Positions 1 through 64,000 of a stretch of 64,000 nucleotides of DNA are shown here, piece by piece; positions within the stretch are counted from its first letter, which is position 1, and every line of letters begins with the position of its first letter. Made by a program: the position numbers and the translations under genes. This DNA comes from Smithella sp. M82 (GTDB lineage: Bacteria; Desulfobacterota; Syntrophia; Syntrophales; Smithellaceae). The notes beneath the pieces are model-generated. The model saw only the letters and a list, made by a program, of their open reading frames with translations. It had not been told where the DNA came from and did no database searches. The stretch lies in assembly GCA_001683985.1 (NCBI GenBank), contig MAEO01000003.1, positions 5,505 to 69,504 of the forward strand, read 5' to 3'.

Positions 1-2
1 GA

Positions 3-197
3 ATAATCGAAGTAAACGTAGTGGCTCACGGCTTTTTAAAATATATGGTGCGCAATATTGTCGGCACACTGGTGGAAATAGGCAGAGGCAAATGGGAGCC
101 GGAAGAAATGAAGAGGATTCTTGAATCCAAAGACAGAAAAATTGCCGGAGCTACAGCGCCGGCTTATGCCCTTTTTTTAAAGGAGGTCAAATACTAA
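3..197 (+). CDS. truA: tRNA pseudouridine synthase A, C-terminal fragment (gene begins upstream of the window)
   Basis: Frame 3 is open from the window edge and reads ...HGFLKYMVRNIVGTLVEIGRGKWEPEEMKRILESKDRKIAGATAPAYALFLKEVKY, with stop TAA at 195-197. This matches my memory of the conserved TruA C-terminus. Confidence 0.75.
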   Translation: MIEVNVVAHGFLKYMVRNIVGTLVEIGRGKWEPEEMKRILESKDRKIAGATAPAYALFLKEVKY

Positions 198-199
198 TA

Positions 200-1096
200 G
201 TGAAAATACTATTGCTGGGACATAAGGGAATGCTGGGAAGCGACCTTCTTTTAAGACTTTCCACGGAACATGAGGTCATCGGTATGGATAAGGAAGAAAT
301 TGATATTGTTTCCGCAAGCGATTGTAAAAAAGCGATAAAGGAAACAGAACCGGATATAGTTATTAATGCTGCTGCATATACCAATGTTGACGGGTGTGAA
401 ACGGCAAAAGAAGAATGCTTTGCCGTTAATGCCGAAGCGGTAAAAAACATTGCCGAGGGGTGTCGCGATAAAAATATTCCCATAATTCATTTCAGCACTG
501 ATTATGTTTTTGATGGAAAAGCCAAGCAACCTTACAAAGAAGATGACAAGTGTAATCCGATTAATGTTTACGGACAGTCAAAACTGGCCGGAGAGAAGTA
601 TCTTCAATCTCTTTCCCAAAATTATCTGCTGATTCGTACTTCCTGGTTATATGGAGTCGGGGGTAAAAATTTTGTTCAGACTATTCTGGAGAAAGCAAAA
701 GCTAAAAGCTTTATTGATGATACTATGGCCGGGACAGGCGCTAAAGCCGACCAGCCATCGACGTTATCGGTAGTTGATGATCAGGTCGGCTCGCCTACCT
801 ACACAAAAGACCTGGCAGCTGCTGTAGCGTTGCTTATTGAAAAAAACGCTCAGGGGATTTTTAATGTTGCCAATAGAGGAACATGCAGCTGGTATCGGTT
901 CGCTGTCAGGATTTTGAAGGAATCCGGTTTTGATAAAATTGAAGTAATACCCATCAAATCCGGTCAGCTGAAAAGACCGGCCAAACGCCCGGCTTGCAGT
1001 GTTTTGGATATACATAAGTTTGTTGAAACAACAGGAAGGGTAATGCAGCCCTGGCAGCTGGCGCTTCAGGATTATCTGAAAAATGTTAAGATATAG
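200..1096 (+). CDS. rfbD: dTDP-4-dehydrorhamnose reductase (RmlD)
   Basis: 298-aa ORF with a GTG start about 13 nt after AGGAGG. It has an N-terminal Rossmann motif (MKILLLGHKGMLGSDL), a YGQSKLAGE catalytic YxxxK and an LSVVDDQVGSPTYT motif typical of RmlD. Confidence 0.85.
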   Translation: MKILLLGHKGMLGSDLLLRLSTEHEVIGMDKEEIDIVSASDCKKAIKETEPDIVINAAAYTNVDGCETAKEECFAVNAEAVKNIAEGCRDKNIPIIHFSTDYVFDGKAKQPYKEDDKCNPINVYGQSKLAGEKYLQSLSQNYLLIRTSWLYGVGGKNFVQTILEKAKAKSFIDDTMAGTGAKADQPSTLSVVDDQVGSPTYTKDLAAAVALLIEKNAQGIFNVANRGTCSWYRFAVRILKESGFDKIEVIPIKSGQLKRPAKRPACSVLDIHKFVETTGRVMQPWQLALQDYLKNVKI

Positions 1097-1149
1097 CTTG
1101 AAATATTATTTAAATAAGTATGAGCCGACAAATTTGAGGAGCGATAAAG

Positions 1150-2943
1150 TTGTCCGAACGCATTGTCGTATTATCCGAAGAAATAGCCAATAAGATTGCT
1201 GCCGGCGAAGTGGTGGAAAGACCGGCTTCAATTGTCAAGGAACTGCTGGAAAATTCCATTGATGCCGGCGCAACCGACATCAGAGTGGAATTGGAAAAGG
1301 GAGGCTGCCAATCCATTAAGGTAATTGATAACGGTTCAGGAATAGAGCGCGAAGATGTTCCGCTGGTTTTTGAAAGGCACGCCACCAGTAAAATTCATAA
1401 ATTTGAAGATATCTTTAATGTTGTTTCTTTCGGTTTCCGCGGCGAAGCAATGCCCAGTATTGCCTCCATTGCCAAAGTCGAATTATTAACCAGACGCAAA
1501 AACGATTTATCCGGTGCAAAAGCAACGCTGGAGGCGGGCGCCATTAAAGAAGTAGCGCCCGCCGGCTGTCCCGAAGGCACACAAATATCAATTACCAGAA
1601 TATTTGCCAACGTTCCCGCCCGCAGAAAATTTTTAAAAACGGAAACAACCGAGCAGAGTGCGTGTCTGGATGTTGTTACCCGCATTGCTTTGGCTCATCC
1701 CGAAATTCGCTTTAAAGTATCGGCGAACGGCAAGGAGATTTTTGTTGCTCCGGAGGTCAGCGATATTTCCAAACGGATTTCTATGGTGATGGGTGATGAA
1801 TTCTCCGCGCATTGCCTTTCGGTTGATGAGCAAAAAGATAATATGAGTTTGACAGGATTTATTTCACGTCCGGAATACACCAAATCCAATTCCAAAAGCA
1901 TTTATTTGTTTGTTAATAGGAGATTTATCCGCGACAACAGCGTGACCCACGCCGTATTATCGGCGTACAGGCAGATTATCGAACCGAGACGTTATCCGGC
2001 AGCGGCGCTTTTTCTGAATATCCCGCCCGAAGACGTTGATGTCAACGTTCATCCGGCCAAGCTGGAAGTACGCTTCAAAAACGCGCACGGCGTTTATGAA
2101 TTGGCGTCAAGAACAATTGCGCAAAGTCTTGCGGAAACTGAAACGTCGAAAGGAAATTTCATTTATCGTTTAAAGCCTAAAGAGAAAAATGATTTTTCAT
2201 ACAGTTCTCCAAAAATAAGAGAAAAATCCCCCTCTATGCCTTTCGGTCTGTTTTCCCGGCAAAATTTACAAAAAGCGATCAATGAAGATTTATTGAAGCG
2301 TCCTTTTACGGAAAAAACGGCAACCGTTGTTGAAAGCGCTAATATGCCGGCAAAGGAAACAATATCATTTGCCGGCATGAAATATGTAGGGCCGTTTGCC
2401 GACACCTATCTTATATTTGAAGGGGATGAAAATCTTGTCTTGCTTGATCAACATGCGGCGCACGAAAGAATAATTCTGGAGAAATTAAAAAAATCAGCAG
2501 CAGGGCAAGTTGTCCGTCAGTCACTACTGATGCCGGAAATTATCAACCTTACGCCGGGGCAAATCACGCTGTTTTCCGGTTATATCGACTTACTTCGGGA
2601 GATTGGTCTGGAAATCGAAATATTTGGCGGGAATGCGGTTGCCGTCAAAGCAGTTCCGGCAAGTCTTTCACAGGTTAAAATAAGTGAGATGATCTCCGAT
2701 ATTGCCGATCAACTTGGCGATCAGAATCGAACGCCTTCCTTGCAGGAAAAAAGAGAAAAAATACTGGCATCGCTGGCCTGTCGCGCGGCGATCAAGGCAA
2801 ACAAGGTTCTTTCCCTGGATGACGTTGCCGCTTTGTGCCGAGAACTTGAGGCGACGTCTTTTAATCTTACCTGTCCTCACGGGCGTCCCATCACTGTTGA
2901 CTTTTCCTTAAACGAAATCGAAAGGATGTTTAAAAGGAAATAA
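1150..2943 (+). CDS. mutL: DNA mismatch repair protein MutL
   Basis: 597-aa ORF with a TTG start after GAGGAG. It has a GHKL ATPase N-terminus (IAAGEVVERPASIVKELLENSIDAG, DNGSGI) and a C-terminal dimerisation/endonuclease region (DQHAAHERI). Confidence 0.95.
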   Translation: MSERIVVLSEEIANKIAAGEVVERPASIVKELLENSIDAGATDIRVELEKGGCQSIKVIDNGSGIEREDVPLVFERHATSKIHKFEDIFNVVSFGFRGEAMPSIASIAKVELLTRRKNDLSGAKATLEAGAIKEVAPAGCPEGTQISITRIFANVPARRKFLKTETTEQSACLDVVTRIALAHPEIRFKVSANGKEIFVAPEVSDISKRISMVMGDEFSAHCLSVDEQKDNMSLTGFISRPEYTKSNSKSIYLFVNRRFIRDNSVTHAVLSAYRQIIEPRRYPAAALFLNIPPEDVDVNVHPAKLEVRFKNAHGVYELASRTIAQSLAETETSKGNFIYRLKPKEKNDFSYSSPKIREKSPSMPFGLFSRQNLQKAINEDLLKRPFTEKTATVVESANMPAKETISFAGMKYVGPFADTYLIFEGDENLVLLDQHAAHERIILEKLKKSAAGQVVRQSLLMPEIINLTPGQITLFSGYIDLLREIGLEIEIFGGNAVAVKAVPASLSQVKISEMISDIADQLGDQNRTPSLQEKREKILASLACRAAIKANKVLSLDDVAALCRELEATSFNLTCPHGRPITVDFSLNEIERMFKRK

Positions 2944-2951
2944 AATCAAAG

Positions 2952-3878
2952 ATGGAAAAGTTGCCGCTGGTAATAATCAATTCTCCTACTGCTACCGGTA
3001 AGACTCAACTGGCTGTAAATCTGGCGCTGGAATTCGGAGGTGAAGTCATCAGCGCTGATTCCATGCAGGTTTACCGTTATCTGGATATCGGTACGGCAAA
3101 GCCGACAATGGAAGAGAGAAGGGGTATCAAACACCATCTGATAGATATCGTTAATCCTGACGAAGAATTTAATGTCGCTTTGTTTGCTGAATCGGCAAGC
3201 AAAATTATTTCTGAATTGTCGGAAAAGGAAACACCTATTTTTGTAGTCGGCGGGACCGGACTCTATATTAGAGCGCTGCTCAGGGGAATTATTGAGACGC
3301 CGGATGTTGATGAAAAAATCAGAAATTATTATCGTCAATTGCGGGGTCAGTACGGCAAGAAGTATCTTTATGAATTACTGCTTCAAAGAGATGCCGCTGC
3401 CGCTGCTCAGATAAATCCTAACGATGCGGTCAGGGTAATCCGGGCGCTGGAAGTTTTGGAACAAACCGGGGAATCAATTACCGTCAAGCAGAAAAAACAT
3501 TCCTTTGCCGATACTCCCTACAGGACTTACAAAATCGGCCTGCAAGTTGAACGCAAAGAATTGAAACAGAAAATTAGGTTGCGCACCGATAAAATGATTA
3601 CCGATGGACTGTTGAATGAAATTAAAAGAGTTTTGGCTATGGGATATAGGGAAGATCTTAAACCGCTGCAGTCACTCGGTTATAAGCAAATTATCGGATT
3701 TATGCACAATAAGTATGATTGGGAACGCTGTGTGAATCTAATCAAACGCGATACCTGGCAATATGCCCGACGTCAGATGACCTGGTTTGCTGCGGATAAG
3801 GAAATAAACTGGTTTTCTCCTGATTCATTCAGTGAAATCAGCAATAATGTAGAAAATTTCCTGAAGCGAATCGATTAA
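2952..3878 (+). CDS. miaA: tRNA dimethylallyltransferase
   Basis: 308-aa ORF with the P-loop-like motif SPTATGKTQLA and DSMQVYRYLDIGTAKP, which are typical MiaA motifs. Confidence 0.95.
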   Translation: MEKLPLVIINSPTATGKTQLAVNLALEFGGEVISADSMQVYRYLDIGTAKPTMEERRGIKHHLIDIVNPDEEFNVALFAESASKIISELSEKETPIFVVGGTGLYIRALLRGIIETPDVDEKIRNYYRQLRGQYGKKYLYELLLQRDAAAAAQINPNDAVRVIRALEVLEQTGESITVKQKKHSFADTPYRTYKIGLQVERKELKQKIRLRTDKMITDGLLNEIKRVLAMGYREDLKPLQSLGYKQIIGFMHNKYDWERCVNLIKRDTWQYARRQMTWFAADKEINWFSPDSFSEISNNVENFLKRID

Positions 3879-3938
3879 AACAGCAGAAATACAGTTTGTT
3901 TTAACTTTCATCATAAATAAAGCGTCATGCAATATTGC

Positions 3939-3967
3939 TTGACTTAAATCGGTTCTAAAGATAATGA
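3939..3967 (+). promoter_or_regulatory. Candidate sigma70-type promoter (TTGACT, 17-nt spacer, TAATGA)
   Basis: The -35 TTGACT lies at 3939-3944 and the -10 TAATGA at 3962-3967. It sits upstream of repeat copy A and the lipoprotein gene. This is a sequence match only. Confidence 0.3.
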
Positions 3968-4009
3968 TATCGAACAGTTTTGGGAATAAATAATTATTAT
4001 GAAACCCAC

Positions 4010-4164
4010 ATGACGGTCTCCGTCACAAAGGAGCATGAAAATCTCCCCTGCCCTCTTTGCCGAAGAGGGGAACTTCCCCCTTTAGAAAAGGGGGATTGAG
4101 GGGGATTTGATGAGGATAGTTTTAAATAACAATATAAACAATGACTTAGAGGTGCATTTTCGAG
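4010..4164 (+). repeat. Dispersed ~155-nt structured repeat, copy A
   Basis: Near-identical to 57382-57540 in the same orientation; my hand alignment gives about 7 substitutions and 3 small indels. Hairpins: TGACGG-TCT-CCGTCA (4012-4026), CCCTCTT/AAGAGGG (4051-4069) and CCCCCTTT/AAAGGGGG (4076-4094). A 9-bp closing helix pairs 4039-4047 with 4100-4108. Confidence 0.85.
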
Positions 4165-4229
4165 TGAAATTTGTAAGTCGAACAATCCCGCCCAGCGGAG
4201 GGCATAATACCACGCAGCGAGCTCACGAA

Positions 4230-5492
4230 TTGTTTCCAAAGCTTGCTTTGGGGTTCTTCATACCCGTAATTCTTCCATTTATTATGTGTATAGCCGTATC
4301 ATCTCTGGTTTCCTGCGGGCCAAAGGCAAGGGTCGCGGTAAACCAGTTGGATACGCCAGGTCATCATACTTTTACGGGGCTAAAATTGCTGGAACTGGAA
4401 AAGTATCCTGATGCCCAACGGGAATTCACTATGGCGATTGAACTAAATAAAAATTATTCTAAGGCTTATACAGGCCTGGCTTTGGTTAATACCTTCACAG
4501 GTAAATTTGATAATGCCGGGGAAAATCTTATCCTTGGTTCCCAATACGCTGCTTCCGATGAAGAAAAGCTTTTCGCTTATGTCGGCAAAATCCGGTATTA
4601 CACTATCAGCAAAGCTGACTCAAAATGGCTGGAGTTGGCCGGCAATCAATTCGATGAGGCTGTGAAGATCGATTCCAGGTATTCGCCGGCATATTATTAC
4701 ATGGGAATAGCTTATAAAGATGCTTTGGATTTTAATCAGGCATTGCAAATGTTCACAAAGGTTATTCAGTTGAAAACTGACCATATTGCCGATGCCGACG
4801 CTCAGTTGAAGTTTTTGAAAAAGATTCAACAGGCTATGCCCGCTACAGCAGAAGGTAAAAAGATAGCTTTGGTAGAACGTCTGACCAGAGGGGACGCGGC
4901 GGCTTTGTTTATGGACGAATTAAAAATAAAAGAGCTTTATAAAAAACAGGCGCCGCAGGCTCCGGAGACGGTTGTAAAAGATGAGGAAAAAGTTTCTGCA
5001 GAGACACCAGCGAAAGATGTCGAAAAAATTACGGCGGAAGTGAAAGAAGTTGGGAAAAAATTTATAGAAGCTGTTACTGCTGTATCAGCTCCTGCTAAAT
5101 TAATGGCAAACGACATAGCGGATCACCCATTTAAAAAAGAAATTGAAGGGATACTTGAGATCGGAGTGCACGGTTTGGAAAATAATCCTAATGGTAATTT
5201 CAATCCCAGAGAAGTCCTTTCCCGTGGCGAATACGCAATTATAATGGAAGATATCTTAATAAAACTTACAGGAGAGAAGGATCTGGCTTCAGGATATGTT
5301 AATTCAAAATCTTTGTTTCCCGATGTGCCCGCGGATATGCCTTATTTTAATGCCATTATGTCTGTTGCTTCACGGGAGATCATGGAAGCAAAAAATGTAA
5401 AAACAGGTGAATTTGCTCCTTTGAAACCATTATCAGGAGTGGAAGCTCTTTTGACAATTCGTAAGTTGAAGGATAAATTGAAACTTAATTAA
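4230..5492 (+). CDS. Lipoprotein with TPR repeats and two C-terminal SLH-like domains
   Basis: The tracked ORF 4107..5492 starts inside the repeat. An in-frame TTG at 4230 gives MFPKLALGFFIPVILPFIMCIAVSSLVSCG, a signal peptide plus lipobox (LVSC). TPR-like segments follow (YPDAQREFTMAIELNKNYSKAY..., YSPAYYYMGIAYKD). Two SLH-like segments lie at the C-terminus (DIADHPFKKEIEGILEIGV...GNFNPREVLSRGEYA and FPDVPADMPYFNAIMSV...GEFAPLKPLSGVEA). Confidence 0.7.
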   Translation: MFPKLALGFFIPVILPFIMCIAVSSLVSCGPKARVAVNQLDTPGHHTFTGLKLLELEKYPDAQREFTMAIELNKNYSKAYTGLALVNTFTGKFDNAGENLILGSQYAASDEEKLFAYVGKIRYYTISKADSKWLELAGNQFDEAVKIDSRYSPAYYYMGIAYKDALDFNQALQMFTKVIQLKTDHIADADAQLKFLKKIQQAMPATAEGKKIALVERLTRGDAAALFMDELKIKELYKKQAPQAPETVVKDEEKVSAETPAKDVEKITAEVKEVGKKFIEAVTAVSAPAKLMANDIADHPFKKEIEGILEIGVHGLENNPNGNFNPREVLSRGEYAIIMEDILIKLTGEKDLASGYVNSKSLFPDVPADMPYFNAIMSVASREIMEAKNVKTGEFAPLKPLSGVEALLTIRKLKDKLKLN

Positions 5493-5753
5493 TTAAGTAT
5501 ATGAAATATAAGAATAAATATTTAAATAGGACTTAAAGCCCTTTTTAGTGAGTCCCAATTTTTTGAAGCGAAGCGCACAAAAATTTGCTGGACGAACTAT
5601 CCCGCGATAGCAGAGAGCGAATGCCTGTGATAATGAGACTCCAATGTGACAGCAAATAATTCAAATACCCTAAAGGACACTATAGGGTCACTATAGGCGC
5701 AGTCAGATTGGCAATATGCCACCGTGAGAGGAATTGAAGGAGAATAATGTTAA

Positions 5754-8414
5754 ATGTCGTCGACAAAAGAGTTAAGCAAAGCGTTTGAGCCGGCTAATGC
5801 CGAAAAAAGATTATACGATTATTGGTTAAGAAACAAGTATTTTCACGCTCAGGATAAAAGTGAGGCGCCGGCGTTCTCCATTGTTATCCCGCCTCCCAAT
5901 GTAACCGGGATGCTGCATATGGGGCATGCTTTGAATAATACGTTGCAGGATATCATTATACGCTTTAAGAGGATGCAGGGCTATAACACGCTCTGGATGC
6001 CGGGCATGGATCACGCAGGAATTGCCACGCAAAATGTGGTGGAACAGGAACTGATGAAAGAAGGATTATCACGCCATGACCTGGGGCGAGAGAAATTTAT
6101 TGACCGTGTTTGGGAATGGAAAGAAAAATACGGAGGCGTGATTATTAATCAACTCAAACGTCTGGGTTGTTCCTGTGACTGGGAACGGGAACGCTTTACC
6201 ATGGATGAGGGTTTGTCTCGGGCTGTTCGTGAGGTTTTTGTCCGGCTCTATAATGAGGGTATGATTTATCAGGGAGATTATATTGTCAACTGGTGTCCCC
6301 GTTGCCATACCGCCATTTCCGATCTGGAAGTGGAATTTAAGCAGGATGCAAGCTTTCTATGGAATATACGTTATCCTTTTGCGGATGGCAGCGGCGATAT
6401 TGTAGTGGCAACCACCAGGCCGGAAACAATGCTCGGTGATACGGCCGTGGCCGTCAATCCGCTGGATTTCCGTTACCGGGATCAGGTGGGTAAATTTGTT
6501 ATTTTGCCTTTAATGAATAAAAAAATACCGGTAATAGCTGATGATTATGTAACAATGGATTTTGGTTCCGGTGCAGTTAAGATTACGCCGGGTTCGGACC
6601 CCAACGACTTTGCCATGGCTCAGCGCCATCAGTTGGAAATAATCTCAATTATGGATGGTCACGGTATCATCAATGAATATGGCGGCAAATACAAAGGACA
6701 GGATCGTTATGAAGCACGTAAGAATGTATTGACTGATCTGGGGAAGGGCGGTTATCTGGTAGGTACCGAGCCTTACGCACACAATGTCGGTCAGTGTTAT
6801 CGTTGTAAGACGGATATAGAGCCGATGGTTTCCAAACAATGGTTTGTTAAAATCAAGCCTCTGGCAAAGCAGGCCATTGCCGCAGTTGTAAAGAATAAAA
6901 CAAAAATTATACCCAAAACGTGGGAAGCCACTTACTTTGACTGGATGAACAATATCCGTGATTGGTGCATATCCCGTCAGTTGTGGTGGGGGCATCGTAT
7001 TCCCGTCTGGTATTGCAATGATTGTGATAAAGTTATCGTTGCCATCGAAGATCCTAAAGAATGTCCTGATTGCGGAAATACCTCTCTGATGCAGGATGAA
7101 GATGTTCTGGATACCTGGTTTAGTTCCGCGCTCTGGCCCTTCTCTACTCTGGGCTGGCCTGATCAGACCGAATCTCTTAAAACGTTTTACCCCACATCAC
7201 TTTTAATTACCGGATTTGATATTCTTTTCTTCTGGGTGGCGCGCATGATGATGATGGGTCTTTATGTGATGAAAGACGTTCCTTTCAGGCATGTTTATCT
7301 TCACGCGCTGGTGCGGGATGAAAAAGGGGAGAAGATGAGTAAATCCAAGGGCAATATTATTGATCCCCTTTCCATGATTGATCAATACGGCACAGATGCT
7401 TTTCGTTTTACATTAGCAGCGTATACCGCACAGGGGCGAGACGTTCGTTTATCACCGGAGCGCATTGAAGGTTACAAATTTTTTGTCAATAAAATATGGA
7501 ACGCGTCCAAACTTACATTGACCAACCTGGCGGATTTCGATGAATCAGCGCCGGTGAATGATTCTGATTCGCTGCCTGATAAATGGATTAAAGCAAAGCT
7601 CAACAAAACGATTGCAGAAGTTACACGCGGTTTGGAAGAATACCATTTCAATGATGCATCCGCGGCAATTTATCATTTTATATGGCATGAATTCTGTGAC
7701 TGGTATCTGGAATTAAGCAAGCCTGTATTTTATGGCAAGGCAAGTCAGGAACAGAGACAGGCAACCCAAAAAACTTTGCAGGAAGTTTTCACAGTAATGC
7801 TGCAACTTTTGCATCCTTTTATGCCTTTTGTTACCGAAGAGCTTTGGCAGTCACTGAATGATAGTGACGAACGGTCCATCATGGTAAGTAAATTCCCCGT
7901 TGTCAATCCTGCATGGAAAGATAAAGCAGCAGAAAAGAAAATGGAGATGCTGATGAATATCATTACATCCATCCGTAATATTCGTGGTGAAATGCGAATT
8001 CCACCGTCAATTAAGTTAAAAGTCATGGTTTCCGCAGGGGATGATAAAAGCAAAAAAATAATCGGAGATGGCAAAGATTATATATTAAATCTGGCCAATC
8101 TTGAGTCCTTAACTGTCGAAGTGGGGTTGATTGAGCCAAAAGGTGTGGCAACCGGCGTTACCGGTGCAATAAGAATTTTCGTTCCTCTGGCCGGTGTTGT
8201 GGATATCGCAGGAGAGAAAGCCCGATTGGAAAAAGAGTTGACGAAGGTATCCAAAGATTTGGACCAGAGTTCCAAAAAGCTTGCCAATCGTGATTTTTGC
8301 GCTAAAGCTGCTCCGGAAATTATTCAAAAGGAAGAAGATAAATTAAAAGAATGCCAGGAAAAATTTAATACCTTGGAAAATGCGTTAAAGAAACTTAAAG
8401 AAATTTCCAGGTAA
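5754..8414 (+). CDS. valS: Valine--tRNA ligase
   Basis: 886-aa ORF with the class I signatures PPPNVTGMLHMGHA and KMSKSKGN, a CP1 editing region and a C-terminal coiled coil. AAGGAG lies upstream. Confidence 0.97.
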   Translation: MSSTKELSKAFEPANAEKRLYDYWLRNKYFHAQDKSEAPAFSIVIPPPNVTGMLHMGHALNNTLQDIIIRFKRMQGYNTLWMPGMDHAGIATQNVVEQELMKEGLSRHDLGREKFIDRVWEWKEKYGGVIINQLKRLGCSCDWERERFTMDEGLSRAVREVFVRLYNEGMIYQGDYIVNWCPRCHTAISDLEVEFKQDASFLWNIRYPFADGSGDIVVATTRPETMLGDTAVAVNPLDFRYRDQVGKFVILPLMNKKIPVIADDYVTMDFGSGAVKITPGSDPNDFAMAQRHQLEIISIMDGHGIINEYGGKYKGQDRYEARKNVLTDLGKGGYLVGTEPYAHNVGQCYRCKTDIEPMVSKQWFVKIKPLAKQAIAAVVKNKTKIIPKTWEATYFDWMNNIRDWCISRQLWWGHRIPVWYCNDCDKVIVAIEDPKECPDCGNTSLMQDEDVLDTWFSSALWPFSTLGWPDQTESLKTFYPTSLLITGFDILFFWVARMMMMGLYVMKDVPFRHVYLHALVRDEKGEKMSKSKGNIIDPLSMIDQYGTDAFRFTLAAYTAQGRDVRLSPERIEGYKFFVNKIWNASKLTLTNLADFDESAPVNDSDSLPDKWIKAKLNKTIAEVTRGLEEYHFNDASAAIYHFIWHEFCDWYLELSKPVFYGKASQEQRQATQKTLQEVFTVMLQLLHPFMPFVTEELWQSLNDSDERSIMVSKFPVVNPAWKDKAAEKKMEMLMNIITSIRNIRGEMRIPPSIKLKVMVSAGDDKSKKIIGDGKDYILNLANLESLTVEVGLIEPKGVATGVTGAIRIFVPLAGVVDIAGEKARLEKELTKVSKDLDQSSKKLANRDFCAKAAPEIIQKEEDKLKECQEKFNTLENALKKLKEISR

Positions 8415-8476
8415 TGATGCACATCCACTTTTTGTTTCTGATAGATAGAACACAAGTTGAAAGAGTGAGTAAATAA

Positions 8477-9304
8477 ATGGTTTCAGAACCGATTAAAAAA
8501 ATTATTAAATATGCATTGGCCGAAGATATAGGCACGGGTGATATTACTACGCAGGTTACCGTCAGTCCCAGGAAAAAGGGCAAGGCGATTGCAGTTGCCA
8601 AGGAAAATTTTGTTGTTGCCGGAATCGACGTTTTTGTGGAAACTTTTAGATTTCTTGATGAAACTATAAGGGTTAAAATATTGATTGATGACGGGCGTCG
8701 GGCAAAAAAAGGAGATGCCCTTGTCCAAATTTCCGGAAATTTATCCGATATCTTGCAGGCCGAGCGTGTTGCGCTGAATTTGTTTCAACGTATGTGTGGT
8801 ATTGCCACGCTAACTGCCGAATATGTCAAGGCGGTTCGCGGTACAAATGCAATAATTCTGGACACACGTAAGACAGCGCCGGGATTACGCATTCTGGATA
8901 AAATGGCTGTTCGTATCGGAGGCGGACGTAATCACCGAATCGGTCTATACGATGGGATATTAATTAAAGATAATCATATCGAAGCAGCCGGTAGTATTGC
9001 TGCCGCTGTGAAGGCACAGAGAAAAAATCCTTTTATGAAAATTGAAGTAGAAACCAGGAATATCAAAGAAGTTAAAGAAGCGCTGAAGTGCAATGTTGAT
9101 GTTATCATGCTTGATAATATGAATATTCCGGTAATGAAAAAAGCAATTGAAATGATAAACGGACGCGTTCTTATTGAAGCGTCCGGAAATGTCAGCCTGG
9201 AAAATGTTGCCGATATTGCTAAAATCGGAGTAGATTTTATTTCAGTGGGAGAGCTTACTCATTCCGTCCGTGCCGCCGATATTTCACTAAAAATTATAGC
9301 GTGA
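8477..9304 (+). CDS. nadC: Nicotinate-nucleotide diphosphorylase (quinolinate phosphoribosyltransferase)
   Basis: 275-aa ORF with typical NadC motifs (LQAERVALNLFQRMCGIAT, ILDTRKTAPGLR, IMLDNM). Confidence 0.93.
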   Translation: MVSEPIKKIIKYALAEDIGTGDITTQVTVSPRKKGKAIAVAKENFVVAGIDVFVETFRFLDETIRVKILIDDGRRAKKGDALVQISGNLSDILQAERVALNLFQRMCGIATLTAEYVKAVRGTNAIILDTRKTAPGLRILDKMAVRIGGGRNHRIGLYDGILIKDNHIEAAGSIAAAVKAQRKNPFMKIEVETRNIKEVKEALKCNVDVIMLDNMNIPVMKKAIEMINGRVLIEASGNVSLENVADIAKIGVDFISVGELTHSVRAADISLKIIA

Positions 9305-9376
9305 AAAGAACTGATCAATCCAATGTCATCGTGGAAACATTATTTAATTCTTTGACCTAGTATAATTATAATTTGT

Positions 9377-10159
9377 ATGGACCGGGATTGGGAAATATTA
9401 GAAAAAAGTCTTACCGGAAAAATATTCGGTCATAAACTACAATATTATCCTGAAACAGGGTCCACTAATGATGAAGCTTTTAAACTGGGTATTGCCGGTG
9501 CACCGGAAGGAACAGTTATTATTGCCGATAGTCAAACTGAAGGCAGAGGGCGATTACATAGAGCATGGCATTCACCTGCGGGCAGTAATATTTACACGAC
9601 AGTTATTTTAAGGCCGCAATTGGAGCCGTCAAGAGTTCCGCAGATTTCCATATTTGCCGGTATTGCTGTGGCCGAAGTTCTGGAAAAATATTGTCCGAAC
9701 AGGATAAATGTAAAATGGCCCAATGACATACTTATAAACGGGAAAAAGGTTTGCGGAATTCTTTCCCAGGCCAAAGCTGATGTGAACAAAGTGGATTTTA
9801 TTATACTGGGAATTGGCATTAATGTAAATATAAATCAGTTCCCCGGTGAAATAAGCAATATAGCGACTTCCCTGGCCATAGAGACCGGCAGGGAAATACC
9901 GCGTCAGCAATTGATAATTAGTCTGTATGAAAATTTGGCAAAATGGTATAAACAACTATTACAAGAAGGTTTCGGACGGATCAAGGAAAAATGGTTAAGT
10001 TTGTCTCTGATGATCGGTCAGAAAGTTCAGGTAATGTTTAAGGATGAGATTATCAGCGGCGCGGCAGTAGACCTGGATGATGATGGTTCGCTGATTCTTC
10101 TTGCGGAAGATGGTAAAAGAATTAAAGCATCGGCAGGGGACGCGACAATAATGAGGTGA
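9377..10159 (+). CDS. birA: Biotin--[acetyl-CoA-carboxylase] ligase (group I, no N-terminal HTH)
   Basis: 260-aa ORF with [15 protein letters not shown] (the GRGRxGRxW-type motif) and [17 protein letters not shown]. It is too short to carry a repressor HTH domain. Confidence 0.9.
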
Positions 10160-10164
10160 TCAAT

Positions 10165-10947
10165 ATGCTGTTAGTCATTGACGTCGGCAACACAAATACA
10201 GTTTTAGGACTTTTTGACGGCGAACGTTTAATCCACGACTGGCGGATTCGCACGGAAAGCGATCATACCGTGGATGAGTATGGAATACTTATCTCGAATC
10301 TTTATCAGTCCAGCCGGATGAATGCTAAAGAAATCAAATCGGTTACAGCTGTTATTATTTCGTGCGTTGTGCCGCCTATGCTCAATATTCTGGAACCGCT
10401 ATGTCAGAAATATTTCAAAATCAAACCGATGATTGTCGGGCCGGGTATCAAAACGGGAATGCCGATTTTTTACGATAATCCCAAAGAAGTAGGCGCAGAC
10501 AGAATTGTTAATGCTGTTGCGGCATATAACAAGTATCGTAAGGAATGTATTATTGTCGATTTCGGTACGGCAACAACTTTTGACTATATTTCTCCGAAAG
10601 GAGAATATATGGGCGGTTGTATCGCGCCGGGAATAGTTATTTCCACCGAGGCGTTATTTGCACGTGCGTCAAAATTACCGCGTGTCGAATTCAGTAAACC
10701 AAAAAGCATCATCACTAAAGATACTGTCAGTGCAATGCAGGCCGGCATAATGTTCGGTTATGCCGGCCTGGTGGACGGTATAGTAGAAAGAATGAAGGCG
10801 GAAGCTAAAACAAAACCATTGGTAATAGCAACCGGCGGTCTGGCCGGAATTATAGCACAGGAAGCCAGGAGTATTGATAAAATTGAAGAGATGCTGACGC
10901 TGGAAGGATTGCGTCTTATTTATAATCTCAATAAAAAATCATGTTAA
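10165..10947 (+). CDS. coaX: Type III pantothenate kinase
   Basis: The ATG at 10165 follows GAGGTGA. The product starts [12 protein letters not shown] and contains [11 protein letters not shown] and DFGTATTFD, typical of CoaX. The track start at 10156 (GTG) is an alternative. Confidence 0.93.
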
Positions 10948-11576
10948 ACGTCGGATTAACAGGCGGCATCGCCTGCGGAAAATCAACGGTAGCAAAGATG
11001 TTTGCAGCGTTGGGCGCTCATTTAATTGATTTTGACAGGCTTGCTCACTATGTTCAGGAACCGGGAAAGCCGGCTTATAAAGAAGTTGTCAAACATTTTG
11101 GCAATACCGTTCTTCAACCGGATAAAAAGATAGACCGTCTAAAATTAGGGAATATAGTTTTTTCAAACAAAAAGAAAATTCTTGAGCTTAACAATATTGT
11201 TCATCCTTTTGTTTATCAGGAATGGTATCATCGTCTGGAAAAAATCAAAGCAAAAGAAGAACATGCCATTATTTTATCTGATGTTCCTCTTTTGTTCGAA
11301 GGTGGAATGCGGCATTTGTTTGATCTGACCGTTTTGGTTCTCGTAACGCCCGAGAAACAGCTTCGCAGGTTGAGAAAACGTAATGAATTAAGTCAAGAAG
11401 AAGCGGAGAAAAGATTGAAAAGTCAAATGCCGATTAAGGAAAAAATAAAACTGGCTGATATTGTAATTGATAATGAAGGAAGTATTGATGAAACTGAAGA
11501 GAGAGTAAAGCAAATCTGGCAGGAACTTTTGCACCGGGAAAAACAAAAAAATAAATTTGGGCAGAAACTGTCTTAA
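10941..11576 (+). CDS. coaE: Dephospho-CoA kinase
   Basis: 211-aa ORF with the P-loop [12 protein letters not shown]. Its start overlaps the coaX stop by 7 nt. Confidence 0.93.
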
Positions 11577-11604
11577 TCAAAACATAAAAAAACGGAGGAA
11601 GAAA

Positions 11605-12222
11605 ATGATTGAGAAAAACGTAAAAACGGATTTTAGCGCAAAAATATCCGAACCGGTTATTGGAGCGGGCACATTCGTGCATCCGCTGGCGGCGGTTATA
11701 GGCAATGTAATCTTGGGTAAAAATGTTATGGTTGCGCCAACCGCTTGCGTGCGAGGTGATGAAGGTCAGCCGTTGCATGTGGGCGACGATTCCAATGTCC
11801 AGGATGGTGTGATAATTCACGCTTTAGAGACGGAACTGGATGGAGAGCCGATCGGGGAAAACCGGATGGAAGTTGACGGTAAAAAATATGCTGTTTATGT
11901 GGGTAAGAGAGTTTCGCTGGCTCATCAGGCACAGATTCACGGTCCGGCTGTAGTAATGGATGATACCTTTGTAGGAATGAAGGTTCTGGTTTTTAAATCT
12001 TCCGTAGGAAAGAATTGCGTGATCGAGCCCGGTGTTATTTTAATGGGAGTTAGAGTTGCCGATGGTCGCTATGTGCCGGTCGGATCGATTATTAAAACTC
12101 AGGCCGAAGCCGATGCGCTGCCCGTAATTACAGCTGATTATCCTCTTAAAGACATGAATAAAGGTGTATTGCATGTGAATAAAGCGCTGGCCAAAGGGTA
12201 TCTGGCATCTGCCGGAAAGTAA
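11605..12222 (+). CDS. cam: Gamma-class carbonic anhydrase, Cam type
   Basis: The ATG at 11605 follows GGAGGAAG; the tracked start at 11557 lies in the coaE tail. The left-handed beta-helix protein is colinear with my memory of Methanosarcina thermophila Cam: VRGDEG, NVQDGVIIHALET, SLAHQAQIHGP (three His ligands), DDTFVGM, DGRYVP, QAEADALP. Confidence 0.85.
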   Translation: MIEKNVKTDFSAKISEPVIGAGTFVHPLAAVIGNVILGKNVMVAPTACVRGDEGQPLHVGDDSNVQDGVIIHALETELDGEPIGENRMEVDGKKYAVYVGKRVSLAHQAQIHGPAVVMDDTFVGMKVLVFKSSVGKNCVIEPGVILMGVRVADGRYVPVGSIIKTQAEADALPVITADYPLKDMNKGVLHVNKALAKGYLASAGK

Positions 12223-12232
12223 TGGAAATCAG

Positions 12233-12973
12233 ATGTTCTCGTTGAAAAATGTAGTAAAAAGTGAATCAACAAATGCAAATGAAAAACAAAAAGGGTGTCT
12301 ATCCTGCGGATCAAAGCAAAATATTGGAAACCGGAAATATTGTTCGATAAAATGCCGTCAGAATCTCCGGCAGAAACTCAATACGAGGAACGGCCTGTTG
12401 CAGGCCTTAAACACCCGTTACGCAGCTTTTTATTTTTCAGAGAAAAAAATTGTTCTGGATATTGTTCCTCACGGAATTAAAGAAGTTTTCCGTTATGAAA
12501 GTAAACGATCAACGGGAAACAATCCGGCTGCGGATTTCAGTATTATGGCCAATGCGTTGGGAGATGCATGGTGGAAGGAATCGAAACGGACAAACAAAAA
12601 TTATCTGGCTTCCCAGCACGTCCTGAAATTGGCAACCCGCCACAGGATTTCTGATGGGTTGCAACGTCCCAGATTGACGAGGACGCCGAGTGTCAAGACA
12701 GGAATTCTGGAATCTCTGGAAATAAAAAAAACTGACCTTTATTCGCATGAATTAAAAAAAATAATAAAAAGCGCTTACAGACACCAGGCAAAAATGCATC
12801 ATCCTGATGCCGGTGGTCAAGCAGCAATTTTTCGTAAGATTCATAATGCTTATAAGGAACTTTTGCGCTGGGCGGATAATCCTGTCTATATCAGGCGCCG
12901 CGGCTTTCCCGATAAATGGTACTATGATGGTGAAAGTAAAAAATGGGTGCAGCCTGCGCCAGGCAGGAAATAG
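12233..12973 (+). CDS. Hypothetical protein with an N-terminal Cys4 zinc-ribbon-like motif and a C-terminal J domain
   Basis: 246-aa ORF with CLSCGSKQNIGNRKYCSIKC near the N-terminus. LKKIIKSAYRHQAKMHHPDAGGQAAIFRKIHNAYKELL carries the HPD tripeptide typical of DnaJ-type J domains. Confidence 0.7.
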   Translation: MFSLKNVVKSESTNANEKQKGCLSCGSKQNIGNRKYCSIKCRQNLRQKLNTRNGLLQALNTRYAAFYFSEKKIVLDIVPHGIKEVFRYESKRSTGNNPAADFSIMANALGDAWWKESKRTNKNYLASQHVLKLATRHRISDGLQRPRLTRTPSVKTGILESLEIKKTDLYSHELKKIIKSAYRHQAKMHHPDAGGQAAIFRKIHNAYKELLRWADNPVYIRRRGFPDKWYYDGESKKWVQPAPGRK

Positions 12974-13004
12974 CTGTTTTAAGCATGAATTTTTCTGGAA
13001 TTTA

Positions 13005-14420
13005 TTAATTGTCTTTGCCTCCGCCAAGTGTCTTATAAAGAACAATTTGATTATTGATTTTGGCCAGGCGCAGCATTGTTAAATCCTGTTGTGCACCGTA
13101 GAGCGTGCGCTGCGCATCAAGAACGGAAAGATAGCTGTCGATTCCCTTGGTGTAGCGTGCATTACTAAGACGATAAGTTTCCGCAATTGCGTCAACCAAT
13201 GATTGTTGCGCTGAAATTCGCTGATCAACCATACTTTTTTCTGCAAGGGCATCGGCAACTTCCCGAAATGCTGTTTGAATGGTTTTTTCGTATTGGGCTA
13301 CGGATATTTCCTTTTCTGCTTTTGTTACATCATATGCCGACCAGGTACGGAGGTCGAATATCGGCATGATGATCTGCGGAGCAAAATTCCAGGTGTCCTG
13401 ACCGGCTTTAAAAAGTCCGGATAGTTCGGCGCTGGCTGTTCCGATAGTAGTTGTCAAAGCAATGCGGGGGAAAAAGGCAGCACGGGCGGCGCCGATATTG
13501 GCATTAGCCGCTTTTAACTGATGTTCGGCGGCAAGAATATCGGGTCGAAACAAAAGAACAGCAGATGACAAACCCGGGGAAAAATCTTTTGGTGTGCCAA
13601 CACTTGTAAGATCATGGGGCAGCAATTCTTGTTCGATTGTATGGCCGGTTAGAAGATTTAAAAAGTTTTCATCCTGTGCTGTCAATTGTTTGTAACGGGC
13701 GACATCTCCTCTGGCTGCCTCAACCTGACTTTGCGCCCGTTTCACGTCTAGCTCGGAAACGATCCCCGCGTCATAGCGTTTGCGCATTAATTTATAAATA
13801 GCTTCCTGAGTTTCAAAAGTGGAAATTGCCGTTTTAAGATTTTCTCTGTCTGCCGCCAGCATCAGATAGGCCTGTGCAACGGCTGATATCAGAGAAATTT
13901 GTGCGCCGCGATGCGCCTCTTGGGTGGCCAGATATTGTTCCAATGCCCGGTCTTTCAGGCTGCGAATGCGGCCAAATAAATCGATTTCCCACGAACTAAT
14001 GCCGAGATTGACATTGTATTTTTCGGTGGTCATTGCGCTTCCGGTTGATGAAAGGTCACCCGGCATTCGTTCTTTATACATACTTCCTGCAGCATTAACC
14101 GACGGTAGAAGCTCGGCTCGTGAAATACCGTAATAGGCTCTTGCTCTTTCAACATTCAACGCCGCTACTCGCAGATCACGATTGTTTTTCAACGATGTTT
14201 CTATGATTTTTTGCAATTTTTCATCGGCAATGAATTCACGCCACGGGAGTTCCGGCGCCATTACTGCAGGCGCGCCGGTTACGGTCTCCTGATAAACAGA
14301 ACTTTGCGGCCATTGTGCAGGAACGGGTGATGCCGGTTTTGTATATTTAGGAGCCAGGGCGCATCCGCACAGTACGAAAAATATAAAAACAACCGGTAGA
14401 AGAACCAACTTTCTTGTCAT
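13005..14420 (-). CDS. RND efflux outer-membrane factor lipoprotein (NodT/OprM family)
   Basis: 471-aa ORF with signal peptide plus lipobox (VLCGC) and two OEP/TolC-like repeats. It is immediately downstream of the RND pump gene. Confidence 0.92.
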   Translation of the reverse strand: MTRKLVLLPVVFIFFVLCGCALAPKYTKPASPVPAQWPQSSVYQETVTGAPAVMAPELPWREFIADEKLQKIIETSLKNNRDLRVAALNVERARAYYGISRAELLPSVNAAGSMYKERMPGDLSSTGSAMTTEKYNVNLGISSWEIDLFGRIRSLKDRALEQYLATQEAHRGAQISLISAVAQAYLMLAADRENLKTAISTFETQEAIYKLMRKRYDAGIVSELDVKRAQSQVEAARGDVARYKQLTAQDENFLNLLTGHTIEQELLPHDLTSVGTPKDFSPGLSSAVLLFRPDILAAEHQLKAANANIGAARAAFFPRIALTTTIGTASAELSGLFKAGQDTWNFAPQIIMPIFDLRTWSAYDVTKAEKEISVAQYEKTIQTAFREVADALAEKSMVDQRISAQQSLVDAIAETYRLSNARYTKGIDSYLSVLDAQRTLYGAQQDLTMLRLAKINNQIVLYKTLGGGKDN

Positions 14421-14421
14421 A

Positions 14422-17400
14422 TCATTTTACCTCGGATGAATTCATATTATCTGTTGCAGCCGGTTTCTGTTTTTGTTTCCTGCCGAATAGTTTTTCAATC
14501 AAAACATAGAAAAGAGGAACGAAAACAACCACCAGTATCGTAGCAGTGAACATGCCGCCCAGCACACTGGTGCCGATAGCGTTTTGTGCTCCCGCTCCTG
14601 CTCCGGTTGTTATAACAAGAGGCAGAACTCCGAAACCGAAAGCCAGAGATGTCATGACAATCGGACGAAAACGAAGTTTAACCCCCTGCAAAGTTGCATC
14701 TATCAGCGCCATTCCGTTTTCCACACCGGTTTTGGCAAACTGGACGATAAGAATTGCGTTTTTGGTGGTCAGTCCCAGTGTCGTTAAAAGACCGATCTGG
14801 AAATATACGTCATTGGCCAGTCCTCTCATGCTGGAAGCGATAACGCCGCCGATGACACCAAGCGGAAGTATAAGAAGAATGGATATCGGGATTGTCCAAC
14901 TTTCGTAAAGCGCGGCCAGGCAAAGAAAAATAACAAAAATTGAAAAAGCATACAAAAGCGGAGCTTGTGCGCTGGACATCCGTTCCTGATAAGAAAGTCC
15001 GGTCCAGTCGAAGCCAAATCCTTTGGGTAATTTTTCCACAGCTTCTTCCATGGCCGCCATTGCTTCTCCGGAGCTTCTTCCGGGCGCCGGTTCACCCCAG
15101 ATATTGATAGAAGGAAAACCATTGAAACGCGCCAGTTGCGTGGCGCCTGAAGTCCACCGTCCGGTTGCAAATGAAGAGAAGGGAACCATTTTGCCTTGCA
15201 TGTTGCGAACATAAAGTTTTTCCATATCGTCGGGCAACATTCTGTAGGGAGCGTCTGCCTGAATATAAACTCGTTTAATACGAGCTCCCTGTATAAAGTC
15301 GTTGACATAAGCGCTGCCGAAAGAGGCGGAGATTGTTGTGTGAATTGATGAGATTGGCACACCAAGGGCGCCGGCCTTTTCCCAGTCAACGTCGACTCGG
15401 TATTGAGGCACATCCATCATACTGTTGGGACGAACAGACGTAACCCGCGGATCTTTGGCCGCAATACCTAATAACTGGTACTGTCCGTTCACCAACGTTT
15501 GATGACCCAATCCGCCTCTGTCCAACAGCTCGAAGTCAAAACCCTTAGCCATACCCAACTCCGGAACTGCAGGAGGGGGAAAAACGAAGACCATGGCTTC
15601 TCGGATGCCAGAGAAAGCCATCATGGCCCGTCCGGCAATGGCTTTTACCTTGAGGTCAGTCCGGTTTCTCAGCTCCCAGTCCTTCAACTTGATGAACACC
15701 ATGCCGTTATTCTGCGCCCGGCCTGAAAAACCGATACCGGAAATTGTCATGGTTGACGCCACAGCTTCCTTTTCATTTTCTTTGAAATAGAGCTCAATTT
15801 TTTTTAATACTTCTTTAGTCTGTTCCAGTGTGGAACCGGTGGGCGTCATCACCTGAGCTAGAAGTGTTCCCTGATCTTCATCCGGCAGGTAAGCAGTCGG
15901 CATGCGTAGAAAAAGGAATCCCATGATTGCCGAGATTATAAGAAATATAACCAAATAACGTAATTTCCGAGATAAGGAATGACCAACCAGTCCTACACAC
16001 CAATCTCTGATTTTAAAGAATATGCGATCAAACCACAGGAAAAAAGGACGAAGAAAAGCTATAGCGCTTTCTGCCGGTTCATGTCCTGCTTTTACCGGTT
16101 TGAGCAACGAAGCGCAAAGTACGGGAGTCAGGATCAATGCAACAACGACCGAGAGAAGCATTGCGGAGATGATGGTTATAGAAAACTGACGATAAATAAT
16201 ACCGGTAGAACCGGGGAAAAACGCCATAGGACCAAACACTGCTGAGAGCACCAATCCGATGCCGATTAAGGCGCTCGTAATTTGTTCCATGGATTTGGCC
16301 GTAGCTTCTTTCGGAGAAAGTCCTTCTTCGCTCATAATTCGTTCCACGTTTTCTACAACAACAATGGCATCATCAACCAGAAGACCTATGGCTAGCACCA
16401 TGGCAAACATGGTCAGCATGTTGATGGAATAACCCAGAAGCCCCAGTATGGCGAATGTTCCCAGAAGCACTACCGGAACCGCAATAGTGGGGATGAGAGT
16501 AGCTCTGATGTTACCCAGAAAAAGCCACATAATCAGGAAGACCAGCAATATGGCTTCAAAAAGGGTTTTAACGACTTCACTAATCGCCACTCTGATAAAC
16601 GGGGTAGTGTCGTGCGGATAAGTAACTTTTAAACCTGCCGGAAAGAAGCGGCTCATTTCCGCCAATTTCGCTTTGACGGCATCTGCCGTATCCAGCGCAT
16701 TGGCGCCGGCGGCTTGGCGGATCGCAATTCCAGCCGAGGGTTTGCCATTATAGGCGACTTCAATGTCGTAGATTTCAGAACCGAGTTCAGTGCGGGAAAC
16801 ATCGCCGATGCGGACGATTGATCCATCCGGATTGGTGCGCAGGGGAATGTTGGCAAACTCTTCGGGAGTCGAAAGCATGTTCTGGACAATAATGGAAGCA
16901 TTCAATCGCTGTCCTTCAACTGCCGGGGCGCCGCCGAACTGCCCGGCCGAAACTTCAACATTGTATGACTTAAGTGCAGTTATGACATCGTCCACCGTGA
17001 GGAAATAAGCCGTCAATTTATCCGGTTCAAGCCAGATGCGCATGGAATATTCACTGCCAAAAATTTCCACCTCTCCCACGCCGGGCACACGAGCGATTAC
17101 TTGTTCCAGTTTGGATTTTGCAAAATCTCTCAGGTCAGCGCCATCCATGCTGCCGTCTTCTGAAATTATGCCTACAACCATCAGATAATTACGGGTGGAT
17201 TTCTTTACCTCCACACCCTTATTTTTTACAACATCAGGAAGGCTGGGCATGGCGGTTTGAAGCTTGTTTTGCACCTGCGACCAGGCAAAATCAGGATCTG
17301 TTCCCGGGGCAAAAGTAAGCTCGAGACGCGATGTGCCTGCCGAATCACTGACAGAAGACATGTAGATCATATTTTCGAGGCCGGTCATTTTTTGCTCGAT

Positions 17401-17595
17401 AAGTTGAGTTACGCTGTTTTCGACAGTTTCAGCTGAAGCGCCCGGATAGGAGGAAGTAACAGAGATTGATGGCGGAGCCATTAACGGATACTGGGAAATG
17501 GGTAAATTGTAAATGGCAAGCGCTCCCAGCGCCATAAGGGTAACGGCAATAACCCAGGCAAAAACAGGACGTTTTAAGAAAAATTTAGATAACAT
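14422..17595 (-). CDS. RND multidrug efflux transporter, inner-membrane permease (AcrB/MexB family)
   Basis: 1057-aa ORF with the typical AcrB N-terminus (FFLKRPVFAWVIAV), 12-TM architecture and conserved GLLVDDAIVVVENVER. Confidence 0.97.
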   Translation of the reverse strand: MLSKFFLKRPVFAWVIAVTLMALGALAIYNLPISQYPLMAPPSISVTSSYPGASAETVENSVTQLIEQKMTGLENMIYMSSVSDSAGTSRLELTFAPGTDPDFAWSQVQNKLQTAMPSLPDVVKNKGVEVKKSTRNYLMVVGIISEDGSMDGADLRDFAKSKLEQVIARVPGVGEVEIFGSEYSMRIWLEPDKLTAYFLTVDDVITALKSYNVEVSAGQFGGAPAVEGQRLNASIIVQNMLSTPEEFANIPLRTNPDGSIVRIGDVSRTELGSEIYDIEVAYNGKPSAGIAIRQAAGANALDTADAVKAKLAEMSRFFPAGLKVTYPHDTTPFIRVAISEVVKTLFEAILLVFLIMWLFLGNIRATLIPTIAVPVVLLGTFAILGLLGYSINMLTMFAMVLAIGLLVDDAIVVVENVERIMSEEGLSPKEATAKSMEQITSALIGIGLVLSAVFGPMAFFPGSTGIIYRQFSITIISAMLLSVVVALILTPVLCASLLKPVKAGHEPAESAIAFLRPFFLWFDRIFFKIRDWCVGLVGHSLSRKLRYLVIFLIISAIMGFLFLRMPTAYLPDEDQGTLLAQVMTPTGSTLEQTKEVLKKIELYFKENEKEAVASTMTISGIGFSGRAQNNGMVFIKLKDWELRNRTDLKVKAIAGRAMMAFSGIREAMVFVFPPPAVPELGMAKGFDFELLDRGGLGHQTLVNGQYQLLGIAAKDPRVTSVRPNSMMDVPQYRVDVDWEKAGALGVPISSIHTTISASFGSAYVNDFIQGARIKRVYIQADAPYRMLPDDMEKLYVRNMQGKMVPFSSFATGRWTSGATQLARFNGFPSINIWGEPAPGRSSGEAMAAMEEAVEKLPKGFGFDWTGLSYQERMSSAQAPLLYAFSIFVIFLCLAALYESWTIPISILLILPLGVIGGVIASSMRGLANDVYFQIGLLTTLGLTTKNAILIVQFAKTGVENGMALIDATLQGVKLRFRPIVMTSLAFGFGVLPLVITTGAGAGAQNAIGTSVLGGMFTATILVVVFVPLFYVLIEKLFGRKQKQKPAATDNMNSSEVK

Positions 17596-18809
17596 CAGCC
17601 TTCTCCATTAATTCTTTTTCGCGCAGTCGGGACTATATTTTTATTTTCTTTGCCGGTTAAGTCGCCATTTTCATAAGGAACAGCTTTCACAGGTATTCCC
17701 GGTTTTACTTTCAGTATCCCTTCGACAATCACCCGGTCACCCGGTTCCAGCCCTGATGAGACAAGCCATTTGTTGCCGATGGGACGATCAAGGATAAGTT
17801 GTTTCTGCTGAACAATGGAATTCTTGTCTACAATTAATGTGACGGGGTTTCCTTTAGGATCTCGTGACACAGCCTGTTGCGGAGCCAGAATAGCCTTTTT
17901 GTGAACACCTTCCTGTATAATTGCCCGGACAAACATTCCGGGCATCAGGATATCTTTCGGGTTGGGAAATACCATGCGCAAAATAACCGATCCGGTTGTC
18001 GGATCAACTGTTATATCACGAAATTTAAGGTCTCCCTTAAAAGGATATTCACTGCCGTCATCCAGCAGAAGTCTTACCTTTTGTTGATTTTTACCATTTT
18101 GATCCAGCTGTCCTTCCTGTAATTGACGGCGTAAACGAAGAATGTCTGTGGTGGACTGAGTTACATCCACATACATGGGATCCAACTTTTGAATAGTAGC
18201 CAGCGCCACGGGCTGATTGGTAGTTACAAGGGCGCCTTTCGTAATATTGGATCTGCCGATTCGACCGGAAATGGGCGCCGTAATCGTTGTATATTTAAGA
18301 TTAATGCGGGCAGTTTCGACATTTGCTTTCCAGTATTGTATGTCTGCCTGAACCTGTTTTAATGCAGCGGAAGCATCGTCATAGTCCTGTTGACTTACAG
18401 CTTTATCGTTTAATAAATCCTTTAATCTGTTTACTTTTAATTGGATTGCCGGTAGATTGGCTTCGGACCTTGCCAGAGCAGCTTTGGCATTATCCAGCGC
18501 TGCCCGATAGATATCAGGATCAATTTTAAAGAGAGGCTGACCGGCTTTTACATAGCTGCCTTCTGTAAATAAACGATCTTGAATTATACCGCTAACCTGC
18601 GGCCGCACTTCAGCGATTAAATCGGCGGAGGTTCGTCCGGTAAGTTCTGTCGTTGTGACAACAGGTTCTGTCTTTATAGTTATAACGGCTACTTCAGGTA
18701 TTGGCGGAGGACCACCCTGGTTTTTCTTCCCGCAGTTACTTAGGATAAAACACGCAAGGAGAACAATCGTGAGAACCAGCAACAATTTTATTTTATTATT
18801 TTTTTCCAT
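17595..18809 (-). CDS. RND efflux periplasmic adaptor (AcrA/MexA family)
   Basis: 404-aa ORF with a lipoprotein signal (LSNCG), a coiled-coil hairpin and a barrel-sandwich hybrid region. Its stop overlaps the pump start. Confidence 0.93.
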   Translation of the reverse strand: MEKNNKIKLLLVLTIVLLACFILSNCGKKNQGGPPPIPEVAVITIKTEPVVTTTELTGRTSADLIAEVRPQVSGIIQDRLFTEGSYVKAGQPLFKIDPDIYRAALDNAKAALARSEANLPAIQLKVNRLKDLLNDKAVSQQDYDDASAALKQVQADIQYWKANVETARINLKYTTITAPISGRIGRSNITKGALVTTNQPVALATIQKLDPMYVDVTQSTTDILRLRRQLQEGQLDQNGKNQQKVRLLLDDGSEYPFKGDLKFRDITVDPTTGSVILRMVFPNPKDILMPGMFVRAIIQEGVHKKAILAPQQAVSRDPKGNPVTLIVDKNSIVQQKQLILDRPIGNKWLVSSGLEPGDRVIVEGILKVKPGIPVKAVPYENGDLTGKENKNIVPTARKRINGEG

Positions 18810-18904
18810 TTAATACCTCTGCCTGCTTTAATTGTTTTAATGAAATCGTTTTCTGTTCCATATATGTGTAGATTTTTAAATAGGGGAAAACATTTTTTAT
18901 ATTT

Positions 18905-18926
18905 TAAACTTCTTTTTAAAAGTTTA
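18905..18926. promoter_or_regulatory. Inverted repeat TAAACTT-N8-AAGTTTA between the TetR gene and the RND adaptor gene (candidate operator)
   Basis: The 7-bp perfect arms lie at 18905-18911 and 18920-18926. No U-run follows on the transcribed (minus) strand, so an operator is more likely than a terminator. Confidence 0.3.
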
Positions 18927-18927
18927 G

Positions 18928-19548
18928 CTATCGTTTTATTCCGTCCCAACAGGCTTCCGCAGCCTGTTTTATTAAGTTTTCATCCAAGTTTATAAAGCCG
19001 AGAATGTGGTCTCGCATAAGAGATATCAGGGGGCCAAAGGCGATTGAAAATAATGCTGTTTTAGGAAAATCTTTCAAAATCTTCTTGTCAATTCCTTCCA
19101 CAAAGATATCCATCAGGATATCATGTCTGCCCGGTTTTTCCAGGACTCTGTCCCTATGAAGGGAGATACCATATGGAGAGTTGAAATACTGCTCCATGTA
19201 ACGAAAATGAAGAGGGTGTGCTATAAAATACTGCATAAGTTTTCTAATCAAATAAAGAAATCTATCCTTAAGAGGTTGATCGATTTTGTAGCCTTGGTAA
19301 AGATATAAATTTATTTTCTCCTCTAATTCCTGATGCAATTCTGTAATAAGGCAATCCTTGCTCTTGAAATAACGATATATAGTTCCGGCTCCAACACCAG
19401 CCTTTTTTGCAATCATAGACATAGGTACGCCGTGAAAGCCTTTTTCCGCAATAAGCTCTAAGGATGCACGAACAATTTCGTCATGTTTGTCAATATTTTT
19501 TATAAATTGACCTCTGAAAACGGAGTGAACATTCATTCCAGTATGCAT
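18928..19548 (-). CDS. TetR/AcrR family transcriptional regulator
   Basis: 206-aa ORF with a TetR HTH (IVRASLELIAEKGFHGVPMSMIAKKAGVGAGTIYRYFKSKD), upstream of and co-directional with the RND operon. An alternative start lies at 19536 (MNVHS...). Confidence 0.9.
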   Translation of the reverse strand: MHTGMNVHSVFRGQFIKNIDKHDEIVRASLELIAEKGFHGVPMSMIAKKAGVGAGTIYRYFKSKDCLITELHQELEEKINLYLYQGYKIDQPLKDRFLYLIRKLMQYFIAHPLHFRYMEQYFNSPYGISLHRDRVLEKPGRHDILMDIFVEGIDKKILKDFPKTALFSIAFGPLISLMRDHILGFINLDENLIKQAAEACWDGIKR

Positions 19549-19568
19549 TATTAAAAAATTTTTGTCAA

Positions 19569-19592
19569 GAAATTTATAGAAATTTATAGAAA
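19569..19592. repeat. Tandem direct repeat GAAATTTATA x2 plus a partial third unit
   Basis: Seen directly in the sequence. It lies just upstream (minus-strand sense) of a TTGACA box (reverse complement of 19563-19568) ahead of the TetR gene, and it overlaps the mobA stop codon. Confidence 0.5.
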
Positions 19593-20186
19593 GAAAATTT
19601 TTTCTTCTTGTTTTTTTAAATCATCGGGGGTGTTAATATTAAGAAAAAGGCGTCCATCTTTATCGTACGATTTAATTTCTTCTTCTGTAATTTTTAACAA
19701 ACGCATGTCTTTAAATAAACCTGCAATCTTAAGTTTATCCGAAAGAATCATTTTTTTGATGGAAGGAAGACACCGACGTGAATAGATTGCATGTAAGGCT
19801 TGAAATCCTGTAGTGAGTGTAGCAGGAACAACAATATCATACTTGCCTGTCCTTTCAGCCATATAAAGTATAAAATCTTTATTCAGAGAAGGCATATCGC
19901 AGGCGCTGATAAAGGCGTAATCGTTTTTTGAATAGAACAGACCGGTATAAATACCTCCCAACGGGCCTTTGCCTTTGTAAATATCGGTCACAATAATTGT
20001 ATCTGAAAATTCAGTATAAGAAAGAGGATCATTGGCAACAATAATTATTTCAGAAAAAATATTTTTATATATGTCCAATATTTTATCAATTAATCTTTGT
20101 CCGTCAAGTTCAAGAAATGCCTTGTTGACGCCCATGCGGGAATTTTTACCGCCGGATAAAATGATTCCAGTGATTTCTTTTTTCAT
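19584..20186 (-). CDS. mobA: Molybdenum cofactor guanylyltransferase
   Basis: 200-aa ORF with ILSGGKNSRMGVNKAFL and ISACDMP, typical of MobA. Confidence 0.88.
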   Translation of the reverse strand: MKKEITGIILSGGKNSRMGVNKAFLELDGQRLIDKILDIYKNIFSEIIIVANDPLSYTEFSDTIIVTDIYKGKGPLGGIYTGLFYSKNDYAFISACDMPSLNKDFILYMAERTGKYDIVVPATLTTGFQALHAIYSRRCLPSIKKMILSDKLKIAGLFKDMRLLKITEEEIKSYDKDGRLFLNINTPDDLKKQEEKIFFL

Positions 20187-20219
20187 GCAAAAATTATTGA
20201 ATCCTTGCCTTATAATATA

Positions 20220-23200
20220 TTACTCTAACATTGTCTTTATGTCTTCATTTCCTTTAAATCTAAACACATTGAGCATGAATATTTCCAGTTTATTCATGAC
20301 ATTGGGAGGAAGAAGATTACCGTCAATTTCAACTGATATAATGGGATATTTTTGTTCTCTGGCCCATGGTGTCAGAACGCCTTCAATTACCCGGCCGATA
20401 AGACAGGCGAAAGGCGAAATATTTATTATGCCGGAATATCCGTTCATCATTGCAGTTGCGGCAACACCGCTGGAGATGCTTATTTCCGAATGAAGCTCCT
20501 GGTTAACAAAATGTCTTTCAGTATTTTTCATGATTTCTTCAATATTATGAGGTGAATCAGGAATCAATCCTGTTAAATCAAGTGTGCCCCTGATTTTTTT
20601 TTCAACATTATGTTTGTATATTTGCTCAATCTTCCATCTGATCAAATCCATAAACTCTCGAGCAAAAAATCGGCGATACCAGGGAAGTAAAGACAGTTTT
20701 TTTTTAATTTCGTGATATCGCACATAATCACAATAGTACACCCATTCTGCAATGCCGGATACTTTAACGATGATCCCGCGTCTGCTCAGATGCCGAATTA
20801 ATTCGCCTACGGCAAAATCATCGCGACGCACGTATATCTCGCCGACAATGAGCACTTTAGGACATGTCTCCATTTTTTTCTTTAAAGGAATATTGGCAAT
20901 CTCGGATGATATTTCCTTCAAAACGGGAAGAATTTTAGTGATATCTTTTTCGGCTATGCGGATCATTTTACGCCAAAGTTTATCATAAATCATGATTGCT
21001 TTTTCGGGATCGGCAGCGCAGGTTTTCAAGGATGTTTCCAGATCTTTCATGTAATCGCCGATGACAACTCCCCACCAGGCATATTTGGAAAATTCCGCAC
21101 CCAATTCATTATAGGAGTTGTCCGCACTCAAAGAAAATATAACAACATTTTCCAGTCGCAAGTCTTTAAAAATATTTTCAAAGAAGACAGCATATTGACC
21201 TGTCCGGCAAGGTCCTGAGGTGATGGGAACAAACAAAAGATAGATTTCGTCTTTGCGATATTGATCGGATGAAAAATATTTAAGAGCGCTGCCCAGGACG
21301 AGGTGTGAAGGCACGCATTCCTTGCCGGAAGCATGGTTGCGTGCCAGTTGCAAAGTATTTATGTCGGGAATGGGCATTGCTTCAGTGTTAATTCCGGATG
21401 ATCGGACAATTGCCGCCATAAGTTCGACCGAGAGCCTGCCCATACTGGAGAGCAGAACTTTAACACGCGGATTACCTTTAATAGGAATCTTTTCCCCTGT
21501 AAGCATATTTTTAATATGAATTTCATCGACCCGGTTGTTAACAAACCGCAGATTATTGTCATATCTTTCTTCATCAATATCTTTAAACTTTGATCGGTAT
21601 CCCTCGATAATATCTAAGAAAGCTTCAATACGCGTGTCAACGCCGGCGTCGGCTGTATGCGAATCCAATTCAAGAATCAAAAATGGTTTTGTACCCATTA
21701 TCCATTTCAGGTAATGAAGCAGAAATGAATCCGGTGCGCAGGAAAAATTAGATATATATGTAAGGTAGATATTATCTTCGTTTTTTAAAAATACGCCGGC
21801 CTTCATGTTCTGTTGACCGTAATACCAGTACATGTGCGGATATATTTCCGCATCGGCGAAAGGGAGAATATCAAAAGGAATAACCGAATAGCCGTTTGTT
21901 GTATATTTTTTTGGAATATCCATATTAGCATCCGTTGTGAAAGCATTGTAAGGACGACCCAATATGGCAATAACAGGTTTTTCAGCTCTCCTGGCTTCAG
22001 CCAGGGCTTTTTCGCCGAGACAGGTTGCTTTATTGAAAAATTCCTTTTGTTTGCCGTAAGCGATAGTAAAAGCCTTTTGGGATTCATGTTCGTCAAAGCC
22101 CAGTTTACGTCCCGTTTCGACAAAGGATTCGCTTGCTTTTTCTACACCGTACATAAAGCTGATTACCGGAGCCAGATATTTGTCTTCTGTAATTTCCGGA
22201 AAGGCTTTTTTGATATAATAAGGTAAACTTTGAGTGATAGGACAAAAATTTGCCGGGTAATTTTTTTCATAACTTTCCATGTCCTTGAAGTGCGGCAGGA
22301 AGATATAATCCGGATTACGCTCTAAAATATCCTGAACAGCCCCATGAGCTATTTCCGCCGGAAAACAATAGGTGCTTTCCACGCGAGCGGTGCCTTCAGG
22401 CAATATATTTTTTGAAACAAAAGTTTCAACTCCTAAAGAATGAAAAAACCAGGAGTAAAGAGGCCAAAGCGTGTAAATGGAAAAGCAGCGGGGAATGCCG
22501 ACAATACATTCTTTTTTCTTTACAAAATTTTGGGGATCGGGGGCACATTCTTTGAAAAGAAGATTGTTGCGCTGTTCTATATAATCATACACTTCCGCTT
22601 CATTGAGGACTTTTTTCTTTCTGATGTTGGCATATTTATTACATCGACCGCCGAACATGTATTTATTGTTGTTAACGCTGAGAATGCGGATAGGGCAGAA
22701 ATTATCGCAGGATTTACACTGAAATTCTTTTTCATAGATAATGTCGGTGGTGAGAATTTGATCGAGATCATAGGAAGTCTTGACCAAAAAGCCCTCTTTT
22801 AATTTTTGCTTGGCTAATACAGCAACTCCGAAACAACCCATGAGTTCGGGATCGGGAGGAACAAGAATGTTTTTGTTCAGCAGCATCGCAAAGGCTAAGG
22901 GCACCGCTTTATTTTTGGCTACACCTCCCTGTAGAACGATATTATTGCCGATGGTTCTGTTACCCACGACCCGGTTAAGATAGTTGGAGACTATGGATAA
23001 TACTATTCCTGCTGTGATGTCTTCACGTGAGGCTCCCTGCTGGATTGCTTTGCGAACATCCGAATTAATGAATGCTGAACAGTGTTCTCCGAATTTTAGT
23101 GGTTTGCCGGCTTGAAGCGCTATATCGCCGATTTCCGAAGCGCCGGCAATATTCAAATCACCCTGCGCCGATTCTTCAAGGAAAGATCCTGTGCCGGCGG

Positions 23201-24485
23201 AACATGCTTCATTCATAGCATAATCTATCGGAACTTTATTTTTCAGAAAAACATATTTGGCGTCTTGTCCGCCGATTTCGAATATTGTATCGATATTTTC
23301 GTTATAAAAAGTAGTGCCGACGGTATGAGCGATAATTTCATTATATACGGCGGGAGTTTCCAGAAATACGCCGAGAAGTTCCCGCGAAGATCCGGTTGTT
23401 GCTGCAATCGTTATGTTGATTTTACCGTTGCCGATATCTTCGTTTATTTGTTGTTTTATTTCGGACAAACAATTCTTTAATGCCTTAACGGGATCACCGA
23501 AAGTACGACCATAGAAAGAAGCCGTAATCTCGTTTGTTTCCATATCGATTAAGCAGGCTTTGGTCGTGGTTGATCCTCCGTCAACTCCCAGAATATATTC
23601 TTTTCCGGCTGTGACTTTAGCCTTGGGAGAGGGCAGGTAAGTTACTCTGCCTTCTGCAGTCTTTAAACTTTCGAATCGCTTAAACTGAATTCTGTTGGGC
23701 AAAAAAAGATTATCCGGCGAAGATAATACACTTCCTGAATTTCTGGCCATAAGTCCTGCTCCGTAGGCCTCAAAATACGAAGCCTGATCGGGAATTATGA
23801 ACTCAATTCCCGGCATACGCTCACGGATAAAACGAACTATATGTTGATTTTGTGTAACACCGCCGACAAGAAGAACCTTTCCTCTGGTTATTTTTGCTTT
23901 TTTGATAAAGTCAACCACTTTAGCGGCCATCACATCGGATAATGACAGAACAATATCTTCTTTGTCGGCTTCGCCTTTATTCAAGCGATGGGTACAGTCA
24001 CTTTTCATGAATACTGAACAACGTGAAGAAAGTTTCAGAACACGTCTCTGTTTCGAGATAGAATTAATATCATCAAAGCTCATGTTCATTCGTGCGAGCT
24101 GCTGTTTAAAAAACTCGCCGGTGCCCGAAGCGCATTTGTTTCCTGAAAAACTTTTTATAATCTTGTTATTATTATCAATTGTGTAAACAACAAAGTCTTC
24201 GCCGCCAAGGGAAACTACCGCATCAACTTTATAATTGAGATTTTGAATGGCTTCTTCAATACAAAGAGGTTCAATTACACTGTTGAGGTTTAAAAGGTGC
24301 CTGCCTTCGGTGCCGGTAGCCAAAGCTTTGATATTCTCCGGTATCTCATGGGATAATAAAACTTTTTCCAGAGTGTGAAGAAAATTTCCCTCGTGAGGCT
24401 CTACTTCACTCCATGAAATATTATTGCCTTCCAGCATACTGACTTTAACACTGGAGGAACCTATGTTAATTCCCAAACTATGCAT
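20220..24485 (-). CDS. Fusion of two BcrAD/BadFG-type (2-hydroxyacyl-CoA dehydratase activase-like) ATPase domains with a large C-terminal dehydratase-like (DUF2229-type) region
   Basis: 1421-aa ORF. ATPase domain 1 has GINIGSSSVKV, NKCASGTGEFF and RCSVFMKSD. ATPase domain 2 has GVDGGSTTTKA, EIGGQDAKY, NEACSAGTGSFLE and HCSAFINSD. A Cys cluster (CKSCDNFCP...GGRCNKY) follows, then about 800 aa resembling activase-associated or HgdAB-like domains. Confidence 0.85.
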   Translation of the reverse strand: MHSLGINIGSSSVKVSMLEGNNISWSEVEPHEGNFLHTLEKVLLSHEIPENIKALATGTEGRHLLNLNSVIEPLCIEEAIQNLNYKVDAVVSLGGEDFVVYTIDNNNKIIKSFSGNKCASGTGEFFKQQLARMNMSFDDINSISKQRRVLKLSSRCSVFMKSDCTHRLNKGEADKEDIVLSLSDVMAAKVVDFIKKAKITRGKVLLVGGVTQNQHIVRFIRERMPGIEFIIPDQASYFEAYGAGLMARNSGSVLSSPDNLFLPNRIQFKRFESLKTAEGRVTYLPSPKAKVTAGKEYILGVDGGSTTTKACLIDMETNEITASFYGRTFGDPVKALKNCLSEIKQQINEDIGNGKINITIAATTGSSRELLGVFLETPAVYNEIIAHTVGTTFYNENIDTIFEIGGQDAKYVFLKNKVPIDYAMNEACSAGTGSFLEESAQGDLNIAGASEIGDIALQAGKPLKFGEHCSAFINSDVRKAIQQGASREDITAGIVLSIVSNYLNRVVGNRTIGNNIVLQGGVAKNKAVPLAFAMLLNKNILVPPDPELMGCFGVAVLAKQKLKEGFLVKTSYDLDQILTTDIIYEKEFQCKSCDNFCPIRILSVNNNKYMFGGRCNKYANIRKKKVLNEAEVYDYIEQRNNLLFKECAPDPQNFVKKKECIVGIPRCFSIYTLWPLYSWFFHSLGVETFVSKNILPEGTARVESTYCFPAEIAHGAVQDILERNPDYIFLPHFKDMESYEKNYPANFCPITQSLPYYIKKAFPEITEDKYLAPVISFMYGVEKASESFVETGRKLGFDEHESQKAFTIAYGKQKEFFNKATCLGEKALAEARRAEKPVIAILGRPYNAFTTDANMDIPKKYTTNGYSVIPFDILPFADAEIYPHMYWYYGQQNMKAGVFLKNEDNIYLTYISNFSCAPDSFLLHYLKWIMGTKPFLILELDSHTADAGVDTRIEAFLDIIEGYRSKFKDIDEERYDNNLRFVNNRVDEIHIKNMLTGEKIPIKGNPRVKVLLSSMGRLSVELMAAIVRSSGINTEAMPIPDINTLQLARNHASGKECVPSHLVLGSALKYFSSDQYRKDEIYLLFVPITSGPCRTGQYAVFFENIFKDLRLENVVIFSLSADNSYNELGAEFSKYAWWGVVIGDYMKDLETSLKTCAADPEKAIMIYDKLWRKMIRIAEKDITKILPVLKEISSEIANIPLKKKMETCPKVLIVGEIYVRRDDFAVGELIRHLSRRGIIVKVSGIAEWVYYCDYVRYHEIKKKLSLLPWYRRFFAREFMDLIRWKIEQIYKHNVEKKIRGTLDLTGLIPDSPHNIEEIMKNTERHFVNQELHSEISISSGVAATAMMNGYSGIINISPFACLIGRVIEGVLTPWAREQKYPIISVEIDGNLLPPNVMNKLEIFMLNVFRFKGNEDIKTMLE

Positions 24486-24547
24486 ACAACATTTATATAT
24501 TACAAAATATTATTGAAAAATAATTTTAAAACCGCATATTAGATTAA

Positions 24548-24597
24548 TAAAAAAAAACCGCAACAGGAAAATTTAATTAATATTCCGCGCTGCGGTT
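24548..24597 (-). terminator. Rho-independent terminator downstream of atpB
   Basis: The minus strand reads AACCGCA...(imperfect inner pairing GGAA/TTCC)...TGCGGTT followed by nine U residues. Confidence 0.6.
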
Positions 24598-24623
24598 CTG
24601 TAGGTAAATATAATATTTTTATA

Positions 24624-25277
24624 TTAGTGACCTTCTTCCATAGCACCGGCAATATACATCATTGATAAAAGCATAAACACCAGCGTCTGCACTAAAGATG
24701 TAAAAATCATCAGCGCAAAAACAGGAAGCGGAACAAAATATGGTACAAGAAAAAGAACGACTAAAAGGACGATATCTTCGCCTTTGATGTTACCGAATAG
24801 CCGGAAAGTCAATGAGAGAGGACGTGATAGATGACTTATAATTTCAATGGGCAACATAAGAGGTGTAAGCCACCAGACAGGTCCCATAAATTGTTTGAAG
24901 TATTTCAGTCCATGCTCTTTAACTCCAACAACATGAGTAGAAAAAAATACAACCAGAGCCATGGCAACATTTGTGTTAATGTTTGCAGTGGGTGATTCAA
25001 AACCGGGGATTATACCTATCAGATTGGAAGTAAGAATAAATAATCCCAAAGTTGCTATCAAAGGGAAAAATTTTCTACCGTTGTGTCCCATAATTTCTTC
25101 AAGAAGAGAGTCAAAACCTCCAATAATCACTTCCATTACGTTTTGGAACTTATTCGGATAAACAGCCAAACGCCTTGTGGCCAGGAAAGAAAGGGTGGCC
25201 AAAAAGATTCCGACAAATAATGCATACATAATTTGTTCAGGAACATAATGATTTTCCAGGAAAAGCAGCGGATGCAT
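24624..25277 (-). CDS. atpB: F-type ATP synthase subunit a
   Basis: 217-aa multi-TM ORF with [15 protein letters not shown], which contains the conserved essential Arg of subunit a. Confidence 0.93.
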
Positions 25278-25280
25278 ATT

Positions 25281-25682
25281 TTACTTGATAACCTCCTCAA
25301 TTAATTTTTTTTTTGCCGTAGTTATGATTAGCGTGACAATTATTATGTTGATAACCACCACGGAAAGTCCGATGAGTAATCCAATTACGTTTACTGTTTC
25401 ATAAGCAATCAGGAAATACAATACAATAGCGGTAAGTGCCAGACGAAGATAATATTTAATTATTACAGGACCTTTCACATTCTTTGACGTGCCGGTAAAA
25501 AGTCCTCGCAAACCCCGTTCCATCCAGTAAAAATTGATAATGCTAATAAATCCACCCAGAAGTATGCCCAAGGCAAATTTATAATGAGCTAAAATGATTG
25601 CGGGGATAAAAAGAACAGCCAAAACAATCCAATTGAGAAGTTCAATCTTTTTTTGCAGCGGGTCTTTGACGATGAGGTTCAC
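25281..25682 (-). CDS. atpI: ATP synthase protein I (AtpI-like small membrane protein)
   Basis: 133-aa ORF with four predicted TM helices, placed between atpZ-like and atpB. The call rests on position and hydrophobicity pattern, and the start is uncertain. Confidence 0.6.
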   Translation of the reverse strand: MNLIVKDPLQKKIELLNWIVLAVLFIPAIILAHYKFALGILLGGFISIINFYWMERGLRGLFTGTSKNVKGPVIIKYYLRLALTAIVLYFLIAYETVNVIGLLIGLSVVVINIIIVTLIITTAKKKLIEEVIK

Positions 25683-25926
25683 TTTTTAAACTCTTTATAA
25701 TCGGTTCTTCATCCGTAAAATTTTTTTTAATCAAAACGTATATATTTCGAAAACCGGCTGCAATTCCTATCATCAGGAAGACAACAGTAAAAACATAACC
25801 GGAGTCGAATTTACGATCTAAATAATTCCCCAGCAAAAGACATCCAAATACAGCCAAAACCATGGCTATACCGATGCTGCTGGCTAAAGCCATTTGCATA
25901 GCATACTTTCGGATATCGTTATCCAT
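25642..25926 (-). CDS. atpZ: AtpZ-like (ATPase_gene1 family) small membrane protein
   Basis: The start is moved to the ATG at 25926 (MDNDIRKYAMQMALASSIGIAMV...). It has two TM helices and is the first gene of the atp membrane cluster. Confidence 0.6.
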   Translation of the reverse strand: MDNDIRKYAMQMALASSIGIAMVLAVFGCLLLGNYLDRKFDSGYVFTVVFLMIGIAAGFRNIYVLIKKNFTDEEPIIKSLKSEPHRQRPAAKKD

Positions 25927-25987
25927 TTTGCCGCGGAAGCTCCTTAACATGAATAAGACTGCAAGTCAATAAAAATATGACCGGCGT

Positions 25988-26932
25988 TCATTTTTTCAAT
26001 AAATGACGATTTCCCCTGTACCATTCGATAGTTTTAGAAAGCCCTGTGATAATATCAGTACGAGCAGTAAAGCCGAATTCTTTTAATGCCCTGGAAGTGT
26101 CGAGCATCCGTTTTGGCTGCCCGTCCGGCTTGGATTTATTCCAGGTAACTTCCCCAGTGAAACCGGTTAATTCCACGATCAGTTTTGTCAAATCTTTGAT
26201 GGATATTTCCGAGCCGGTTCCTATGTTAACCGGTTCACTTTTGTTGTAAGATAAGGCGGCCATATAAATTGCTTCGGCCGCATCTTCCACATAAAAAAAT
26301 TCGCGGGTCGCGAACCCGGTACCCCAGACTTCTATTTTGTCATTATGTGTATCTATCGCATCAAAACACTTTTTTATTAACGCCGGAATAACATGCGATG
26401 AGTTCGGATCAAAATTATCTCCCGGACCGTAAAGGTTTACAGGAAGCAAAAAAATTGAATTGAAACCGTATTGCTGACGGTAAGCCTGTGATTGCACCAG
26501 CATCATTTTTTTTGCAAGTCCATATGGCGCATTGGTTTCTTCCGGATACCCGTTCCAGATATCTTCTTCTTTAAAAGGTACTGGTGTAAATTTTGGATAA
26601 GCGCATATTGTTCCCAGAGCGACGAATTTTTCAATATTATGCAGATAGCCCTCGTGAAGCAGTTGAGTGCCCATGATCAGGTTATCGTAAAAAAGTTCTG
26701 CCGGTTTTTCCTGATTAAACCCTATGCCGCCGACCTTGGCTGCGAGATGAATAACTATTTGAGGTTTAGTTTCTTCATACATCCGTTGAATGTCGGTGAT
26801 ATTGGTAAGGTTGTATTCGGGAAGATCGGCAATTTTGACATTAGTGCAACCGTGATCTTTTAAATTTTTTAAAAGATGGCCTCCCAGAAATCCTTTACCA
26901 CCGGTAACGGTTATTTGCTTATTTTTCAGCAA
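25988..26932 (-). CDS. fcl: GDP-L-fucose synthase
   Basis: 314-aa SDR with [12 protein letters not shown] and NAPYGLAKK (YxxxK), immediately downstream of gmd. Confidence 0.9.
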
Positions 26933-26951
26933 TGATTATCCCTTATTCAAG

Positions 26952-27983
26952 TTAAACAGGATGTTCGTTGTTGTTACAGGAGAAACCTGCATCAACAAGA
27001 GTTTTTTCTCTTCGTGCCAATTCCAGATCATTTTCGATCATCATATCGATCAGACCGTCCAAAGTTAGTTTTGGACTCCAATTTAAAGTATTTTTTGCTT
27101 TGGATGCATCGCCCAGCAATACATCGACTTCCGTAGGGCGAAAATAACGCGGATCAATAAAAACATATTTTTTATAATCCAGATCGAGCTTGCTGAATAC
27201 TTTTTGCGTAAATTCCCGTACCGAATGTGTCTCACCGGTGGCAATAACAAAATCATCAGCTTTATCCTGCTGTAACATAAGCCACATCGCTTCTACAAAA
27301 TCTCCCGCAAAACCCCAGTCTCTTTTGGCTTCAAGATTACCCAAATATACCTTGTCTTTTAATCCCAGTTTGATTTGTGTGGCTGCGCGGGTTATTTTTC
27401 TGGTTACAAAAGTTTCTCCACGCCGAGGTGATTCGTGGTTAAAGAGGATACCATTGGCAGCAAAAAGTCCATATGCATCGCGATAGTTTTGCACAATATG
27501 ATACGCATAAACTTTAGCGGCAGCATATGGACTTCGCGGCTGAAATATGGTCTTTTCGTTTTGCGGAGGTGGCGCGGCGCCGAACATTTCGCTTGATGAT
27601 GCCTGATAAAATCTGGTTTTTATACCTGTTTTGCGTATTGCCTCTAATATCCTCAGTGTTCCTAACCCTGTGACATCACCTGTGTATTCCGGTATATCAA
27701 AACTTACGCGGACATGACTTTGAGCTCCGAGGTGGTAAATTTCAGAAGGCTGAATAGAGTGAAGCAAATCCATAAGCTGACCGGAAACACTCAAATCGCC
27801 ATAGTGGAGGAATAATTTTGTATCCGGAGTATGAAAGTCACGATAAAGATGATTGATGCGATCCGTATTAAAAGAGCTCGAACGACGAATCAAACCGTGA
27901 ACTTCATATCCTTTATTTAGAAGAAATTCTGTTAAGTAAGAGCCATCCTGTCCGGTAATACCGGTAATAAAAGCTTTTTTCAT
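26952..27983 (-). CDS. gmd: GDP-mannose 4,6-dehydratase
   Basis: 343-aa ORF with [27 protein letters not shown] and [11 protein letters not shown], typical of Gmd. Confidence 0.95.
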
Positions 27984-28008
27984 TTTATATCCTTAAAATA
28001 TTTAAATT

Positions 28009-29328
28009 TTATAGACGCCAGTAATTAATTCCCGATGATTTGGCTTTTTCCGGTTCAAAGACAGCTTTGATATCAAGAAAAATAGGGAAATTATTCCGGC
28101 ATAATCCTGCTATACGGTTAAGACCCATTTCTTTGTAACTGTTGTGTGCCACAGCCAAAACAACGGCATCAACGTTTTTTATTTTATTTAGCGAAATAAG
28201 ATCAATATTATAATGTTGATGGGCTTCATGAATATCTGCCAAGGGATCGTGAACCAAGACTTCTACACCGTAATCCTTTAGTTCGTTTACTATATCGATA
28301 ACTCTGGTGTTTCGCAAGTCAGGCACGTTTTCTTTAAATGAAAGTCCTAAAACTGCGACACGTGCCTTATTTACCTGAATACCCGAGGCAATCATCATTT
28401 TAATCGTTTTTTGAGCCACATATTTACCCATATTGTCGTTGATTCTTCGTCCGGCCAGAATGACTTCCGGACGATAGCCGATACTTTCCGCTTTGTAAGT
28501 AAGATAATAGGGATCGACACCAATGCAGTGGCCGCCAACAAGGCCGGGACGGAAAGAAAGAAAATTCCATTTGGTTTCCGCAGCTTCTAAAACTTCAAGA
28601 GTGTCTATTCCCATTCTGTTGAAAATAATGGCCAGTTCATTCATCAAAGCTATATTAATATCGCGCTGCGTATTTTCGATAACTTTGGCTGCTTCGGCAA
28701 CCTTTATTGACGAAACACGATGCAGATTGACTTTAACGACGGCACCATAGATACCTTCCAGTAAATTCAAGGTAGCAGTATCGGAAGCGGAGATTATTTT
28801 TATTGTGTTACTGATAGTGTGAATTTTATCACCGGGATTGATACGTTCAGGGGAATAGCCCACAGTAAAATCTCTGCCGAATTTTAATTTTGATTCTCTC
28901 TCCAGTATAGGAACGCAAATATCTTCAGTAACACCAGGATATACGGTTGATTCATAAACCACGCAGGAACCGGAAGACATTTGCTTCCCAATGATATCCG
29001 ATGCATTTTCGATCGCACTAAGGTCCGGGACATGAAAATGGTCAACAGGCGTAGGAACAGCGACGATAAAAAGTTTGCTTGAAGAAAGATCGGACTGTCT
29101 GGAAGTAAAATGAATTTTTGATTTCTTTAATTCAGCATCGGACAGTTCCATTGTGCGGTCATGTCCTTTTTTTAGTTCCGAAACTATTTCTTCGTTGATA
29201 TCAAATCCGATGACCTTGAAGTGTCGCGATAAATGAGCCGCCAGCGGCAATCCTACATATCCCAGACCTATAACAGCGATTTTGTTTTTACCCGCGAAAA
29301 AAGTTTGAGCTGTTAAAGTTCGATTCAT
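28009..29328 (-). CDS. Nucleotide-sugar 6-dehydrogenase (UDP-N-acetylhexosamine dehydrogenase-like, TviB/WbpO/WecC group)
   Basis: 439-aa ORF with IAVIGLGYVGLPLA, GYSPERINPGD and GGHCIGVDP (catalytic Cys). Exact substrate cannot be assigned from the sequence. Confidence 0.85.
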   Translation of the reverse strand: MNRTLTAQTFFAGKNKIAVIGLGYVGLPLAAHLSRHFKVIGFDINEEIVSELKKGHDRTMELSDAELKKSKIHFTSRQSDLSSSKLFIVAVPTPVDHFHVPDLSAIENASDIIGKQMSSGSCVVYESTVYPGVTEDICVPILERESKLKFGRDFTVGYSPERINPGDKIHTISNTIKIISASDTATLNLLEGIYGAVVKVNLHRVSSIKVAEAAKVIENTQRDINIALMNELAIIFNRMGIDTLEVLEAAETKWNFLSFRPGLVGGHCIGVDPYYLTYKAESIGYRPEVILAGRRINDNMGKYVAQKTIKMMIASGIQVNKARVAVLGLSFKENVPDLRNTRVIDIVNELKDYGVEVLVHDPLADIHEAHQHYNIDLISLNKIKNVDAVVLAVAHNSYKEMGLNRIAGLCRNNFPIFLDIKAVFEPEKAKSSGINYWRL

Positions 29329-29405
29329 AAATTAAATCCTTATGCAAATTTGAGGAATTTCGTAAAAACTATTACAAAATAAATTTGCAGTTGTCAATGA
29401 ACCGT

Positions 29406-30689
29406 TCAAAGATTCTTTAATGTTTTGGAACACGCATCAATCGTTTTATCAATATCTTTTTCGGTATGAGCAAAGGATAGAAATCCTGCTTCAAGCTGGG
29501 ACGGCGCAAGCCAGATGCCGTTTTTCAGCATACCATGGAAGAAACAGGCGAACATTGCCGTGTCTGATTTTTGAGCAGCGCTTAAATCATACACAGGGCC
29601 CGGCTGGAAAAAAATAGTAAACATGGAATGAACTTGATTTATGCAAACAGCAATGCCTTTAGATACAAACAAATTTTTTATTTCTGTTAACAATCTCCCG
29701 GTTTTTCTATCCAATGATGAAAAAGTGGTTTTTCTTGTTTTAAGAATATTAAGAGTGGTTAAGCCGGCGCTCATCGCCAAAGGATTTCCGGAAAGAGTCC
29801 CCGCTTGATAAATATTCCCAGCGGGAGACAGTTTTTCCATGATTTCTTTTTTCCCGCCAACGGCGCCGACGGGCATTCCTCCGCCAATGATTTTGCCCAG
29901 ACAGGTCAAGTCCGGCTTAATGCCTATTAAATTCTGATAGCCTCCAAAAGTAAAACGAAAGCCGGTGATTACTTCGTCAAAGATTAATATTATACCATAT
30001 TTTGCTGTAAGCTTTCTGAGTTTGTTCAAGAATCCTTTTTGTGGGGGAACAACTCCCATGTTGCCTGCCACAGGTTCAACAATAATTGCAGCAAGCTTTG
30101 GACCATAGGCCTCTATCGTGGTCTTAAGTGCGTCAATATCGTTATACGGTAAATTCAGTGTCAAACCGGCAATTTCTGCCGGAATTCCAGGTGATCCCGG
30201 AATTCCAAAAGTTGCAACACCTGATCCTGCTTTAATCAGAAGAGAGTCATTATGACCGTGATAACAGCCGTCAAACTTCGCTATCAAATTCCGACCGGTA
30301 TAGCCGCGAGCCAAACGTATTGCAGTCATAGTCGCTTCCGTACCGGAGGAGGTCAATCGTATAAGTTCCATTGATGGAATGGCCTCGGAAATCAGTTCTG
30401 CCATTTGTGTTTCCGCTTCGGTTGGCGCACCGAAACTGGTTCCCTTCATGGCTTTGCTGCAAATAGCTTTTGATACTTTGGAATGGGCATGCCCAAGAAT
30501 CATCGGTCCCCAGGAAAGAACATAGTCAATATATTCTTTGCCGGATACATCATAAATTTTGCTTCCATTTGCATGGCTTACAAAAACAGGTTGCCCGCCT
30601 ACTGATTTCCATGCACGAACCGGGGAATTAACTCCACCGGGAATTACTTTACAAGCTTTGGAAAAATAATTTGACCTGTTTCTACTCAC
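29406..30689 (-). CDS. hemL: Glutamate-1-semialdehyde 2,1-aminomutase
   Basis: 427-aa ORF with a GTG start, the N-terminus PGGVNSPVRAW and LIFDEVITGFR. The PLP-Lys region reads LTCLGKIIGGG. Confidence 0.95.
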   Translation of the reverse strand: MSRNRSNYFSKACKVIPGGVNSPVRAWKSVGGQPVFVSHANGSKIYDVSGKEYIDYVLSWGPMILGHAHSKVSKAICSKAMKGTSFGAPTEAETQMAELISEAIPSMELIRLTSSGTEATMTAIRLARGYTGRNLIAKFDGCYHGHNDSLLIKAGSGVATFGIPGSPGIPAEIAGLTLNLPYNDIDALKTTIEAYGPKLAAIIVEPVAGNMGVVPPQKGFLNKLRKLTAKYGIILIFDEVITGFRFTFGGYQNLIGIKPDLTCLGKIIGGGMPVGAVGGKKEIMEKLSPAGNIYQAGTLSGNPLAMSAGLTTLNILKTRKTTFSSLDRKTGRLLTEIKNLFVSKGIAVCINQVHSMFTIFFQPGPVYDLSAAQKSDTAMFACFFHGMLKNGIWLAPSQLEAGFLSFAHTEKDIDKTIDACSKTLKNL

Positions 30690-31156
30690 GAGAAATACTC
30701 CGGAGATTTTTTTTTGTATTCCTGAATGCTTTCCAATATCAGATAGTCGTCAATGCCTGCTGCTTTTGCCATATCGCGGATCAGCGGCAAAATGTTTTCG
30801 TCCTTAGAATGAATCATGGTAAACAGATTGTATTTCCCCTTGAAGGCAGGATTTCTTTCATAACAATGGGAGACAAAACTATAGGAGGATAGAATTTTAC
30901 CGGTTTGTTCTGCCTGCTTAGCAGGTACAGACCATACTACCAGCGCATTTTTCGTGTAGCCTGCTTTTTGATGACGAAGCGCTGCACCGAATCTGCGGAT
31001 AATATTTTCTTTAAAAAGTTCTGTAATAATGGTTAATACTTCTTTGCCGGTTAATCCGCAAGATTCACCAATTTTATCAAAAGGAGATTTTGCCGCTGCC
31101 AAGTCTTTTTGGATCAGACGTGCAACTTTATTTTGTTTTTCAGTTAATTTTCTCAT
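30686..31156 (-). CDS. Siroheme decarboxylase subunit (AhbA/AhbB, NirD/L/G/H-like, Lrp/AsnC fold)
   Basis: The start is moved to the ATG at 31156 (MRKLTEKQNKVARLIQKDL...SPFDKIGESCGL...). Motifs ALRHQKAGYTKNALVVW, VSHCYER and YNLFTMIH are typical of this family. The stop overlaps the hemL GTG by 4 nt. Confidence 0.75.
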   Translation of the reverse strand: MRKLTEKQNKVARLIQKDLAAAKSPFDKIGESCGLTGKEVLTIITELFKENIIRRFGAALRHQKAGYTKNALVVWSVPAKQAEQTGKILSSYSFVSHCYERNPAFKGKYNLFTMIHSKDENILPLIRDMAKAAGIDDYLILESIQEYKKKSPEYFS

Positions 31157-31219
31157 CAAATAAATATTATACTGCTTAAGAAATAAAATCAAGTTGCCTG
31201 TTGTATGTGTAAATTTTTC

Positions 31220-31248
31220 TTGACAATCCCCTATTGCATCGTTAAAAG
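31220..31248 (+). promoter_or_regulatory. Candidate sigma70-type promoter for atpE (TTGACA, 17-nt spacer, TAAAAG)
   Basis: TTGACA lies at 31220-31225 and TAAAAG at 31243-31248, about 100 nt upstream of the atpE ATG. This is a sequence match only. Confidence 0.35.
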
Positions 31249-31349
31249 TAAACAACTCAAAGTCCAAAAGGCTTTAATAAAAAAGGGAGGTGGATAATAA
31301 ATAATTAAGCAAGAGGTTTTTGAGTATTAATTCAACAAGGAGATTTTAA

Positions 31350-31721
31350 ATGAAAAAAAGTTTAGTTTATGTTTTGTCGGCGATGGTCATGGTTATAATT
31401 AGTGCTTCTTTTGCTTTTGCAGCGCCGGAAGCGGCAGCAGCAGCAGCGGGAACTGTTGATTACACAAAAGCTATTATAATCGGTTGCTCAATAATTGGAG
31501 CAGGTCTGGCTATCGCTTTTGGAACAATTGGAACAGGTAATGGTATGGGCGCTGGCTTAAATGGCGCAACAAATGCAGTTGGTAGAAATCCTGAAGCTCA
31601 GGGTAAAATTCTTTTAACTATGATGGTCGGTCTTGCTATGATTGAATCTCTGGCCATTTATGCGCTGGTTATAGCGTTGATTCTGCTTTACGCCAATCCG
31701 CTTTTGAAATATCTAAACTAA
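31350..31721 (+). CDS. atpE: F-type ATP synthase subunit c with an N-terminal signal-peptide-like extension
   Basis: 123-aa ORF. The C-terminal ~80 aa form a c-subunit hairpin (GAGLAIAFGTIGTGNGMG ... GRNPEAQGKILLTMMVGLAMIESLAIYALVIALIL, with the carboxylate E in MIESLAIY). The first ~25 aa (MKKSLVYVLSAMVMVIISASFAFA/AP) look like a cleavable signal peptide. Confidence 0.9.
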   Translation: MKKSLVYVLSAMVMVIISASFAFAAPEAAAAAAGTVDYTKAIIIGCSIIGAGLAIAFGTIGTGNGMGAGLNGATNAVGRNPEAQGKILLTMMVGLAMIESLAIYALVIALILLYANPLLKYLN

Positions 31722-31745
31722 AAATTATTGCTATTATCATAGGGA

Positions 31746-31780
31746 GGGGGAGCGTGCATCGACTTTCTCTCCCTTTTTTT
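31746..31780 (+). terminator. Rho-independent terminator after atpE
   Basis: GGGGGAG (31746-31752) pairs with CTCTCCC (31767-31773) over 7 bp including one G-U pair. Seven T residues follow at 31774-31780. Confidence 0.65.
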
Positions 31781-32195
31781 ATTCCTCTATAACAACTCTA
31801 CCGCGTAAAACTTTTTTTTCTGCCTGCTGATGTTTTGCTGTAAGTATTTTCTCTTTAGCCCTTTTGCTGCGTTTTCTTTTTTGACGGCGAATTTTTTCCA
31901 GTCTTTCTTTTTCTTCAGCGATAAAACCTTTTTGTAGTTTTTCAATTTTATCCAGTAGTAATCTTCGGGCAAGAAAACGATTTAATGATTGGGAGCGCTC
32001 CCTCTGACATTTGACTGAAAGACCGGTTGGAATGTGAATCAAATAAACACAGGAAGAGCTTTTATTGATTTTTTGTCCGCCGGGACCGGAAGAACGTATA
32101 AAAGATTCCTTAAAATCAGTTTCCGACACGCCAAGAGTATGCATCCTGTCGATTAGAGCTTTTTCTTTGTCGGAAGAGACAGGCATAAATTTCAC
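31779..32195 (-). CDS. arfB: ArfB-like peptidyl-tRNA hydrolase (class I release-factor-like GGQ protein)
   Basis: 138-aa ORF with the SGPGGQKINK GGQ motif and a very basic C-terminal tail (RRQKRKRSKRAKEK). Size and architecture match ArfB/YaeJ. The start is GTG at 32195 or ATG at 32186. Confidence 0.8.
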   Translation of the reverse strand: MKFMPVSSDKEKALIDRMHTLGVSETDFKESFIRSSGPGGQKINKSSSCVYLIHIPTGLSVKCQRERSQSLNRFLARRLLLDKIEKLQKGFIAEEKERLEKIRRQKRKRSKRAKEKILTAKHQQAEKKVLRGRVVIEE

Positions 32196-32202
32196 GATCA
32201 GA

Positions 32203-32634
32203 TCATGGAATTGAATAAATTTCGTCGCCGATTAAGTTTATCCAGTGTTCCATAAGTATTTCTTTTGCTTCTTCCAGTTTATCTACACCGATGATAAGTA
32301 TAGTTTCTCTACCGATGCGATTGATGGTTGTGTAAAGATAATGGATATTAATATCTGCTTTGGCCAGCGGCTTTAATATGGCGTTCATGCCGCCGGCATG
32401 TAAAGGAACTTCTGCCGCCAAAACAGGAGTTACTTCAATATTTAAATTATAACTTTCCAGTAGCGCCGCGGCGCGGTCAGGATCATTGACTACCAGCCGA
32501 ACTCTGCTGTCTTCGGCGATACTGGCGGCTGATACAGCTTTTACACTGATATCTTCCGAATCAAGGATATGTGTAAGGGCGGCAAAAGATCCCGGCACAT
32601 TACCAAGTAATACGGAAATTTGTTTAACGGACAT
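32203..32634 (-). CDS. Tandem ACT-domain protein
   Basis: 143-aa ORF with two ACT-like beta-alpha-beta-beta-alpha-beta units (ISVLLGNVPGSFAALTHIL... and AAEVPLHAGGMNAILKPLAKADINI...), directly downstream of the kor genes. Confidence 0.75.
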   Translation of the reverse strand: MSVKQISVLLGNVPGSFAALTHILDSEDISVKAVSAASIAEDSRVRLVVNDPDRAAALLESYNLNIEVTPVLAAEVPLHAGGMNAILKPLAKADINIHYLYTTINRIGRETILIIGVDKLEEAKEILMEHWINLIGDEIYSIP

Positions 32635-32638
32635 AAAA

Positions 32639-33187
32639 TCAACCTTGTTGGTTTTTCAGATAATCAAATCCGGCAGCGAAAGCTTTACGGTTTATTTCCG
32701 CAAGTGATTTTTTACGGCTGCCCATGATAGATTCCAGAGAGTTTAAATAAATTTCAGAAGTAACAATTCCTGTAACTTTTATAAATGCACCCATCATGAT
32801 GATGTTGGCTACACGGATGTTTCCCAGATCCTGAGCGATGTCGGAGCACGGAATGCAGAAAACTTTGACGTCGTGACGATGAGGACGATCATTTGTTATG
32901 GATGAATTCAAAAAAATCGTTCCTTCCACAATAACTTTGTTCTGAAAACTGAAAAGGGAAGGAGAGTTCATCGCCACAAGAAAATTAGGCTCAGAAGCCA
33001 CAGGAGATGCTATTTCTTCGTCGGCTATTGCCACAGTACAGTTGGCGGTTCCACCGCGCATTTCAGCGCCGTATGCCGGAAGGTAAGTTACATGAAATCC
33101 TTTATTCATTCCGCTGTGGGCGAGACTCACCCCCATCATCAAAACGCCCTGACCGCCGAATCCGGAAAAAATAGTTTTGACAATCAT
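32639..33187 (-). CDS. korC: 2-oxoacid:ferredoxin oxidoreductase, gamma subunit
   Basis: 182-aa ORF with FSGFGGQGVLMMG and YGAEMRGGTANC, typical of the POR/KOR gamma subunit. Substrate (2-oxoglutarate versus branched-chain) cannot be resolved from the sequence. Confidence 0.88.
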   Translation of the reverse strand: MIVKTIFSGFGGQGVLMMGVSLAHSGMNKGFHVTYLPAYGAEMRGGTANCTVAIADEEIASPVASEPNFLVAMNSPSLFSFQNKVIVEGTIFLNSSITNDRPHRHDVKVFCIPCSDIAQDLGNIRVANIIMMGAFIKVTGIVTSEIYLNSLESIMGSRKKSLAEINRKAFAAGFDYLKNQQG

Positions 33188-33957
33188 GAGTCCACCTCCG
33201 CAGTTTTTGTTGCCGCGGGAATGTCATCTTTAAATACGCCGGGAGGAAATACCTTGCTCATTACTTCATCAATCCATTTGCAGGAATTGACGGCATTCAT
33301 TTTCCAGTTAGTCGGACAAGGGGAAAGAATTTCAATGAGAGAAAAACCATGTCCGTTGATCTGACATTGAAAGGCTTTCTTGATTGCCTTCTTTGTTTTG
33401 TTTACGTTAGCCGGAGAATTTACCATGCAACGTTCCAGATACGTCACGCCTTGTAACTGAGAAAAAATTTCACTTACTTTTACAGGATAACCATCCAACT
33501 TATTATTTCTTCCCAAAGGAGAAGTGGTTGTCTTTTGCTCCAACATTGTTGTCGGCGCCATCTGTCCGCCCGTCATTCCGTAAACAGCATTATTAATAAA
33601 TATAATTGTTATATTTTCACCGCGGTTTGCGGCATGAAAGCTTTCCGCTATTCCGATTGCCGCCAGATCACCGTCTCCCTGATATGAAAAAACGACACGA
33701 TCAGGCAACGAACGTTTTATTGCCGAGGCCATTGCGGGACCCCGTCCATGCGGCGCTTCGATCATATCCACATCAAAGTAATTGTAAGCCAGAACAGCGC
33801 AGCCTGCAGGCGGCACTCCTATGGTAATTCCCCTGATTCCCAGCTCATCAATAACTTCAGCGATAATTCGGTGAACTATACTGTGTCCGCAACCGGGGCA
33901 ATAATGGAAAACAGCTTCTTTTAAACTTTTTGGCCTTTGATAAACAATTTTTGCCAT
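33184..33957 (-). CDS. korB: 2-oxoacid:ferredoxin oxidoreductase, beta (TPP-binding) subunit
   Basis: 257-aa ORF with CPGCGH near the N-terminus and GDGDLAAIG...NNAVYGMTGGQ, the TPP-binding motif. Confidence 0.92.
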   Translation of the reverse strand: MAKIVYQRPKSLKEAVFHYCPGCGHSIVHRIIAEVIDELGIRGITIGVPPAGCAVLAYNYFDVDMIEAPHGRGPAMASAIKRSLPDRVVFSYQGDGDLAAIGIAESFHAANRGENITIIFINNAVYGMTGGQMAPTTMLEQKTTTSPLGRNNKLDGYPVKVSEIFSQLQGVTYLERCMVNSPANVNKTKKAIKKAFQCQINGHGFSLIEILSPCPTNWKMNAVNSCKWIDEVMSKVFPPGVFKDDIPAATKTAEVDS

Positions 33958-33974
33958 ATTTTATTACCTTGTTA

Positions 33975-35036
33975 TTATTTAACCGTTCTTTCGTAAATCC
34001 TTGCTATAACATTGGCCAGTTCAGCAGGAGTAGGCACAGCGCCGCCGGGTCGTCCGTGAAACCTGATATCGGCATAACCCTGCAGGGCAAGACGTATGTC
34101 TTCCAGCATTTGTCCGGTACTCATTTCGAAAACAAGATAGTTTTTAACTTTTGCCGACAATGATCGCAGTTGCTGTTCGGGGAAAGGCCACAGAGTTACG
34201 GGACGAAAAAGTCCGATGTTCATTCCATTGTTCTGCAGGCGTTTGATTGCTCCTTTGGCTATTCGCGCTGCTGTTCCGTATGCCACGATGATCATTTTTG
34301 CATTGTTGATATTGTATTCTTCATGACGCGGTTCTTTTTTAGAAATGACTTCGTATTTACGAGCCAGTTTCCAGTTATGCTCTTCCATGTCGATGGGATC
34401 CAGAATCAAACCGCGAATGAATTTGCTTTTACCGGAACCGGCGCCTTGCAGCATAAATTTTTTATTGTAAATGCGTGGTTTGGGTTTTTTAAAAGTAACA
34501 GGTTCCATCATCTGACCCATCATGCCGTCAGCAAGAATCATAACAGGATTGCGATATTTGTCGGCAAGATCAAAAGCCGCCATTGTCAGGTCAGCCAGTT
34601 CCTGACAGGTTGCCGGAGCTAAAACGATAGTGCGGTAATCTCCGTGTCCGCCGCCGCGTGTTGCCTGAAAATAATCACCTTGTGAAGGGCGGATATTACC
34701 TAAACCGGGACCGCCACGCATAATATTGACAACGACGCCGGGAAGTTCGCATGCCGCCATTGAAGAAATACCTTCCTGCTTCAACGAAATGCCGGGACTG
34801 GACGATGAAGTCATTGCCCTTAGACCGGCAGCGCTTGCGCCGGCAATCATATTTATAGCGACGATTTCGCTTTCGGATTGAATAAAAATGCCGCCTTCGG
34901 CTTTGCGCATATGTTCCGCCATGTATTCCGGGATCTCATTCTGAGGCGTAATCGGATAACCGGCATAAAAACGGCATCCGGCCCTTATCGCCGCCTCACA
35001 GATGATGAAATTTCCGGACATCAATACTTTATTCAC
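33975..35036 (-). CDS. korA: 2-oxoacid:ferredoxin oxidoreductase, alpha subunit
   Basis: The start is set to GTG at 35036, which overlaps the delta-subunit stop (an alternative ATG lies at 35021). The product has MSGNFIICEAAIRAGCRFYAGYPITPQNEI, typical of the alpha subunit. Confidence 0.92.
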   Translation of the reverse strand: MNKVLMSGNFIICEAAIRAGCRFYAGYPITPQNEIPEYMAEHMRKAEGGIFIQSESEIVAINMIAGASAAGLRAMTSSSSPGISLKQEGISSMAACELPGVVVNIMRGGPGLGNIRPSQGDYFQATRGGGHGDYRTIVLAPATCQELADLTMAAFDLADKYRNPVMILADGMMGQMMEPVTFKKPKPRIYNKKFMLQGAGSGKSKFIRGLILDPIDMEEHNWKLARKYEVISKKEPRHEEYNINNAKMIIVAYGTAARIAKGAIKRLQNNGMNIGLFRPVTLWPFPEQQLRSLSAKVKNYLVFEMSTGQMLEDIRLALQGYADIRFHGRPGGAVPTPAELANVIARIYERTVK

Positions 35037-35238
35037 GGTAAACCTCGATAGCTGCTTCCGGACATATAGTGGCGCATATGCCGCAACCGGTGCATTCTTT
35101 TTCTTCATTTATACCGACAGGATGATAACTATAGAAATTGTATTCCTTAGTGGTCATAATATGACCTTTGGGACAAAAATGGATGCAAAGCAGACATTCC
35201 TTGCATATTTCCCTGTTAATTTTAATATATCCCTTCAA
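35029..35238 (-). CDS. korD: 2-oxoacid:ferredoxin oxidoreductase, delta subunit (2x[4Fe-4S] ferredoxin)
   Basis: 69-aa ORF with a TTG start after GAGG and two CxxCxxCxxxCP motifs (CKECLLCIHFCP and CTGCGICATICP). Confidence 0.85.
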   Translation of the reverse strand: MKGYIKINREICKECLLCIHFCPKGHIMTTKEYNFYSYHPVGINEEKECTGCGICATICPEAAIEVYRE

Positions 35239-35327
35239 AACTCAACCTCAAAAAAATTTCGGACACGGAATCTTGCTCATAATTGACAGAAAGTCAAGTA
35301 TTTTCAGCGAAGGTCATTGATTCGACT

Positions 35328-35362
35328 AACAGGTATTATTCGCTTTACTTGAAATACCTGTT
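35328..35362 (-). other. 10-bp perfect stem-loop just after the NusG-paralog stop
   Basis: AACAGGTATT (35328-35337) pairs with AATACCTGTT (35353-35362) across a 15-nt loop. No U-run follows, so it is not a canonical intrinsic terminator. Confidence 0.4.
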
Positions 35363-35370
35363 TCTCATTA

Positions 35371-35874
35371 TCAAATTTTACTTATTTGAAATCCTTTTAT
35401 TTGTATTGCAACAGATCTGTGTAATAATTCTATGGATACAACAAAAAGCTCTTTTTTAACATTACTTTTAACAACAACACCTTCAATGCCCGCAAAAGGT
35501 CCGTCAATTATCCGGGCTGATTCACCTTCGCGGGGAAATTGAATGGTAAAAATTTCTGTTTTTGAATTTACAAAACGTCGTATGGCATCAATCTCGTTAT
35601 CCGGCACCGGAATTGACACGGTATTTCCTTTTTCCCCTAAAATTTTTACGACACCGGCGGTTTTTAAAATGGAAAGCTTGCTTTCATTATCAAAGTCATT
35701 AAAATAAACGAAAACATAACCGGGAAAAAGAGGAAGAAGAATTTTCCTCCTCCTGTCTTTTTGCTTGCTCCATGATTCTATCTCAGGTAAAAAAGTCTTT
35801 ATATTTTTTTGAATAAGACGCGTATTGACTTTGTATTCGTGACGGCTTCTTGTATGTACGACGTACCAGGGCAT
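35371..35874 (-). CDS. Specialised NusG paralog (RfaH/UpxY/TaA/LoaP-like transcription antiterminator)
   Basis: 167-aa ORF with an NGN domain (MPWYVVHTRSRHEYKV...LPLFPGYVFV) and a KOW motif (IIDGPFAGIEGVVV). It is not in a secE-nusG-rplK context, so it is a paralog rather than housekeeping NusG. Confidence 0.85.
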   Translation of the reverse strand: MPWYVVHTRSRHEYKVNTRLIQKNIKTFLPEIESWSKQKDRRRKILLPLFPGYVFVYFNDFDNESKLSILKTAGVVKILGEKGNTVSIPVPDNEIDAIRRFVNSKTEIFTIQFPREGESARIIDGPFAGIEGVVVKSNVKKELFVVSIELLHRSVAIQIKGFQISKI

Positions 35875-35944
35875 TATAATAAACCTTTATGACTGATTGT
35901 TGGTGAAATTATAATATTTATGTGCTTTATGCAATACAGAAATA

Positions 35945-36157
35945 ATGAAGATTATACGGCTTAATGGAATTAAATTGGATTTGAATGAGACCGAAAAACC
36001 GCTGGCAGTAAAAGCTGCAGCGATTTTGGGTATCGCCACTGATGATATTATTGCTTTGGACATCATGAAAAAAGCATTGGATGCCCGTCATCACAAGCCG
36101 CCTCATTTTGTTTATGCTCTTAGAATAGAAGTGTTTAGATTAATCGGCTATCGATAA
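35945..36157 (+). pseudogene. N-terminal remnant (about 63 codons) of a COG2509-type FAD-dependent protein gene
   Basis: MKIIRLNGIKLDLNETEKPLAVKAAAILGIATDDIIALDIMKKALDARHHKPPHFVYALRIEV matches my memory of the N-terminal domain of ~530-aa proteins annotated as NAD(FAD)-utilizing dehydrogenases. The frame then runs into the convergent ribD 3' end and stops. Confidence 0.5.
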
Positions 36158-37226
36158 TAATATCATTACCGTGCCTGGATACCTTTTGAACAAATAATTT
36201 TTTTGCACAGTCCAGGTTTCTGATATTAAGATCTCCAACTGCTTCAATGCCTTTACCGATAATTTTCGGTGCGACAACAACTACTAAGCGGTTAGCCAAA
36301 TTGTCTTTTAGTACGGAAGTGATTATCCGAGAGCCTCCTTCAATCAAGATTGATGATATTTTTTTTGCAGCGAGTATTTTAAGTAATTTTTTTAAATCGA
36401 CTTTTCCTTCTTTATCGGCTTTTACTGTTACTATTTGAACACCGGAAGAAGCAATATTTTCGAATTGGGCGTTATCAGGTTTTTTAGTTGTGGCAATAAG
36501 AGTGGGCGCTTTGGAAATATTCTGCAATACTTTAGCTGCAGGAGAAATATTTAAATCGGAATCAACAATAACGCGCAGAGGATTTCGACCTTTTATTAGT
36601 CGCACCGTTAGTTCAGGATTATCTTTGAACACTGTATTGCGGCCGACTAAAATGGCGTCATGTTCCGCTCTGAGCTGATGAGCAAATTTCAAAGAAGCCG
36701 GCGAGCTTATCCATTTTGATTCACCTGTGGCGGTTGCTATTCGGCCATCCAGTGCTTGAGCGTATTTTACAGTGATGTAAGGCATTCCTGTTTCCATGAA
36801 ATAAAAAAACTTTTCGTTGAGCTGACGGCATTCCTTTTCCAAAACGCCGGTTTTTACTTCAATGCCACAAGCTTGCAGACAATTAATGCCCCGGAAAGAG
36901 ACAAGAGGGTTGGAATCTGCCGTGCCGATCACAACACGAGCAATTTTATGTTTAATGATGCTTTCCGTGCATGGAAGTGTTTTCCCTTTGTGACAACATG
37001 GTTCTAAATTGACATAAAGTGTTGAGCCGGTGATATCTTCCCTGGCGTTAGTGATGGCATTTATTTCAGCGTGATTTCCACCGAATCTTTTATGGTAGCC
37101 TTGTCCTATAATCCTGCCGTTTTTAACAATTACAGCGCCGACCATAGGATTAGGTCCTACATAAAAGCGACCCTTGCGTGCCAGTCTGATAGCCAGTTGC
37201 ATATAATATTCGTCACTCATAAACAA
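36135..37226 (-). CDS. ribD: Bifunctional riboflavin biosynthesis deaminase/reductase
   Basis: 363-aa ORF with a CMP/dCMP-type deaminase zinc site (HAEINA ... PCCHKGKTLPC) followed by a RibD_C reductase domain. Confidence 0.95.
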   Translation of the reverse strand: MFMSDEYYMQLAIRLARKGRFYVGPNPMVGAVIVKNGRIIGQGYHKRFGGNHAEINAITNAREDITGSTLYVNLEPCCHKGKTLPCTESIIKHKIARVVIGTADSNPLVSFRGINCLQACGIEVKTGVLEKECRQLNEKFFYFMETGMPYITVKYAQALDGRIATATGESKWISSPASLKFAHQLRAEHDAILVGRNTVFKDNPELTVRLIKGRNPLRVIVDSDLNISPAAKVLQNISKAPTLIATTKKPDNAQFENIASSGVQIVTVKADKEGKVDLKKLLKILAAKKISSILIEGGSRIITSVLKDNLANRLVVVVAPKIIGKGIEAVGDLNIRNLDCAKKLFVQKVSRHGNDIIIDSRLI

Positions 37227-37336
37227 AATAACTACCTCATTACCATTTAAGATGCAAAGAAATTTATTGTAGATAATTATTTAAATATGATAAGAAAATA
37301 AAAATTTTAAAAATAAATTCAATTTAAGGAGAAAGC

Positions 37337-38065
37337 ATGAAAGGAGTTGTTCTTGCCGGCGGATTGGGCAGCAGACTTTATCCACTGACAAAAGTAACCA
37401 ACAAACATTTGCTGCCGGTATATAACGAACCGATGATTTATTATCCCATCAGAACACTGGTCAATGCCGGAATTGAAGAAATAATAATTGTTACCGGCGG
37501 GAATAATGCCGGTGATTTTTTGCGACTTTTGGAAAACGGCAGGGACTTTGGACTTAAGCATATCAATTATACTTATCAGCAGGGAGAAGGCGGAATTGCT
37601 GCAGCGTTGGGTTTGGCCGAACATTTTGCCGATCAAGAAAAGATAGTTGTAGTATTGGGGGATAACATTATAGAAACTAATATCAGAGCGGCAGTGGATG
37701 AGTTTAGTAAACAAAAAGACGGAGCACGAATATTATTGAAGGAAGTCACGGATCCGCAGAGATTCGGTGTCCCGGTTTTCGAAGGGAAGAAAATTATTCG
37801 TGTGGAAGAAAAACCGGTCCATCCTGCTTCCAATTATGCTGTAATTGGTATTTACATGTATGATCACAGAGTTTTTGAGTTTATCAGATCGTTAAAACCT
37901 TCGGAGCGCGGCGAGTTGGAAATTACCGATGTAAATAATTTTTACATCAGAGAAGGAAAAATGCAATGGGATGTATTGGAAGGTTGGTGGTCGGATGCCG
38001 GAACTTTTGAATCCTTGCAATCCGCGGGTATTATGGTGGCAAAAACAGGAGCAAACAAAATATGA
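37337..38065 (+). CDS. Glucose-1-phosphate thymidylyltransferase-like sugar nucleotidyltransferase (short form, SpsI-like)
   Basis: 242-aa ORF with MKGVVLAGGLGSRLYPLT, the GGxGxRL signature, and EKP...YAVIGIY. Confidence 0.85.
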   Translation: MKGVVLAGGLGSRLYPLTKVTNKHLLPVYNEPMIYYPIRTLVNAGIEEIIIVTGGNNAGDFLRLLENGRDFGLKHINYTYQQGEGGIAAALGLAEHFADQEKIVVVLGDNIIETNIRAAVDEFSKQKDGARILLKEVTDPQRFGVPVFEGKKIIRVEEKPVHPASNYAVIGIYMYDHRVFEFIRSLKPSERGELEITDVNNFYIREGKMQWDVLEGWWSDAGTFESLQSAGIMVAKTGANKI

Positions 38066-38517
38066 TTGAAGGCGTAAAAGTAAAAAAGCTGAAAGTAATT
38101 CCTGATGAACGCGGCCGATTAATGGAAATCATGCGCTCCGATGATGATTTTTTTCAGAAATTTGGACAGGCATATATGACCACCGCCTATCCGGGAGTTG
38201 TCAAAGGCTGGCACTATCATAAAAAGCAGTCTGACAACATGGCGGTAGTCAGAGGAATGATGAAAATAGTCCTTTATGATGGCCGGAAAGATTCGACTAC
38301 CTTTGGCGAGATTAACGAAATATTTGCCGGTTGCCATAATCCTGTTTTAGTTCATATTCCGCCGTTTGTTTATCACGGTTTTAAATGCATTTCCGAAGAA
38401 GAAGCAATAGTTATCAATATACCGACAGAACTTTATAATTACAGTGAACCGGACGAGTATCGTCTGCCTCCACATGGCAGTGAAATAAAATATGATTGGG
38501 GAAGAAAAGACGGATAG
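38062..38517 (+). CDS. dTDP-4-dehydrorhamnose 3,5-epimerase-like cupin (short form, SpsL-like)
   Basis: 151-aa ORF whose start overlaps the upstream stop by 4 nt. It has DERGRLMEI and KGWHYHKKQ, typical of the RmlC-like cupin fold. Confidence 0.8.
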   Translation: MIEGVKVKKLKVIPDERGRLMEIMRSDDDFFQKFGQAYMTTAYPGVVKGWHYHKKQSDNMAVVRGMMKIVLYDGRKDSTTFGEINEIFAGCHNPVLVHIPPFVYHGFKCISEEEAIVINIPTELYNYSEPDEYRLPPHGSEIKYDWGRKDG

Positions 38518-38538
38518 TTTTAATATAGAGATATTCTC

Positions 38539-38565
38539 TTGACTTTGGTTTTAGATTTTTATAAC
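38539..38565 (+). promoter_or_regulatory. Candidate promoter ahead of the riboswitch (TTGACT ... TATAAC)
   Basis: TTGACT lies at 38539-38544 and TATAAC at 38560-38565. The 15-nt spacer is short, so this call is weak. Confidence 0.3.
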
Positions 38566-38577
38566 GTTCCCACGAAG

Positions 38578-38668
38578 CTTGAGAAAGGCAAACCGTACTG
38601 AAAAGACGGGACGCAAAGTTACTGACCTAAGTCTTCATGGCAGGATAGGGTGGCAGAACCGCCGGGCA
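38578..38668 (+). ncRNA. c-di-GMP-I (GEMM-I) class riboswitch candidate
   Basis: The region carries AAAGGCAAACC (38584-38594) and a hairpin at 38593-38609 closed by a GAAA tetraloop (38600-38603). GACGCAAAG follows at 38610-38618, then a CCUAAG...AUGG tetraloop-receptor-like motif (38626-38640) and AGGGUGGCAGAACC. All are colinear with my memory of the Vibrio Vc2 aptamer. It sits in a 230-nt leader upstream of pilD. Confidence 0.8.
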
Positions 38669-38748
38669 ACTTTTAAAGTCGTCCAGCAATACTGCATATA
38701 TCCCCCCACACATAATTATATCTTAAAATTAAGCGGAGAATTGTTCGT

Positions 38749-39510
38749 ATGTTTATGAACGTTGTCGTTTTTGTTTTTGGTGCGGTTATTGGAAGTTTTT
38801 TAAATGTCTGTATATTTCGATTGCCGGCCAAAATGTCGATTGTGAAACCAAGCTCGCAATGTCCCCAATGTCATCATCCTATTCGTTGGTATGACAACAT
38901 TCCCCTGGTAAGTTTCATTTTTTTGCAGGGGGTATGCCGCTATTGCAACAAAGCGATTTCCTGGCGGTATCCATTGGTGGAATTGATAACGGCTGTTCTT
39001 GCACTTTTATTATTCATAAAATTCGGTCTTTCATTAAAATTCCTTGTCTTTTTCATTTTTATTGCAGTTTTAGTTGTTATTACATTCATCGATCTCGATC
39101 ATCAGATTATTCCCGATATTTTAACATTACCAGGCATACCGATATTCTTTGTCGCAGCAGTTTTCCTGGCGGAAGTACACTGGCTGGATGCTTTGCTGGG
39201 TCTATTGATAGGAGGAGGAATTCTTTTCCTGATTGCCGTGGTTTATGAATTAATAACCAAGCGCGAAGGAATGGGTGGAGGTGACATTAAGCTCCTGGCA
39301 ATGATCGGTGGATTTTTGGGATGGAAATCTCTTCTTTTCATCCTCATGGCAAGTTCCTTTCTGGGGGCTGTGGTTGGCATTTCTCTAATGATTACAAAAG
39401 GAAAAGATATGAAGTATGCCGTTCCTTTTGGGCCGTTTCTGTCCCTAGCGGGGGTTGCATATATATTTTTCGGGGATGCATTCATAACGATATTTATCTT
39501 CAGATATTGA
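38749..39510 (+). CDS. pilD: Type IV prepilin peptidase / N-methyltransferase (peptidase A24)
   Basis: 253-aa ORF with the N-terminal Cys motif CPQCHH...CRYC and the two catalytic Asp regions FIDLDHQIIPD and GGGDIKLLA. Confidence 0.93.
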   Translation: MFMNVVVFVFGAVIGSFLNVCIFRLPAKMSIVKPSSQCPQCHHPIRWYDNIPLVSFIFLQGVCRYCNKAISWRYPLVELITAVLALLLFIKFGLSLKFLVFFIFIAVLVVITFIDLDHQIIPDILTLPGIPIFFVAAVFLAEVHWLDALLGLLIGGGILFLIAVVYELITKREGMGGGDIKLLAMIGGFLGWKSLLFILMASSFLGAVVGISLMITKGKDMKYAVPFGPFLSLAGVAYIFFGDAFITIFIFRY

Positions 39511-39518
39511 AATCAAGG

Positions 39519-39563
39519 TGGCATAAAATCCTGCATTGTGCGGGGAAATAACCAATTTTGCCA
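39519..39563 (+). other. Stem-loop in the pilD-fimT intergenic region
   Basis: TGGCATAAAAT (39519-39529) pairs with AATTTTGCCA (39554-39563) over 10 bp with one bulge. It encloses a smaller CCTGC/GCGGG helix. No U-run follows. Confidence 0.35.
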
Positions 39564-39696
39564 TGAAAAATAATCACAGGAGAACAGCAAATAATTCATG
39601 ATTGATATTTACCAATCAAATCCATCCTCATTAGTCTATGGCTGGCATGTACAAGTTTCCTTGTCAGTACAATATTTGCTCTCTTCCACTTAGGAG

Positions 39697-40152
39697 ATGG
39701 AAATGGGCTTCCCTTCAAAAAAAGGCTTTACGCTCGTAGAATTGATGATTGTCATTACCGTCATGGCTTTGCTTTTTGCCATAGGTGCGCCGACATTCCA
39801 GACCTATAGGACCCAAAGCCGGCTAAAAGGAGCCACCCGGCAGGTGGCCTCCGATCTCATGGCAGCAAGAATGCAGGCTATCAAAGAAAACAATAGATTC
39901 AAGGTATCTCTTATAAACAACCATCAGTACACCATATTAGACGACAATAATAATAATGGAGCGGCCGATTCGGGAGAAGCAACGCAAACGAGCGATATCC
40001 AGATTGAGTATTATGACGTAACGATGATTTCCAATAACAGCCCCATATTTCTGCCAAACGGTACGGCTGCAAACATGGCAACGATTACCCTTACCAATCC
40101 AGCGGGCTCACGAAATGTTACAGTGGCCATTACAGGACGAGTAAAGACTTGA
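39697..40152 (+). CDS. Type IV minor pilin / pseudopilin, FimT/GspH-like
   Basis: 151-aa ORF with the class III signal KKGFTLVELMIVITVMALL (G/F cleavage site, E at +5) and a GspH-type region (ATRQVASDLMAARMQAI). Confidence 0.8.
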   Translation: MEMGFPSKKGFTLVELMIVITVMALLFAIGAPTFQTYRTQSRLKGATRQVASDLMAARMQAIKENNRFKVSLINNHQYTILDDNNNNGAADSGEATQTSDIQIEYYDVTMISNNSPIFLPNGTAANMATITLTNPAGSRNVTVAITGRVKT

Positions 40153-40192
40153 ACCCCTAATCATTTTCAATAATTGCATGATGGTGATTAAA

Positions 40193-40558
40193 ATGACGAA
40201 AATTCGCAATCGTGGCTTTACTTTGATCGAGGTGCTTATTGCTATCGCTGTCCTTGCGATTGCGCTTCTGGCTCTTGTGAGCGTAACAGTATCGGTTATT
40301 AATAGCAATATGTTTAGCAGGATGACGACAACTGCAATAACCCTAGCCGCAGATAAAGTGGAAGAGCTGAAGAATATCCCTTATGCTAATTTAACCTCCG
40401 GTGGACCGCAAAATCTTACAGAAGGGAATTACACTTACACAAGAAAATGGCAGGTATTACCGGACACCGGCATGAAAACGATTACCGTAACGGTCACCTG
40501 GCGTTGGCGGGGTCAGTCGCATATTGCTTCCCTTTCAACAATTCTGTCCGAAAGATAA
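40193..40558 (+). CDS. Type IV minor pilin, PilV/GspI-like
   Basis: The start is set to the ATG at 40193 (MTKIRNRGFTLIEVLIAIAVLAI), giving a prepilin signal with E at +5. Confidence 0.8.
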   Translation: MTKIRNRGFTLIEVLIAIAVLAIALLALVSVTVSVINSNMFSRMTTTAITLAADKVEELKNIPYANLTSGGPQNLTEGNYTYTRKWQVLPDTGMKTITVTVTWRWRGQSHIASLSTILSER

Positions 40559-40565
40559 TGGAGTT

Positions 40566-41204
40566 ATGAAAATGCATCCCTTAGATGAGATATGCCACAT
40601 AAAAAAAGAAAAACGGCAGAAACAGACTAATACCTGTGGTTTTACCCTTGTTGAGATACTTATCGCCATGGCTATCGGTTTAATTGTGTTGGCGGCCGTT
40701 TACGGTGTATTCACCTTGCAGAACAAAAAATTAAAAACCCAGGAACAAATTGTGGAAATGCAACAGAGCGCCCGTGTTGCCATGGACATGATGACACGCG
40801 AAATCAGAATGGCGGGATACGATTCTTTGGGAACGTCAAACGCAGGCATCACCAGCGCGACGGCAAATTCCATCAATTTTACCATGGACTTGAATGCCGA
40901 TGGTGATACGACAGATTCAAATGAAAATGTCACTTACTCGCTTTACACTTCGGGTGGTATTCAGAAATTGGGCCGAACAACCGGCGGGGGGGCCGTACAG
41001 CCAGTGGCCGAATACATCAAGGCGCTGACTTTTAATTACTATGATGCAACTGGAGCCGTTACCGCAACATTAGCCAACATTCGTAAAATAAAAATTACGG
41101 TAACTGCCCGTACAGCCCTTCCGGACCCCGAATATACGGCCAACGGCGGTTATCGGACCATCACGCTTACCTCTCAGGTAACACCGAGAAACCTCGCTTA
41201 TTGA
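40566..41204 (+). CDS. Type IV minor pilin, PilW/GspJ-like
   Basis: The start is set to the ATG at 40566 after GGAG. It has the prepilin signal CGFTLVEILIAMAIGLIVL followed by ARVAMDMMTREIRMAGY, typical of PilW. Confidence 0.8.
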   Translation: MKMHPLDEICHIKKEKRQKQTNTCGFTLVEILIAMAIGLIVLAAVYGVFTLQNKKLKTQEQIVEMQQSARVAMDMMTREIRMAGYDSLGTSNAGITSATANSINFTMDLNADGDTTDSNENVTYSLYTSGGIQKLGRTTGGGAVQPVAEYIKALTFNYYDATGAVTATLANIRKIKITVTARTALPDPEYTANGGYRTITLTSQVTPRNLAY

Positions 41205-41215
41205 GGAGACCGTCC

Positions 41216-42424
41216 ATGAGACTCATTAAAAAAGAAAAAGGCATCGTGCTGGTCGTCGTCATGGCGCTTATCGCCACTCTGGTCGCCTTGGGCACAACAG
41301 CGTTCATTATAAGCACCACTGATATAAGAATCAGCGCCAATTACAAGTCAAACAATCAGGCTTTTTATGCGGCGGAAGCAGGCATCGAAGAAGCGAGGGC
41401 CAGAATGAAGGGAGATGCCACCAATCCCATTGTGGACACTCACCCAACGCAATCCGGCTGGGCCGCTTTTATCGGCACCACGGCTGACGCTACGAACAAA
41501 GGTTACAACAGCGGCAATACCATGCACACGCGAGTATCCAGTCTCCAGAGCGCGCTAAACTACACCGTAAAAATCGTACACCAAACAGATGCTTCCGGCA
41601 ATTTGTTATATTGGGGAGATGCAAATGGCGATGGAGTGAATGAAAGAACCACAACCAACACAGGGCTGAATGTTTATCTGGTAACCAGTTACGGCGCCGC
41701 TCCAGGAGGGGCAAACAAGACGATAGCAATCGAAATGGCAAGAACTCCGCCTATCACCGTGCCTTCTCCTCTCTATGTGGAAGCGACCACCACCATTCAG
41801 GGATCGAGCGCCTTTCTCATCGGCATCGATCAATGCGGAAGCTCCCATAAACCGGGACTCGTGACCACACTGGAATCAGGATCGGTCACATTAAACGGCA
41901 ATCCAAGTATCACAGGTGTGGGCGGAGCAGCGCCCAACATCACATATAATGCCACTAATATGGATGTTCAGGCCATGATTGATTCTATAAAAGGTTCCGC
42001 AAATTTTTCGCATAACGTTACCAGTGATACCTTTACTGGAGACCAGGGCTGGGGCGTTCCGACCCCTGGGGAAACATTGCAATATCCCTCCTCATGCAGT
42101 TTGCGCAATGTTGTTTATATCAACACAAACGGAACGGAAGTAAAATTGCACGGTGGAGTGTCCGGATGCGGTATCCTTCTCGTCGAAGGAGATCTACGCA
42201 TTAACGGTGGTTTCAATTGGTACGGCATTATTCTTGTTTCGGGCGCCATCACCTTCACGGGAGGCGGCGATAAGAATATAACCGGCGGGGCGCTGGCGGA
42301 GGCGTCCGCCGATGCCGATCTTGTCGGCGGCAATGCCAACATTGTGTATTGCTCTACAGCCGTCAGTAGCCAAACACAAAACCGGCCATTACAAATCTTA
42401 TCCTGGGCAGATAAAACAATGTGA
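41216..42424 (+). CDS. PilX/GspK-like pilus assembly protein
   Basis: The start is set to the ATG at 41216 after GAGGAG. It has a hydrophobic N-terminus without E at +5 (KGIVLVVVMALIATLV) and the PilX_N-like segment SNNQAFYAAEAGIEEARARM. A large Gly-rich C-terminal region follows. Confidence 0.75.
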   Translation: MRLIKKEKGIVLVVVMALIATLVALGTTAFIISTTDIRISANYKSNNQAFYAAEAGIEEARARMKGDATNPIVDTHPTQSGWAAFIGTTADATNKGYNSGNTMHTRVSSLQSALNYTVKIVHQTDASGNLLYWGDANGDGVNERTTTNTGLNVYLVTSYGAAPGGANKTIAIEMARTPPITVPSPLYVEATTTIQGSSAFLIGIDQCGSSHKPGLVTTLESGSVTLNGNPSITGVGGAAPNITYNATNMDVQAMIDSIKGSANFSHNVTSDTFTGDQGWGVPTPGETLQYPSSCSLRNVVYINTNGTEVKLHGGVSGCGILLVEGDLRINGGFNWYGIILVSGAITFTGGGDKNITGGALAEASADADLVGGNANIVYCSTAVSSQTQNRPLQILSWADKTM

Positions 42425-42696
42425 TGGTGTCACACGCCAGATACAGCTATTTTTTCCACCAATCTTCGGGAAGTTGTCCTTTGTTCATCTCCTTTACCTT
42501 ATCGGTAATATTATAGAGGTTCTTTTTCATTTTTTTAATAAAACAGCATATTTTACTATATACAGTGCAGTCACCTGCAATGCTAAAATTTACGGCTTAA
42601 CGTAAACTGCTAATTTATCACCAATGGGCGTGCGATATTGGAGAGACCTACGATTACAATAATGTGCTCTGTATTTTTATAAATGCTTAAAACTGC

Positions 42697-42725
42697 TTGA
42701 CATAAAGTAATTCTATTTTTATATA
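42697..42725 (+). promoter_or_regulatory. Near-consensus sigma70-type promoter (TTGACA, 17-nt spacer, TATATA)
   Basis: TTGACA lies at 42697-42702 and TATATA at 42720-42725, about 30 nt upstream of the small Cys-rich ORF. Confidence 0.45.
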
Positions 42726-42756
42726 TAAACAAATTTATCAATAAGGATTTCTTTAT

Positions 42757-42930
42757 ATGAGTGAAAGAAAATACTGCGCTATATGCGCATGGAGAGCCAA
42801 TTGCCAAAAAAGATTCAGCGTCTCGACGGATGCCCAGGGATTCGTGCATTGTCCTGATTATTCCCGCGATATGTCCATTAAGGACAATGAGATCGACGAA
42901 GCTTTGAAAAGTGATCAGCAAGCTTCATAA
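42757..42930 (+). CDS. 57-aa four-Cys small protein (not in the ORF track)
   Basis: My own translation is MSERKYCAICAWRANCQKRFSVSTDAQGFVHCPDYSRDMSIKDNEIDEALKSDQQAS, with stop TAA at 42928-42930. It is bracketed by a promoter-like sequence and a strong terminator. AAGGA lies about 8 nt upstream of the ATG. Confidence 0.55.
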   Translation: MSERKYCAICAWRANCQKRFSVSTDAQGFVHCPDYSRDMSIKDNEIDEALKSDQQAS

Positions 42931-42953
42931 TGAGTAACAGTTCAACTTGCAGT

Positions 42954-42996
42954 GACAAGCAGTAAATGATATTTAAAACTGCTTGTCATTTTTTTT
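42954..42996 (+). terminator. Rho-independent terminator or attenuator immediately upstream of argS
   Basis: GACAAGCAGT (42954-42963) pairs perfectly with ACTGCTTGTC (42978-42987) over 10 bp. An A and then eight T residues (42989-42996) follow. The argS ATG is at 43016. Confidence 0.7.
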
Positions 42997-43015
42997 ATAA
43001 AACGTGGGTAAAATT

Positions 43016-44680
43016 ATGAAGAATGTAATTATTAATATGCTGGAAAAAGCTCTAAAAGTTTCGGTTCAAAAAGGGCAGCTTTCTGAATTTTCTCTTCCTT
43101 ATCTGGAACTAGAGCCACCGGCAAATCCCGAACACGGAGATTACGCTGCAAATACAGCGATGATTCTGGCTGCCCAAATCAAACAGAATCCTCGTAAAAT
43201 TGCGCAGATAATTCAGGAAAATATTTCCGATACGGAAAATATTGTTGAAAAAATACAAATAGCGGGTCCCGGCTTTATAAATTTTTTTATTAAAGACGAT
43301 GTCTGGAAGCGGACTTTGAAAAAAATTAACGAGCAGAACGGGAAATATGGAGAAACGGATTATGGCGCCGGTCGAAGAGTTCAGGTGGAATTTGTCAGCG
43401 CCAATCCGACCGGACCTCTGCATATCGGCCATGCCCGCGGAGCTGTTGTCGGCGATGTAATCAGCAATTTGCTGAAAACATCCGGTTATAAAGTTGCCAA
43501 AGAGTATTACATAAATGATGCGGGCAATCAGATGAATAATTTAGGTAAATCCGTCCTGCTTCGTTATAGAGAGCTGCTGGGTGAAAAGATCGACTTTCCG
43601 GAATCATGTTATCGCGGCGAATATATCAAAGATATTGCCGGTAAAATTATTAAAGACGAAGGAGAAAAATATCTTAATACTGATGAATTATCTGCAATAA
43701 ACTATTTTACATCCATAGCAGGGCGGGTAATTCTGGAAGAAATTAAAGCTGATTTGAAAGATTTTGGCGTGGTCTTTGACGAATATTTCAGCGAAAAGGA
43801 ATTATACAAAAACGATGGCGTGACCAAACTTCTGGATAAATTGCAGAAGAAGGGATTTGTTTATTCGGATGGCGAGACATTGTGGTTTAAAACAACTGAT
43901 TTCGGTGACGAAAAAGACAGGGTTGTCGTACGTAAGAACGGCGAACCGACTTATTTTGCCGCTGATATCGCCTATCACCAGAATAAATTTGACCGCGGAT
44001 TCGAAACAGTTATTGATATCTGGGGCGCAGATCATCACGGTTACATGCCGCGTATGCGGGCAGGAATTCAGGCGCTGGGTCATAATAAAGAATCTTTAAA
44101 AATAATTCTTGTTCAACTGGTAAATTTACTGCGGGGCGGGGTTCCGGCGGCAATGTCCACGAGATCCGGTGAATTTGTAACTCTGCGGGAAGTGCTTGAC
44201 GAAGTGGGCAGAGACGCAGCCCGCTATAATTTTCTCATGCGCCGATCCGACAGCCATCTCGATTTCGATCTGGAAGTGGCTAAAAAACAATCCAATGAAA
44301 ATCCCGTCTATTATGTGCAATATGCCCATGCGAGAATTTGCAGCATTTTGAAAATGGCACAGGAGCGAGGCATTGATATGCCGGCATACATAGATACGGA
44401 TCTCTCTCTTTTAAATGAACCGGAAGAAAAATCGTTAATCAAAATGCTGGTGCGTTATCCGGAAACTGTCCATGGAGCCGCAAAATCATTGGAACCTCAC
44501 CGCATTCCGTTTTACTTAAATGAATTAGCCGGAGTTTTCCATAGCTATTATAATAAAAATAAAGTAATTTCAGAAGACAATCGGTTGACTGCGGCAAGAT
44601 TGTTTCTGATAATGATGATCAGAATCGTTTTGGAAAATGCTTTAGATATTTTAGGTGTAAGCGCACCGCAAAAAATGTGA
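43016..44680 (+). CDS. argS: Arginine--tRNA ligase
   Basis: About 554 aa from the ATG at 43016 (the track uses GTG at 43004). Motifs are [15 protein letters not shown] (HIGH), MSTRSG and a C-terminal DALR anticodon-binding region. Confidence 0.96.
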
Positions 44681-44700
44681 AAAAATATAATACAGAATAA

Positions 44701-45402
44701 ATGAGTGCCGGAAATATCAAAAACTTTGAATTAAAAGTAGGAAGGGCGGGAATAATAACTGTCGTTATCGGAATGGCGGTTCTTCTGTGTGCAGCTTTTT
44801 TATTCGGAGTTGAGGTAGGCAAGAATATTGATGTTTATCCTGAGAAAATTGCCGCATTTCCTCAGAAAATGTTGGCATTGGTTTGGCGACCGGCCAAAAT
44901 AAAGGATATACAAAAGACATCGGAAAATAAAACTCAGGCACAGGAGGATATCGATTTAACTTTTTATAGCGCCCTGACCGGTAAAAAAGGATCAATCAAC
45001 GAAGATTTTATTCCGGATAAACAGTCAAATTTTTCAGAAACACAAGTCGGTAGTTATAATGTAGAAGCGGCGATTCCCCAATCGGCGGCAGGTGAAGAAA
45101 GTAATGAAAAGGAGAAGCCCAAAGGAAAGGAAACAACAACGTCACATGTTTCCAGTAATCAAAAATTTATAGTTCAAGTAATGTCTTTGAAAGAAAAAAA
45201 TACAGCAGATAAGATTGTTAAAAAAATAGATGCGTTAGGTTTTACGTCACAAGTGATCAAGATTGAAAATAAGAAGAAGGAAACTTTATATAGAGTTATT
45301 ATTCCGGATTTTGAAAATAAAGCTCAAGCACAGAAAGCTGTCCGGAAGATATCTCAAAAAACAGGCATTAATTGTATTATTAGATCAAGTGACAGGGAAT
45401 AA
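44701..45402 (+). CDS. SPOR-domain membrane protein
   Basis: 233-aa ORF with one N-terminal TM helix, a low-complexity linker and a C-terminal SPOR-like fold (FIVQVMSLKEKNTADKIVKKIDALGF...YRVIIPDFENKAQAQKA). Confidence 0.8.
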   Translation: MSAGNIKNFELKVGRAGIITVVIGMAVLLCAAFLFGVEVGKNIDVYPEKIAAFPQKMLALVWRPAKIKDIQKTSENKTQAQEDIDLTFYSALTGKKGSINEDFIPDKQSNFSETQVGSYNVEAAIPQSAAGEESNEKEKPKGKETTTSHVSSNQKFIVQVMSLKEKNTADKIVKKIDALGFTSQVIKIENKKKETLYRVIIPDFENKAQAQKAVRKISQKTGINCIIRSSDRE

Positions 45403-45442
45403 CAGGGAAACTTTAAATACATGAGGTCAAGGTTATTTGGTT

Positions 45443-46774
45443 ATGTTCGAAAATTTATCTGAAAAGTTGGAAAATATATTTAAAAAATTAAAAGGGCGTG
45501 GAATTTTAAATGAGGAAAATGTTAATGCATCCCTTAAAGAAATACGCATGGCTCTTTTGGAAGCCGATGTTAATTTCAAAGTAACTAAGGATTTTATCGA
45601 AGATATCAGAGTGCAGGCAAGCGGAAAAGAAGTTCTTGACAGCATTACTCCCGGGCAGCAAATAGTAAAAATTGTTCACGATCGCCTGGTTGATCTCATG
45701 GGGGGTGTTAGCGCCAGTATCAAGTTCGGTTCCCGGATTCCCGCACCCATCATGCTTGTCGGACTACAAGGCTGCGGCAAAACCACAACAGCCGCAAAAC
45801 TGGCGCTGCTGTTGTCTAAAGAAAATAAAAAAGTCTATTTGGTATCGGCTGATGTCTACCGACCGGCGGCTATAGAACAATTAGCCACATTGGCAAAACA
45901 AATAAACGCGGGTGTTTTCGATTCTAATGGCCTGAAAGATCCTGTGGAAATTTGCATTCAGGCTGTCGAACAGGCCAGAAAAAACGGATATGAAGTCATA
46001 ATTATTGATACTGCGGGAAGATTGCACATTGATGAAGTCTTAATGCAAGAACTCAGGAAAATAAAAGAAAAGGTCAATCCGGCAGAAATTATTTATGTTG
46101 CTGATGCTATGACGGGACAGGATGCTGTTAATGTCGGGGCAAAATTTAATGAGCTCATCGGCATTGACGGCGTCATTATAACAAAAATGGATGGCGATGC
46201 GCGAGGCGGTAGTGCATTATCCCTGAAAGCGGTCGTTGGAAAACCGATTAAATTTGTCGGAATTGGTGAAAAAATTGATAACCTTGAGGTATTTCATCCG
46301 GAAAGAATGGCCTCCCGTATTCTTGGAATGGGCGATATCCTGACTCTGGTAGAAAAAGCACAGGCAAATATTGATAAAAAGACCGCGCTTGAATTAGAAA
46401 AAAGCATTAAAAAAAATAATTTCACTTTGGAAGACTTCCGCAATCAACTGGCTCAAATCAAAAAAATGGGATCAATGAAAGATATATTAGGAATGATTCC
46501 GGGTTTGGGAAAAATGAAAGCAATCAAAGATATAGAGCCCGATGAAAAAGAATTGGTTAAAATCACCGCTATTATCGATTCAATGACAAAAGAAGAACGT
46601 TATGACTACCTTATAATTGATGGCCGTCGACGCAAAAGAATTGCCTTGGGCAGCGGAACAACCGTTCAGGATGTAAATCTTTTATTGAAAAATTATATTG
46701 AAATTAGAAAGATGATGAAAAAATTCAATCAAAAAAAAGGTATAAAATCATTAATGCGTAATTTCCCCTTTTAA
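45443..46774 (+). CDS. ffh: Signal recognition particle protein Ffh
   Basis: The ATG at 45443 gives MFENLSEKLENIFKKLKG. The GTPase motifs are GLQGCGKTTT, DTAGR and TKMDGD, followed by a Met-rich M domain. Confidence 0.96.
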   Translation: MFENLSEKLENIFKKLKGRGILNEENVNASLKEIRMALLEADVNFKVTKDFIEDIRVQASGKEVLDSITPGQQIVKIVHDRLVDLMGGVSASIKFGSRIPAPIMLVGLQGCGKTTTAAKLALLLSKENKKVYLVSADVYRPAAIEQLATLAKQINAGVFDSNGLKDPVEICIQAVEQARKNGYEVIIIDTAGRLHIDEVLMQELRKIKEKVNPAEIIYVADAMTGQDAVNVGAKFNELIGIDGVIITKMDGDARGGSALSLKAVVGKPIKFVGIGEKIDNLEVFHPERMASRILGMGDILTLVEKAQANIDKKTALELEKSIKKNNFTLEDFRNQLAQIKKMGSMKDILGMIPGLGKMKAIKDIEPDEKELVKITAIIDSMTKEERYDYLIIDGRRRKRIALGSGTTVQDVNLLLKNYIEIRKMMKKFNQKKGIKSLMRNFPF

Positions 46775-46843
46775 AATAAAAAAAACTATGATAGAAATTT
46801 AAAAAATGATTAGTAATTTTTAAGGAGGTATTATTTAAAATCG

Positions 46844-47098
46844 ATGGCTGTTAAAATTAGACTAACCCGGATGGGTGCTAAAAGTAAACCTTTTTATCGT
46901 ATTGTGGCGGCTGACGCAGATTCTCCACGGGATGGAAAATATCTTGAAATATTAGGTAATTACGATCCCAAAAAAAACCCTGCGGAAATTGTAGTGAAGG
47001 AAGAAAGAATTCGGGAGTGGTTGTCAAAAGGCGCCAAAGTAACCCTGACGGTAGCTAATTTATTGAAGACAAAAGGCATTGAAGCTAGAATTAAATAA
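46844..47098 (+). CDS. rpsP: 30S ribosomal protein S16
   Basis: The product begins MAVKIRLTRMGAKSKPFYRIVAAD, typical of S16. Confidence 0.96.
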   Translation: MAVKIRLTRMGAKSKPFYRIVAADADSPRDGKYLEILGNYDPKKNPAEIVVKEERIREWLSKGAKVTLTVANLLKTKGIEARIK

Positions 47099-47230
47099 AA
47101 ATTTTATCATTTACAAAGCGCAGTAGATGGAGTTTTATATGGCCGGATGTGTCGTTTTTAGCGTTGAGTTTTTTTAATGGCATAAAATTGAATTTAAAGA
47201 GAAATTAAATAATCAGCGGAGGTTATAACG

Positions 47231-47461
47231 ATGAAGGAATTGGTCAAGTATATAGCTCAGGCTTTGGTAGATGTTCCAGAGAAGGTTGAAGTTAAAGAGA
47301 CAATCGGTGAACAAACTTCAGTTATTGAATTGCGTGTGGCAAAAGAAGACTTAGGTAAAGTAATCGGGAAACAGGGTAAAACTGCTCAGGCTATCCGAAT
47401 GATTTTAAGCGCGGCTTCTGCTAAAATACATAAAAGAGCAGTTTTAGAGATTATTGAATAA
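47231..47461 (+). CDS. KH-domain RNA-binding protein (UPF0109/YlqC family)
   Basis: 76-aa ORF with the [15 protein letters not shown] GxxG KH motif, in the conserved position between rpsP and rimM. Confidence 0.88.
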
Positions 47462-47467
47462 AATAAA

Positions 47468-47971
47468 ATGAATCTCTTTGCGGCAGGAGAGGTTGTAAAA
47501 ACTCGTGGTCTTCATGGTTGTCTGAAAATTATATCTTATGTGGAGAAAGTAAGCAATCTTGCCAACCTTAAATTTATTTATATTGAACAGAAATCTGGGC
47601 AAAGAAATCGTTTTAAACTGAAAAAAATTGATTTATCCGGAAAAGCGTTCTTTGTTGAATTGGAAGGTGTACCGGATTTGGAATCGGCAAGGACCTTGGT
47701 TGGCTGTAAAGTTTTCCTGCCGAAAAATATACTGGAAAAGCTGCCGGAAGGGGAATATTACTGGCAGGACATTATCGGACTCAATGTATATAATGAAGAA
47801 AATAATAAATATATTGGCCGGATAGAATTTGTTTTCCCCACGGGTAGTAATGATGTTTATGTCTGCAAGGGAGAAGAAAGAGAAATACTTCTCCCTGCTA
47901 TCTCCGAAGTAATCCGAAAGATAGATATAGATCGTCAAATTATGACAGTAAAATTGCTGGAAGGGCTGTAA
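47468..47971 (+). CDS. rimM: 16S rRNA processing protein RimM
   Basis: 167-aa ORF with GEVVKTRGLHGCLKI and a PRC-barrel C-terminus, in the rpsP-rimM-trmD-rplS synteny. Confidence 0.92.
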   Translation: MNLFAAGEVVKTRGLHGCLKIISYVEKVSNLANLKFIYIEQKSGQRNRFKLKKIDLSGKAFFVELEGVPDLESARTLVGCKVFLPKNILEKLPEGEYYWQDIIGLNVYNEENNKYIGRIEFVFPTGSNDVYVCKGEEREILLPAISEVIRKIDIDRQIMTVKLLEGL

Positions 47972-47974
47972 AAA

Positions 47975-48712
47975 GTGGTTAAGTTTGATGTCCTCTCCAT
48001 CTTTCCCGAGATGTTTTCGTCTCCGCTCAATTTCAGTTTGCTCAAGAAAGCTCAAGAAAAAGGTCTTTTAAGTATTTCAATACACAATATACGTAATTGG
48101 GCGGATGATAAACATAAAATGACCGATGACGCCCCATATGGAGGCGGATGCGGAATGGTCATGAAAGTTGAGCCGGTGGAAAAAGCTCTCAATGAAATCA
48201 GAAAGGCCGTAGAAAATTCTGTCGTAGTGTTAATGACTCCACAGGGTGAAGTTTTAAATCAAAAAATAGCGGCTGAGTTATCCTGTAAAAAAAATATTAT
48301 AATAATTTGCGGACGTTATGAAGGAATTGATGAAAGAATCAGGGAACATTTAGTTGATCGCGAAATTTCCATTGGTGACTATGTCGTGACCGGAGGTGAA
48401 ATTCCGGCAATGGTTTTAATCGATGCAATATGCCGGTACATTCCCGAGTTTCTGGGAAATCCTGAATCGACAAAAAACGAGTCATTTTGCGCAAATCTTT
48501 TGGAATATCCGCAATATACAAGGCCGGCAGAATACAAAAACTGGTCAGTGCCGGAGGTCTTATTATCAGGAAATCATACAGAAATAGAACTGTGGCGCAG
48601 AAAAGAATCATTGAAAAGAACCTATCAGCGCCGTCCTGATTTATTAAAAAAAGTAAAACTTTCAGCTCAAGATAAAAATATTCTTGATAAAATTAAACAG
48701 GAAGAAATATAA
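47975..48712 (+). CDS. trmD: tRNA (guanine37-N1)-methyltransferase
   Basis: 245-aa ORF with a GTG start and the motifs [31 protein letters not shown] and GDYVVTGGE. Confidence 0.95.
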
Positions 48713-48847
48713 ACTCTTGATTTTGAGAAGTTTATAATGTATGGGTTTCCCCCAATTATTTACAATTATTTAGGATAAAATAATCCTAAATGAGAAAGCA
48801 TTAATGCTTTACATAGCTCTTTTACATTTAATGCAGGAGGAAAATAG

Positions 48848-49195
48848 ATGAATATAATAGAAATGATCGAAAAAGAAAACATGAGAGGGGATATACCGGG
48901 CTTTAAACCTGGCGACACAGTAAAAGTACATGTGCGTATTATTGAAGGCCAGAAGCAGAGAATTCAGGCCTTTGAGGGCGTTGTGATTCGAAAGAAGCGC
49001 GGTAACAGCAGAGCCAATTTTACTGTGAGAAAAATTTCCTACGGTGTTGGTGTAGAGAGAACCTTCCCCTTGCATTCTCCGATTATTGATCAGATTGACG
49101 TTATCAGCAGGGGGAAAGTATCCCGATCGCGTCTTTATTATTTAAGAAATTTAAGAGGGAAAAAAGCAAGAATTAAAGAAGCGGCGAAAACCTGA
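48848..49195 (+). CDS. rplS: 50S ribosomal protein L19
   Basis: 115-aa ORF with [28 protein letters not shown], typical of L19. Confidence 0.96.
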
Positions 49196-49294
49196 TAAAT
49201 TTTTTTAAAACTCAGATCAACTCTGTTTTGTTTGGTTCTATTAATTGATAAGGCCGATGCCTAAAGGAGAAAGAATAATTCTTTTATCTTTTCA

Positions 49295-49912
49295 ATGGAT
49301 ACTTTTGAGAAAATTGCCTATCAAGAAGGTTACCAGTTCATAGCAGGCATTGATGAAGCGGGAAGAGGACCGCTGGCAGGACCTGTTGTTGCTGCTGCCG
49401 TTATCCTTCCTCACGATTATTTGAATCCTGAGATAAAAGATTCCAAAAAACTCTCCGCATTTAAAAGAGAAGAATTATACGAAACAATTAACAAAGAAGC
49501 CGTAGCGATCGGCATGAGAATCGTAGATGCGGAAGTTATCGATCATTACAATATACTTTACGCAACTCTTCAGGCTATGCGCGAAGCAGTTCTGGAACTC
49601 TCCACAATGCCGGATTTCCTGTTGATTGACGGCAACCATCGCGTTCCAATTACGACTCCGCAGAAAACGATTGTCAAAGGAGATTCCCTGAGCATATCCA
49701 TTGCCGCAGCATCCATTATGGCCAAAGTAAATCGGGACAGAATAATGGAAATGTATCATCGCCAATTCCCCCAATATAACTTTCAGCAAAATAAGGGATA
49801 CGGAACAAAAGAGCACCTTGATGCAATCAGAAAATTCGGTATCTGTAAAATTCATCGCAAATCATTCCATGTAAAAAATTTGCATCAAACAAATTTCGAA
49901 TTCAATATATAA
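49295..49912 (+). CDS. rnhB: Ribonuclease HII
   Basis: 205-aa ORF with GIDEAGRGPLAGPVV, DSKKL and ASIMAKV. Confidence 0.93.
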   Translation: MDTFEKIAYQEGYQFIAGIDEAGRGPLAGPVVAAAVILPHDYLNPEIKDSKKLSAFKREELYETINKEAVAIGMRIVDAEVIDHYNILYATLQAMREAVLELSTMPDFLLIDGNHRVPITTPQKTIVKGDSLSISIAAASIMAKVNRDRIMEMYHRQFPQYNFQQNKGYGTKEHLDAIRKFGICKIHRKSFHVKNLHQTNFEFNI

Positions 49913-49913
49913 A

Positions 49914-50288
49914 ATGAAAGATTCGTCCAAGATTAAAACCGGCAAAGAAGGAGAAAAGATCGCTGCCGCCTATCTTAAAAAAAACGGTTATCGTATAATC
50001 GAAACAAATTTCCGTTGTGCAATCGGTGAAATAGATATCATTGCCAGGGAAAAAGATGAACTTGTTTTCCTTGAAGTCAAAACGAGAAGATCCGAAGATC
50101 TTGGATTTCCGGAACAAGCAGTAGGAATAAAAAAACAGAAAAAAATGTCTCAACTGGCGTTATGGTATCTTCAGTATAAAAATATCAAGAATACCAATTC
50201 GCGATTTGATGTATTGGCGGTAATAATGCTTCCATCAGGCAATGAAATAAAACTTATAAAAAATGCCTTTGATTTCATTGCTGCATGA
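49914..50288 (+). CDS. yraN: YraN-family endonuclease-like protein (UPF0102)
   Basis: 124-aa ORF with GEKIAAAYLKKNGYRIIETNFRCAIGEIDIIA...LVFLEVKTR, in the conserved position after rnhB. Confidence 0.88.
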   Translation: MKDSSKIKTGKEGEKIAAAYLKKNGYRIIETNFRCAIGEIDIIAREKDELVFLEVKTRRSEDLGFPEQAVGIKKQKKMSQLALWYLQYKNIKNTNSRFDVLAVIMLPSGNEIKLIKNAFDFIAA

Positions 50289-50293
50289 ACATA

Positions 50294-51676
50294 TCAGATT
50301 TTAAAATGACTCAAGGCAGGTTTGCCAATGGGATAAACGTTAAACCCAATAGAAAAACATTTCTTGTGATCGATAATGTTACGTCCGTCGAAGATAAAAG
50401 CAGGCTTTACCATTGTTTTATAGATCTTGCGAAAATCCAAATTCATGTATAAATCCCAGTCGGTCAGAATAAGCAAGGCGTGACAACCAGAGGCAGCTTC
50501 GTAAGGGTCTTCAATATATTTTACCTTACCTTTGATTCCTGAAAGATCAGCGGCGGCGTTTTTTAGAGCTTTAGGATCGGAAATAATCAATTCGGCATGT
50601 TCCGCAAGCAGCTTTTGCGAAATATAAATTGCCGGACTTTCTCTTGTGTCTCCGGTATCCGCTTTAAAGGCAAAGCCGAGTATGCAAATTTTTTTACCTG
50701 CTAAAGTGCCGAACATACCGTTAAGTATATTGGCAACAAAACGTTCCTGCTGATATTCATTAATTTTAACAACATTTTCCCAATAAGAAGCGACCTCCTT
50801 TAAACCATAATAACGACAAAGATAAACAAGATTTAAAATATCCTTTTTAAAACATGATCCGCCAAAACCGATACCTGCTTTAAGAAATTTATTACCGATG
50901 CGGCTATCCATTCCAACTGCTTCGGCCACTTCGGAAATATCGGCGTCTGTTTTTTCGCAAAGAGCAGATATGGAATTGATAGACGACACTCGCTGGGCCA
51001 AAAAAGCATTGGCTACCAGCTTGGATAACTCACTGCTCCAAATATTGGAGGTAATTATTTTTTCTTTAAGAATCCACCGGGAATAAATTTTTATCAACTC
51101 TGCGCGAGCTTTTAATCCGCTTTTTGTTTGGTGAGAACCAATAAGAACGCGATCGGGATTTTCTAAATCGCTTATAGCTGTGCCTTCTGCCATAAATTCA
51201 GGATTGGACAAAACTTCAAACCTGAATTTACCTTTTGCCGAAGATAAAATTTTTTCCATGGCCAGAGCGGTTTTCACGGGCAAGGTGCTTTTCTCGATCA
51301 CAATTTTCGATGATCGCGAATACTTGAGAATCTGACGCGCCGTTTTTTCCCAGTACTGCAAATCAGCTGCCATATCGGCGCCGGCTCCGTAAGTCTTGGT
51401 TGGAGTATGAACGCTTACAAAAATAATATCATTTTCTTTTATCTGATTTTCGATATCTTTTTTGAAGAATAAATTCCTGCCTCGCGTCTTTTTTACGATC
51501 TTATCCAATCCCGGTTCATAGATAGGAAGTTCCTCCGAGTTCCAGGCGTCAATGCGATCTGAATTAATATCCACTACCGTTATCCGGTAATCGGGACATT
51601 TATAGGCGATCATTGCCATAGAAGGACCGCCTACATAACCGGCTCCGATACAAAGAATATTTTTCTTTGATTTCAT
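50294..51676 (-). CDS. ugd: UDP-glucose 6-dehydrogenase (long, eukaryote-like type)
   Basis: 460-aa ORF with CIGAGYVGGPSMA, NPEFMAEGTA and GFGGSCFKKD (catalytic Cys). Confidence 0.92.
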   Translation of the reverse strand: MKSKKNILCIGAGYVGGPSMAMIAYKCPDYRITVVDINSDRIDAWNSEELPIYEPGLDKIVKKTRGRNLFFKKDIENQIKENDIIFVSVHTPTKTYGAGADMAADLQYWEKTARQILKYSRSSKIVIEKSTLPVKTALAMEKILSSAKGKFRFEVLSNPEFMAEGTAISDLENPDRVLIGSHQTKSGLKARAELIKIYSRWILKEKIITSNIWSSELSKLVANAFLAQRVSSINSISALCEKTDADISEVAEAVGMDSRIGNKFLKAGIGFGGSCFKKDILNLVYLCRYYGLKEVASYWENVVKINEYQQERFVANILNGMFGTLAGKKICILGFAFKADTGDTRESPAIYISQKLLAEHAELIISDPKALKNAAADLSGIKGKVKYIEDPYEAASGCHALLILTDWDLYMNLDFRKIYKTMVKPAFIFDGRNIIDHKKCFSIGFNVYPIGKPALSHFKI

Positions 51677-51701
51677 TAATATTGAATTCTCCTTTTTCTG
51701 A

Positions 51702-52643
51702 TTAATTTACTTTTAATACTTCACGAAAATAATGAATTGTATTTGACAATCCTTCTTCCAGTTCTACTTTTGGTTTCCAGCCGATTTTTTCCATGGCCAA
51801 AGATATATCCGGTTTACGTTGAACAGGATCGTCATCAGGGAGGGGCTGAAATTCAATTCCGGAGGAGCTATTCGTTAATTTGATAATCAGTTGTGCCAGT
51901 TGCATTATTGTGAATTCTGCCGGATTGCCGATGTTTACAGGACCATAAAAATCATCTGCCGAATTCATCATTGCGATTAATCCCGTGATCATATCATCAA
52001 CATAACAAAAGGATCTTGTATGGGAACCGTCTCCATAAATAGTTATATTTTTATTTTGCAGAGCCTGAACGATAAAATTGCTTACCACACGGCCGTCATT
52101 TATAGCCATACGCGGACCGTATGTGTTGAATATTCTGACTATTTTAGTATTGACGGAATTTTGACGCCGATAGTCCATCATCAGACATTCCGCTGCTCTT
52201 TTTCCTTCGTCATAGCAACTGCGGATTCCTACCGGATTGACTTTCCCCCAGTATGATTCATTTTGCGGGTGCACTTCCGGATTGCCGTAAACTTCCGATG
52301 TGGAAGCCTGAAGTACTTTTGCTTTTGTCCTTTTGGCAATACCCAGAACATTTATTGCTCCCATGACATTTGTTTTGACGGTTTTGATAGGATTAAACTG
52401 ATAGTGCACTGGGGAAGCGGGGCAGGCAAGATTGTATATTTCATCAACTTCGAGATAAACGGGATTTATAATATCGTGCCGAATCAATTCAAAATGGGGA
52501 AGATTGATAAGCTGAGCTATGTTATTTTTATTGCCCGTAAAAAAATTGTCCAGGCAGATTACATCGTTGCCTTCATTCAATAATCGGTCACAAAGATGTG
52601 ATCCCAAAAATCCGGCGCCCCCGGTTATTAATATACGTTTCAT
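51702..52643 (-). CDS. uxs: UDP-glucuronate decarboxylase (UDP-xylose synthase)
   Basis: 313-aa SDR with [22 protein letters not shown] and YDEGKR (YxxxK), immediately upstream of ugd in transcription order. Confidence 0.92.
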
Positions 52644-52742
52644 TATTGTATTTTGTCGTTAGTGTAAATAAATTTTAAAACTATCGCATTAAACCTGAAA
52701 TGCAGCAAAGATGTCAACTATAAAGTCATTTATCCGGCATGC

Positions 52743-52769
52743 AAGAATATTTTTCTTAAAAATATTCTT
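52743..52769. repeat. Perfect 12-bp inverted repeat AAGAATATTTTT-CTT-AAAAATATTCTT
   Basis: Seen directly in the sequence, in the divergent intergenic region between uxs (minus strand) and a hypothetical gene (plus strand). Confidence 0.6.
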
Positions 52770-52844
52770 TGATATATGTCTTGAACTGTTTTTTACATTA
52801 TGATAGCTAAATTTATAAATTCAAATGATCTTGAGGAGATTATT

Positions 52845-53168
52845 ATGGATTCAGATTCGGAAGCAACGGCAGAAAAAAATATCCGAGAGTTAAAAAACGA
52901 TTACGAAAACCTGAACAATGGCAGTAATCAGGATGTAATTGTAGTTGATGGCCGCGGCTATGAGAAAAATGGAAATAATAAAAGAAAAGTATATACCCTT
53001 GTCGATGTTATTGAAGATACCGAAACGGCAAGCAGCCTCAATGAAGAAATTATAAGACGGGCGACAGATATTATTGAAAGAATTGCCAGAGAAACGGTAC
53101 CGGAAATCGCCGAAAAAGTTATTAAAGAAGAAATTGAAAAACTCAAGAAATTAAGCGGCAGCGATTGA
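52845..53168 (+). CDS. Hypothetical acidic protein with a C-terminal amphipathic helix
   Basis: The start is set to the ATG at 52845 after GAGGAG, giving a 107-aa product. I recognise no family. The C-terminus is IIERIARETVPEIAEKVIKEEIEKLKKL. Confidence 0.5.
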   Translation: MDSDSEATAEKNIRELKNDYENLNNGSNQDVIVVDGRGYEKNGNNKRKVYTLVDVIEDTETASSLNEEIIRRATDIIERIARETVPEIAEKVIKEEIEKLKKLSGSD

Positions 53169-53187
53169 AAGAAAAGGGGACTATATT

Positions 53188-53790
53188 ATGAATAATTGTA
53201 AGATTTATTTGTATATACTTATCGCTTTAATTTTGAATATAAGCGGATGTTCCAATAATTCACAATATGGATTAAGGCCTAATTACGATCAGAATTCGGC
53301 AAAAATTATCGCATTACTTCCAGTAGAAAATATAACTTTTGATAGTAAAACATCTAAATTATTGCGATTAAAATTATTTGAAGAACTTTATTTTAAGGGT
53401 TATTCCAAATTACCACTAAACGTGATTGACAAGAAGTTGGAGCCGCTATACATTAGTAAAATATCAAAAAATAATACAGATATTATTGATCCTCAGGCAT
53501 TAAAGGATTTGCTGGGTGCCGATGCGGGAATGTATTGCACATTAATTAATGAGGAAAAATCAAAGAAAGTTTTTTACGCTTCTGTAACCGTAGCAATTCG
53601 TTGTGAATTGCGTAGCAGTGAAACCGGTGAAGTTCTTTGGAATGCCGAGAGTAAATCTACAAGCAGAAATTTTGATTTAACAAAAAAAGGACTGGAAAGA
53701 AAATCAACCGAAACTTATGAAACTGTAATTGAAGAAGTGGTCAATAAAGTAATGAAAACTCTGCCGGATGGACCTAATTTGCGTGGATAA
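53188..53790 (+). CDS. Lipoprotein, DUF799 (GNA1162-like) candidate
   Basis: 200-aa ORF with signal plus lipobox (LNISGC). The IALLPVENIT...ADAGMYCTL...LWNAE pattern resembles my memory of DUF799 lipoproteins. Confidence 0.65.
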   Translation: MNNCKIYLYILIALILNISGCSNNSQYGLRPNYDQNSAKIIALLPVENITFDSKTSKLLRLKLFEELYFKGYSKLPLNVIDKKLEPLYISKISKNNTDIIDPQALKDLLGADAGMYCTLINEEKSKKVFYASVTVAIRCELRSSETGEVLWNAESKSTSRNFDLTKKGLERKSTETYETVIEEVVNKVMKTLPDGPNLRG

Positions 53791-53865
53791 AGAAAAACAT
53801 GATCCGGTATTTTCGAATAGAAGCAGAAATAATAAAAATTAAAAGGATTGATAGTAGAATTATAA

Positions 53866-54426
53866 ATGAACATACCAAATTTATTGTCCTTAACTCGGAT
53901 TATACTTGTTCCCGTCCTCATAATTTTTCTGATACAAGACAAATATTATAATGCTTTGATTGTTTTCATTATTGCCGGTTTAACTGATGCACTCGACGGC
54001 ACAATGGCTCGCTTATTAAATGCTCAAACTAAGCTTGGTTCATATTTGGATCCCATTGCCGATAAATTGTTGCTGACGACAAGTTTTGTGATTCTGGCAA
54101 TTCTGGGAATTGTGCCCAGTTGGCTGACAGTGATTGTAATCAGCAGGGACTTTATGATATTACTTGGTGCAGCAATTCTTACTTTAATGTCGATCAATTT
54201 TGAAATTAAACCGGCTTTAATCGGTAAAATAACCACTACATTGCAAACAGGTACGGTTTTTTTGGTTCTACTTTATGAGGCGTTCACTCATAATTTAAGT
54301 TATGAATCCCTGTTAACGCTTTTCTATTGGTTAACGGCAACATTTACAATTGCTTCCGGATTGGTGTACATAATTAGAGTAATCAAAATAGTCAATAAAA
54401 GTAATGTAAAAAATATAGAAAAATAA
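53866..54426 (+). CDS. pgsA: CDP-diacylglycerol--glycerol-3-phosphate 3-phosphatidyltransferase
   Basis: 186-aa ORF with the CDP-alcohol phosphatidyltransferase motif DALDGTMAR...G..LDPIADKL and multiple TM helices. Confidence 0.88.
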   Translation: MNIPNLLSLTRIILVPVLIIFLIQDKYYNALIVFIIAGLTDALDGTMARLLNAQTKLGSYLDPIADKLLLTTSFVILAILGIVPSWLTVIVISRDFMILLGAAILTLMSINFEIKPALIGKITTTLQTGTVFLVLLYEAFTHNLSYESLLTLFYWLTATFTIASGLVYIIRVIKIVNKSNVKNIEK

Positions 54427-54435
54427 GATATTTAC

Positions 54436-54464
54436 TTGACACTATAGAGTTTTACTGATATTTT
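54436..54464 (+). promoter_or_regulatory. Candidate promoter for tRNA-Val (TTGACA, 17-nt spacer, TATTTT)
   Basis: TTGACA lies at 54436-54441 and TATTTT at 54459-54464, about 27 nt upstream of the tRNA 5' end. Confidence 0.4.
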
Positions 54465-54490
54465 GTAAACTTATGAACTGAATTATTCGT

Positions 54491-54565
54491 AGGCAAGTAG
54501 CTCAGGGGGAGAGCGCCATCCTGACGCGGTGGATGTCCAGGGTTCAAATCCCTGCTTGCCTACCA
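54491..54565 (+). tRNA. tRNA-Val (anticodon GAC), with encoded CCA
   Basis: I folded the cloverleaf by hand. The acceptor stem is AGGCAAG/CTTGCCT and the D arm is GCTC..GAGC. The anticodon stem CCATC/GGTGG carries the loop CTGACGC. The T arm is CAGGG-TTCAAAT-CCCTG, with discriminator A and a 3' CCA. Confidence 0.92.
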
Positions 54566-54663
54566 TTTTAATAGCATAAAAATGTCATTAGTTCAGTACT
54601 TCAAGGGCATCAGCAAATTGTGGTGCCCTTTTAAAATGAATTGCAACTATTTTAATATAAGCT

Positions 54664-56577
54664 ATGGATATTAAAGTTATATTTCCCGACAACAAAGAAT
54701 TTTCTTTTAAAGAAGGAGTTACAGCAGCCAATGCTCTGGAGAGCTGGAAAAAGGAGTTGTCTGCCTCTACGATAGCTGTTAAAATCAACAATATACCTGC
54801 TGATTTAAGCTCACCGTTAAGAGAAAATTCAAAAATTGATTTAATAGATATATCTTCTGATGAAGGTTTATCTATATTGCGCCATAGTATATCTCACGTA
54901 ATGGCTCAGGCAGTTCAGGAAGTTTTTCCGGGTGCTAAAGTAAGCATCGGTCCATCAATTGAAGACGGATTTTATTATGATTTTGAATACAAAGATGCTT
55001 TTACCACGGATGATTTAGTAAAAATAGAAAACCGGATGAAGAAAATTATCTCTGACAATTATCTTTTTATACGCGAAGAGCTTTCCCGTTCGGCAGCAGT
55101 AAAATTGTTTGAAGAAAGAAAAGAAAATTATAAGGTTGAATTGATTAATGATTTACCTGAAGATGTTAAGGAAGTCAGTATTTATAAACAAGGAACATAT
55201 ATTGATTTATGCCGTGGACCGCACATACCTTCAACAGGTATGATAAAAGCCTTTAAATTATTAAGTGTTGCCGGTGCATACTGGCGAGGCAATGAAAACA
55301 ACAAAATGTTACAGCGTATTTACGGCACCGGTTTTGCCAGTGAAAACGAACTGGATGATTATTTAAATCTGTTGGAAGAAGCAAAGAAGAGAGATCATCG
55401 TCGTTTAGGCAGAGAACTGGATCTTTTTCAGGTTAATGAAGAAGCAGGACCGGGTTTGGTAATTTTTCATCCTAAAGGCATGTTGTTGCGCTATATTATA
55501 GAAGATTGGGAAAAGAAAGAACATTTAAAACGCGGTTACGATATGGTTATGGGGCCTCAGATCCTAAAAGTTGATTTATGGAAAAAATCAGGTCATTTTG
55601 ATCATTATCGGGATAATATGTATTTTACAGAAGTGGATGAACAGGTATACGGCATCAAGCCGATGAACTGTCTTGCCCATATGTTAATATACAAATCGAA
55701 GATAAGAAGTTACAGAGATTTACCGCTGCGTTATTTTGAACTAGGCACTGTTCATCGTCATGAAAAAACCGGAGTTTTACATGGCCTGATGAGAGTAAGG
55801 CAATTTACTCAGGACGATGCTCATATAATTTGTACGCCGGAACAGTTAAATTCTGAAATCTGTGCAATTGCTGATTTTGTCAGTTACGCCATGGGCATCT
55901 TTGGATTTGAGTATGAAGTGGAATTAAGCACCAGGCCGGAAAAATCAATCGGTTCTGACGAAGATTGGAATCTGGCCACCACTGCTCTGGAAAATGCTCT
56001 TAAAGATAACAACATCGTTTATGAAGTAAACGAGGGTGACGGAGCTTTCTATGGACCAAAAATTGATTTTAAATTGAAAGACGCTTTAAAAAGAAAATGG
56101 CAATGCGCAACAATTCAATGCGATTTTACATTGCCGGAAAGATTTGATTTGAGTTATATCGGTGCGGACGGGGAAAAACATCGTCCGGTTATGTTGCACA
56201 GAGTTATTCTGGGAGCAATTGAACGCTTCATGGGAGTGCTGATTGAACATTACGCCGGCGCTTTTCCGGTCTGGCTATCTCCCACTCAGTGTATCTTATT
56301 GACAGTAACAGATAAACATATACCTTATGCCGAAACAGTTTATGAAAAAATGATTCAGGCTGATATCCGTTGCGAAAAGTATTTTGATAATGAAAAATTA
56401 GGTTATAAAATTCGTCAGGCGCAGATGCAAAAAATACCATATATGCTTGTAATCGGGGACAAAGAGGTAGACGCAAGGTCGGTAGCTCCACGAACACGTG
56501 ACGGTAAAAATCTTGGTACATTGCCTGTTGATGAATTTATTGCTTTATTGCATGAAATATGTGAAAAAAAACAATAG
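54664..56577 (+). CDS. thrS: Threonine--tRNA ligase
   Basis: 637-aa ORF with an N-terminal TGS domain, the editing-domain motif HSISHVMA, class II motifs (FRHE-like [16 protein letters not shown]) and a C-terminal anticodon-binding domain. Confidence 0.97.
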
Positions 56578-56611
56578 ATTTATTTTAGGTTATATTTTCA
56601 GGAGGTGACAT

Positions 56612-57121
56612 ATAGTTAAGGATTTAAGAGTTAATAGAGAAATAAAGTCGGTCACAGTTCGGGTTATCAGCGAGGAAGGAAAGCAACTGGGTGTGGTTTC
56701 GTTGGAAGAAGCCCTTGCCAGTGCAGAAAGTGTCGGGCTGGATTTAGTAGAAGTATCAACTACAGACCCTCCGGTCTGTAAAATAATGGATTATGGCAAA
56801 TATCGTTACAAACAAAGTAAAAAACTCCACGATGCCAAAAAGAGCCAGACAATAATTCAAATTAAGGAGATTAAATTAAAACCTAAAACGGAAGAACATG
56901 ATATACAGGTTAAGCTTAAACATATTAAAAAGTTTTTGAAAAATCATGACAAAGTTAAAATTTCCATGATGTTCAGAGGACGGGAAATCGCTTTTACCGA
57001 TATTGGCAGGAATCTGATGGAAAGAATAAAGTTTGAATTGATAAATGAAGGTATTATAGATCAAGAACCAAGGCTGGAAGGACGCAATATGGTGATGATA
57101 GTTTCACCAAAAAAACAATAA
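56612..57121 (+). CDS. infC: Translation initiation factor IF-3, with a non-canonical ATA start
   Basis: The conserved IF-3 N-terminus ([29 protein letters not shown]) extends upstream of the first ATG/GTG/TTG in frame. An in-frame TGA lies two codons upstream of the ATA at 56612, and GGAGG lies 6 nt upstream of that ATA. Confidence 0.88.
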
Positions 57122-57140
57122 GGACAACAGAGGTGATTGC

Positions 57141-57338
57141 ATGCCAAAATTAAAAACGCACAGAGGAGCGGCTAAACGTTTTTCTCTTACCGCCAAAGGT
57201 AAAGTTAAGCGCAGTAAGGCTTTTGCCAGCCACATTCTCACAAAAAAAACTACGAAAAGAAAAAGAACTTTAAGGAAATCAACATTAGTTGATCATGCTA
57301 ATGAAAAAGCTATCAAGAGGCTTATTCCTTATCTATAG
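57141..57338 (+). CDS. rpmI: 50S ribosomal protein L35
   Basis: The product begins [14 protein letters not shown], typical of L35. Confidence 0.95.
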
Positions 57339-57381
57339 ATCAGGGAATTTACATTTGTTATCAGAGTTAGGAGAAACCTAT

Positions 57382-57540
57382 ATGACGGTATCCGTCACAA
57401 AGGAGCATGAAAATCTCTCCTAACCCCTCTTTGCCCAAGAGGGGAACTTCCCCCTTTAGAAAAGGGGGATGGAGGGGGATTTGATGAGGATAGTTTTTAA
57501 ATAACAATATAAACAATGACTTAGATGTGTATTTTCAGAG
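57382..57540 (+). repeat. Dispersed ~155-nt structured repeat, copy B
   Basis: Near-identical to 4010-4164 in the same orientation. It occupies most of the rpmI-rplT spacer and ends about 10 nt before the rplT ATG. Confidence 0.85.
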
Positions 57541-57550
57541 GAAAAGAAAA

Positions 57551-57901
57551 ATGTCTAGAGTAAAGAGGAGCGTTAATGCTCGCAAGAAAAGAAGAAAGGT
57601 GTTAAAGCTGGCCAAAGGTTTTTTCGGCGCTCGCAGCCGTCTGCTGAGAACAGCGACTGAAGCCGTGGACAAGGCAATGAAATACGCAACTCGTGATCGT
57701 CGGGCGAGAAAAAGAGAATTTCGCCAATTATGGATTGCACGTATAAATGCGGCTGCCGGTGAACACAATATATCCTATAGCCGGTTGATTGACGGCATGA
57801 AGAAAGCCGGTATGGGTTTGGACCGCAAAATACTGGCAGAACTTGCTGTAAATGATCCGAAGGGTTTTGCCCAGGTTGTGACAATGGCTAAAGGCAATTA
57901 A
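57551..57901 (+). CDS. rplT: 50S ribosomal protein L20
   Basis: The start is set to the ATG at 57551 ([24 protein letters not shown]), typical of L20. The tracked start at 57527 lies inside the repeat. Confidence 0.95.
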
Positions 57902-57906
57902 GCGGC

Positions 57907-58923
57907 ATGATTAATGAGCTTAAACAGCTGGAGATAAATGCCCTTGCCGAATTACAAACGGCTGAAACCGAAGAGCATTTTTCCAATATCAGAACAAAAT
58001 ATCTTGGTCGTAAAGGACTTTTAACCGGTCTCTTGAGAAATATTTCTCAAGTTCCCGATGTGGAAAAACCTTTATTGGGAAAACTCAGCAATGAGTTAAA
58101 AAACCTGCTCAATGCCAAGATTGAAGAGGCGCTTCAACAACAGGCAATCCGGAACAAAGAAGATGTCCTGCTAAAGGAAAAGATAGATGTTACTTTGCCG
58201 GGTAACGCAATAAAATGTGGCCGTATTCATCCGGTAATTCAAATAAGAAGAGAGATTTGTTCTATCTTTGTATCCTTCGGTTTTTCAGTGGTTGAGGGTC
58301 CTGAAATTGAACTTGATTATTACAATTTTGAAGCCTTAAACATTCCCCATGATCATCCCGCTCGTGACATGCAGGATACTTTTTACATTTCGGATAATGT
58401 TGTCTTGCGCACACATACTTCGCCGGTCCAGATCAGGATAATGGAAAAAGTAAGACCGCCTTTGCGAATTTTGTCGCCTGGAAAAGTTTACCGGCGCGAT
58501 TCCGATGTGTCACATACGCCGATGTTTCATCAAATAGAAGGTTTGCTGGTAGATAAGGGGATCAGTTTCGGAGACCTTAAAGGAATTTTAACAGCTTTTC
58601 TTAGAAAAATTTTTGGAGAAACAACCACTTTACGTTTTCGTCCCAGCTTTTTCCCTTTTACGGAACCATCGGCTGAAGTGGATATTCGATGTGTAATGTG
58701 TGGTGGAAAAGGTTGCCGTGTCTGTAAACAAAGCGGTTGGTTGGAAATATTGGGCTCCGGTATGGTTGATCCAGCCGTTTTCCAGAATGTCAACTACGAC
58801 TCTGAAGAGTATACCGGTTTCGCCTTCGGTCTGGGGCTGGAACGCATCGCCATGTTAAAATACGGCATTTCCGATATCAGACTATTTTTCGAAAACGACA
58901 TCCGATTCCTCAAACAATTTTAG
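57907..58923 (+). CDS. pheS: Phenylalanine--tRNA ligase alpha subunit
   Basis: 338-aa ORF with [23 protein letters not shown] and [13 protein letters not shown] (class II motifs). Confidence 0.96.
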
Positions 58924-58938
58924 GAGATAATTTTCTTT

Positions 58939-61347
58939 ATGCTGGTCAGTCTCAAATGGCTTAAAGATTATGTTGATATAGAATTAACACCGGAAGAACT
59001 TGCTCACCGGTTGACAATGTCCGGTCTGGAAGTGGAAGATATAAAAACTATCCGTCCGCAATTCAGCGGCGTTGTTGTTGCAAAAATCTTATCCGTAAAA
59101 CCGCATCCTTCCGCAGATCGCCTCTCTCTGTGTGTTGTCAGTGATGGCAATCAAAGCTATCCGGTAGTTTGCGGAGCAAAAAATATCTCAATGGGTGATA
59201 TCGTTCCTCTGGCCAAAGTTGGTGCTGTAATTCCCGGAGGATATACCATCAAGTCGTCTCTTTTACGCGGAGAGAAATCTGATGGCATGTTATGTTCCGA
59301 AGCGGAACTGGAAATAGGTGATGATGAATCGGGAATTATGCATCTGCCCGCCGATTTGCCGCTTGGTTTGCCGCTGGAAAAAGCTTTAAACATTGAAGAT
59401 ACTGTCTTGGATATAAATATAACTCCCAACCGCTCTGATTGTTTGAGCATAATCGGCATAGCCAGAGAAGTAGCCGCCATTACCGGTAAAAAAATAAAAT
59501 TTCCAACCGTTAAAATTAAAGAATCGAATGAAGACATCAACTCTCTGGCTTCGGTAAAAATAATTGATTCAGATTTTTGTCCGCGTTACACTGCCAGAAT
59601 GGTCAAAAGCATTAAAGTAGGTTCTTCGCCGGTCTGGATGAAGACCAGGTTGGAAGCAGTGGGAATGCGCGCCATAAACAATATTGTTGATGTAACTAAT
59701 TTCGTCATGCTGGAGATGGGGCAGCCCTTGCATGCGTTCGATTTTCGTTTCCTGGAGGAAGAAAAAATCATAGTCCGTAAGTCAAGAGAAAACGAAGAAT
59801 TCATTTCTCTTGACGGAAAGAGCCGTATACTTCCCGCGGATACTTTACTGATTTGTGATGGCGTAAAGCCGGTGGCCATAGGTGGAATTATGGGTGGCCT
59901 GAATTCCGAAGTTAAGGAAGATACGCAAGTCGTGCTTTTGGAAAGTGCTTATTTTAACCCTTCGTCTATACGCCGATCGGCAAGAAAGCTGGCTATGCCG
60001 ACGGATGCCGCGTTTCGCTTTGAAAGGGGCATCGATCCGGAAGGAGTTGTCAGGGCTCTAAATCGCGCTGCTCAGTTAATTTCCGAAATTTCAGGTGGTA
60101 CGATTTGTAAAAATTATATTGATGAATACCCAAAAAAAATTCCGCTAACTAAAGATATTCCGCTGCGATTAGACAGAATTCGTCAAATCATCGGAACTCA
60201 AATAAAAGCAAAAGATGTAACAGGAATACTGCGCAGTATAGGCATGGTTTTGAAGCAGAAAGGGAAGGGTACATATCTCGTTACACCGCCTTCGTGCAGG
60301 GTTGATATATCTCGTGAAATAGATTTAATTGAAGAAGTGATCAGGCTTTATGGTTATGATCATGTCCCTGTAACACTTCCAGTCGTTGATGTGAAGGAAA
60401 TGGAACTTACTCCCCGTTTAGATATGGAAGAAAGAATACGACAACTGCTGACTGGTAGTGGATATACTGAAATCGTCAATTACAGCTTCGGAACTCCACA
60501 AGCCGCTGATATATTGTCTTTGCCGGAAAATGACGAAAGACGCAAAACGGTAATGATAAAAAATCCCCTGGGCGAGGATCTTTCTGCCATGCGAACAACA
60601 ATGATTTGCGGATTGTTGGAAACAGCAAAAAAGAATGCTGATAACGGCTCTTTTAATTTAAAGTTGTTTGAGATAGGGCGTGTTTTTATAAATTCATCAA
60701 AGGATGAATTGCCTGAAGAAAAAAATATGGTTGCAGGGCTTTTAACCGGGGAAATTACCGATGAATTCTGGTGTTCCGGAAAGACTGTTGATTTTTACCT
60801 TTTGAAAGGTTCTCTGGAAAACATCTTATTTGATTTAAAAATAAATAATTGCCGTTATATTTCTTCGTCAATTGAACCGTTCTTGCACCCCGGAAAATCC
60901 TGCGGAATCTATTTGAATGACAAAAAAATAGGTTTCTTAGGCGAAGTACATCCTGATGTTTTGGAAAAGATTGATTTTAAGAATAATCTCTATATATTTG
61001 AAATTAATTTGGATATACTGGAAAGAGTTTATCAGAAGAAAAAAATATCTTACAGGGAAATATCAAAATTTCCTGCTGTAACGCGTGATGTCGCGTTTGT
61101 TATTCCCGACGCAATGGAAGCAGATCAAATGATCAATATTGTTTTGGATCAAAAAGAAGATTTACTTGAAAAAGTTATCATATTTGATGTATACAAGGGC
61201 AAAGGAATTGCAGAGGGGAAAAGTCTGGGCTTGCGTTTTTTCTATCGCGCTCCGGATAGAACGCTAACTGATCTAGAAACAAATGCCGTCCACGATAGAA
61301 TTGTGCGGAATACCGTTAATTTGACGGGTGCAAAAATAAGAACGTAA
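58939..61347 (+). CDS. pheT: Phenylalanine--tRNA ligase beta subunit
   Basis: 802-aa ORF with the N-terminus MLVSLKWLKDYV, a tRNA-binding OB fold, and B3/4, B5 and FDX-ACB domains. Confidence 0.96.
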   Translation: MLVSLKWLKDYVDIELTPEELAHRLTMSGLEVEDIKTIRPQFSGVVVAKILSVKPHPSADRLSLCVVSDGNQSYPVVCGAKNISMGDIVPLAKVGAVIPGGYTIKSSLLRGEKSDGMLCSEAELEIGDDESGIMHLPADLPLGLPLEKALNIEDTVLDINITPNRSDCLSIIGIAREVAAITGKKIKFPTVKIKESNEDINSLASVKIIDSDFCPRYTARMVKSIKVGSSPVWMKTRLEAVGMRAINNIVDVTNFVMLEMGQPLHAFDFRFLEEEKIIVRKSRENEEFISLDGKSRILPADTLLICDGVKPVAIGGIMGGLNSEVKEDTQVVLLESAYFNPSSIRRSARKLAMPTDAAFRFERGIDPEGVVRALNRAAQLISEISGGTICKNYIDEYPKKIPLTKDIPLRLDRIRQIIGTQIKAKDVTGILRSIGMVLKQKGKGTYLVTPPSCRVDISREIDLIEEVIRLYGYDHVPVTLPVVDVKEMELTPRLDMEERIRQLLTGSGYTEIVNYSFGTPQAADILSLPENDERRKTVMIKNPLGEDLSAMRTTMICGLLETAKKNADNGSFNLKLFEIGRVFINSSKDELPEEKNMVAGLLTGEITDEFWCSGKTVDFYLLKGSLENILFDLKINNCRYISSSIEPFLHPGKSCGIYLNDKKIGFLGEVHPDVLEKIDFKNNLYIFEINLDILERVYQKKKISYREISKFPAVTRDVAFVIPDAMEADQMINIVLDQKEDLLEKVIIFDVYKGKGIAEGKSLGLRFFYRAPDRTLTDLETNAVHDRIVRNTVNLTGAKIRT

Positions 61348-61380
61348 CACAATTGATAACGTTAAAATGGAGGTAAAGAT

Positions 61381-61653
61381 ATGACGAAGATAGATATTAT
61401 TCAAAATGTTTATGAGAAACTCGGTTTTCCCAAGAAGGATTCGGCAGATATCGTTGAAGCTGTTTTTGACATTATTAAAGACTCTCTTTCGCAAGGCGAA
61501 ATGGTAAAAATTTCCGGATTCGGTAACTTTGTAGTCAAGGAAAAAAGAGCACGACGTGGCCGTAATCCGCAGACCGGCCAGGAAATATCTATCACTGCAA
61601 GGAGAGTGTTGACTTTTAAATCATCGCAGGTATTACGCAAGGCTCTTAACTGA
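61381..61653 (+). CDS. ihfA: Integration host factor alpha subunit (HU/IHF family)
   Basis: 90-aa ORF with GFGNFVVKEKRARRGRNPQTGQEISITARRVLTFKSS, in the conserved position after pheT. Confidence 0.88.
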   Translation: MTKIDIIQNVYEKLGFPKKDSADIVEAVFDIIKDSLSQGEMVKISGFGNFVVKEKRARRGRNPQTGQEISITARRVLTFKSSQVLRKALN

Positions 61654-61713
61654 CAATTTCAATAATAATTATTAAGTGTCCGGTGAATTAGCCGTAAGGG
61701 TATAAGGAACTTT

Positions 61714-62052
61714 ATGGAAACAATAATTCCCGAAAAGGCATATTTCCGCATAGGAGAAGTAAGCAAAATTCTCAATGTCGAAACATACGTTATCAGATAT
61801 TGGGAAACGGAATTCAAAACGATTAGTCCTGTGCGGACAAAAACTGCTCAACGTTTATACAGAAAAAAGGATGTACAGGAATTACTGACAATCAAAGATC
61901 TTCTGTACACGCAGCGATTTACCATTGATGGCGCTAAAAAGCAGCTCCATAAAATGCGTGGGATTACGGAAACGAAACCCAAATTTTCCGAGAAACAGAA
62001 GCTAGACCAGATTAAAAAAGAATTACAGAAGATAAAAGCTATAATCAGCTAA
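61714..62052 (+). CDS. MerR-family transcriptional regulator
   Basis: 112-aa ORF with the MerR HTH FRIGEVSKILNVETYVIRYWE...RTKTAQRLYRKKDV. Confidence 0.85.
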   Translation: METIIPEKAYFRIGEVSKILNVETYVIRYWETEFKTISPVRTKTAQRLYRKKDVQELLTIKDLLYTQRFTIDGAKKQLHKMRGITETKPKFSEKQKLDQIKKELQKIKAIIS

Positions 62053-62086
62053 AAAAAACCGGCAATATAAATTGCCGGTTTTTTTC
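62051..62086. terminator. Bidirectional Rho-independent terminator
   Basis: AACCGGCAAT (62057-62066) pairs perfectly with ATTGCCGGTT (62071-62080) over 10 bp. An A-run lies upstream and a T-run downstream, between convergent genes. Confidence 0.75.
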
Positions 62087-62105
62087 TTATAGAAAATCAA
62101 AGTTT

Positions 62106-62387
62106 CTAAGCTTTTTTACTTGATCTCTTCGAAGCTTTGAGTGGATTTATTTTTTGCGTTTCCTGAATTTCCAGTTTAATATGCGTTGCAGTCGGACATC
62201 TGCCGTTTTGCCATTTGCTGGATGGATCAGGATAGACTTTGCAGTATTTTCCTGATTCATATTCCATAATTTTTCCGCAGCCTTCGCATTTGTCGATTAT
62301 TTTCTGGCAACTACCGTTAAAGAAACTGCATCCTTTCTTGCTCATAAAAGCGCACTCGAATCCCGCCTTAACAGTTTGACAAAGCAT
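62106..62387 (-). CDS. Small eight-Cys protein (resembles the PxxKW cysteine-rich family)
   Basis: 93-aa ORF with eight Cys (C3, C12, C20, C27, C34, C37, C49, C64), including CEGCG and YPDPSSKWQNGRCP, and a basic C-terminal tail. The family name is from memory and unverified. Confidence 0.7.
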   Translation of the reverse strand: MLCQTVKAGFECAFMSKKGCSFFNGSCQKIIDKCEGCGKIMEYESGKYCKVYPDPSSKWQNGRCPTATHIKLEIQETQKINPLKASKRSSKKA

Positions 62388-62593
62388 CTGAATTACCTCC
62401 TTTTATATAATTAACTTATGATTTTTTAGACGTTGCCGGAAAAAAGAAAAGAAAAAGAAATTTCCACAAGCGCCATTGACCAAAAACCGGCGTGTCATAA
62501 CAGCAAAAACAGCAGCTGTCAAGAAAAATAGAAATGACTTGAACCTGAATCAATTTATTGCTAAATATATTCAAATTTTTAATGGATTTTTTA

Positions 62594-63043
62594 ATGCGCG
62601 CAGTTATCCAGAGAGTTGACCATGCCGGCGTCAGAATCAATCATCAAGAATTTTCTTCGATAAATCAAGGAATTCTTGTTTTTTTGGGGGTTGAAGTAGG
62701 AGATTCGGAAAAAGATGCCGATTATGTTCTGGAAAAGTCAATAAATCTACGTATATTCGAAGATGAACACGACAAAATGAATCTGTCTCTCCTGGATGTC
62801 AATGGTTCCATGATGGTTGTATCGCAATTTACTTTACTGGGTAATTGCACAAAAGGAAGGAGGCCTTCTTTTACCGCAGCGGAAGAACCAAAAATTGCGA
62901 ACAAACTTTACGAATATTTTGTCGATAAGGCAAAAGAAAAAATAAATCATGTATCAACAGGAAAATTCCAGGAAATGATGAAAATTGAACTCATCAACAA
63001 CGGTCCTGTAACCATATTACTTGACAGTAGGAAAAATTTTTAA
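62594..63043 (+). CDS. dtd: D-aminoacyl-tRNA deacylase
   Basis: The start is set to the ATG at 62594 (MRAVIQRV...). The motifs SQFTLLGNCTKGRRPSF and NNGPVTILLDS are typical of Dtd. Confidence 0.93.
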   Translation: MRAVIQRVDHAGVRINHQEFSSINQGILVFLGVEVGDSEKDADYVLEKSINLRIFEDEHDKMNLSLLDVNGSMMVVSQFTLLGNCTKGRRPSFTAAEEPKIANKLYEYFVDKAKEKINHVSTGKFQEMMKIELINNGPVTILLDSRKNF

Positions 63044-63046
63044 AAA

Positions 63047-63511
63047 ATGGAAAATTATGAAATAAAAATAGACAAAAATGGATTCTGGTATTATAAAGGT
63101 GCTCACATGTTTCGCAAAGAGATATTGAGCATTTTTTTTCAACATCTCAAAATTGACGATTGCGGCAACTATTTAATAGAATTGGGAAATGAGCGATGTT
63201 ATCTTGATGTTGAAGATACCGTCTTTGTTGTTGAAGCCGTTTATAAAACGAAAAATCCCTACGACTGCCAAGAACAGATTGAAATTTTGTTAAACGATGG
63301 GCGCTGCGAAAAACTGGAAATGAATTCTTTGTATATTGGCAGGGAAAACGTTCTTTACTGCCAGGTCAAAGAAGGAAAATTCACTGCCCGGTTTTCGCGC
63401 AAGAGTTATTATCAGCTTGCTGAATTTATCGAACAATCTGAAAATGATGCCGAGTTTTTTATTAAAATAAATGGTGAAAAATATTTTATACGCAATAATC
63501 AAGCTTCTTAA
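63047..63511 (+). CDS. DUF1285-like protein
   Basis: 154-aa ORF. The pattern [55 protein letters not shown] resembles my memory of DUF1285. Confidence 0.65.
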
Positions 63512-63528
63512 ATATAATGGAGAGGAAA

Positions 63529-64000
63529 ATGCTTGATGACACAGTAAAAGAATCTTTAACTTTTGATGATCTTCTGCTTGTTCCGGCAGCTTCTAATGTA
63601 TTACCACGGGATGTAAATACATCTACGTTATTAACGAAAAATATTTCTTTAAATATTCCCATCATTTCCGCAGCAATGGACACGGTAACAGAGTCGCGCA
63701 CGGCAATATGTATGGCTCAGGAGGGCGGCATCGGCATAATTCATCGCAACATGAGCATAGAGCAACAGGCAATTGAAGTAGACAAGGTAAAAAAATCGGA
63801 AAGTGGTATGATTGTCGACCCCATCACTATCGAACCGGAGCGTAAAGTCAGCGATGCTTTGAAACTTATGAATCATTACTCCATTTCCGGCGTGCCTGTT
63901 GTCAAAAATGGCAAACTTGTTGGAATCCTTACCAATAGGGATTTACGGTTTGAAGAAAATCTGGAGCAGCCTGTAGAAAATGTAATGACCAAAAAAAATC
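63529..64000 (+). CDS. guaB: IMP dehydrogenase, N-terminal fragment (runs off the window end)
   Basis: My own translation from the ATG at 63529 is [80 protein letters not shown]..., followed by the start of the CBS pair. AGAGGA lies upstream. Confidence 0.93.

Follow-up and report, generated by a model that had tools for sequence, protein, structure and literature searches.

Gene content of the locus

The analysed stretch of DNA, hereinafter the window, is 64 kb long. The locus consists of a 231-nt leader, counted from the upstream stop (38517) to the pilD ATG (38749) and matching the ~230 nt given by the first-pass annotation, followed by five genes:

38749–39510, + strand: pilD, prepilin peptidase/N-methyltransferase, 253 aa (PF06750, A24_N_bact, 1e-36; PF01478, Peptidase_A24, 3e-24)
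39703–40152, + strand: FimU/FimT/GspH-like minor pilin, 149 aa (PF12019, GspH, 3e-15; N_methyl)
40178–40558, + strand: PilV/GspI-like minor pilin, 126 aa (N_methyl)
40572–41204, + strand: PilW/PpdB/GspJ-like minor pilin, 210 aa (N_methyl; PRK10557, PpdB, 1e-10; PF27121, PpdB)
41216–42424, + strand: PilX_N-domain (PilX/GspK-like) protein, 402 aa (PF14341, 7e-8; GspK N-terminus, 4e-5)

The domain matches for all five genes bear out the first-pass annotation, which had placed an aptamer at the head of an operon of pilD plus four minor pilins. The PilD translation shows both aspartate motifs (FIDLDHQ and GGGDIKL) and CxxC...CxxC. The PilV/GspI-like protein is similar to TIGR01707 gspI (4e-10) and TIGR02523 pilV (1e-9), both under their cut-offs. 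The 402-aa protein has neither the canonical GFTLxE motif nor a PDB relative by sequence. The spacing of the genes is tight or overlapping, and the + strand from 38300 to 43100 contains no canonical terminator. An internal promoter could lie in the 186-nt gap that separates pilD from the first pilin gene.

No other pilus gene is present in the window. Specifically, the 40 other open reading frames scanned with Pfam include only housekeeping, efflux and sugar-nucleotide genes, no PilB/T-type Walker A motif was detected, and the only GFTLxE motifs in pilin-like genes of the window are the operon's three. One extra match to the pattern, at 33348 on the − strand, lies inside a TPP-binding POR subunit. 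The earlier claim that major pilin and motor genes are missing from the window is thus upheld by the motif, Walker A and Pfam scans. The first-pass inference of control over maturation and priming instead of the fibre subunit reaches beyond the 64 kb, since a major pilin elsewhere in the genome may be under the same or another c-di-GMP control.

The gene order GspH-like, PilV, PilW, PilX and the roles of these genes are shared with the Pseudomonas aeruginosa fimU-pilVWXY1E and Myxococcus xanthus minor-pilin/PilY1 clusters, in which minor pilins and PilY1 prime pilus assembly (PMC5979040, PMC7541494). PilY1 is common to these clusters and most orthologous loci, but the window cassette lacks both PilY1 and PilE, and its PilX-like protein is 402 aa long. 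The P. aeruginosa and M. xanthus operons, in turn, have protein regulators (FimS-AlgR in P. aeruginosa) and no pilD. Because the orthologous cassettes include PilY1, we consider them type IVa priming sets. It is unlikely that the four pilin-like genes encode type II secretion pseudopilins (GspH-I-J-K) rather than type IV pilus minor pilins. Although GspH, GspI and GspK are among the best NCBIfam similarities, and the window cassette resembles type II secretion systems in having a large K-like protein but no PilY1, these matches are all far under the family cut-offs, and no gspG, D, E or F is nearby. Moreover, the third protein matches PpdB and the fourth matches PilX_N, and most relatives have FimU-PilV-PilW-PilX-PilY1 at the same locus, PilY1 being specific to type IV pili.

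Leader, aptamer and ligand-contact positions

The leader contains the following features:

38539–38567, + strand: predicted sigma-70-type promoter (conserved boxes in aligned leaders)
38577–38667, + strand: c-di-GMP-I (GEMM-I) aptamer including closing helix P1 (RF01051, in-house model R1, covariation)
38577–38581, + strand: P1 5' strand GCUUG, partner 38663–38667 (covariation)
38587, + strand: G at the Vc2 G20 position, specifying c-di-GMP, where A specifies or permits cGAMP (alignment, rule of PMC6140456)
38593–38609, + strand: P2 hairpin with GAAA tetraloop at 38600–38603 (RF01051 alignment, covariation)
38615, + strand: A47-equivalent (AA invariant in 51 of 51 aligned sequences)
38617–38660, + strand: P3 helix with the tetraloop-receptor halves CCUAAG (38626–38631) and GAUAGG (38644–38649) (covariance-model alignment)
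38661–38687, + strand: conserved hairpin competing with P1, the proposed switching element (ligand-free MFE, covariation)
38662, + strand: C92-equivalent, forming a Watson-Crick pair with one ligand guanine (alignment, rule of PMC6140456)
38735–38738, + strand: Shine-Dalgarno sequence GGAG, 10 nt 5' of the pilD ATG (read from sequence)

The promoter −35 element is TTGACT (38539–38544), and the −10 element is either TATAAC (38560–38565, 15-nt spacer) or TAACGT (38562–38567, 17-nt spacer). In 39 aligned leaders, TTGA of the −35 element is invariant, the next C is found in at least 90%, a TATAAT-like box is aligned, and the distance from the −35 element to G20 is 46–49 nt in 35. Transcription is predicted to start at about 38573–38576, which would place P1 within a few nucleotides (~2–4) of the 5' end of the transcript with conserved spacing.

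Scanning the window with cmscan at Rfam gathering thresholds identified RF01051 (c-di-GMP-I/GEMM-I) at 38577–38666 on the + strand, with 64.2 bits (gathering threshold 35, E-value 3e-10) and an alignment that spans the full length of the model (positions 1–87 of 87). The only further Rfam match in the 64 kb is a tRNA. This search had been named beforehand as the test of the GEMM-I claim, which covariation in 50 related loci also substantiates. With model R1, the same aptamer scores 98.5 bits, and no second one is detected in the window. AAAGGCAAACC is located at 38584–38594, GACGCAAAG at 38610–38618, and the P3 3' strand is GGGUGGCAGAACC (38648–38660). Most of the elements listed earlier are where they had been placed, but the 3' half of the receptor had been misplaced by a few bases: the covariance-model alignment assigns it to GAUAGG, while the AUGG at 38637–38640 falls in the P3 terminal loop.

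The fold is conserved in 39 orthologous leaders. P1 (helix 1) is 89.7% paired, with both sides changed in two pairs, and is swapped for (C)AUCG/CGAU(G) in leaders L026, L034 and L037. P2 (helix 3) shows compensatory change in four pairs. Helices 4 and 5 are 96–97% paired, and the 38625/38651 pair is A-U in 14, G-C in 13 and G-U in 10 sequences. Over the whole Rfam-like structure, 95% of cells are paired and 11 pairs are changed on both sides; slid controls are 35–49% paired, and 0 of 500 shuffles are as good. Because the aptamer occupies the same position in 48 related genomes and shows this pairing and compensatory change, it is not a chance match. As judged from these alignments, the window RNA is a genuine, conserved, ordinary member of the GEMM-I class.

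We take G20 of Vc2 to be the base 5' of GC-AAACC, as read from the Vc2 and Gs1761 sequences, and 38615 to be the counterpart of Vc2 A47. In established structures, A47 is the adenine intercalating between the two ligand bases. Of 51 aligned aptamers, 48 have G at the specificity position, and the other three, with A, are the leaders that have the swapped P1. The two columns of the C92 region are GC in 48 of 51 sequences, and L011 has apparently lost this region. According to the published rule, G20 specifies c-di-GMP and A specifies or permits cGAMP; the C92 assignment is from the same work (PMC6140456). By these alignments, the ligand-contact positions of the window (G20, A47 and C92) match the c-di-GMP type and not that of cGAMP, consistent with the class named by the first-pass annotation. 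It is extremely improbable that the aptamer senses 3'3'-cGAMP (GEMM-Ib) instead. The host belongs to the former Deltaproteobacteria, the group in which GEMM-Ib was discovered, and three orthologous leaders have A at the specificity position, but the window has G, as do 48 of 51 orthologues, and wild-type Vc2, which has G20, binds c-di-GMP at picomolar levels but needs ~10 µM for cGAMP (PMC6140456). The window aptamer thus has the three-helix fold, the GAAA tetraloop and receptor, and the G20, A47 and C92 of Vibrio cholerae Vc2 and the RF01051 family. It differs from them in its host (Syntrophales), its downstream genes and its expression platform, a P1-competing hairpin with neither a U-tract nor detectable Shine-Dalgarno sequestration.

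Recurrence among relatives

Of 80 Smithellaceae/Syntrophales genomes, 48 share the promoter-riboswitch-pilD-minor-pilin layout, and the base changes among them are compensatory. Model R1 detects the aptamer in 50 of 80 related loci, with 57–80 bits in an Rfam check on a sample of them; in 48, it is 150–210 nt 5' of the pilD ATG. In the other two (L058 and L080), it follows pilD and directly precedes the minor pilins. Among the 80 loci, pilD loci without minor pilins never carry the aptamer. The constant cargo is thus the priming complex, with pilD included in some lineages only, and the comparative data point more to the minor pilins than to pilD. The pairing of pilD with minor pilins, which had been called unusual, is borne out as a set, but it is less unusual than claimed, as riboswitches of type IV pilus genes are known (PMC9262584, PMC6366702).

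The aptamer is missing from 30 of the 80 loci, L011 has apparently lost the C92 region, and no output mechanism could be demonstrated, as would be expected of an inactive relic in front of an operon that is constitutive or transcribed by read-through from the upstream rmlA/cupin genes. Such a relic is very improbable, because the ligand contacts, tetraloop and receptor, promoter and competing hairpin are kept across ~48 species-level genomes with compensatory changes, which indicates purifying selection.

Competing hairpin and proposed output

The hairpin pairs 38661–38662 with 38686–38687, 38664–38667 with 38681–38684, and 38669–38672 with 38676–38679. It thereby sequesters C92 and the P1 3' strand, and is therefore exclusive of the aptamer P1 fold. 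The MFE fold predicted for the window leader without ligand includes this hairpin. Of 49 distinct leaders, at least 36 form its outer stem (columns 5–8 and their partners), and the hairpin as a whole is 86% paired, compared with 25–48% when slid, with four compensatory pairs. L026 and L037 have changes in both the P1 5' strand and a downstream hairpin arm, in step with their altered P1 3' strand CGAU.

No U-tract follows the hairpin in the window, where the tail is AAUACUGCA, which makes intrinsic termination doubtful; across leaders, the tails average 3.2 U per 9 nt, with ~2.5 expected. The first-pass annotation had correctly found no canonical terminator between the aptamer and pilD. This absence says little in either direction, because the genome region shows no enrichment of canonical terminator-like sites (21 found, 21.7 expected). 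From the hairpin to the start codon, RNAalifold detects no structural conservation. This spacer is rich in A and C but poor in G, and contains a C-rich, G-poor stretch at 38688–38730.

Taken together, we consider it probable (roughly 0.8) that the pilD-fimU-pilV-pilW-pilX mRNA of this Smithella-like syntrophic bacterium (Smithellaceae) carries at its 5' end a working riboswitch of c-di-GMP class I (GEMM-I), with the P1-competing hairpin as effector. Specifically, transcription would begin a few nucleotides 5' of P1 from the conserved promoter. By the family rules, c-di-GMP would be recognized by G38587, A38615 and C38662, and P1 would be locked. Without ligand, the hairpin, which is predicted to be more stable, would capture C38662 and the P1 3' strand. 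The hairpin would most likely terminate transcription weakly and non-canonically or make it pause, or alternatively destabilize the mRNA by keeping its 5' end single-stranded. The operon would then be ON at high c-di-GMP, like the GEMM-Ib switch of Geobacter metallireducens pilM.

The pilM riboswitch is a transcriptional ON switch whose terminator sequesters the C92-equivalent and excludes the aptamer (PMC9262584). Like the window riboswitch, it precedes type IV pilus genes in a member of the former deltaproteobacterial grouping, and its aptamer and C92-sequestering hairpin are mutually exclusive. Unlike the window riboswitch, it senses cGAMP, with A at the specificity position, and relies on a genuine intrinsic terminator; its cargo consists of pilMNOPQ-type machinery, whereas that of the window is pilD and minor pilins.

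A translational OFF switch, in which ligand frees the hairpin 3' arm GUCGUCCAGCA to pair with the pilD ribosome-binding site and block initiation, is improbable. The arm has a UCC core resembling an anti-Shine-Dalgarno sequence, (C/U)UGGA(A/G), which can pair with UCCAG of the arm, occurs just 5' of the ATG in many orthologous leaders, and no terminator is present. However, tests for Shine-Dalgarno sequestration were negative: predicted accessibility over 49 leaders is the same in either aptamer state (0.49 with the arm free, 0.51 with it sequestered), and the duplex energy is no better than with shuffled arms (mean z −0.14, p 0.42). The window site GCGGAG pairs with the arm through three bases only, and the GAAGAGA site of L007-type leaders has no complementarity.

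That the switch bypasses both intrinsic termination and the ribosome-binding site, and works by Rho-dependent termination or mRNA decay, is a more serious possibility, though a tentative one. A ligand-locked P1 may base-pair the 5' end of the transcript and shield it from 5'-end-dependent RNases, in line with the conserved ~2–4 nt between P1 and the predicted 5' end. Alternatively, the two folds may expose or hide the stretch at 38688–38730 to load Rho, in line with the unstructured A/C-rich spacer. Both variants agree with the lack of a canonical terminator and of Shine-Dalgarno sequestration, and with the non-enrichment of canonical terminators in the region. On the other hand, both would depend on the predicted transcription start and on putative rut or RNase sites, the literature surveyed contains no GEMM-I precedent, and the hairpin by itself might still cause RNA polymerase to pause or terminate.

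As to the direction of regulation, analogy with pilM leads us to give ON about even odds and OFF about one chance in four, with the rest left to another output or none. If the riboswitch reading with the hairpin as effector is correct, c-di-GMP would gate the synthesis of a type IV filament's priming (tip) complex and, in this lineage, also of the peptidase that matures all prepilins. Direct action of c-di-GMP on a type IV pilus mRNA leader is also seen in Clostridioides difficile, where the class II riboswitch Cdi-2-4 sits upstream of pilA1 and high c-di-GMP leads to pili (PMC6366702). In contrast to the window riboswitch, Cdi-2-4 has an unrelated class II fold, is terminator-based, and has a cargo that begins with the major pilin.

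A c-di-GMP-I aptamer in the pilD leader

Scanned with Rfam cmscan at gathering thresholds, the whole window returned two matches: a tRNA and a c-di-GMP-I (RF01051) match at 38577-38666 (+), which covers model positions 1-87 of 87 with 64.2 bits (E 3e-10) against a gathering score of 35. The full-model match bears out the first-pass annotation, which had proposed this riboswitch class by eye and named the RF01051 search as its check. The aptamer elements that it described are all in place:

Aptamer elements in the pilD leader (window coordinates, strand, element, basis)
38584-94, +, AAAGGCAAACC element; sequence
38593-38609, +, P2 hairpin with a GAAA loop at 38600-03; sequence and RF01051 alignment
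38610-18, +, GACGCAAAG element; sequence
38626-31, +, CCUAAG, 5' half of the tetraloop receptor; aligned to the RF01051 consensus CUAAg
38644-49, +, GAUAGG, 3' half of the receptor; aligned to the RF01051 consensus uAuGac
ends at 38660, +, P3 3' strand; sequence

One assignment has to be corrected. The 'AUGG' taken for the other receptor half (38637-40) is the P3 loop, and the covariance-model alignment places the receptor 3' half at 38644-49.

Related loci were collected by a PilD scan with one genome per species. All 80 loci (numbered with the prefix L) are from Smithella, Smithellaceae, Syntrophaceae or Syntrophales metagenome-assembled genomes (MAGs), with PilD identity of 57-77%; the closest species-level genomes are Smithella MAGs, at no more than 77%. 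A covariance model built from 39 orthologous leaders finds exactly one aptamer in the window and an aptamer in 50 of the 80 loci, and it recovered 12 loci missed by our first aptamer regular expression. A sample of these matches is confirmed by Rfam at 57-80 bits, and in the 30 loci without a match a scan at gathering thresholds detects none of the Rfam families.

The aptamer structure is conserved among these leaders. Specifically, P2 carries a GNRA-type tetraloop and P3 the matching receptor, in helices that are 95-97% paired with compensatory changes. The closing helix P1 pairs GCUUG (38577-81) with CGGGC (38663-67) and is 89.7% paired over 37 distinct sequences; in three loci (L026, L034 and L037) it is swapped whole for AUCG/CGAU-type pairs. 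With P1 included, the Rfam-like structure reaches 95% pairing over the 39 leaders, and 11 of its pairs are changed on both sides. None of 500 shuffles reaches this result, and slid controls are 35-49% paired. The structure was supplied by hand for this covariation test, because RNAalifold wrongly paired GGC with GCC in place of the Rfam 2-bp helix. Outside the aptamer, RNAalifold found no conserved structure in the whole-leader alignment. By eye, CCAGCAAUCCUGC could also form a long-range helix with the 3' strand of P3, an option dropped because changes in one relative (L003) break it. The minimum free energy (MFE) fold of the window leader is not more stable than those of shuffles (z -0.28), a measure that is uninformative for a riboswitch.

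The RNA has every RF01051 feature that can be tested computationally and lacks the one feature that defines GEMM-Ib. The riboswitch belongs to the c-di-GMP-I class; it is not a new class of element, and any Rfam-based annotation can find it.

Predicted ligand-contacting bases and natural variants

We take G20 (Vibrio cholerae Vc2 numbering) to be the base directly 5' of GC in GCAAACC, from the Vc2 and Gs1761 sequences and the Rfam structure line; its equivalent in Gs1761 is A14. The window bases equivalent to G20, A47 and C92 are G38587, A38615 and C38662. Of the two guanines of c-di-GMP, one is read by G20 through its Hoogsteen face and the second forms a pair with C92; cGAMP riboswitches have A at position 20 (PMC6140456). 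Among 51 aligned aptamers, position 20 is G in 48 and A in three, the A47 site reads AA in all 51, and the C92 site reads GC in 48. The A that marks GEMM-Ib is absent from the window, which has G, and occurs only in L026, L034 and L037. The window aptamer is therefore predicted to be c-di-GMP-selective.

The three aptamers with the G20-to-A change (GAGCAAACC; L026:5835-5937, L034:1429-1530 and L037:1618-1719, coordinates within each locus) are orthologous pilD-leader aptamers. They score 69-72 bits with RF01051, and their P1 is of the altered (C)AUCG/CGAU(G) type. If the GEMM-Ib rule applies, their ligand may be cGAMP, or they may respond to both dinucleotides. Two further leaders (L041:5837-5916 and L067:5849-5929), at the same position before pilD and with a shortened P3, match the c-di-GMP-I-GGC family RF03167 at 63-64 bits (gathering score 59), better than they match RF01051; L044:417-504 is identical to L041. 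Our searches turned up hardly any publications on it. A single orthologous locus thus has G20, A20 or GGC-variant aptamers, depending on the species, and would offer a natural series for studying a change of ligand with the genes kept. In L011:23-116, the GCC with the C92 equivalent is lost (GGACTG-TAGGTA) and the match still reaches 58.7 bits; this aptamer may be a decaying copy or an assembly error.

A competitor hairpin and the possible output of the switch

In the 39-leader alignment, TTGA is invariant, the next base is C in at least 90%, and a TATAAT-like box lies ~17 nt further on; the spacing from the -35 element to G20 is 46-49 nt in 35 of the 39. With this promoter geometry, P1 should start ~2-4 nt from the predicted 5' end of the transcript.

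Directly 3' of the aptamer, a conserved hairpin at 38661-38687 has the form (U/C)GC-C-GGGC, inner stem-loop, GUCC-A-GC(A). It takes up the C92 equivalent and the entire P1 3' strand, and is therefore incompatible with the ligand-bound fold. The ligand-free MFE of the window leader contains the hairpin, and at least 36 of 49 distinct leaders form its outer stem in their MFE. In an alignment of leaders, its seven outer pairs are 86% paired versus 25-48% in slid controls; four of them have changed at both bases, and none of 500 shuffles gives as high a covariation score. In L026 and L037, where the P1 3' strand is CGAU(G), the P1 5' strand has changed to (C)AUCG and an arm of a downstream hairpin to AUCG or UCG, in step. 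L034 has the same changed P1, but its MFE contains no such hairpin.

The hairpin does not look like a classical terminator. Its tail in the window, AAUACUGCA, has no U-tract, and across the leaders the 9 nt after the hairpin contain on average 3.2 U versus ~2.5 expected, with 5-7 U in 12 leaders (L002, L017, L027, L035, L037 and L043 among them). A pattern scan of the + strand from 38300 to 43100 finds no canonical terminator, in agreement with the first-pass annotation, which had noted none between the aptamer and pilD. In window positions 1-20000, canonical terminator-like sites are no commoner than in shuffled sequence (21 versus 21.7 expected), so their absence here says little, and classical intrinsic termination may be rare at the ends of genes in this genome.

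Sequestration of the Shine-Dalgarno sequence as the general mechanism was not supported by accessibility and duplex tests. The partition-function accessibility of the region from -14 to -5 is 0.51 with the P1 3' strand available and 0.49 with it removed, and RNAduplex pairing of the freed hairpin arm or the 5' strand with the ribosome-binding site is not significant against shuffles (mean z -0.14 and -0.15, respectively). No conserved element on which the freed arm could act was found downstream of the hairpin. The hairpin itself is therefore the likeliest effector.

The pilM riboswitch of Geobacter metallireducens is an ON switch in which a terminator sequesters the C92 equivalent and cannot coexist with the aptamer (PMC9262584). 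The present RNA is alike in that a downstream hairpin sequesters the C92 equivalent and is mutually exclusive with the aptamer. By this analogy we favour a ligand-ON switch, with a probability of about one half, and regard a ligand-OFF switch as a lesser possibility. If the ligand turns expression on, the hairpin would pause the polymerase or terminate transcription weakly; another possibility is that the mRNA without ligand would have a single-stranded 5' end and be unstable, or would be open to Rho. It is unlikely, in our view, that the pilD-leader riboswitches of Smithellaceae represent an undescribed GEMM-I output mechanism through 5'-end-dependent mRNA decay or Rho. There, the ligand would choose between P1, in which the extreme 5' end of the mRNA is paired, and a competitor hairpin that would neither terminate transcription nor sequester the Shine-Dalgarno sequence.

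The minor-pilin cassette as partner of the riboswitch

In the window, the aptamer heads a prepilin peptidase gene and four pilin-like genes:

Genes downstream of the aptamer (window coordinates, product, basis)
38749-39510, PilD, prepilin peptidase; A24_N_bact (PF06750) 1e-36, 125 bits, and Peptidase_A24 (PF01478) 3e-24, 86 bits
39703-40152, GspH/FimU-like pilin; domain matches and gene call
40178-40558, PilV/GspI-like pilin; domain matches and gene call
40572-41204, PilW/PpdB-like pilin; domain matches and gene call
41216-42424, PilX_N protein, 402 aa; domain matches and gene call

By sequence, PilD is a peptidase of family A24A, with CPQC...CRYC and both Asp motifs (FIDLDHQ and GGGDIKL). The first three pilin-like genes encode class III signal peptides (GFTLVE, GFTLIE and GFTLVE) with PF07963 matches; the fourth product is a PilX_N protein without E5, as is usual for GspK/PilX-type proteins. 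NCBIfam matches of the cassette members all fall below curated cut-offs, with type IV pilus and type II secretion models scoring alike. The PilX-like protein has no PDB relative by sequence, and the gene catalogue contains its 402-aa version with an ATG start, not the 407-aa version with a TTG start. The last four genes are 12-25 nt apart, and 186-192 nt separate pilD from the first pilin gene, depending on the ATG chosen. The identical operon is present in JGI metagenomes 3300019140, 3300018425, 3300018489 and 3300018490 and in SRA-derived assemblies.

The earlier statement that the 64 kb hold no major pilin or motor genes is correct. Other than in the three pilin-like genes, the G-F-T-L-x-E pattern occurs once, at 33348 (-), within the gene for the TPP-binding subunit of pyruvate:ferredoxin oxidoreductase; the window has no Walker A motif of the PilB/T type, and Pfam scans of 40 other open reading frames (ORFs) gave unrelated functions only. 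The other genes include valS, mutL, miaA, nadC, birA, coaX, coaE, ribD, argS, ffh, rimM, trmD, rnhB, thrS, pheST and dtd, an AcrAB-TolC-type pump, subunits of pyruvate:ferredoxin oxidoreductase and sugar-nucleotide enzymes.

Gene order is conserved among the relatives: ribD (minus), often rmlA and a cupin gene, pilD, minor pilins, a small ORF rich in Cys, argS and a SPOR gene. In 48 loci, the pilD ATG comes 150-210 nt after the aptamer. In L058 and L080, the cupin gene is followed directly by pilD, and the aptamer comes after pilD, in a long spacer before the first minor pilin. Where pilD has no pilins and leads directly to the small ORF and argS, there is no aptamer (L051, L052, L055, L061, L078 and probably L072), and prepilin genes are present in all loci that have the aptamer and whose sequence extends far enough downstream. 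The minor-pilin cassette, therefore, is the constant partner of the riboswitch, and the placement of pilD behind it is characteristic of the Smithella lineage, which includes the window.

The aptamers in the pilD/minor-pilin gap (L058:1644-1739 and L080:1651-1746) are from two higher-GC Syntrophales MAGs. Each is followed by a GC-rich leader of ~190-270 nt, where the 3' strand of P1 could find a pairing partner in GCCCGGG plus a run rich in U. In two loci that have no riboswitch, L074 (4743-5965) and L075 (equivalent region), genes are inserted between the cupin gene and pilD. Judged by eye from translation, one insert encodes a Crp/FNR-like regulator and the other a ~90-aa Fis-like HTH protein; they may be a protein-based alternative to the RNA switch.

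Two types of cassette, with and without PilY1, occupy this site. That of L010 is a canonical type IVa priming set, with FimU/GspH (165 aa), PilV (138), PilW (272), PilX (159) and PilY1 (1031 aa; PF05567, 1.5e-18). The window has the second type, common also to L007, L011, L012, L029, L050, L056 and L073, with the 402-aa PilX_N protein and no PilY1; none was found between 42424 and argS. Identity among relatives is 60-90% for flanking genes and 24-58% for pilin genes, and the pilW-pilX part of the window cassette (40600-42400) has a GC content of 47-51%, versus 35-42% in its flanks; the GC content of the window as a whole is 40.7%. The divergent GC content, the low pilin identity and the two cassette types suggest that cassettes have been replaced or have diversified rapidly.

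Control of type IV pilus genes by cyclic-dinucleotide riboswitches is known from Geobacter pilM (PMC9262584) and Clostridioides difficile pilA1 (PMC6366702). In our literature searches, no c-di-GMP-I riboswitch was described upstream of pilD or minor-pilin genes, nor any from Smithella or Syntrophus; the cargo is somewhat unusual for a known riboswitch class. The proposal of the first-pass annotation that a second messenger controls the priming complex is plausible; a major pilin gene elsewhere in the genome may be under c-di-GMP control too. The arrangement would tie c-di-GMP directly, at the RNA level, to the priming of type IV filament assembly and, in the lineage of the window, also to the maturation of prepilins. 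Its hosts, syntrophic degraders of alkanes and fatty acids, live in aggregates and are hard to study genetically. In metatranscriptomes of methanogenic consortia, the leader would offer a sequence-defined handle for reading piliation that depends on c-di-GMP. The comparative series, with the aptamer before pilD, after it or absent and with G20, A20 and GGC variants, is a compact data set for riboswitch evolution and for this type of expression platform.

Two small proteins were noted near the operon. A 57-aa Cys-rich ORF (CAICAWRANCQ...HCPDY; 42757-42930, +) separates the pilin cassette from argS; it matches nothing in Pfam or NCBIfam and is 58-84% identical in many relatives, pilin-less ones included. 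A 167-aa protein (35371-35874, -), which adjoins ribD near the sugar-nucleotide genes and is conserved in relatives, has a NusG N-terminal domain as its sole domain match and may be a specialised NusG paralogue.
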